From positions 120,258,797 through 120,322,796 of the forward strand of contig NC_068982.1 of assembly GCF_001194135.2 (NCBI RefSeq): 64,000 bases of DNA, written 5' to 3'. Positions within the stretch are counted from its first letter, which is position 1; the number at the start of each line of letters is the position of its first letter. The DNA is from Octopus bimaculoides (taxonomy: Eukaryota). The notes beneath the pieces are model-generated. The model was given only the letters and a program-made list of their open reading frames with translations, was not told the origin of the DNA and searched no databases. Position numbers and translations under genes: made by a program. Of the stretch, positions 1 to 64,000 are shown piece after piece.

Positions 1-90
1 GCTGTTGCAACCGTAACCGACCTCTGCCATAACAAGGATTTGTACTATTGACGAAAGACAGTACAGTTTAGTTAATATTCGATCCATGTA

Positions 91-495
91 GAAGGCGGCG
101 AGCTGGCAGAAACGTTAGCACGCCGGGCAAAATTCCTAGCGGTATTTCGTCTGCCGTAACGTTCTGAGTTCAAATTCCGCCGAGGTCGACTTTGCTTCCC
201 TCAAAATTTTCCCCCTTCCCTCAAGATTTAATCGACTTAATCCCTTGTTTGTTCTCTCAATGTTTAGCCCCTTGTGGGAAATAACGAAATAAGAAACGTT
301 ACCACGCCGGGTGAAATGCTTAGCAGTATTTCGTCTGTCTTTACGTTCTGAGTTCAAATTCCAACGAGGTCGACTTTGCTTTTCATCCTTTCGAGGTCGA
401 TAAATTTAGTACCAGTTGCGTACTAGAGTCGATCTAATTGACTGGACCCCTTCCCTCAAAATTTCGGGCCTTGTGCCTAGAGTAGAAAAGAATAT
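91..495 (+). mobile_element. tRNA-derived SINE family A with duplicated head
   Basis: ggcgagctggcagaaacgttagcacgccggg (A box), gagttcaaattcc (B box), central ccgaggtcgactttgc.tttcatcctttcg.ggtcgataaa domain; second head at ~295. Confidence 0.85.
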
Positions 496-655
496 TCAAT
501 CTCTGTAGTCGAAACTACCATAGTGTAGTTTTTACTGTGATGTATTAAGCGCGCGTGTGTGTGAGGAAGAGTGCGTGTGTATGTAAGCCAAAAGGCGTGC
601 AGAAGATATATGTATATACATACATAGTGTGTGCGTGCATATACATATATATATA

Positions 656-2035
656 TACTAGCAGAAATACCCGGCTTTGCCCGGGTTAAAGAGAATAATG
701 AAATCTAAAAACGCCGTCTAGACTACGCAACCCTCAACTGTCAGTAGCTACGATACCATATTTCTACATTAATAACTCTCCAATCCATGCCAGCATGGAA
801 CATAGACATTAAGTGGAATGCCAGTCTCTCATCTAGGAGGGCCTTGAAATCAATGTTACCAACTGGGGACTATATGTGTCGTAGTGATAATAAAAAGACC
901 CAAAGGAGGTCTGCAACGAAATAATTTTACTCAACACTTTGCAAGTGAATCANNNNNNNNNNNNNNNNNNNNNNNNNNNNNNNNNNNNNNNNNNNNNNNN
1001 NNNNNNNNNNNNNNNNNNNNNNNNNNNNNNNNNNNNNNNNNNNNNNNNNNNNNNNNNNNNNNNNNNNNNNNNNNNNNNNNNNNNNNNNNNNNNNNNNNNN
1101 NNNNNNNNNNNNNNNNNNNNNNNNNNNNNNNNNNNNNNNNNNNNNNNNNNNNNNNNNNNNNNNNNNNNNNNNNNNNNNNNNNNNNNNNNNNNNNNNNNNN
1201 NNNNNNNNNNNNNNNNNNNNNNNNNNNNNNNNNNNNNNNNNNNNNNNNNNNNNNNNNNNNNNNNNNNNNNNNNNNNNNNNNNNNNNNNNNNNNNNNNNNN
1301 NNNNNNNNNNNNNNNNNNNNNNNNNNNNNNNNNNNNNNNNNNNNNNNNNNNNNNNNNNNNNNNNNNNNNNNNNNNNNNNNNNNNNNNNNNNNNNNNNNNN
1401 NNNNNNNNNNNNNNNNNNNNNNNNNNNNNNNNNNNNNNNNNNNNNNNNNNNNNNNNNNNNNNNNNNNNNNNNNNNNNNNNNNNNNNNNNNNNNNNNNNNN
1501 NNNNNNNNNNNNNNNNNNNNNNNNNNNNNNNNNNNNNNNNNNNNNNNNNNNNNNNNNNNNNNNNNNNNNNNNNNNNNNNNNNNNNNNNNNNNNNNNNNNN
1601 NNNNNNNNNNNNNNNNNNNNNNNNNNNNNNNNNNNNNNNNNNNNNNNNNNNNNNNNNNNNNNNNNNNNNNNNNNNNNNNNNNNNNNNNNNNNNNNNNNNN
1701 NNNNNNNNNNNNNNNNNNNNNNNNNNNNNNNNNNNNNNNNNNNNNNNNNNNNNNNNNNNNNNNNNNNNNNNNNNNNNNNNNNNNNNNNNNNNNNNNNNNN
1801 NNNNNNNNNNNNNNNNNNNNNNNNNNNNNNNNNNNNNNNNNNNNNNNNNNNNNNNNNNNNNNNNNNNNNNNNNNNNNNNNNNNNNNNNNNNNNNNNNNNN
1901 NNNNNGTTGCCGTGGGCTCGAACTCTGCAAAAAGTTTAAAAAATTTTTGACTAAAACACAACTGGAACCCTAAGTAAGGCATGTGTAAAATTTGAATGAA
2001 ATTGGTTGCGTAGTTCTCGAGTTTTAGGGATTCAC

Positions 2036-2070
<35 letters not shown>

Positions 2071-2097
2071 CACATTCTCATTTTTATATATATAGAT
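656..2097 (+). mobile_element. Non-autonomous Helitron-like element (Lep1/HINE-type architecture), middle lost in a gap
   Basis: 5' end tactagc...cccggctttgcccggg; 3' end aaatttgaatgaaattggttgcgtagtt..., (ACAG)n microsatellite and ...tatatagat terminus in a TA-rich site. Confidence 0.55.
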
Positions 2098-3384
2098 ATA
2101 TATATACATACGCCCGAGCACACACACACACACACACGAGTGAATGAACAAACGAAAAAAGGGCAATCAATCAATTTATTGAGTTACATGTATAGATCAA
2201 AACAGTTTGATTGAAAACAGCTGACCACTAGCATCACGCTTGAAACTCAAGAGTACCAACTAGTTTGAATCAAACTGTTTTTATCTATATATAAATGTGT
2301 ATAATTCTTCAACAAGAATATTGTTGACCATGACCTCGAAATTTCAACCGGTTTAGCCGACGTCTGACTGCAGTCCGACGTTTGCTTTATCCGGCGTGCT
2401 AACGATTTTGCTAGTTCGCCGCCTGACAAGACAATTTAATCATTAAGACATTAGAGAAGGAAACCAATCTGTTTGATTGATTAGCTGGCCAATCGAGAAC
2501 AATCAAAGCATAACTAAAATAATAGAATGTTTAAGTATATTGAGAAACGCAGAATGTTTAATTATTTATAAAAAGAAATCAATAATGAGTCTTCTGGTTT
2601 TCCTATAATGGTAGTTGTCACTTAAGAAGTATGCTGTTTGGAAAGGGCAAACCACTCATTAACAATTTTCAACTGTTTTGTCGGAAAGATGTTTTAAATA
2701 CGTTAGCATTCGATCGATTAGGAAAAGAGTATCAGATGAAATATTGTTTGCCAATGTCTCTTTTTAAACTAGTCAGAGCTATTTTCTCTTTGTATGCATA
2801 AACGCATTCGAGCGCTAAGCATCTATCCCACAAAATAGGTAAAAATAGTCAATAAGTTTAATTTGGGCAATTGTTTATAAATAAATCAGTGTTTCATATT
2901 GTGATTTATTATTCTATGATTTTAAATGCGCTTGTTTGGATTGTTTTCAAGTTGCTCAACTATCAGAACCAAAAACGTGAAAATAGTTAATGAGAATAAT
3001 TTTCCATCTTTCCAAAGATTTTCTTGTGGCACTGTTAGTTATTAGAAAAAGTACGTGATGTACAAAAGAGTCCTTTCTCACCAAACGTTTACTAAATAAT
3101 TAAACACTTTGCATCTCCTTTAATACTCTAATGCTTAGATTGTCCCATATCCTACATCGTTGAAACACACCCCCTTCGTTGTTATCATCTTCTTCTCTAC
3201 ATATTTCTCGCAAACTTTTCTTCAACTTCTAAATATTTACTTCATATGCAATCGTTTCTTTTCCTGTAGTGCATTTTTACAATTCTAAAATTTCAACAAT
3301 AGAAACGAGGGAATGTAAAAGTTTCCATACAACAAAACACTGGCCCCAATCAATATTAGGTTGGTTTACTCCTGCCCTCCACTA

Positions 3385-3580
3385 AAAGTTGTAGTCCCGT
3401 GGCTTGCTAAGCAGCATTTCGGCTGTCTTTGTGTCATGGGTTCAAATTCTGCCAAGGTCGACTTTGACTTACATTCTTTCGGGGTTGATAAAATAAGTAC
3501 CAATTGAACTTTGGATCGAGGCAATCGACTATACTCATCCCTCAAAATTTTCAGACTTCGTGCCTTATAGTAGAAAGTGT
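3385..3580 (+). mobile_element. SINE family A, 5'-decayed
   Basis: gggttcaaattctgccaaggtcgactttg...ggggttgataaaataagtacc. Confidence 0.75.
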
Positions 3581-3589
3581 TGTTGTTTT

Positions 3590-6500
3590 TGTTGTTGTTG
3601 CGGCTGCGGCGGCGCTAGTACGTGCTAATTTAGTTAGCAGGTATTTTATCTTGAAGTTTGGTGACAACAAGCCTCAGCAAATCTCAAGAATTTTTCTGAT
3701 GATTCTGGCAGAACGTAGGAGGATACTTTTCTGACAGTTGACAATGCGAGTTTCAATTTCAATATTTTTCAGTCTTTTATATAGCATTTTGGGTGTTGTG
3801 CCTAGTGCACCTGTTACTACAGGAGCAGTTGCAGTCTCCGTCTTCTACAGTCTTCTTAGTTCTCTGCATAGATCCTGATATTTCTCAATTTTTTCCATTT
3901 ATTTGCCACTGACTCTGCTATCATAGCAAATTTCAAAACCTATGATCATACACAGTTTGATTTTTTTGTCCTCTAACATCATATCCTGTCTTCTTGCGTT
4001 AGTAATATGTTCAGTCTTTGTGGGGAAATCCCACAAGATCTTGTAATTATCATTTTCTACCACAGCCACTAGTTTGTGTTCATACCACTTTACTGTTATT
4101 TTGAAGCCACACACTCGGCTAACATCCCAATGCACTCTTTTGTCTGTAGTCATGTCTGTACTTGTATCCTTTTTGTGTTATTGTACTACACTCTTTCAAA
4201 ATGTAATTGATACTCTCGTCTCCTTTCCTGCAGACACTGCGTCTGACTGAATTTTGTCGATCTTTGCCTTGATCAGATTTTCCTAAGGGCTTGTTCCTCA
4301 GTTGTTTCTCGTTTCAAGTTCTCGTCAGTCAGCCAAAGCCTGTGGGCTTCACTTCTAACACTTCCGATTTGTTGCATGATTGGCCAGTCACTTCCATTTC
4401 TTCCCATTTGTACATTCTGCTTTTCTTCCTTCTTTTCTTTGAAGTCTCCTATTGCTTCAGCCATTTTTTTAAGTATCTCTTGATGCCGAAAGTATTCTTT
4501 TCTTTTGCTGTACAACATATTTTTTCAGCCCCAGTATCGCTGTACCAACAATATCTTCTGCGTTTAGTAATCCTCTATCACTTTCCCTACTTGACAGATA
4601 AAGTCAATCGGTATTACTTTTAGAATGGAGTGTTTTGTGCATTGTTAACAGCATTCTGGTTCTTCTAAGTTCTGCAACTCAATCTTTGTCGATTTCAGTT
4701 CCGTCATTGCTCGTGTATTTATGGTTTAAATGATGTTCCATCCATTTAATTTTATTTCTAGCACCTTCTCAGTTTTCCGTTTGTATTCTTTAGTGACTTT
4801 CTCTTTTCATTATTTTATTGTCTTACAGTATTCCGAGGTATTTGCATCCCTCATTCTATAGTTATCGAATGGTGTTATCTTGTGGTATATTTATTCCAGC
4901 CTCTCTTCATAGTACTGCACATTTATCTACACCAAATTACGTTCTAATGTCTTTATTGAATATTCTCATTGTTTGGATTAAAGAATCATTTACCCCCTCT
5001 CTCTCTCTCTTTCTCTCTATCTCTCTCNNNNNNNNNNNNNNNNNNNNNNNNNNNNNNNNNNNNNNNNNNNNNNNNNNNNNNNNNNNNNNNNNNNNNNNNN
5101 NNNNNNNNNNNNNNNNNNNNNNNNNNNNNNNNNNNNNNNNNNNNNNNNNNNNNNNNNNNNNNNNNNNNNNNNNNNNNNNNNNNNNNNNNNNNNNNNNNNN
5201 NNNNNNNNNNNNNNNNNNNNNNNNNNNNNNNNNNNNNNNNNNNNNNNNNNNNNNNNNNNNNNNNNNNNNNNNNNNNNNNNNNNNNNNNNNNNNNNNNNNN
5301 NNNNNNNNNNNNNNNNNNNNNNNNNNNNNNNNNNNNNNNNNNNNNNNNNNNNNNNNNNNNNNNNNNNNNNNNNNNNNNNNNNNNNNNNNNNNNNNNNNNN
5401 NNNNNNNNNNNNNNNNNNNNNNNNNNNNNNNNNNNNNNNNNNNNNNNNNNNNNNNNNNNNNNNNNNNNNNNNNNNNATATATAATTTTGTTTGTAAATGT
5501 CTTGAGGTCATTCATATAAAGTAGGTGTTTAATTCTTATCTTAGTTCTGGTAAACTCATAGGAAGATCTGGATTTTCTCACTATACCTGTCAGAGGAATT
5601 AGCGCAATGATGAAGAGGAATGGAAAATTTTCCTGCTTATTTTCACGTAACCTAGCGATTCATTTGCACGTCGTTTCTACTTCCTATTCTCCAAAAAGCT
5701 GTTTATCTTATCATTGATTCTGAGCGTCCTCAGTCGTTCCAAGAACCAGCTGTGTGAAACATTGTCGTAGGCCTTTCTGTAATCTATCCACCCAACAACT
5801 AAATTCTTCCACCTTACTCGTACCTCATTTAATATTATAACTATGTATAGCAGATCAGCAGTTCCTCTTGATTTCTTCTTACATCTCTTTTGCTCTTCAG
5901 GCAGTAGGTTCCCTTTTCCAGAAAATTATACACTTCATTTGCTAAGAGATCAGTTAATAGTTTCCAGAGTAATGGTAAGCAAGCAATAGGTCTATAATAG
6001 CTGAGTACCCACTCTCTTTTCTTCGTTCTTCAGTATCAAATTAGTACTGTCCTTCCTTTTGTCATCTATGTTGTTCTATTTTCTATGCAGTCAATAAAAA
6101 TGGTTGTATATAATTGTGTATATTGGGAAGCTTTTTTTAGCCAGAAACATTGGACATTGGCCCGGTAGCTTCCCAGTTCGGCATTTTTTAAATCATCTCT
6201 TTTATTTTCTTATCTGTGATTGTTATACTCTTTTCTGTCACTTCATCTTCCATTTTTCTTTAAAATTCCCGTAACCAGCCTGCTTTTCTATTAAGCTGAA
6301 CTTCTTTGCTCCAGATTTCTGCCCAGAATATTCTTGCTCCTTCAGCATGTCATATCATTTCTCTGATGATATTTTCATTGTTCAGCTGTTTAAAGAATTT
6401 TCATTCGTTGTTCTTGGAGGGTCTATTTTGCTGGAACTGATTTGGTTTCTGTTGATATCTTTTTTACTACCCGACACTACTTTGATTTTTTTTTTTAAAG

Positions 6501-7395
6501 TCTTAACTGCTTGCAGATTTTCTGTCTTATGTTGTGTTTTCTTTACAGCTCGTTCCTGAGTCTCTCTTTCCCCTTGTCTTCTCTATGATTGCATTTATCT
6601 GTCTAATACCTCTTTTGAGCTTGATTCTCAAGCCTTTGTTCCAGCCATGGGGTTTTGTTCTTTGTTTTTCTCTCAATTTTAATCCCAAGTGTGTGCACAG
6701 CAACAGACTGCACAGTATATAAGGTCGTTTAAGTCTGTGATGATTTTGAAGTAGATTTTCGTTAACACTTCGTTCATCTTTTTCCCTACTTTATATAACT
6801 TTCCTCCTTCAATTTTACTCAGGACTGGTAGCCTCTTCTTTTCGCTATTTCCTGCTTCATTCAGTTGTAGTAGTAGGCTTCTTTCTTATTCTGTAAACTT
6901 CTTTCTTCTACAAAATCAAATTGACTTTCATTTGGATAGCTGTTTCTTTTGGGGGGAGTTATTGGTCCCTCTGCTAATCGGTATTCTTGTTCTGCGTTTT
7001 GTTCTTCGTGCTCAGCGTAGTCACATTCATACTCTTATGCTATTGAGAAGATCTTCTCCATCTCTAACAAGGATAGACACTACCTTTTCACGATTAAATC
7101 GTTTTGATCTGGAAGCCTTTGCTCCGTGTTAGGGAACATGTCTTTCTCTGTTCAAATTTATGCATTCTTTTCTGGTATCCTGTTTTGGTAGGTTCTCTTC
7201 AGTAATAGCTTTCAAATTTTTAGTTCATTTTCTGCTAATCTTTGTAGCAGTATCTGAATAACGATCAGGTCCATTCTCCTGTACAGTAGAGTACTTACTG
7301 TGCCAGAGACCTTCACTTGGGGTTCGGGTCTCCTGAACACAGTTATTATGATTTTTATTTGACAATATACTCATGAAGAAGATAGTGATGATGAA
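3590..7395 (-). mobile_element. Dong/R4-clade non-LTR retrotransposon (RT + restriction-like endonuclease), decayed
   Basis: WIDYRKAYDNVSHSW (~5760-5800), KHLLYMNDLK (RT YMDD motif, ~5500-5540), KWYEHK...ENDNYKILWDF...RRQD, EKYQDL...PVVTGALG; (CAA)n-like tail near 3590. Confidence 0.85.
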
Positions 7396-7401
7396 GCTGT
7401 G

Positions 7402-7516
<115 letters not shown>

Positions 7517-7519
7517 TGA

Positions 7520-7795
7520 GTGCCTTCATACAGAACGTAAAGGAGGAAAGCTACATTTATCTAGTAAGGAAGGTGGAAGAGGACTGAATTGGAATAGAAG
7601 ATAAGGTTGTGAAAGTGACCAAGTCTTTGCATACCTATTTGAGGGACAGTGATGAAAGAATGTTGCACGTAACACTGAGTGAGAAAGTAATCAGTGTTGC
7701 AATATGCCTATACACTGGGAGATTTGCAAGAAATATGGGCTAGAATGTTCCAACAAATGGTGTGAGCGCAAACCTTTGCCAGTAGCAAGAAATTC
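7520..7795 (+). mobile_element. Dong/R4 fragment, opposite strand
   Basis: IGIEDKV..V.KSL..YL..S.E.ML and IHWEICKKYGL....KWCE.KP motifs. Confidence 0.65.
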
Positions 7796-7859
7796 CAGTA
7801 ACAATATTATTACTAATAATGTATCTGAACCTATTACACCTACTAATAATCTAGAAAAC

Positions 7860-8300
7860 TCTACATTTTGTAACTGTCGAAATAAATCCATGTGTCCCAT
7901 TAATAACTAATGCCTTAGAGAAAATATAGTATATAATTTCTCTATCACTGCTCCTCGTAAAGAACATCTCTACATTGGTGCACTCTCTCCCTCATTCACA
8001 CTTCGATTGAATAATCACACATCTACGTTTAGATATAAAGAAAATGGTAATAATACATCTCTAGCTAAATTCATACATTCTCTTACAGATAAAAATATTG
8101 AATATAAAATTTGTTGATCCAGTGTATGTAATGCACTTCTGTATACATGTGGCGACAGATGGTGTGGGCTCTGTGTATTTGAGGTATTCCGCATTAATAA
8201 AATTAGTAAAACTAAATCAAAAAGGATTAATCGGCATGAGAAACTAATTATATGAGTCATCATTTTAAATATAAATCTTTCCTACATTATAAATTTAAAT
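7860..8300 (+). mobile_element. Penelope-like retroelement GIY-YIG endonuclease remnant
   Basis: One frame: FCNCRNKSMCPINN*CLRENIVY...LYIG...F.LR.NNH...F...TSLAKFIHSL.....YKIC*S....Y.CG..WCGLC.FE. Confidence 0.75.
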
Positions 8301-8439
8301 AACATTACACTTGATCATTATATCTACATTTATAAAATTTATAACTCTAGATTAATGCTGCGTATATATCCAATATATTTAATAAGTATATTGTTATATT
8401 CCTTAAAAAATAATAACAATAAATTAATAAACTATTAGA

Positions 8440-8790
8440 TGCAGGCGTGACTGTGTGATAAAAGGCTTGCTTCCCAATCACATGGTTCTGGGTTCGGTCT
8501 ACAATAGCTTCGAACCGACCAAAGCCTTGTGTGTGGATTTGATAGACGTAAACTGTGTGTATCTATGAGTGTGCATGTTTAAGTCAGTTTTTGCCCCACC
8601 ACCACCACTTGACAACTGGTGTTGGTGTGTTTATGTCCCCGTAACATAGCGGTTCTGCAAAAGAGAACGATAGAATGAGTACCAGGCTTTAAAAAGATAT
8701 GAAGTATGTCGACACATTCGGCTAAAATTTCTTCAAGACGGTACACAAGCATAGCCGCTGTCTAATGACTGAAACAAGTAAAGGATACAA
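8440..8790 (+). mobile_element. tRNA-derived SINE family B with internal microsatellite
   Basis: gcaggcgtgactgtgtg...cttcccaatcacatggttctgggttc head; cttgacaac.ggtg.tggtgtgttta.gtccccgtaac.tagcggtt; ccagcatggcc...atgactgaaacaagtaaa tail. Confidence 0.8.
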
Positions 8791-9223
8791 GATACTATGA
8801 TATATTCCCATTTGTGCTTTTAGGAGGAATATTTCGTATACATAATTACCAGTACCTAGATCTACTTTGTTTTGTTTTTTGTTGGTTTGTTTGTTTTTTG
8901 TTTACTAGTTACCAAGCTAACTATAATATAGCCTTACCTTAATTAATAATGTATTATACTATATTCATACATTTTACTACTTAGATGAATATAATAAATT
9001 TCCCTACTTTATCAGCTCTTTTTATTTCCACTTCAATGACAGATAATTGCATTAGACGATACTTCAATATTTTATAAACTGCTATATTGCTAAGGTGGTG
9101 AACTGGCGGACTCATTAGCATGTGAGACAAAATAATTAGCAGCCTTTCTTCTGGTTGCTTACATCCTGAGTTCAACTACTTATAATTTCCTTTTTAACAT
9201 CTTACAAATCTCTTTCCTCATCC

Positions 9224-10985
9224 TAGGTGGTATCAAAATGTTCCCGGACTAGTTATGTTTAATGAAAAATAACTTATTTACCTCCTAAGTTTTTACATCA
9301 TCATTTCCTTCGAAATAGTCACCTTGCGCAGCAATACACCGGTCCCAGCGTTCCTACCAATTTTGGAATCCGACCNNNNNNNNNNNNNNNNNNNNNNNNN
9401 NNNNNNNNNNNNNNNNNNNNNNNNNNNNNNNNNNNNNNNNNNNNNNNNNNNNNNNNNNNNNNNNNNNNNNNNNNNNNNNNNNNNNNNNNNNNNNNNNNNN
9501 NNNNNNNNNNNNNNNNNNNNNNNNNNNNNNNNNNNNNNNNNNNNNNNNNNNNNNNNNNNNNNNNNNNNNNNNNNNNNNNNNNNNNNNNNNNNNNNNNNNN
9601 NNNNNNNNNNNNNNNNNNNNNNNNNNNNNNNNNNNNNNNNNNNNNNNNNNNNNNNNNNNNNNNNNNNNNNNNNNNNNNNNNNNNNNNNNNNNNNNNNNNN
9701 NNNNNNNNNNNNNNNNNNNNNNNNNNNNNNNNNNNNNNNNNNNNNNNNNNNNNNNNNNNNNNNNNNNNNNNNNNNNNNNNNNNNNNNNNNNNNNNNNNNN
9801 NNNNNNNNNNNNNNNNNNNNNNNNNNNNNNNNNNNNNNNNNNNNNNNNNNNNNNNNNNNNNNNNNNNNNNNNNNNNNNNNNNNNNNNNNNNNNNNNNNNN
9901 NNNNNNNNNNNNNNNNNNNNNNNNNNNNNNNNNNNNNNNNNNNNNNNNNNNNNNNNNNNNNNNNNNNNNNNNNNNNNNNNNNNNNNNNNNNNNNNNNNNN
10001 NNNNNNNNNNNNNNNNNNNNNNNNNNNNNNNNNNNNNNNNNNNNNNNNNNNNNNNNNNNNNNNNNNNNNNNNNNTGTGTGTATGTATGTATGTACGTATG
10101 TATGTATGTATGTATGTATGTATGTATGTGTGTATGTGTTTTTGTGTCTGTGTTTGTCCCCCACAGCATCGCTTGACAACCGATGCTGGTGTGTTTACGT
10201 TCCCGTAACTTAGCGGTTCGGCAAAAGACACCGATAGAATAAGTACTAGGCGTACAAAGAATAAGTCCTGGGGTCCATTTTCCTCGACTAAAGGCGGTGC
10301 TCCAGCATGGCTACAGTCAAATGACTGAAATAAGTAAAAGAGTAGATGAGCATGCTCTTGACTGTTGTACCTTCTTCAGTAGTGGAGACGAAGGCCTTTT
10401 CCATTATAACCACTGCTGCTTCGTCCCAGAGTCGTGCCCGTAGACCAAACTCTCGTCACTGGTGATGATCTTCGACATGAAGGATAGGTCATCAGCGACA
10501 GGCTGACGGAGATCTTGACAGACTTCGATGCGATGTTCTTTCTGCTCAGTGGTCAGCAGGCGGATGACAAACTTGGCAGGGACACGCCGCATGTTCAATT
10601 CAGATATTAGGATTACCTACACTGACCCATACTACAGACCAACAACATCAGCAATGTCGTTGATTGTCCTCCGACGATCCTCATTCACAAGCTGATGAAT
10701 TTTCTCTGCATTTCCGTGAAGGACGCTTGTGACAGGTCTTCCGGATCACTCTTCGTCTTCCAGGGACGTTCTTCCGCTTTCGAAATGCCCGTGCCATTCG
10801 AAACATAGCGTTTGACCTATTGCCTTGTTTCCGTAAGCTTCCTGAAATATACTCAATGTTTCTGTCGCAGACGTCCGAAGTTTAACGCAAAATTTCACAT
10901 TGGGTCTTTGTTCCAACATCCTGTCCATGATAAAATCGTAGACTACGGCATAAATGTGATCACAAAAACCTAAATACATAAATAT
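9224..10985 (-). mobile_element. mariner (DD34D-type) transposon remnant split by a gap and a SINE
   Basis: N-term EQRPNVKFCVKL..SATET..FEWH..FESGRTSLEDE (10746-10935), VPAKFVIRLLT.EQK...IITSDES (10404-10598), C-term W*ERWDRCIAAQGDYFEG (~9305-9375), TIR-like end aggtggtatcaaaatgttcccggact at 9225. Confidence 0.85.
10076..10342 (+). mobile_element. SINE family B 3' half, inserted in the mariner
   Basis: catcgcttgacaaccgatgctggtgtgtttacg...gactaaaggcggtgctccagcatgg. Confidence 0.85.
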
Positions 10986-11126
10986 ATATATATATATGTG
11001 TGTGTGTCTGTGTGTGTATGAATATATGTATATGTTTTGCTGAAGGGAGGTATTAACATCGGTGATGTCAAAATATATTTATTAATAGCATAATTGTAGC
11101 ATTGGTTGTAACTTTTATCTCATAAT

Positions 11127-11202
<76 letters not shown>

Positions 11203-11754
11203 TGTGTGTGTATTTGTAAGTGTTTGTGTACTTTTGTAAAAGCCCTATATGAATAGCGTTATATTATCTTCTTCCACCTCTGCTTAATGTTATATTCCGT
11301 TAGGCATCCTCAGACAGTTTGCTCCGAAGAAGCGGTAAAATTTATCTAATTCGTGAACTGTCTAGTTGTCTTGAAATATCAACTGAATAATAAATTTCGC
11401 TCAACACGAAAGTTTGCAGAACAATATGAAACACAATTAAAATTAATAGATTGAGTATATACATGGGCGTATTTCTGCTTCTGTTATATTTATATAACGG
11501 TATTAATATACTTCAGAATTGATTATTATATTTAGAAATACAGTTAATGATTAATTTTCTACAATGTTTTATCTTTCATTGTGTTCTTTTCAATGCTTTC
11601 ATTAGAATATACGAGACTACTACGTTTACCTCTCCGGGAAATTTTGACTCGAGATAATGAAAGTGCTGAAAAAATTCCGCTGCACTCTTATCAGAACTTA
11701 GACGGAATGTGGTGTGGAATAATTACTAAAATATATTAGATAAAGCTACCTATT

Positions 11755-12150
11755 TGATTCCACCATTTTGGCGCCACCATTTCGGTGCAAAATTATTTGA
11801 CATAGGTTACTTTTACGGAAAGAATATTAAGGTTTTATTCTACATAACTAACTTTTCCAAATTACTACTATCAAACAACTAAAACTACTTAACTGCAGTT
11901 AACTTTAAATTTAAGATTCATTTATGTACTCGATGGTTGATGAAATATTAACGAATCGCAAGAAGATATCTACACATAATGGATTTCTGTAAATATTCAA
12001 GAAGGTACACAACACTGTCTTGAGCTGTTAGCAAAGAATATCGATGAAGAGTAAAATTATAAATTACGGATATTGTTCCCGGAAAGCATTGTTCATAATT
12101 GTCAAATGAAGATCGGAGTAACGCTATATTTTCGATATATATCCCAAAAT
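11755..12150 (+). mobile_element. Possible Mutator-like (FLYWCH-type) remnant
   Basis: caccattttggcgccaccatttcgg repeats and a decayed frame HNGFL*IFKKVHNTVLSC*QRISMKSK. Confidence 0.3.
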
Positions 12151-12324
12151 AAATTACTTATCTGAGAAGTAATGCTTATAACAGAGATTTTCTTAACGAG
12201 CTAGTTTACTAATTACTTGTCACCAAATGAGAAAAAAATTCATTGAATTTACCTAAAAGAGAAACATTTCAACAATCTCTATAATCCCTGTTAGACACAT
12301 TTAATCACCAAACAATAATCCTTT

Positions 12325-12470
12325 CTATTGGAAGCACAAGACCCCAAATTTGGAGGAAGAGATTAAGTCGATTACATCGATCCCAGTGCGTAACTGATGC
12401 TTATTTAATCGACCCCGAAAGGATGAAAGGCAAAGTTGACCTCAGCGGAATTTGAACTCAGAACGTATAA
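12325..12470 (-). mobile_element. SINE family A fragment
   Basis: atcgaccccgaaaggatgaaaggcaaagttgacctcagcggaatttgaactcagaacg. Confidence 0.8.
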
Positions 12471-13599
12471 ACACCAAACAATAATATCAAAACACAAGAA
12501 AGCCTTCACATGATCGATTGGCTTTCTAAATATAGTAATTAACCCCCCCCCCCCATAATCCCCATCTGTCTTTCAAAAGGTAAGATCGTGTTAGTATTTA
12601 ATATAAACCTGGATAGTCAAACAGACGGGATAATCGTAGCCGGAATGCTTTTGACTATAAGTTTGTTCGATCAGCGTTCACCAGGAGCAAAACAATAACG
12701 ATAATATTGGTGATAAATATGTCGAGAAATATAATCGAACCAAGGAAGAAGCTTCTGTCAGGTAGCTCCATATGCTAGAATTAGCAACCAAATCTTTTAT
12801 AAAAACTCAAATGACTTCACACCGTTTTAAAAATAGGGAAAAACACATTGGATAATATATCTTTTAATACCCTCTCTGAATAAATTATGGTGTTATCATA
12901 GCTCGAACGCCTTTGATCACAGATCTACTTGATGAAAGTTGGCCTGATGCAAAGCATAAACTAGGACTAGGACATCACATAATGTAGTACTAGATACAAT
13001 AAGTTTGAACGCACGACGATGGCCACAGCTGGAGCACTTTTGACCAGTGCTGTTGAATGAGAGTAGACCTACAGATACACAAGGAAAGACACACTAGATA
13101 AGATAATTCTAGATATATTATATCTATCAACAAGACGGGATGGTTACGACAATTAGAAAACTAACATTTTATAGCTGTTGTTTAGTCCCAGATTAGATCT
13201 GAGTGAGCAAACCTAAGACTGAAGATGTTCCAGCAATAATTCCGCAAGCCTTCACTGGGAGATTTGCGAATCTAAGAATGCATTACCGAATGTGTTCTTT
13301 CTTTATTAAAGACGATAAGGTGTGATGTAAGGAATTTTGTTTGCGATTTGAAGCAGATGGAGTGACGGCGTAGAGGTTAGCTTGCATTTTTCATAGCACT
13401 AAGCGTTTCTCGCAAACATGAAGAGAACCACAATTGTGATGTGACGTGTGAAAAACCGACAAGATACTGCCTCATTTCAATATTGTCTTCTTCGTTTATT
13501 ACTGCTGTTTGTTAGTAGTATTGTTGCTTGAATTTTCTTCGGAATAATCTATATGGAAAATGGTAGCCAGTGTGAATATATTGTGACATATAGTGATTT

Positions 13600-14170
13600 G
13601 TTACTCGATAAGGAAAATTTTGTGTCGACAGGTCTATGACAGAAGATGGCGTAAAGAAGCATTGATAAATACCGTAGTGAAACTTTTTCTAATGTGAACA
13701 GGCAAGCAATTGAATGTCAATATTAGGTCAGTTTACAACTAATGCATCATCCTGCAAATTTCATATGATATAAAAACGTCGAAACTGACAAAAAATACAG
13801 ACAAGCTAAGAACAGCTAAATATAGTCATGAACGCATTATACTTAGAGTAATGTGGAGAAATCATGAATCAACAAAATGAATCTAAGAAAAAGTGAAAAT
13901 TGATAACATTGTCAAACTTACACAATGGTAAAAATGGAATTGTGCATGACCGGTGCTGATGATGGGTGACAATAGGCATCCGACAAGGTTAAACAGACTA
14001 GATCCGAAGACCACAATAGAAATAGTGGAAGACGGTAACGTACAAGGTGGGTGGTGAATTTAAAAAGGAAACACAATTTAGAAGAAATGAAGATCAAGAA
14101 ATCAAAAATGAAAAGGAGAAATACCGAGAAGGCCTTTTCACAGCAGTGGGAAAACGATGGCTGCTTTGAT
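13600..14170 (+). mobile_element. RTE-clade LINE 3' remnant (highly decayed)
   Basis: Decayed KW.W.G.V.R..DNR, P..RW and EAF..QW-like terminal motifs. Confidence 0.45.
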
Positions 14171-14334
14171 TGGTTGACATATTAGATAAATAAAAGTAAA
14201 TTCGCTGAAGGTTATGATAATCCATGGGTAAATGTGAATAAAAAATGAACTTCAGTGATAATGCGTATTGAATCTGCAGTGCGGGTATATCACTGAGAGA
14301 GATGCATCATAGAGGATGCATGAACGAAACAAGT

Positions 14335-14572
14335 ATAGATAGATAGACAGATAGATAGATAGATACATAGATACATAGATAGATACATAGACAGACAGGC
14401 AGACCGGCAGGCAAATAGACAGACAGACTTCCACACAGGTAAGCAGGCATACAAACATACAGACAGACCGACATACATACAGACACACAGACAGACAGAC
14501 AGACAGACACACACACACACAGACAGACAGACATACAGGCAGACAGACAGACAGACACACAGACGCACAGAC

Positions 14573-14603
<31 letters not shown>

Positions 14604-14618
14604 CACAGACAGACAGAC

Positions 14619-14692
<74 letters not shown>
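14335..14692. repeat. Compound (GATA)n/(GACA)n tetranucleotide array
   Basis: Directly visible. Confidence 0.95.
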
Positions 14693-14981
14693 GCAGATGA
14701 AACGGCCAAATGAGAAACAGGTGGGCCAGCTGTTAATGGTTACAAATATAATGTGTGTACTAATTACTGTCAGCTATTACGAGTAATATTTGTACGTAAT
14801 ATCTAAAAAGTGCCCTATCGTTGATTGCTACAATGCATTTCGGAAATTATTTTAATGACTAAGAGAAAGTATTAAACTGGAGGTATAATATAGGATTACA
14901 GGATCTTACTTCCCCTTGTATATGAGTATGTATTCTTCTATTATTTTATTCGTTTCAGCCATGCGGCTGCGGTCATGTCAT

Positions 14982-15047
<66 letters not shown>

Positions 15048-15339
15048 CATATACCTATATAAATATACATATATATATACATATACATATATATATACAT
15101 ATACATATATATATGTGTGTGNNNNNNNNNNNNNNNNNNNNNNNNNNNNNNNNNNNNNNNNNNNNNNNNNNNNNNNNNNNNNNNNNNNNNNNNNNNNNNN
15201 NNNNNNNNNNNNNNNNNNNNNNNNNNNNNNNNNNNNNNNNNNNNNNNNNNNNNNNNNNNNNNNNNNNNNNNNNNNNNNNNNNNNNNNNNNNNNNNNNNNN
15301 NNNNNNNNNNNNNNNNNNNNNNNNNNNNNNNNNNNNNNN

Positions 15340-15680
15340 TTCAGTCCCACTGCGTGGCATCTTGGGCAAGTGCCTTCTACTATAGCCTCGGGCCGACCAA
15401 TGCCTTGTGAGTGGATTTGGTAGACGGAAACTGAAAGAAGCCCGTCGTATATGTGTATATATATGTGTATGTGTGTGTTTGTATGTCTGTGTTTGTCCCC
15501 CCAACATCGCTTGACAACCGATGCTGGTGTGTTTATGTCCCCGTAACTTAGTGGTTCGGCAAAAGAGACCGATAGAATAAGTACTAGGCTTCCAAAGAAT
15601 AAGTCCTGGGGTCGATTTCTTCGACTAAAGGCGGTGCTCCAGCATGGCCGCAGTCAAAAGACTGAAACAAGTAAAAGTGT
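15340..15680 (+). mobile_element. SINE family B
   Basis: Near-complete copy after the gap. Confidence 0.85.
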
Positions 15681-15918
15681 AAAAGTGTAAAAGTGACATA
15701 TACATACAAAAAACAACAACTTTCAAGCACATTTACCCTATGTACAACAGTATCGGTAAATAAATTCAATAAGTAAACTCCTAAATATGTAACTAAACAG
15801 TGACTAAACCTTTAAGTCATACATTTTATTCCCATCAAAAGGATGTTATAATACTATTCCACATACATAAAAACAGCCAATTCAACCATCCCACATAGCT
15901 CCATATCATATAAATATG

Positions 15919-15953
<35 letters not shown>

Positions 15954-15966
15954 TTGCGTGCGTGCG

Positions 15967-16007
<41 letters not shown>

Positions 16008-17893
16008 ACACACACACACACATATAGGCAGAAATATATACGTCTCTAAAATGGCAAAAGGCACTATTCAGCACCAGTATTACTAGAAATTAGTCAAAAC
16101 AACTCAATAGCCACAGAAATAACTATCTTAATGACTGCCAAGGGAGGCAAGCTTCCTCTAGCAGTAGACATAGCCAGATCAACGATGATTCCCCATTTTA
16201 ATGCTTGCTCATTTTAATGCTCATTAGAGACTCTCACCGCGCCTGGGGTTAAACTCCTCTCGCTTTGTAAGCTTATAAGATTTCCGTTGAAATTACACGC
16301 TGATTTCATAAACGGCGAAAGTGAAAATTATAAATGATAATATGGGTGGCTAATTCCCTTGTCAGTCATTATGATAGGGCTTTCCGTACCCATTGAGTTG
16401 TTTTAACTCTTATAGCAATTCTGGCGTTGCTTAATGCTATAAGTCATTTTTGTGACGTATATCTTTCTACCTTTAGCTTGTAAGATTGCCACCCATATTA
16501 TTTACTATGTATGTGTGTGGGTGTGTGTGTGTATGCGTGCGTGTGTGCGCGCGCACGTGCGTGTGTGTACAATTCGCAGTATAATATATAATAACAATTG
16601 TTTGTGAATAAGATGACGTAGCTGAACAATTTATTCCCTTAAAATTTGGTTAGTTTTTTGTTCCAATCAGAGTCCAATCTTGCACATAAATCACTGATTC
16701 TCCTGACACTACTTCAGTATTTACTGATACTATCATAGTGCAACCAAAACATATCCAGAATTATCTCACATACTAGCCGACATAATTCAAATATTAACCA
16801 ATAACTAATATTGCTTTTCATTCCACGCATGGTTCTTCCTGGTGAGGTTTTTAATGCTTATTGTACTAGATGTGTGTGTGTTTTTAATGCCTATTATACA
16901 CGGAGTGCACGTGCGTGCGTGTGTGTGGGGGGGTGTATGAATGTGTGCACAGAGAAAGAGAGAGTGTGGAAGAAAAGAGAGGGGTAGTAAAACACAATTT
17001 AAGCAAGTTATCATTGGTTGAAGCGGCCAGGTAAAATTTTGCTGACGTTACTAACTGACTTTACCTCAATGTAAGGATGGGAACACACTACTTTCATCCG
17101 CTGTTGGCGAATAGAGGCCACTCTTCATTTATTTAATAGCATTTATTTGTTGGTAATATGACTGCAGAGCGTTTTCCTGATAACAGTTCTCCGAAAGAAC
17201 CAGTCTTCGGCGTGCGTAAGGAAAGAGAAATACTATTTCAGATCACATGTTCGACTATGTTGCTAGATGTTTTAATATATGTAATTTCTTAGTGAAACAT
17301 AATTTCCAGTCTTTTATTATCTTTTTGATTGGGATAGCTGTGTTGACAATATTCCTTTTTATAAAAACATGTGCAGTTCTGCAGTCGTCGCTTTCAGTAC
17401 GAACTGGGAGGGAAAAATTGGTTTCTCTCCAAGTTCAATATATTGCTTACATGATTTGATTTTAATGTTTACAATGAGTTCCGTGTAGTTTCTCTCGATA
17501 GCATTTTGGCTGTTATGGTCACCTCACGTGTCACCAACTTAGAGTGAGGTAATGATTGAAATTTCTGCTTGAAATAAATATAATATAAATGCACGCACAC
17601 ACATATAGAAATGTGTGTATGCATATATACATATGAGTGTGTGTGTACATATATGTGTGCTTGTGAACGTACATATATGTGTGTGTGTGCGTAAGTGTGT
17701 GTGAGTGTGTTTTTATGTTCAGTTGTTATAATAAAGACAATTTTACATTAATCTGATGGGTAACTCTATAACTTTGGAGAGAACCAATTTATTAATCTTA
17801 TACAAGATTGTTGTTGACAGTGACTCCGACGATGGCTTTGCAGGCCGGAATATCGAAGTCACTGACAACAACGTTCTTGTATAAGAATAATAA

Positions 17894-17959
<66 letters not shown>

Positions 17960-18839
17960 NNNNNNNNNNNNNNNNNNNNNNNNNNNNNNNNNNNNNNNNN
18001 NNNNNNNNNNNNNNNNNNNNNNNNNNNNNNNNNNNNNNNNNNNNNNNNNNNNNNNNNNNNNNNNNNNNNNNNNNNNNNNNNNNNNNNNNNNNNNNNNNNN
18101 NNNNNNNNNNNNNNNNNNNNNNNNNNNNNNNNNNNNNNNNNNNNNNNNNNNNNNNNNNNNNNNNNNNNNNNNNNNNNNNNNNNNNNNNNNNNNNNNNNNN
18201 NNNNNNNNNNNNNNNNNNNNNNNNNNNNNNNNNNNNNNNNNNNNNNNNNNNNNNNNNNNNNNNNNNNNNNNNNNNNNNNNNNNNNNNNNNNNNNNNNNNN
18301 NNNNNNNNNNNNNNNNNNNNNNNNNNNNNNNNNNNNNNNNNNNNNNNNNNNNNNNNNNNNNNNNNNNNNNNNNNNNNNNNNNNNNNNNNNNNNNNNNNNN
18401 NNNNNNNNNNNNNNNNNNNNNNNNNNNNNNNNNNNNNNNNNNNNNNNNNNNNNNNNNNNNNNNNNNNNNNNNNNNNNNNNNNNNNNNNNNNNNNNNNNNN
18501 NNNNNNNNNNNNNNNNNNNNNNNNNNNNNNNNNNNNNNNNNNNNNNNNNNNNNNNNNNNNNNNNNNNNNNNNNNNNNNNNNNNNNNNNNNNNNNNNNNNN
18601 NNNNNNNNNNNNNNNNNNNNNNNNNNNNNNNNNNNNNNNNNNNNNNNNNNNNNNNNNNNNNNNNNNNNNNNNNNNNNNNNNNNNNNNNNNNNNNNNNNNN
18701 NNNNNNNNNNNNNNNNNNNNNNNNNNNNNNNNNNNNNNNNNNNNNNNNNNNNNNNNNNNNNNNNNNNNNNNNNNNNNNNNNNNNNNNNNNNNNNNNNNNN
18801 NNNNNNNNNNNNNNNNNNNNNNNNNNNNNNNTAAATAGG

Positions 18840-19470
18840 GACCTTTAATTTTCAAAATTTCTGATCTAAGCGTCTTAGTGCTTTCAGCGGTGTAGAATTT
18901 ACAAAGTAATTATTCTTTTTCATTCCAGGTACCATTATATTAAACATTTGCGAAGAGTAACCATGCCATGCACAAAAAGTTCAGCAGAACTGTCAGATTA
19001 TCAAAGAGGTCGTATTGTTGGGCAATCTGAGGCTGGTCTTAGCCAGCGAAAAATTGCCAAAAATCTTCAAATTTCTCTTGCTACTGTTAATAGAATTATA
19101 GTGCAATTCAAAAGCCAAGGAAAAGAATAAAACAAATTCTCGTCTCGGCCGACCTGGGCCCTGGGAAAGGAAGCTTCGTTGTTTGAAGAGAATTGTGGAA
19201 AACGAACCCAGTTCGAAGGCTTCTGACATTGCAAAACAGCTAGTCCAAGAACGTGTGTTACATATCTGCATAAGCTTGGGTATTATGGACGAGCAACTGG
19301 AAGAAAACCTCTCCTTCGAGCAATTAATCTCATGAAAATAAAGAAATGGGCTAAGAAGATGTCTGAAAAATCCATTTCATTTTGGGATAGAGTGATTTTC
19401 TCGGATGAATCTAGATTTGCATTATTTTCAGAGAGTAGACGTGTTTGGGTCTGGAGAACATTTACGGACA
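18840..19470 (+). mobile_element. Tc1-like transposase 5' remnant
   Basis: From ATG 18963: [30 protein letters not shown] helix-turn-helix, then RKPLL and WDRVIFSDESRF first catalytic motif; stops and frameshifts. Confidence 0.85.
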
Positions 19471-20312
19471 ACTGTTTCAAAACTTAGAAATAAGTTATAA
19501 ATTCACATTTATGCCTAAACGATCATACATTCTCATTTACAATTATTAGTATTCCTGATCATGGCTGTTATGAAATGTCTAAGTGGTAATTTCGTAAAAC
19601 TGGAATTTTCAAAAAAAGATAGCGGCCAACAAACACGTTCTTTATATAATAAATACACTTAGTAAGGAAAAGTGAAAAATTATGCAAGATTTTTCTGAAT
19701 TTCCCCTTGTAATTCTTTGCCATTCTAAGTGACACAGTTATATTCCAGGAATTGGGCTTTGTTGGTAAGAAACTAGTTGCTTTTTTATAGAAATAATTCA
19801 AATAATTTAACAAGAAATATCACATCCATTAATCCACTTTTGCCCACTTCTGTGTATCATACCCTACAGTTGATTACCATATCTAGAACATTCTTAAAAT
19901 GTAAAAGATGAGTGGTTGCGCAAAGACGACGAAAATAGCAAACTAATATTTTTCATTAAATTTTTTTCTCGTGTTTTCTTTATAACCTTTCTTTTGAGCG
20001 AGCTTACAGATAAAATAAAACCTGAAATTGTTATCAGCAAGGGAACAAAGAAGTATACTAAAAGTCTATAAAATCACCTCTGAAATCTTGATTTTCAGGA
20101 AAAGAGACAGACCATTTTACTCGTATTAGGTAAATGTACTTTTAAGCGGAAATTTTAAAAAATGCAAGATTATTTCTAACATTTGCCGTGTACTTCTTGA
20201 CTGTTTCGTCTATATTCCAACTATAGAGGTTTGCCTTTTCAATAACGGACTAATTCATTCATATATGTCAAAGAACTGAAATAGCAGTGCATACTGCGGA
20301 TGATTCATACAG

Positions 20313-20375
<63 letters not shown>

Positions 20376-20704
20376 CAGACAGACAGATATATAGATATAG
20401 ATATATACATTCGCAAATGCATATGTGCATAGATTACATACATATACTAATATATGCAAGTATATGTATATGTGTAAATTCATACTTGGGAGACTAACAA
20501 ACAAAAGGTAATTATTTTACCAAACATAACTGTTTTGCTTCAGTGCATTCAATAGATCTAATTGCAACTTAAAATAAATACTCCTTAACAGTAGAATGCA
20601 ATAAATTTAGCATTCATGATTTCCGTCTTTAATATCTACATTTAAATTTATCCTCCTGAGTCACTTAACTTAGATTTAAATTTCCGCACCATTTTGCAGG
20701 TGTT

Positions 20705-20789
20705 ATGGTAATGGGTGCCAAGAAAATGTCTACCATTGTTTCCATGGTAATTTTCGCAAGCTGGTTTCTCTGCAACAAGTTTATTGATG
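20705..20789 (+). CDS. Exon: signal peptide [28 protein letters not shown](A)
   Basis: Acceptor attttgcag ends 20699, ATG 20705, donor G|gtaagt at 20790. Basic N-region, hydrophobic core and an I-D-A cleavage-like end; phase 1 matches the LDLa exon. Confidence 0.8.
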
Positions 20790-21030
20790 GTAAGTTAGCA
20801 TGAAAATAGTGATAGTCCACTAAATGTGATGTTTATATGTATGTAATATTATAGAGACTGTCTTAATGTACGTACTGTCTTTATGTGCATGTGTGTATAT
20901 GTTTTTACATCAAATCACAGCAAACTACTTTTATCGAAGATTGCATAGTTTGTTCAGTGTTTTTTCCCTAATGATTAATTTAATAGCATACATAGCTCAA
21001 TGACAATACTGTCAATATATATATATATAA

Positions 21031-21071
<41 letters not shown>

Positions 21072-24000
21072 NNNNNNNNNNNNNNNNNNNNNNNNNNNNN
21101 NNNNNNNNNNNNNNNNNNNNNNNNNNNNNNNNNNNNNNNNNNNNNNNNNNNNNNNNNNNNNNNNNNNNNNNNNNNNNNNNNNNNNNNNNNNNNNNNNNNN
21201 NNNNNNNNNNNNNNNNNNNNNNNNNNNNNNNNNNNNNNNNNNNNNNNNNNNNNNNNNNNNNNNNNNNNNNNNNNNNNNNNNNNNNNNNNNNNNNNNNNNN
21301 NNNNNNNNNNNNNNNNNNNNNNNNNNNNNNNNNNNNNNNNNNNNNNNNNNNNNNNNNNNNNNNNNNNNNNNNNNNNNNNNNNNNNNNNNNNNNNNNNNNN
21401 NNNNNNNNNNNNNNNNNNNNNNNNNNNNNNNNNNNNNNNNNNNNNNNNNNNNNNNNNNNNNNNNNNNNNNNNNNNNNNNNNNNNNNNNNNNNNNNNNNNN
21501 NNNNNNNNNNNNNNNNNNNNNNNNNNNNNNNNNNNNNNNNNNNNNNNNNNNNNNNNNNNNNNNNNNNNNNNNNNNNNNNNNNNNNNNNNNNNNNNNNNNN
21601 NNNNNNNNNNNNNNNNNNNNNNNNNNNNNNNNNNNNNNNNNNNNNNNNNNNNNNNNNNNNNNNNNNNNNNNNNNNNNNNNNNNNNNNNNNNNNNNNNNNN
21701 NNNNNNNNNNNNNNNNNNNNNNNNNNNNNNNNNNNNNNNNNNNNNNNNNNNNNNNNNNNNNNNNNNNNNNNNNNNNNNNNNNNNNNNNNNNNNNNNNNNN
21801 NNNNNNNNNNNNNNNNNNNNNNNNNNNNNNNNNNNNNNNNNNNNNNNNNNNNNNNNNNNNNNNNNNNNNNNNNNNNNNNNNNNNNNNNNNNNNNNNNNNN
21901 TTTATTTTATTATAAATACAAAACAACACCACAAGCACCTCCTGAGATTCGTTTTCCATACAGTTTGTGCGATTCTTTGTTTACTCATCTACGGTACACT
22001 ATGTATTTTCTTTTAATATATTTTAATTAATGTGTCATAAATGCAGTACTGTACTGTATTTTTATTTATTAATTTATTAATTTTTAGGCTTGAAAATGCT
22101 TATTTTACCACAGAAATGATAAAAAGCTGAAAAAGCATAAATATCCATCGGCCGCAGAAACCTGCGATATACCGAGGAATCCACGATATAAATTTACATA
22201 TATTAGCCAGAAAAATCTGCGATGTGCTGAGAGTGCGATAGGCGAACCGCGATATAGCAAGTGATTAATGTACATATGAAAGGAACGAAATATATCTCAC
22301 TTTGTACGACTTTTAGAATATATTCTGTGTTTAGTGCCAAAAGTCTTACTGATGTCAGATATACTGTGCTCCATACCAAATCAATTTTGACAATTAAATT
22401 GAAAAGAAACACTTAAAAGGGGCTGGAATTTTACATACAAATAAATTTGACTGTCACATATCGACTATGGTGAGTTGGAAAATGTCATTCAATTAGCTTT
22501 ATCTTAACAGTTAGAAGAGAAAAACTTCTAAATCTAAAATCAGAAAGTAAGTGGAATAACTTTAATAAGATTTGCTCGTCAAAGTTTATGGAAACATTAG
22601 ACAATGAAGATCAAAATTAATCTGAAAAGCTACCCAGAGAAAGCATGTATATGTTTTCTCTTATTGAAACTCTCTGAAGTTAAATAAAACAATGACAAAA
22701 ATAAAAGAAATCACTACATATGAAATACAAAGAGCATAGAGTGACAGTAATCATCAGTAATAATTTGATCATCAGTCTACGCACTAAATCACTCATAATG
22801 TTGATAATCTGCACACTGAACAAACATAGAGTAGATGTCGCACAATTTGAACAATGGTAGTGTCTTTAGGTTCTTCGCGGCTCGTTTTCAAGTCAAAATG
22901 TCTGCAATCTCGGGTTAGAATTGATTATATCACATAAACCTTTATATTCATTCAACGTTTAGTCCTTATCTATGAAATCATTGTCAGTTGTGGACGTTTA
23001 TAAGCTTTACGCTACTGTTTTTGTCTCTCTATATTCATGGATTGCGCTGCTACTCTTAATTTTCTTGCAAACTGATGAGATGCAATGACATATTTGATGT
23101 GTTTCCTGAAGATGAAACTCAAACATATTGAGTAACCACACTCCTGAGCATTGTGCTGTGCACTGGGTTAAAGCGTTTGTCCAGTCACTTACTCATGTTT
23201 ACCTATATCTTCACTACCTTGCCACACCACCTTTATTTACCGCATAGATGGCAGCAATACACTGTTTCTAAGCATAGCTAATTATTCCAACGCTACAGCT
23301 ATATCCCAAATTTCTGGTTCCAAAATAATAGGCTTGAAGTAGTAACTGTCAAATCCACTTCTTTCTTACAAGCAACACCAGAGAACACCAGACACAGTAA
23401 CAACAATAGCCATCTCCCTTTGTTATTGGCAGCGCCAGAAAATATCGAATATCACCACCACCCCATCACATTCAACAGCGTAAACATATCTCATTAACAG
23501 AAGATAAAAGCACTAAATATTCTTATTACATACCACTCCTTCCTCTAAAGTATCCATAGCACGTATATGTGGCATTGTTAATAAATCGAAAAGATGCGCT
23601 TACTTACAGCACTCATTTGTACCAGATTTGGGCGACAGAAGGATACAATAACGGTGTACAAACTACACGTTCAGGGGTTCTCAACCTTTCTTGTTTTATC
23701 TACGGACCCCTTTGATTACTATCTTATTCTAGTGAACCCCTTTGAATACTATCTTATTCTAGTGGACCCCTATATCCATTCGATGTTTAAAGATTTGTCT
23801 AATAGAAACTTCTTTCAAAACTCCTGTTTTTGTTTTTCACACTCGTGAAGGTTCAACTATGTAAAATGTTATAAAAAGAAACTTAGCTATTTCTTGCAAT
23901 ACATACATCTAAAGCAAAACTTTTCAGAGGCCCTTAAAATACTATTCGGGATCTCCAATTTACTGTTTAGTTATGTGGACCCCATAAGATCTTATATGGA

Positions 24001-24987
24001 CCCCCCAGGAGCCATATGGACATCAGTTGAGAGCTACTGCGTCAGATCTTTCAAGGATTATGCGAGCCTTGTTTAGGCCTCCAATGTTTCCGCCAGAAGT
24101 CACAATAAATTTCAAAACTAAATGTATTTACAATGTCGGAAAAAGTACCTTGCAATACTTATTTCAGATCTGAATTTAAATTTCGTGGAGATCAGCTTTA
24201 CTTTTCATTCTTCTGGGGCTCGTAAACTAAAATGTCAGTCTAGCGTTCTAACATAAATATGTATATGTATATATATATATATNNNNNNNNNNNNNNNNNN
24301 NNNNNNNNNNNNNNNNNNNNNNNNNNNNNNNNNNNNNNNNNNNNNNNNNNNNNNNNNNNTGTGTGTGTGTGTGTGTGTGTTTGTGCGTCTGTGTTTGTTC
24401 CCCCCAACATCGCTTGACAACCGATGCTGGTGTGTTTACGTCCCCATAACTTAGCGTTTCGGCAAAAGAGACTGATAGAAAAGTACTAGGCCTACAAAGA
24501 ATAAGTCCTGGGGTCGATTTGCTCGACTAAAGGTGGTGCTCCAGCATGGCCACAGTCAAATGACTGAAACACGTTAAACAGTTAAACAGTATAAACCTTG
24601 TGCTTCTGTTAAAAAAAACAAAATATGACCTCTCATACTGGGCTCGTTTTCCTGATACTTGGTATCAATGTTCCTACTAGGCCTCTACTTGACTCATTTT
24701 CAATATCTGCTCTCATAAGTCAGTCATTCTACAAATCTATCATTTATTTGACTTATTCTCGAGGTTTCTTCGTACACTTGATTTATGTTTAAATATCTTG
24801 ACTTATTCTCGATATCTACCCTGAGACTGCATTCATTCTCTCAATCTTTCCTCTACATTCATTATATCAATATCAGCCATCGTACCCGATTCGGCATCAG
24901 TAACTGTTTTCTATTTCATTTATTCTTAATATGATTTTGCTACTGCATTTGCAGTTGTTACTGGAGTTGCTGCTGTTGCTGTATTTG

Positions 24988-25034
<47 letters not shown>

Positions 25035-26193
25035 ACTGCTGTTGTTGTTGTTTAGCTCAGGTCACTTTTGTCCACCGTTCCAACCAAAGTCCTTTTAGAG
25101 ATTGAGCTATATATATATTGCCTAGTGTGTTCTTCCAATTTCGAGACGAGTGCAGTTTGAAGAAAACTGTACTCATATTCCTAGCAGACTCAGTGAAGCA
25201 CTTAAATATTCATCTGATGTGTTTACTCAATTATTGAGCATCTTTGGTACATTTTGAACTAATCTGAAGAACTTTACAAAGTGATCAATCAATGAACAGT
25301 ATTTTCAGTTGCTAAAGACGCATCGGTTCTAGAATATTTTAAGTGTTTCGTTGTTTCAAATGAGCAGAGCCTCTAGGGTGACTGTTCTTTTCTGTTTTTT
25401 CACATGTAGCAACAGGTAGTCTCTACGTGGTTACTTTACCTGCTCAATCTCCCACAAATTGCAACATACTGTCCAAGGGAAGAATGTATTGGCTTAAATA
25501 GCCTGTTATACTATCTCATTTGAAGTTTACATGATCACAGCTGGAATTTCTATATGCATAAGTTTGCTTAAACAGAGCTAACCAGAGGTTAAATAACCAC
25601 AACAAGTAAAATATTAATATGAAAGTATTTGCTCGTAATATCCTCTAATTAATTCTATTCACATGCCAAATATAAACTATATTGACATGATCTTGAAGCC
25701 GTCTTATTTCACTTGGATTGCTAACGGACAAGAGAGAGACATCAGCAATATACAACTATATTTCTTGATCTTGAGAGAAGAAGAAATAATGTTCTAGGAT
25801 TGACTCTTTGTTTAAAAGAGAGGAAGCATGTTTTTTGCCAATGCGTGTGTAGGGCCTAATACATTGATTGAAAAAATTACTTTTCCCTTAGATGAAAAAA
25901 GTCAGTCTCAAAACATCTGACTCCGTTTTTCCACGTCATACAAACTTATACAAAAACAGGAATTTCACTTTATAGTTTTACCGATGCAGACAACTAGCAC
26001 CGGTTTCGTTTGCCATGTTTGTTACATTTTTTTGCTCGCTAAAACTCTGCCATTTAGGTATTTCTTGCCTTCGACAATCATACCAAATTAAGGATAACTA
26101 ATCTTGCACAGTATTATAACCATTACCAATTCGTCTATGGGAATTGTTGTTGTTGAGCCCAGGTCAGCCCTAATTGAGCTTAATCAAAACACG

Positions 26194-26264
<71 letters not shown>

Positions 26265-53507: not shown

Positions 53508-56500
53508 CAAAGAGCGAGAGAGAGAGAGAAAGATCATACAAAATATCATATAAATTTTCTTATAATAAGTAAATAAATATCAATTAAAAATTATTTCACA
53601 TTATGTAAAATTTAGATTTCTTCACTTATATCTTGCAGGCGAAATACAAAAGCGAAATTATATACATTATTTTTTAAATTATATATATGTTATAATAGAC
53701 TACATTATGTATCTTTTATGTTGTATTACACCGTATTAAATTATAGTATATTACTTAAATAAATATATATTTTACATATATAATATACTTTATATTTTAT
53801 TATACTATTGCATATAAATATATTATAGTTTGGATTTTTTGGTTACATAGACTATGAAGATAAGTGGGTCTAACATAGACCCTTGGGGACTGATAGTAGG
53901 CTTGAGTGGATTCCATCGATCACAATAAGATGGTTTCTATTCACCTGGAAATACCTGATCCAGTGCAACAATTTTCTACTGGCTTCAGTGTAGGATAGCT
54001 TTTGTTGTAGGACGTTGTGGCCGACTCTTCTTGAACCGCCCTCCAAAATTCTAAGGATGTCCTCGACGTGATACGTTAGGCATTCACTGCCGCAGCGAAA
54101 GCTATGCTGCTTGGAATTTAGGAGGATGTTACCCTCTAGGAAAGTAATTATTTTTTATCTTACCATCCTTTCAAATACTCTGATGGTTGGGAAGTGAGTG
54201 AGATTGGAAGATAGTTAACTGCAAATAAACTGTTTCCTTTTTCGAAAACTGGGATAGCAGATTAAGATAAGAACTATTTGGGTTTATCACCCGAGTTTAA
54301 AGATTTTCTCCATTGTTTGATAAGAGGAGATGTAAGTTAGTGTTCGCATTCCTTCGGAATACTAGCAGAGTATCTATCATGGCCTACTGCAGAATAATAT
54401 TTCGTTTCGTTTATTGCTACAACGATGTCTGCGACACTGAAACTTATATCAGAGAAACTATGTTGTGAATTGATTTCATTGAAATATACGTAATTCTATA
54501 AACAAATATTACATTACGCAGTATATTCTCTGGATATCATGTTTTCTATTGAATATTCTACTCTATTTTCCAGATATTTGATTAACAACAAGATTAGCTC
54601 CATCGAACCAAATTCCTTCGACGCGTTGACTCAGCTACAAAATCTGTAAGCAATCACTCTTTGACCGTTTCTTACGTTCTTCAGGTTGATGAACTTTGTA
54701 CTGTTATGGTTGTTATTGATGTAGATATTTTATTCATTATTTTATAAATAGCTATTATTTTGATATCTTTGCTGACATTATACTTATTACTGTTGTTGTT
54801 GTTGTTATTATTTTGGGTATCATTATTATTGTTATTGGTGTAGTTATTGTTTGTACAGCAACTGATGAGGATGAGGATTAGGATAATGACGACGGTAACA
54901 ACGACGACGACAGTGATGAAAAAGAGAAATAGAAGGCTGTTAGTTGTTGGATGGTAGTGGTTGCCACTTTAAACCGTTTCGTTTACATTACTGAATGACT
55001 AGCATAAATTTCATAAATATATAAAAATTAACACTTCCTTCTCCAAGCCTAGATTCGAAACCGAATCTAAGAATTCTCGGTCGTCCAAACCACCACAATC
55101 AACAGGCGCGAATACAGGTTTTCTTTGTCCTGTTAAAAAGTGATTGATGATCTCCCTTTAACCTTCGACCTCATAGATGTCAAGCGAAGTTCAAATGGAC
55201 AGGAGCTGACCTATTTAGGTACAAACTCTGCTGACCTGAAGACTGCATATGTTCGTGTGTGTGTGTGTGTGTTTGTTCGTTCTTTCATCTTGAAGGGCAC
55301 GGCAAAAGATTTCTGTCTGATAGTAGCAGAGCACTGGTTCAGTCTGCGAGCATCACAGTCTCCGTCTGTCTGTGTCTGTCCTGGTGTGTTGTTGACCACT
55401 CTATTTATAAGAATCGTGGCAGCTAGAAGGACAGACATACTGCAGCAGAGTTTGTACCTAAATAGGTCAGCTCCTGTCCATTTGAACTTCGCTTGACATC
55501 TATGAGGTCGAAGGTTAAAGGGAGATCATCAATCACTTTTTGACAGGACAAAGAAAACCTGTATTCGCGCCTGTTGACTGTGGTGGTTTGGACGACCGAG
55601 AATTCTTAGATTCGGTTTCGAATCTAGGCTTGGAGAAGGAAGTGTTAATTTTTGCCAATACTTCACTCACCCCGCCTAAATTTGTTTTTACATTCATCAA
55701 AATTTAGTTTTATCACTGAATTTCTATTACTACTTACCATTCATTTAATTATCTTTCAATTAACATTATCCCTGTTATAATCGGAGGATTTGGAAATTGA
55801 TTAGTACCTCTAATATTAGGAGCTCCACACATGGCATTCCCACAAATAAATAATATGAGTTTTTGACTCTTAGCTCCTTCTCTAAGCCTATTATTATCAT
55901 CAGCTTCAGTAGAAAGAGGTGTAGGAACCGGAGGAACTATTTAGCCTCTCCTTTCAAAACAATTTAGCTTACGTAGGCTCTTCTGTTGACTTGGCTATTT
56001 TTTCACTCCATTTAGCAGGTATTTCAAAAATTCTTGGAGCTATTAATTTCATCACAACTATAATTAACATACGACTAGAAGGTATATTAATAGAACAACT
56101 CCATTTATTTATATTATCTGTTTTCATTACTGCAATTTTTTATCGTTTTTCTTCGATTACTATAATCATTAAACTGTCATTATCATTATTATCGATATTA
56201 ATAAAGCGACGTTCTGGCAGAGTTATTAGCACGCCGGCTAAAATGCTTACCGGCTTTTTTTCCAGTTCCTCTGTTCTGAGTTCAAATTCCACCGAGGTCG
56301 ACTTTGCTTTTCATCCTTCCGGAATCAAAAAACAAAGGTACTATTTGAGCACTAGGGTCGATATAATCGACTTATCCCTCCTGTCAGAATTGTTGGCTCG
56401 GCCTTATGCCAAAATTAGAAAGGATTGCTATTATCAGTAAATCACAATTAACATTTACTTTTTGTTACTCTAATCAATAAATTACAGTTACCATGAATTA

Positions 56501-59500
56501 TTCGTAACTGCTTTCGGTAAATTCCAATTACCACTTCCTATATATTACTATCTACAATAAATTGCTATTCATATTTTCTCATTTAATACTGTTATCATTA
56601 TACTTTTATCATTTGCCACGATTTACTTTTATTATCAAATTGCTATTATCTCTAACTCTCGACATTCTGTTTTTGTTTGTTATTTTTATTCGCGGTTTTA
56701 TGCATAGATTTTCCCACTCGTATTATTTTTCACGTAGATATTTTGCCGCCGCTGTGTTTCTCAGCAGTCTTCAACAATAATAATGACAGTAATTAACATC
56801 TATTTTCCTAACAGCATACACATGTCTCCAAAATAAAACTGTGTTTATCTTTTCCAGATATTGTTTGCACTGTTTGTGTCATTTAAAAAATTTTCAATAC
56901 ACATATTTAGAAATTTTCTTTTGTGTGTTTATTTACGTTTCGTGAAGTCATGGAAACCTATTTATATACAGCTGACAATCGACAGTCATATTATAGTGCA
57001 GGCAATATAAAGCATTGCATGTATTGTTTATAACTGTGCTGTAGGTGTATGATCACCATGAAAGATCACCAGAGATACTAAGTCCTGACATTTATAGTAA
57101 GATCGAAAGATTTAGAGCATTGTTCCTTCTCAACGGTGTATTGTTATTGTTGTTATTTAGCCTTGATCGAGCAGTCCTATGATCAAATGTATTTCAGTTA
57201 TGACCAACCCATCTTATTATATAGCTAGGAGTATATTGCCCAGTGTGTTCTTCTCTTTTAAATATAGTAGGGCATGAACTGAGGAACATTTGGCTACTAT
57301 TTCTTTCAAGTAGAACAACTAAGTAGAGTTTCAGGTGCTTTATTGATAACTGAAATGTTTTTAAATGTTTTTAATTCATTAGTGAATATTTTTTCTTCAC
57401 TTCTACAGAATATTGCGACAAAACAGATTTACTAAATTGGTTAACGGAATGTTCGCTGGATTAAAATCCATCCAATATCTGTAAGTACCAAAACATAAAC
57501 ATCATTATACTGCACAGAAATGAAGTGCCTTTAATTCTTAGTTGAAACCATTTCATTTTGTTTATATTGCCGCTAATATCCTTGAGAAAACCTGAATGTC
57601 AAGGCAACCCTATTCCTTTGCCAAATACTAGAAGTACAAAAGACGTTATATAGATACCTATTTTATCTTTCTACTTATCATTGACTGTGCCTAGGAATAA
57701 AGACCAGTCTCAGATGCCCTTATTTTGTGTCTTATCATGGACGCTGGCCAGGAAGCAAAACGTAAAGAAACAGCTTTCAGCAACGCAATTCACATACTTC
57801 TAAAGGAACCAAGAAGTGGGTCCCTGCATACTTGCTCCGTCTGGTGACAATTTCCCTCAGACCACTTTCTACATGTTAGAAAAGAACACATTAAATAATG
57901 AGATCATGGCTCATAGGAAAAAGACGTGATACTTGCAGTTGAAATGCTTTTGCTGATAAGATTTGCAAATCAGAAAGGATCTAACCGTAAGCAGCAACAA
58001 AAACAATTTAATTGTAAGCGAGAACAACAGTAATAAACGAGTGAATATTTGTTTTATCATTTTGGGTTGGCTTCATTTACATTTATAAAACCGTGTATCT
58101 TAACAGCAACCATAGTATAGGAGGCTTTTGAGTATTTAGCACAAAGCCATGAATTTGTGGAGGAAGCGAAAATAAGACTGTGATTTTTATACATTTATCG
58201 AGGGTAATAATGGCATAAGTGAAGCGAATTAACTATAACGTGGCGTTAAAATGATCTGGTTTTTACCTCTATCTTATTCTACTTTATATGTCATATTTTT
58301 CTATACTTTATTACTTTGCAGCTTTTCACATTTCTAACTAAGAGCTTACAGTTTAAGCAGAATTTATAAATTTCTGGACGAAATGGTTTGCAGTTTCAAA
58401 TTCCGCCAGATAGACTTTACCACGACCCCCTCCATAATTTACCATTAGTATTAACAGAATATATAAAATTATCAATGTCAATGATCTGATCCAAGGTGCA
58501 TAGCACAATATACATGTTTAGAAATCATTATTTAGTTTCACACCTTTACCTTTCCATCAATTAACCTTGTTGTTCATCCCTTTGAATTGATAAATTAAGC
58601 ATTAGTAATATACTGTGGTTCAATGTCATTGACTATACGCTGCCCTCTATATATGGGGCAATATACCGGTATACGAAATCAACAATCATCTAGCTCCTAA
58701 AAATATGATTACAAATTTCCAGTGTTCATTATCGCTAACATCTATTCTGTTATCGAAAACAAACTACTCTTTGTCATATCATTTCTACCATATACCATAT
58801 CACATTAACGTAAATACTAATAAAACCTTTTGGTACTATCGATGTTACAATGGCATCATTGGTGATGAAAGCTTCAATAATCCTTATCTTTTTATTGTGC
58901 TGCAAAAAGGAATACTACATGTAATTTCCAATGTTTCTTCCACTGCATCTTATAGGAGTATCACAAAACTAATGACTGCTTGATCAGCTAGAATGTATGA
59001 GTTAAAGCCCTCCTTAGATCTGGGACACCATAGAAACAGTCACCTTAATTTGATCAGTCCTAATTACATACTAATTTCCTCTCTCATCCATTAATCTACC
59101 CTATATCAAGTTCAGTAATACACTAAATATTTGCAGTTCGTCGTTTTGTCGTATGACTCCCCTCTGCATTCATACACGCACGCACACACACACACACACA
59201 CACATACATACACTCACAGGAACACAAAACACATGCACACACGCGCACACACACACACATACAAGTCAAAATGGAGGTTTATTTCTGTAGTCGCTCGTCC
59301 AGCTAGTAATTCCAGAGAAATCCCCCTAAGTTAGCATTATTATATAAAAGCTAAACGTAGAAAAATACAGTTCCAGATATATATCTGATAAAAGAAAGAA
59401 TGTTCGCTACAGGAACGCATTCAATCATAACTCTTCATAATTAAAACTGACCCGTGGCTAAACAATAACAAATCAGTATATCTTGTTTCTATCACCAACA

Positions 59501-61023
59501 CGGTTAGTTATTCTGTTACAAAAGCGACACATCCTTCAGAGCCAACGTAGTTGCCAAATTCTTTCTAATCTCTATAATGCTGCACGGCTTCATGCTGTCA
59601 CGAATGCTTTTAAATTCTTTGTTGTAAAGGTTGTAGCCAACATTGCTTTATATTTCTTTCCTTGCTGCAGGAATTTGGAAGAAAATCAAATTGAACACAT
59701 TGAAGAGAAATCCTTTATGTATGTTGAAAACCTAATTTCACTGTACGTAACCATTTACAATTATTTTATACACCCTGTTAAGTAGTTTTCTATGGCTACT
59801 ACAGGTCTGCACAAATTTCATCATGCTTACTCTGTGTGTACGTGTGTATTCATATACATATATAAATATATACATACATGCATACATGCATTCATACGTA
59901 TACACACGCGCGCGTGCACACACAACTACACACAAACACAGACACACAAACAAACACACATCTAGTTCATCTACGCGAGATATTTAATTACCGAAAATAT
60001 ATTTTAAAAATCGACAGTTAGTCGGTACTTTGAAACACGCATACATGTATATATGCATATATACATACGTATATATAAATATATTCAAACATATTCTTAT
60101 ACATAAACATATAGTAATGAAAGTGTTGTAAAATATATTTAAATATATTTTACGTAGTTCAAACAAAATGTGAAACTGGATTATAATACGCTAGATAGAA
60201 TGGATAGATATGTCTACTGTAAGAAAAAGTTGGCCTCCTACACAGAATTTCTCTCTGGAGTGAACTATTCAGGAGTGCGGAATGGGGAAAAATTGTTTTC
60301 AGTTTATATAAAAGTGTATTAACATTGAATGAAGGTGTTGGAGTTCGGGCAATATATGCCTTTGAAAAGTAATTTAAAGAAGTAGAAATTATAGAAAGTT
60401 ATTTTTAAAATGTAAGTATGAATGACTTGTAACATTCCGTAAAACATCCAAGATTGCACTCGATTGATTTACTTTAATAGGAAAGTTACATTATAGCAGT
60501 GGTTCTCAACTGGGAGCCAACTGTCCCTTGGGGATCTATGTAATATTTTGTTGTTAAAATTTATGAGCAATAAATTGGCTATACACAAAATATTTTAACA
60601 ATTTTTTTAATACTAATATTTAATTATAAAAATATATGATTATTTTTTAAACACTAAATGCCTCTGAGGGTCCAGTAGAGTAAAATAGGAATCAAAGGAA
60701 GTTCATAATAAATGGTTGAGAATTATTGTATTATAGGGTATAACTTTGTACAAACACCAATGGCAGGTCTAAACTGATAATTGTTTGAAAAAAGTTAAAT
60801 TTTATGACTGTGTAATTATTGAAGTAAAGAGGTCATTTTTCTGAAAAACTAAGGTTAGGTTATACTGACTTGCGTTCACAACTATTTCCACGATTAAACT
60901 ATTTTCCCTGTGAAATAAATAAAGAAAATACCTTTATATACAAACAAATGACGTTAAAATGCAAGCATTTGAAAAAAAATCCACACAGGGAAAAGTAGAT
61001 TTAAATTTGCCGTACTTAGTAAA

Positions 61024-61081
<58 letters not shown>

Positions 61082-61402
61082 CCTTGTACGTTTCGACGCA
61101 TGAGGATGTAATAGTTCGGTCAAGTACCTAATGCTCGTGTTTCTGGAAAAGTATCAAGACAGCTCGCGATTTAAAACCTACAGCAATTTTCACACATCAC
61201 TGCACAGCCAGAGTAACCTAATGATAAACTGAGCGCAAATTTATGCTTTCATCTGTTCAAATATGTGACGATGTACCAATGTTACAAATCAATACATTTT
61301 TTTTAATGCGGTATTTCAATATCAATACAGCTATCTGGCAGACAATCCCTTCAGAACGATGCCTCCGAATACATTGAAAGGTCTCATAAATTTGAAGTTC
61401 AT
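20705..61402 (+). CDS. RXFP1/2-like: Spliced 5'-partial CDS (14 exons) of an LDLa + LRR G-protein-coupled receptor ectodomain, type-C1 LGR (relaxin-family receptor RXFP1/2, Lgr3/Lgr4-like); gene continues past the window
   Basis: Exons 20705-20789, 31048-31224, 39761-39847, 41516-41612, 43998-44069, 45790-45861, 49108-49179, 49646-49717, 51806-51877, 52976-53047, 54574-54645, 57409-57480, 59671-59742 and 61331-61402 all have AG/GT boundaries, matching phases (1,1,1, then 2) and join into one open frame. Architecture is SP-LDLa-linker-LRRNT-10xLRR. The LDLa segment [17 protein letters not shown] resembles RXFP1 CSLGYFPCGNITKCLPQ (recalled sequence). The 7TM is not in the window, so GPCR status is inferred from architecture. 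Confidence 0.9.
21901..22272. mobile_element. pogo/Tigger-like element end
   Basis: Repeated (c)gcgata subterminal motifs ending gaaccgcgatatagcaagtgattaatg|ta. Confidence 0.45.
22760..23500 (-). mobile_element. Possible piggyBac transposase 3' remnant
   Basis: Decayed Cys-rich C-terminus RDCRHF...[16 protein letters not shown] and a weak N..MG motif upstream. Confidence 0.3.
23672..24039. mobile_element. hAT MITE, same family as 60497-60728 in opposite orientation
   Basis: TIRs caggggttctcaacc / cagttgagagctactg; internal ~30-bp tandem duplication (ccctttga.tactatcttattctagtg); TSD not recognisable. Confidence 0.65.
24360..24580 (+). mobile_element. SINE family B 3' half
   Basis: Same 3' core as 15480-15680. 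Confidence 0.85.
26265..26420 (+). repeat. Dispersed repeat (second, inverted copy at ~30770-30905)
   Basis: gtattagtttaacgctcgggaa..gagaaagtctttgacgtttcgagcc..cgctcttcaac matches the reverse complement of 30800-30870. Confidence 0.75.
26490..30152 (-). mobile_element. Tc1/mariner-superfamily DD41D (rosa-type) transposon, decayed and interrupted by a nested element
   Basis: Transposase pseudo-CDS about 30043 to 28964 ([14 protein letters not shown]..., TVWCAVS, NDGA-41 [31 protein letters not shown]). Inverted termini aaaacggaaacttttgaaatacc (~26503) and ggtatttcaaatgttaccgtttt (~30129). Left end TA|TAGGGTG; right end cut by a SINE. Confidence 0.85.
26598..28944 (-). mobile_element. Chapaev3-like (CMC superfamily) transposon, decayed, nested in the DD41D element
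   Basis: Pseudo-CDS about 28562 to 27022 with [47 protein letters not shown] and RFHQDI..M..R.QG...MLDDYCWSL motifs. Degenerate TIRs tactggtcagcaaa / tttgttgaccagct with TAA on both flanks. The family name comes from recalled motifs. Confidence 0.75.
30150..30360 (-). mobile_element. SINE family B 3' half, abutting the DD41D terminus
   Basis: ttacttgtttcagtca...ggccatgctgg...tcgacccaggacttattctttgtaagcctagtac. Confidence 0.85.
31048..31224 (+). CDS. Exon: LDL receptor class A module ([59 protein letters not shown])
   Basis: ttttaag|ct acceptor, tgtg|gtaagt donor, 177 nt, phase 1-1. Six Cys in LDLa spacing with the DGSDE acidic motif. Confidence 0.95.
31320..31790. repeat. ~470-bp (CAT)n/(CAC) trinucleotide array
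   Basis: Directly visible; source of the poly-Ser and poly-Met ORFs. Confidence 0.95.
32805..33358 (+). repeat. Copy 1 of a ~550-bp inverted duplication
   Basis: Reverse-complement match to 36056-36600, including a perfect 39-mer (32921-32959 vs 36450-36488). Confidence 0.9.
34675..35096 (-). mobile_element. Two tandem SINE family A copies
   Basis: Two copies of atcgaccccgaaaggatgaaaggcaaagtc.acctcg.cggaatttgaactcagaa. Confidence 0.85.
35325..35750 (-). mobile_element. SINE family B, full length
   Basis: Reverse complement of the head (cacagccacgcctgc, ~35740) and tail (tttacttgtttcaatcat, ~35340). Confidence 0.85.
36056..36600 (-). repeat. Copy 2 of the inverted duplication
   Basis: See 32805-33358; the paired ORFs both contain ...[11 protein letters not shown]... 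Confidence 0.9.
37410..39130 (-). mobile_element. hAT (hATm/hAT19-like) transposase remnant
   Basis: ORF 38637-38999 has LPTYKDVLK and SIPCV..I..KI, followed by LFDISCC.C...C.C. A weaker downstream frame [22 protein letters not shown] lies at ~37500-37640. Confidence 0.5.
39761..39847 (+). CDS. Exon: LDLa-LRR linker ([29 protein letters not shown])
   Basis: gtgtttcag|at acceptor, acag|gtaatt donor, 87 nt, phase 1-1, open frame. D-x2-W-x3-aromatic spacing parallels the RXFP1 linker motif GDxxGWxxxF. Confidence 0.85.
41516..41612 (+). CDS. Exon: LRR N-terminal cap ([33 protein letters not shown])
   Basis: tatag|at acceptor, tt|gtaagt donor, 97 nt, phase 1 to 2. CxC..C..GLxxIPxxIP LRRNT pattern. 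Confidence 0.92.
42500..42850 (-). mobile_element. RTE-clade LINE 3' remnant
   Basis: [13 protein letters not shown]...[15 protein letters not shown].....[10 protein letters not shown]. Confidence 0.7.
42925..43100 (+). mobile_element. SINE family B 3' half
   Basis: catcgcttgacaaccgat...ggcggtgctccagcatgg. Confidence 0.8.
43215..43430 (+). mobile_element. SINE family A
   Basis: Full head-core-tail match to 91-495. Confidence 0.85.
43998..44069 (+). CDS. LRR exon 1 ([24 protein letters not shown])
   Basis: 72 nt, phase 2-2, ctgcag| and |gtaagt; xLxxNxIxxLxxxxFxxxxxLxxL consensus. Confidence 0.93.
45790..45861 (+). CDS. LRR exon 2 ([24 protein letters not shown])
   Basis: 72 nt, phase 2-2, ttccag| and |gtgagt. 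Confidence 0.92.
46577..47047 (-). mobile_element. Tandem dimer of SINE family A bounded by three copies of gttgaattgataatatt
   Basis: Units ~46595-46803 and ~46822-47027; the flanking 17-mer occurs at 46577, 46806 (variant) and 47031. Confidence 0.8.
48433..48900 (+). mobile_element. SINE family B, full length
   Basis: Head, (GT)n and tail in order. Confidence 0.85.
49108..49179 (+). CDS. LRR exon 3 ([24 protein letters not shown])
   Basis: 72 nt, phase 2-2, gatcag| and |gtaagt. Confidence 0.9.
49646..49717 (+). CDS. LRR exon 4 ([24 protein letters not shown])
   Basis: 72 nt, phase 2-2, tttcag| and |gtgagt. Confidence 0.93.
49900..50946 (+). mobile_element. L1/Tx1-like LINE 3' fragment
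   Basis: RT motif [22 protein letters not shown]-terminal [13 protein letters not shown]; pyrimidine-rich 3' UTR ending aataaa before a (TAG)n run. Confidence 0.65.
50947..51013. repeat. (TAG)n microsatellite
   Basis: Directly visible, between the LINE 3' end and a SINE. Confidence 0.95.
51014..51515 (+). mobile_element. Two SINE family A copies (51014-51225, 51378-51515)
   Basis: Head and core motifs as at 91-495. Confidence 0.85.
51806..51877 (+). CDS. LRR exon 5 ([24 protein letters not shown])
   Basis: 72 nt, phase 2-2, long CT tract then catag|, donor |gtatgt. Confidence 0.93.
52976..53047 (+). CDS. LRR exon 6 ([24 protein letters not shown])
   Basis: 72 nt, phase 2-2, ttacag| and |gtaagt. 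Confidence 0.93.
53850..54400 (-). mobile_element. CR1/L2-type reverse transcriptase remnant
   Basis: NYLPISLTS and [15 protein letters not shown] motifs in decayed frames. Confidence 0.6.
54574..54645 (+). CDS. LRR exon 7 ([24 protein letters not shown])
   Basis: 72 nt, phase 2-2, ttccag| and |gtaagc. Confidence 0.93.
55032..55644. mobile_element. Young non-autonomous foldback/MITE-like DNA element: 202-bp terminal inverted repeats, CAC...GTG termini, TTAA flanks
   Basis: Arms 55032-55233 and 55443-55644 are reverse complements with 2 mismatches; 209-bp spacer; TTAA at 55028-55031 and 55645-55648. Confidence 0.85.
55765..56140 (+). pseudogene. cox1: NUMT: nuclear copy of a mitochondrial cox1 fragment
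   Basis: With the invertebrate mitochondrial code it reads PVMIGGFGNWLVPLMLGAP.MAFP.MNNMSFWLL.PSL...VESG.GTG and [28 protein letters not shown] sits at the Trp positions. An in-frame TAG at 55942-55944 and a 1-nt insertion near 55960 disable it. Confidence 0.95.
56205..56420 (+). mobile_element. SINE family A
   Basis: ctggcagagttattagcacgccggc...gagttcaaattccaccgaggtcgactttgc. Confidence 0.8.
57409..57480 (+). CDS. LRR exon 8 ([24 protein letters not shown])
   Basis: 72 nt, phase 2-2, ctacag| and |gtaagt. Confidence 0.93.
59671..59742 (+). CDS. LRR exon 9 ([24 protein letters not shown])
   Basis: 72 nt, phase 2-2, ctgcag| and |gtacgt. Confidence 0.92.
60497..60728. mobile_element. hAT (Charlie-type) MITE
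   Basis: TIRs cagtggttctcaact / ggttgagaattattg; 8-bp TSD CATTATAG / TATTATAG. Confidence 0.75.
61331..61402 (+). CDS. LRR exon 10 ([23 protein letters not shown]...)
   Basis: 72 nt, phase 2-2, atacag| and |gtaagt. Confidence 0.9.
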
Positions 61403-61599
61403 GTAAGTACTAGAATTTAACTGGCAACAATTTCAGTTCATTATATTCAGATACAATTCTTCAGATGCATTCATTTTATTGATATAAAATTATTGGTATT
61501 TCTTAATATTTTTCTTTTTGGACTGTTTAACCCATGCCTTTCATTCGTCAGGACTGGGAAAATTATCAGAGATATAGAGAAATTATGGTATACTCACGG

Positions 61600-62950
61600 T
61601 TATGATTATTATTATTGAGCTTTTCTTCTTTCAACTTTGTTACCATTTCTTGCCGAGAGTCTTCCCGACACCTAAGGTAAAGAAACTCCCTGTAAATACT
61701 GATAAGCTATGAAAATAAACACACCAGATTGTTTATTTACAAAATCAAATGAAGTCATTTATAAAAGATAAATTACTTGGATGGTAAACGTTCTCACAGC
61801 GACAGTGCTTTCCTCAATACGTCTAACAATCTTTCTCTCATCTTGCCGGAATGGTAAGACAGAGATCATTTTCAGATAATTTCCAGTTCATTTCTTCATA
61901 TATCATTCCTAGTGTTCCTACAATCACTGGTATTGTAACCGCCTTGAGATGCGACATTTTCGATTTCAATGAGAAAATCTTTTGCTTGGACTTTTTGTTG
62001 CAGTGTTTCTTTTGCTGAAAGCAGTTCTTCTCTTGGCGAGAATCTATATTTTCTCTTCATCTTACTTCCTTTTCTGTCTTTTTACATTGTTTCTACAGAT
62101 TAGTTCATATAATATTGATATTTCACCTCTCATTATTTCAATCTCTTTTCCAGTTTGGAATTCTTCTCAGGTTAGTATTTCTTTGTTTTTGCAGGGCATA
62201 CAACTGGTTTCAATTTTCTTAGCAGCTGCGTAAATAATTTCATTTAATTCAGTGAGATCTGGTTTTAGTTCTTGTATAGTTTCCTTTGTTATATAGTTAG
62301 TTTAATTTTTTTTCTATTTTGGATTGTATTTGAAAGCTTATGAAGTGGCTCTGTATCATGCATATCAGTGTATCTTACAAATGCAAGCTTATTCAGGATT
62401 TTCTGCTTCAGTTCTATCATAGACTCTCAGTGTTCCTCAGTAAGTGTGTTGTCTTCAAATATTGTTTCTCTACCACTTTCCCCGCTATCTTTATCAGGTT
62501 CGTTACAATTTATTTCTCCAGACGTTTGCGTGCTCCGGTCAGATTGCAGTCTTTCAATTGAGACTTGTGGAGAGTTGCTCTCTTCGTCTGGTTCTTCATT
62601 TCTTTGTTGTCTTATATTTAGGTCATTTTCCACTGCGCACTTGATTGCAGTTATTTCACTATCTGTGAGTCTTTTATTTCTGAGGATATCCCTCCTAACA
62701 TTTGCTAACTTGTTTTTGTCCAAATACAGTTTGCTGTCTTGATTTCGTGTTCGCCATATTTTAGTGTGTTTCTCTTCAGATGGCCTTCCTAATGCATAGA
62801 AATAGGCGCATATTAATTCTGTATACTCTTCTCAGGTTCATTTGATCGTCTTGCATTTTTCTTTCTGTGGTAGGTGTGGTGGTAGACTTCAAGGGCTTGA
62901 GTTGGGGCAGTTCCCGTTCAAGTGACCATCCAGGTTTGTATTCAGAGAAG
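61600..62950 (-). mobile_element. Dong/R4-like ORF N-terminal remnant
   Basis: DKNKLANVRRDILRNKRLTDSEI (ORF 62427-62723), typical of R4/Dong N-termini; K/E-rich downstream frames with stops. Confidence 0.55.
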
Positions 62951-63649
62951 CGTTTGTGCCAGTGGATGACTTTTCAACACTAGGTTGGCTCTCTCCTGAG
63001 GGACGTGCTTCCAGATTAATCATAGGACAAGCGATTTGGTGTACTGTTGTAGTTTTCCTTTGTGTTTCGTTAGACAGAGTTGTGTACATTAAAATTATTA
63101 GTATTGAACCCTGTATTGTGACAGATGTAGAAACGGTTGTTGTCTCTGACACTACTGTCGACTCTGCCGTTATGTTACTTTAATCTTGCTATTAAAGCAT
63201 TGCTCATCATTAGTTACCACTAATTGTGCTTTGATCTGTATAGTTGTGGCTAACCTTTGTAGCCATGGTGACAGTATAGCCATTATTTATTTAAATCTGC
63301 CACCTTTGCTACTACTACTGTGTGGTATTATTAAATGTTGCTTAGTTCAACTTTTGTCTTATACTTGAGGTAATCATTAATATGTGAGGGTTGAAGGGAA
63401 TAGTAAGTAGGAGGTAGAGGAGCAGCCTTTTGAATAGACCAAATACCACAGGTATGTAAATAGATTCGGCAGATGGCGAGGAGATCAGCAATGGACATTC
63501 CTGTGCGATAAGGAGACAAAAGAGGCCTTACACCCTTGTGGTCAGCAGAGGTCAATGTGTTTACTACTAGTAGTGATCAGTGAGAGTGCTGATCTTGGCC
63601 TTGAAAAGAACCAATTCACCCTGTTCTATTTTTAATTAATGATAGAAAA

Positions 63650-63692
63650 CAACAACAACAACATCAACAACAGCAACAACAACAACAACAGC

Positions 63693-63776
<84 letters not shown>

Positions 63777-64000
63777 TAATTCGTTTTATTGGCCACAAGG
63801 GCTAATATCAATTAAAAACATATAAGGACAAAGACAGGACGAAGGTTACAAAAGGTTTTGTCCGAAAAGGTAGGAAAGTTCGTCTAAACAGAGGAAGAAA
63901 ACGGAGAAAGATATAATAAATAAATAGATAAATAAATAAGTAGAACTCCCAAAGGGGGAGGCGCTTCGAAAAAGGAAAGGTTACACGTGGAAAAACCCAT
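63650..64000 (-). mobile_element. (AAC)n(AAT)n tail plus probable 3' end of a non-LTR element
   Basis: Trinucleotide tail 63650-63780 abutting a purine-rich (+ strand) tract like a reverse-oriented LINE/SINE 3' UTR. Confidence 0.35.

What the first reader, a model, noticed from the sequence alone, without database searches (positions are those of the whole stretch)
20705..61402. Hidden octopus relaxin-family (type-C1 LGR) receptor spread over 41 kb
Seen: 14 short exons with canonical splice sites join into one 388-codon open frame (SP, single LDLa, linker, LRRNT, 10 LRRs); the ORF track shows only fragments of it. Established: a single N-terminal LDLa plus about 10 LRRs defines RXFP1/RXFP2 and fly Lgr3/Lgr4, whereas molluscan GRL101-type receptors carry many LDLa repeats. 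Lgr3 responds to the insulin/relaxin-like peptide Dilp8. Inference: this is a cephalopod receptor for a relaxin/gonadulin/Dilp7-like peptide, a signalling axis whose ligand and function in octopus I cannot identify from this window. It is a candidate for growth or reproductive-timing control.
Basis: partly seen in the sequence, partly recalled or inferred. Interest (0 to 1): 0.75.

Follow-up and report, generated by a model that had tools for sequence, protein, structure and literature searches.

The report
Octopus relaxin-family receptor gene, already annotated
The window holds the first 14 coding exons of a real octopus hormone-receptor gene of the relaxin-receptor family, but public databases already list it as 'relaxin receptor 2' and it sits on the fly-Lgr4 branch, so the finding is correct but ordinary.

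Summary
It is 100% identical to residues 1-388 of NCBI XP_052821512.1, 'relaxin receptor 2 [Octopus bimaculoides]' (762 aa; earlier XP_014780264.1). All assembly gaps lie in introns. The gap-free O. sinensis orthologous locus has the same 17 coding exons, one LDLa and ten LRR exons, so the gaps hide nothing. The missing half exists: exon 15 (hinge plus TM1-TM6) lies 22.6 kb past exon 14, outside the window, followed by exons 16 and 17. The Pfam 7tm_1 match has E=2.4e-29, and the closest solved structure by sequence is human RXFP1. On full length the protein falls in the Drosophila-Lgr4-type (dilp7-receptor) branch of type C1 with 96.6% bootstrap support. It is excluded from the RXFP1/2-Lgr3 branch and from GRL101. 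The diagnostic introns agree: none in TM2 or TM5, and a phase-0 intron after the TM7 exon. dN/dS against O. sinensis is 0.15. 'Type-C1 LGR' is therefore right and 'hidden' is wrong. The nearest analogy is Lgr4/Dilp7, not Lgr3/Dilp8. A candidate ligand, octopus ILP7 (XP_014782891.1), is already in the literature. A 2025 LGR survey did not list this gene for octopus, and its function is untested.

The parts
20705..20789 (+). Coding exon 1 (85 nt): ATG plus signal peptide, [28 protein letters not shown]; donor GTAAGT, ends in phase 1
   Evidence: It is the best SP-like ATG..GT phase-1 candidate in the readable sequence of 1-31 kb. It matches the start of XP_052821512.1 and is conserved in O. sinensis.
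31048..31224 (+). Exon 2 (177 nt, phase 1-1): the single LDLa module, with 6 Cys and [16 protein letters not shown]
   Evidence: Pfam Ldl_recept_a at 5e-8 for residues 52-87. It is the only LDLa signature in the window and in the gap-free O. sinensis locus.
39761..39847 (+). Exon 3 (87 nt, phase 1-1): linker [29 protein letters not shown], with the Lgr4-type W-N-x-L-aromatic-x-K-R-x-D-E motif and the first Cys of LRRNT
   Evidence: and the exact RefSeq match.
41516..41612 (+). Exon 4 (97 nt, phase 1 to 2): LRRNT cysteine cap [14 protein letters not shown] and the start of LRR1
   Evidence: tblastn with the Elysia LGR4-type protein gives 5e-4.
43998..44069 (+). Exon 5: LRR1 (72 nt, phase 2-2)
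45790..45861 (+). Exon 6: LRR2 (72 nt, phase 2-2)
49108..49179 (+). Exon 7: LRR3 (72 nt, phase 2-2)
49646..49717 (+). Exon 8: LRR4 (72 nt, phase 2-2)
51806..51877 (+). Exon 9: LRR5 (72 nt, phase 2-2)
52976..53047 (+). Exon 10: LRR6 (72 nt, phase 2-2)
54574..54645 (+). Exon 11: LRR7 (72 nt, phase 2-2)
57409..57480 (+). Exon 12: LRR8 (72 nt, phase 2-2)
59671..59742 (+). Exon 13: LRR9 (72 nt, phase 2-2)
61331..61402 (+). Exon 14: LRR10 (72 nt). Its donor GTAAGT splices to exon 15, which lies 22.6 kb downstream and outside the window. In window-equivalent coordinates exon 15 is 84042-84880 (hinge plus TM1-TM6), exon 16 is 85753-85973 (TM7) and exon 17 is 87851-87913.
   Evidence: the downstream exons were mapped on locus L001.

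Best explanation
Window 20705-61402 is the 5' part (coding exons 1-14 of 17) of the Octopus bimaculoides gene that NCBI calls 'relaxin receptor 2' (XP_052821512.1, 762 aa). The window corresponds to GCA_001194135.2 CM046602.1, about 120258797-120322796.

[quoted passage not shown] Within C1 it belongs to the branch defined by Drosophila Lgr4, the 'dilp7 receptor', which is unrelated to vertebrate LGR4. The shown anatomy is: signal peptide, one calcium-binding LDLa module, a short linker, an LRRNT cap, a ten-repeat LRR arc with one repeat per 72-nt exon, a cysteine hinge with GDGLSS, and a rhodopsin-type 7TM with DRY, CWxP and NPxxY.

The mechanism is inferred by homology with RXFP1/2 and fly Lgr4. 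An insulin/relaxin-superfamily peptide would bind the concave face of the LRR arc. The most likely ligand is the octopus Dilp7-type peptide ILP7 (XP_014782891.1). The LDLa module and linker would then act on the 7TM bundle as a tethered activator, and the receptor would signal through Gs to raise cAMP. Ligand, coupling and physiological role are untested.
For: Exon model. Domains. Residues 1-388 are 100% identical to XP_052821512.1, and the cluster includes the O. sinensis and O. vulgaris orthologues. The locus is identical to the window at a constant offset. The full 17-exon structure is mapped. Pfam 7tm_1 covers residues 439-696 at 2.4e-29.

For the hinge plus 7TM, the best PDB hit is human RXFP1 7tmw at 5.7e-70, against TSHR at 3e-38 and vertebrate LGR4 at 2e-15. 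The AF2 model (pLDDT 76) shows an LRR arc plus seven helices, and its Foldseek matches are full-length LGRs.

In the full-length NJ tree the Lgr4-type clade including octopus has 96.6% support, the RXFP/Lgr3 clade has 100% without octopus, and the C2 split has 100%. Ectodomain profile scores are 338.6 bits for Lgr4-type, 240.0 for RXFP/Lgr3 and 224.1 for GRL101. The linker motif is shared only with Lgr4-type receptors.

The gene structure has no intron in TM2 or TM5 and a phase-0 intron after the TM7 exon. These are the Lgr4-type diagnostics of PMC11863921. dN/dS against O. sinensis is 0.146 overall, 0.33 for the ectodomain and 0.07 for the 7TM half. O. bimaculoides has a Dilp7-type precursor gene, and Dilp7-type and LGR4-type genes co-occur across phyla (PMC11863921).
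Against: Nothing contradicts the gene identity. The weak points are as follows. The 7TM half lies outside the window. No RNA-seq junction evidence was available here; the protein is a RefSeq XP_ (predicted) record. On the ectodomain alone the tree is poorly resolved, with 34% support for the lophotrochozoan Lgr4 grouping and 12% of bootstraps placing the model next to C2. My trees are distance (NJ) trees, not ML. The Dilp7-Lgr4 pairing is described as indirect even for Drosophila (PMC11863921). Gs coupling and the LDLa tethered-agonist mechanism are transferred from RXFP1/2 from my own knowledge.
Confidence: 0.93

Rival explanations
1. It is an RXFP1/RXFP2/Lgr3-type receptor, that is, a relaxin/Dilp8/gonadulin receptor. 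This is what the NCBI name 'relaxin receptor 2' and the reader's Lgr3-Dilp8 analogy suggest.
For: It shares the overall architecture of one LDLa plus 10 LRRs. Human RXFP1 is the best solved-structure hit by sequence. Human RXFP2 scores 143 bits on the ectodomain, inside the Lgr4-type range.
Against: The Lgr3-plus-octopus clade appears in 0% of full-length bootstraps and 0.4% of ectodomain bootstraps. The profile score is about 100 bits lower than for Lgr4-type. The TM2 and TM5 phase-1 introns are absent. The linker lacks the GDxxGW..F motif. PMC11863921 found no RXFP/LGR3-type receptor in molluscs. PDB holds no Lgr4-type structure, so the RXFP1 hit only shows type C.
Confidence: 0.03
2. It is a GRL101-type (type C2) receptor whose additional LDLa exons are hidden in the N gaps of introns 1-2.
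For: The gaps in introns 1-2 total about 1.8 kb and could physically hold a 120-nt exon. In 12% of ectodomain bootstraps the model sits next to C2.
Against: The gap-free O. sinensis locus has one LDLa-like ORF only. The orthologous proteins are colinear apart from a 2-aa indel and an N-terminal extension in one O. vulgaris isoform. The hinge reads GDGLSS, not the C2 motif DEFSSC. The C2 split excluding octopus has 100% support on full length. Pecten GRL101 runs from its last LDLa straight into LRRNT, without the linker.
Confidence: 0.01
3. The locus is a decaying or truncated copy. It would be either a pseudogene or a secreted LDLa-LRR decoy that ends at the in-frame stop read through the exon-14 donor (..LKFM*).
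For: Reading through the donor at 61403 gives a stop after one codon. Intron 14 is very long, at 22.6 kb with large gaps. I recall that truncated splice forms are known for mammalian RXFP1.
Against: All 17 exons are open, with conserved AG/GT sites, in O. bimaculoides and O. sinensis, and an equivalent protein is annotated in O. vulgaris. dN/dS is 0.15 overall and 0.07 in the 7TM half. The donor is a consensus GTAAGT. A minor truncated isoform cannot be excluded, but it would be an addition to the receptor, not an alternative.
Confidence: 0.03
4. The exon chain is a chance or assembly artefact: LRR-like ORFs strung together across gaps.
For: The scaffold is gap-ridden and AT-rich, with many spurious ORFs.
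Against: Ten exons are exactly 72 nt, all in phase 2, and every junction codon gives Leu or Ile. Pfam LRR_8 scores 4.7e-61. The structure is identical in an independent gap-free assembly.
Confidence: 0

Closest known systems
XP_052821512.1 / XP_014780264.1 'relaxin receptor 2(-like)' [Octopus bimaculoides]; orthologues XP_036356573.1 (O. sinensis) and CAI9716961.1 (O. vulgaris)
   Same: It is the same gene. The orthologues are 95-96% identical and colinear.
   Different: Nothing differs in sequence. The database name points to RXFP2, whereas phylogeny and gene structure put it in the Lgr4-type branch. The older UniProt model A0A0L8GK78 (732 aa) lacks exon 1.
Drosophila Lgr4 and the 'LGR4-type' (dilp7-receptor) clade of type C1, e.g. 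Crassostrea virginica CvirLGR4 and Owenia OfusLGR4 (PMC11863921)
   Same: It has one LDLa and the linker motif W-[ND]-x-[LK]-aromatic-x-K-R-x-D-[EA]. It has 10 LRRs that are colinear with CvirLGR4 (model residues 51-388 against CvirLGR4 25-364). It shares the GDG[IL]SS hinge, lacks TM2 and TM5 introns, and has the phase-0 intron after the TM7 exon. Clade support is 96.6%.
   Different: Ectodomain identity to other molluscs is only about 31-33%. Octopus has an extra phase-1 intron between TM6 and TM7, whose distribution I did not check. No ligand data exist.
Human RXFP1/RXFP2 and Drosophila Lgr3 (the RXFP/LGR3-type clade of type C1)
   Same: The domain plan is the same and the 7TM is closely related: RXFP1 7tmw matches at 5.7e-70 over the hinge and 7TM. 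The mechanism is presumably also the same, with ligand binding on the LRR arc and the LDLa module needed for activation through Gs/cAMP. That part rests on my own knowledge of RXFP1/2.
   Different: It falls in a separate clade. The linker is different. The diagnostic TM2 and TM5 phase-1 introns are absent. The ligands of this clade are relaxin/INSL3/Dilp8-type peptides, not Dilp7-type.
GRL101 (type C2; Lymnaea, Pecten, insects)
   Same: It is an LDLa plus LRR plus 7TM receptor of type C.
   Different: GRL101-type receptors have 2 to about 12 LDLa modules, fewer LRRs, no linker, and the hinge motif DEFSSC. They form a separate clade with 100% support.

Membership tests
Type C1 LGR (RXFP1/2, Lgr3, Lgr4) | N-terminal signal peptide followed by a single LDLa module (rarely two) | tested here: met
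   Pfam Ldl_recept_a at 5e-8 for residues 52-87. There is one LDLa signature in the window and one in the gap-free O. sinensis locus.
Type C1 LGR (RXFP1/2, Lgr3, Lgr4) | LRRNT cap plus about 10 LRRs | tested here: met
   Ten 72-nt LRR exons, colinear with CvirLGR4 and the Elysia LGR4-type protein.
Type C1 LGR (RXFP1/2, Lgr3, Lgr4) | Type-C hinge and rhodopsin-type 7TM domain | tested here: met
   These are outside the window but in the same gene. GDGLSS is at residue 410. Pfam 7tm_1 covers 439-696 at 2.4e-29. DRY is at 526, CWVP at 655 and NPLIY at 692. RXFP1 is the best PDB hit.
Type C1 LGR (RXFP1/2, Lgr3, Lgr4) | Phylogenetic placement apart from type C2 | tested here: met
   The C2 split has 100% support on full length and 86% on the ectodomain alone.
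Type C1 LGR (RXFP1/2, Lgr3, Lgr4) | Activated by an insulin/relaxin-superfamily peptide; Gs/cAMP signalling | not testable with these tools
   This needs receptor expression and peptide assays.
LGR4-type (Drosophila Lgr4 / dilp7-receptor clade) | Clade membership | tested here: met
   96.6% bootstrap for the clade, and 87% within the lophotrochozoan members. Profile score is 338.6 bits against 240.0 and 224.1.
LGR4-type (Drosophila Lgr4 / dilp7-receptor clade) | Phase-0 intron after the exon encoding TM7; no phase-1 introns in TM2 or TM5 (PMC11863921) | tested here: met
   Exon 15 encodes the hinge through TM6 without interruption. The exon 16/17 junction is phase 0, after residue 742.
LGR4-type (Drosophila Lgr4 / dilp7-receptor clade) | A Dilp7-type peptide gene in the same genome | tested here: met
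   Taken from the literature only: XP_014782891.1 'probable insulin-like peptide 7' is listed as ILP7 for O. bimaculoides (PMC11863921 supplements). The pairing itself is untested.
RXFP1/RXFP2/Lgr3-type | Clade membership | tested here: not met
   The Lgr3-plus-octopus clade has 0% support. The five RXFP/Lgr3 sequences are monophyletic at 100% without it.
RXFP1/RXFP2/Lgr3-type | Conserved phase-1 introns in TM2 and in TM5 | tested here: not met
   TM1-TM6 lie in one 839-nt exon.
GRL101 (type C2) | Multiple LDLa modules abutting LRRNT; hinge DEFSSC | tested here: not met
   There is one LDLa followed by a 28-aa linker, and the hinge reads GDGLSS. Pecten GRL101 was used for comparison.

The most novel reading that the evidence does not exclude
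PMC11863921 reports that molluscs lack RXFP/LGR3-type receptors, yet octopus carries both a Dilp7-type gene (ILP7) and a relaxin-like peptide gene (RLP, XP_014770853.1). This single Lgr4-type receptor might therefore serve both peptides. That would make it the sole GPCR entry point for relaxin-like signalling in cephalopods, for example in optic-gland or gonad control of maturation.
Probability: 0.15. Interest if true: 0.5.

Novelty: already known. Interest (0 to 1): 0.15.

Why it matters
As a discovery it matters little, because the gene model has been in NCBI, UniProt and EukProt for O. bimaculoides and is also annotated in O. sinensis and O. vulgaris.

Two small points are useful.

1. The database name 'relaxin receptor 2' is misleading. 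By phylogeny and intron pattern the gene is the octopus orthologue of fly Lgr4, the proposed Dilp7 receptor.

2. The most recent LGR survey (PMC11863921) listed only a bursicon-type LGR for O. bimaculoides while listing an octopus Dilp7-type peptide. This gene restores the Dilp7/Lgr4 co-occurrence for cephalopods and gives a concrete, testable receptor-ligand pair.

Tried and rejected
1. The first word-index protein search used LDLa plus 8 LRRs. It returned only a mite LRRC15-like protein, and for a while I read this as 'not annotated'. That was a false negative: the full 388-aa query found the identical RefSeq protein. Negative results from that tool should not be trusted. The two control fragments added to (octopus FSHR-like and ILP7) were not among the 120 listed hits either.

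3. The PDB search with the ectodomain alone gave only generic LRR proteins such as IGFALS, LRRC15 and SHOC2, and was not informative.

4. I looked for the next exon in 61403-64000, and ran tblastn of full-length LGRs against the whole window. No hinge or 7TM exon is in the window.

5. The look-up of encoding contigs with the LDLa-exon ORF found nothing on record.

6. The Cvir_LGR4 search listed no cephalopod among its 120 shown hits. The unnamed Logan hits were from ticks, mites and an oyster.

7. The ectodomain-only NJ tree was weakly resolved. It was superseded by the full-length tree.

8. The first tree script timed out.

9. The LRR-like reading at 61414-61479 was considered as an 11th repeat or an alternative exon. 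I rejected it because it is in the wrong phase, ends in a stop, and is not conserved in O. sinensis.

10. Pfam on the intronic minus-strand ORFs gave only sub-threshold hits.


Full report
**Observation.** The window is AT-rich (36% GC) and carries 14 N runs. Working from the sequence alone, I found stop-free + strand segments with LRR motifs. I read their splice sites. I then built a 24-residue HMM from eight of these segments, which recovered two further LRR exons and nothing comparable on either strand. I located the LRRNT exon by its Cys pattern. I located the linker exon as the best phase-1/phase-1 candidate.

- There are 14 exons from 20705 to 61402. Exons 2-14 are preceded by AG and all 14 are followed by GT.
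- The phases on entering the exons are 0,1,1,1, then 2 for all ten 72-nt LRR exons.
- The total is 1166 nt, which is 388 open codons plus two bases.
- Pfam finds LRR_8 at 4.7e-61 and one Ldl_recept_a at 5e-8 for residues 52-87.
- Exon 1 is the best signal-peptide-like ATG..GT phase-1 candidate in the 31 kb upstream of exon 2.

**Gaps.** Nine N runs lie inside the finding's range: the six listed by the scan's program plus 40550-40601, 44358-44527 and 48655-48664. All nine are in introns, and none comes closer than 102 nt to an exon. No reading frame has to be carried across a gap.

Whether a gap hides an exon could not be settled from the window, so I used an independent assembly. The O. sinensis orthologous locus (L002, CM016860.1) has no N at all. 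It has the same 17 coding exons with the same lengths, apart from a 6-nt deletion in exon 2, and all its internal splice sites are AG/GT. A six-frame scan of that locus finds one LDLa-like ORF, and the only LRR-HMM hits at E<=0.5 on the gene's strand are the ten exons. The O. bimaculoides, O. sinensis and O. vulgaris proteins are colinear, apart from a 2-aa indel and an N-terminal extension in one O. vulgaris isoform. The gaps therefore affect only the intron lengths.

**Identity.** My first database search used a partial chimeric query and found nothing close. A 2025 survey of LRR-GPCRs (PMC11863921) lists only a bursicon-type receptor for O. bimaculoides and a GRL101 fragment for Sepioteuthis. 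For a time this made the 'hidden' claim look right.

It is not right. Searching with the full 388-aa model returned XP_052821512.1, 'relaxin receptor 2 [Octopus bimaculoides]', 762 aa, 100% identical over the whole model. The same sequence is also recorded as XP_014780264.1 ('PREDICTED: relaxin receptor 2-like') and in EukProt. A 732-aa UniProt model that lacks exon 1 also exists. The orthologues XP_036356573.1 (O. sinensis) and CAI9716961.1/CAI9716960.1 (O. vulgaris) are in the same 90% cluster.

The genomic locus of that protein is L001, GCA_001194135.2 CM046602.1:120274501-120351709. It is base-for-base the window at a constant offset of 15704, with the same gaps.

**The rest of the gene.** Mapping the protein on L001 gives a single solution that reproduces it:
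- Exon 15 (839 nt) lies 22.6 kb beyond exon 14, at window-equivalent 84042-84880. It encodes the hinge (IHFSVFYTC...GDGLSS) and TM1-TM6.
- Exon 16 (221 nt) encodes TM7 and the start of the tail.
- Exon 17 (63 nt) follows after a phase-0 intron.

This explains why no hinge or 7TM exon could be found inside the window. Pfam 7tm_1 covers residues 439-696 at 2.4e-29. DRY, CWVP and NPLIY are all present.

The hinge plus 7TM half matches human RXFP1 (7tmw) at 5.7e-70. That is far better than the glycoprotein-hormone receptors (about 1e-38) or vertebrate LGR4 (about 1e-15). An AlphaFold2 model (pLDDT 76, pTM 0.66) shows a regular LRR arc followed by seven helices. Its Foldseek matches are full-length LGRs, and RXFP1 is the most identical 7TM at 35%.

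**Subtype.** PMC11863921 divides type C into C1 and C2 (GRL101). C1 contains an RXFP/LGR3 clade and an LGR4 clade, where LGR4 means Drosophila Lgr4, not vertebrate LGR4. The paper also gives diagnostic introns. I used its reference sequences together with database homologues. Five lines of evidence agree.

1. The octopus linker [22 protein letters not shown] aligns with the Lgr4-type motif of oyster, Solemya, Owenia, millipede and fly. It does not align with the GDNNGW..F linker of RXFP1/2.
2. BLAST bit scores for the ectodomain are 106-198 for Lgr4-type, 82-143 for RXFP/Lgr3 and 49-92 for GRL101. The alignment is colinear from the LDLa module to LRR10.
3. Profile HMM scores are 338.6 bits for Lgr4-type (five-member subsets: mean 293, minimum 268), 240.0 bits for RXFP/Lgr3 and 224.1 bits for C2.
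4. The ectodomain-only NJ tree is weak. The full-length tree is much clearer. The Lgr4-type clade including octopus has 96.6% support, and octopus sits within the lophotrochozoan members at 87%. The RXFP/Lgr3 clade has 100% support without octopus, and the C2 split has 100%.
5. The gene structure has no intron in TM2 or TM5, and it has the phase-0 intron after the TM7 exon. These are the Lgr4-type criteria of the paper.

**Function.** The gene is under purifying selection. dN/dS between O. bimaculoides and O. sinensis is 0.146 for the whole CDS, 0.33 for codons 1-388 and 0.07 for codons 389-762. Intron flanks differ at about 12% of sites.

The mechanism is inferred, not shown. By homology, the LRR arc binds an insulin/relaxin-superfamily peptide. 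The LDLa module, with its intact six Cys and D/E calcium cage, and the linker are needed to switch on the 7TM domain. Signalling goes through Gs and cAMP. These points come from my knowledge of RXFP1/2.

For the ligand, the literature states that Dilp7 acts on Drosophila Lgr4, while PMC11863921 itself calls that evidence indirect. [quoted passage not shown] The same paper's supplement lists an O. bimaculoides Dilp7-type precursor (XP_014782891.1) and a relaxin-like precursor (XP_014770853.1). Octopus ILP7 is therefore the most likely ligand, at perhaps 50-60%.

**Verdict.** It is wrong on 'hidden' and should be refined to Lgr4-type.

I found no paper in the searchable library that reports or tests an octopus relaxin-family receptor, and the 2025 survey did not list this one. 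The remaining value is a naming correction and a ready receptor-ligand pair to test. Novelty: already known. Interest: low.

Noticed in passing
window 61414-61479 (+): Eleven nt after the exon-14 donor, a different frame reads NLTGNNFSSLYSDTILQMHSFY*. This resembles LRR10 of oyster LGR4 (FRSLYKDTLRSLPSLHY). It is in the wrong phase for splicing, ends in a stop, and is further broken in O. sinensis. It is either a decayed exon duplicate or chance.
   Followed up: partly
window 20692-20704: An acceptor-like TTTTGCAG sits 5 nt upstream of the start ATG and is conserved in O. sinensis. This suggests that an upstream 5'UTR exon splices in here. One O. vulgaris isoform (CAI9716960.1) has a 34-aa N-terminal extension with no counterpart in the window.
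   Followed up: partly
all 14 N runs of the window, e.g. 21072-21900, 39649-39658: Eleven of the 14 gaps are flanked on at least one side by TA, TG or TC dinucleotide microsatellites, so the assembly broke at simple repeats. The chromosome-level record GCA_001194135.2 still carries the same gaps.
   Followed up: yes
L001 45699-68337 (intron 14, beyond window end): Intron 14 is 22.6 kb in O. bimaculoides, but about 8.5 kb of it is N (runs of 5309, 748, 2099 and 371). The O. sinensis intron is 9.6 kb. The estimated gap sizes may inflate the O. bimaculoides length.
   Followed up: no
window 36641-36752 and 39170-39281: Two copies of a roughly 112-nt interspersed repeat, 96% identical, lie in intron 2. 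A partial third match is at 15425-15470. The element is probably SINE-like.
   Followed up: partly
window 27022-30101 (-) and 5680-5925 (-): Decayed transposon ORFs lie in intron 1. They look transposase-like, with only a sub-threshold DUF4817 HTH hit. A reverse-transcriptase fragment lies upstream (RVT_1 at E=3.8e-4, below the Pfam cut-off).
   Followed up: partly
PMC11863921, Dataset S5/S6: The 2025 LGR survey lists only LOC106873188 (bursicon-type) for O. bimaculoides, although XP_014780264.1 existed. Octopus is thus an unreported case of Dilp7-type peptide and LGR4-type receptor occurring together.
   Followed up: partly
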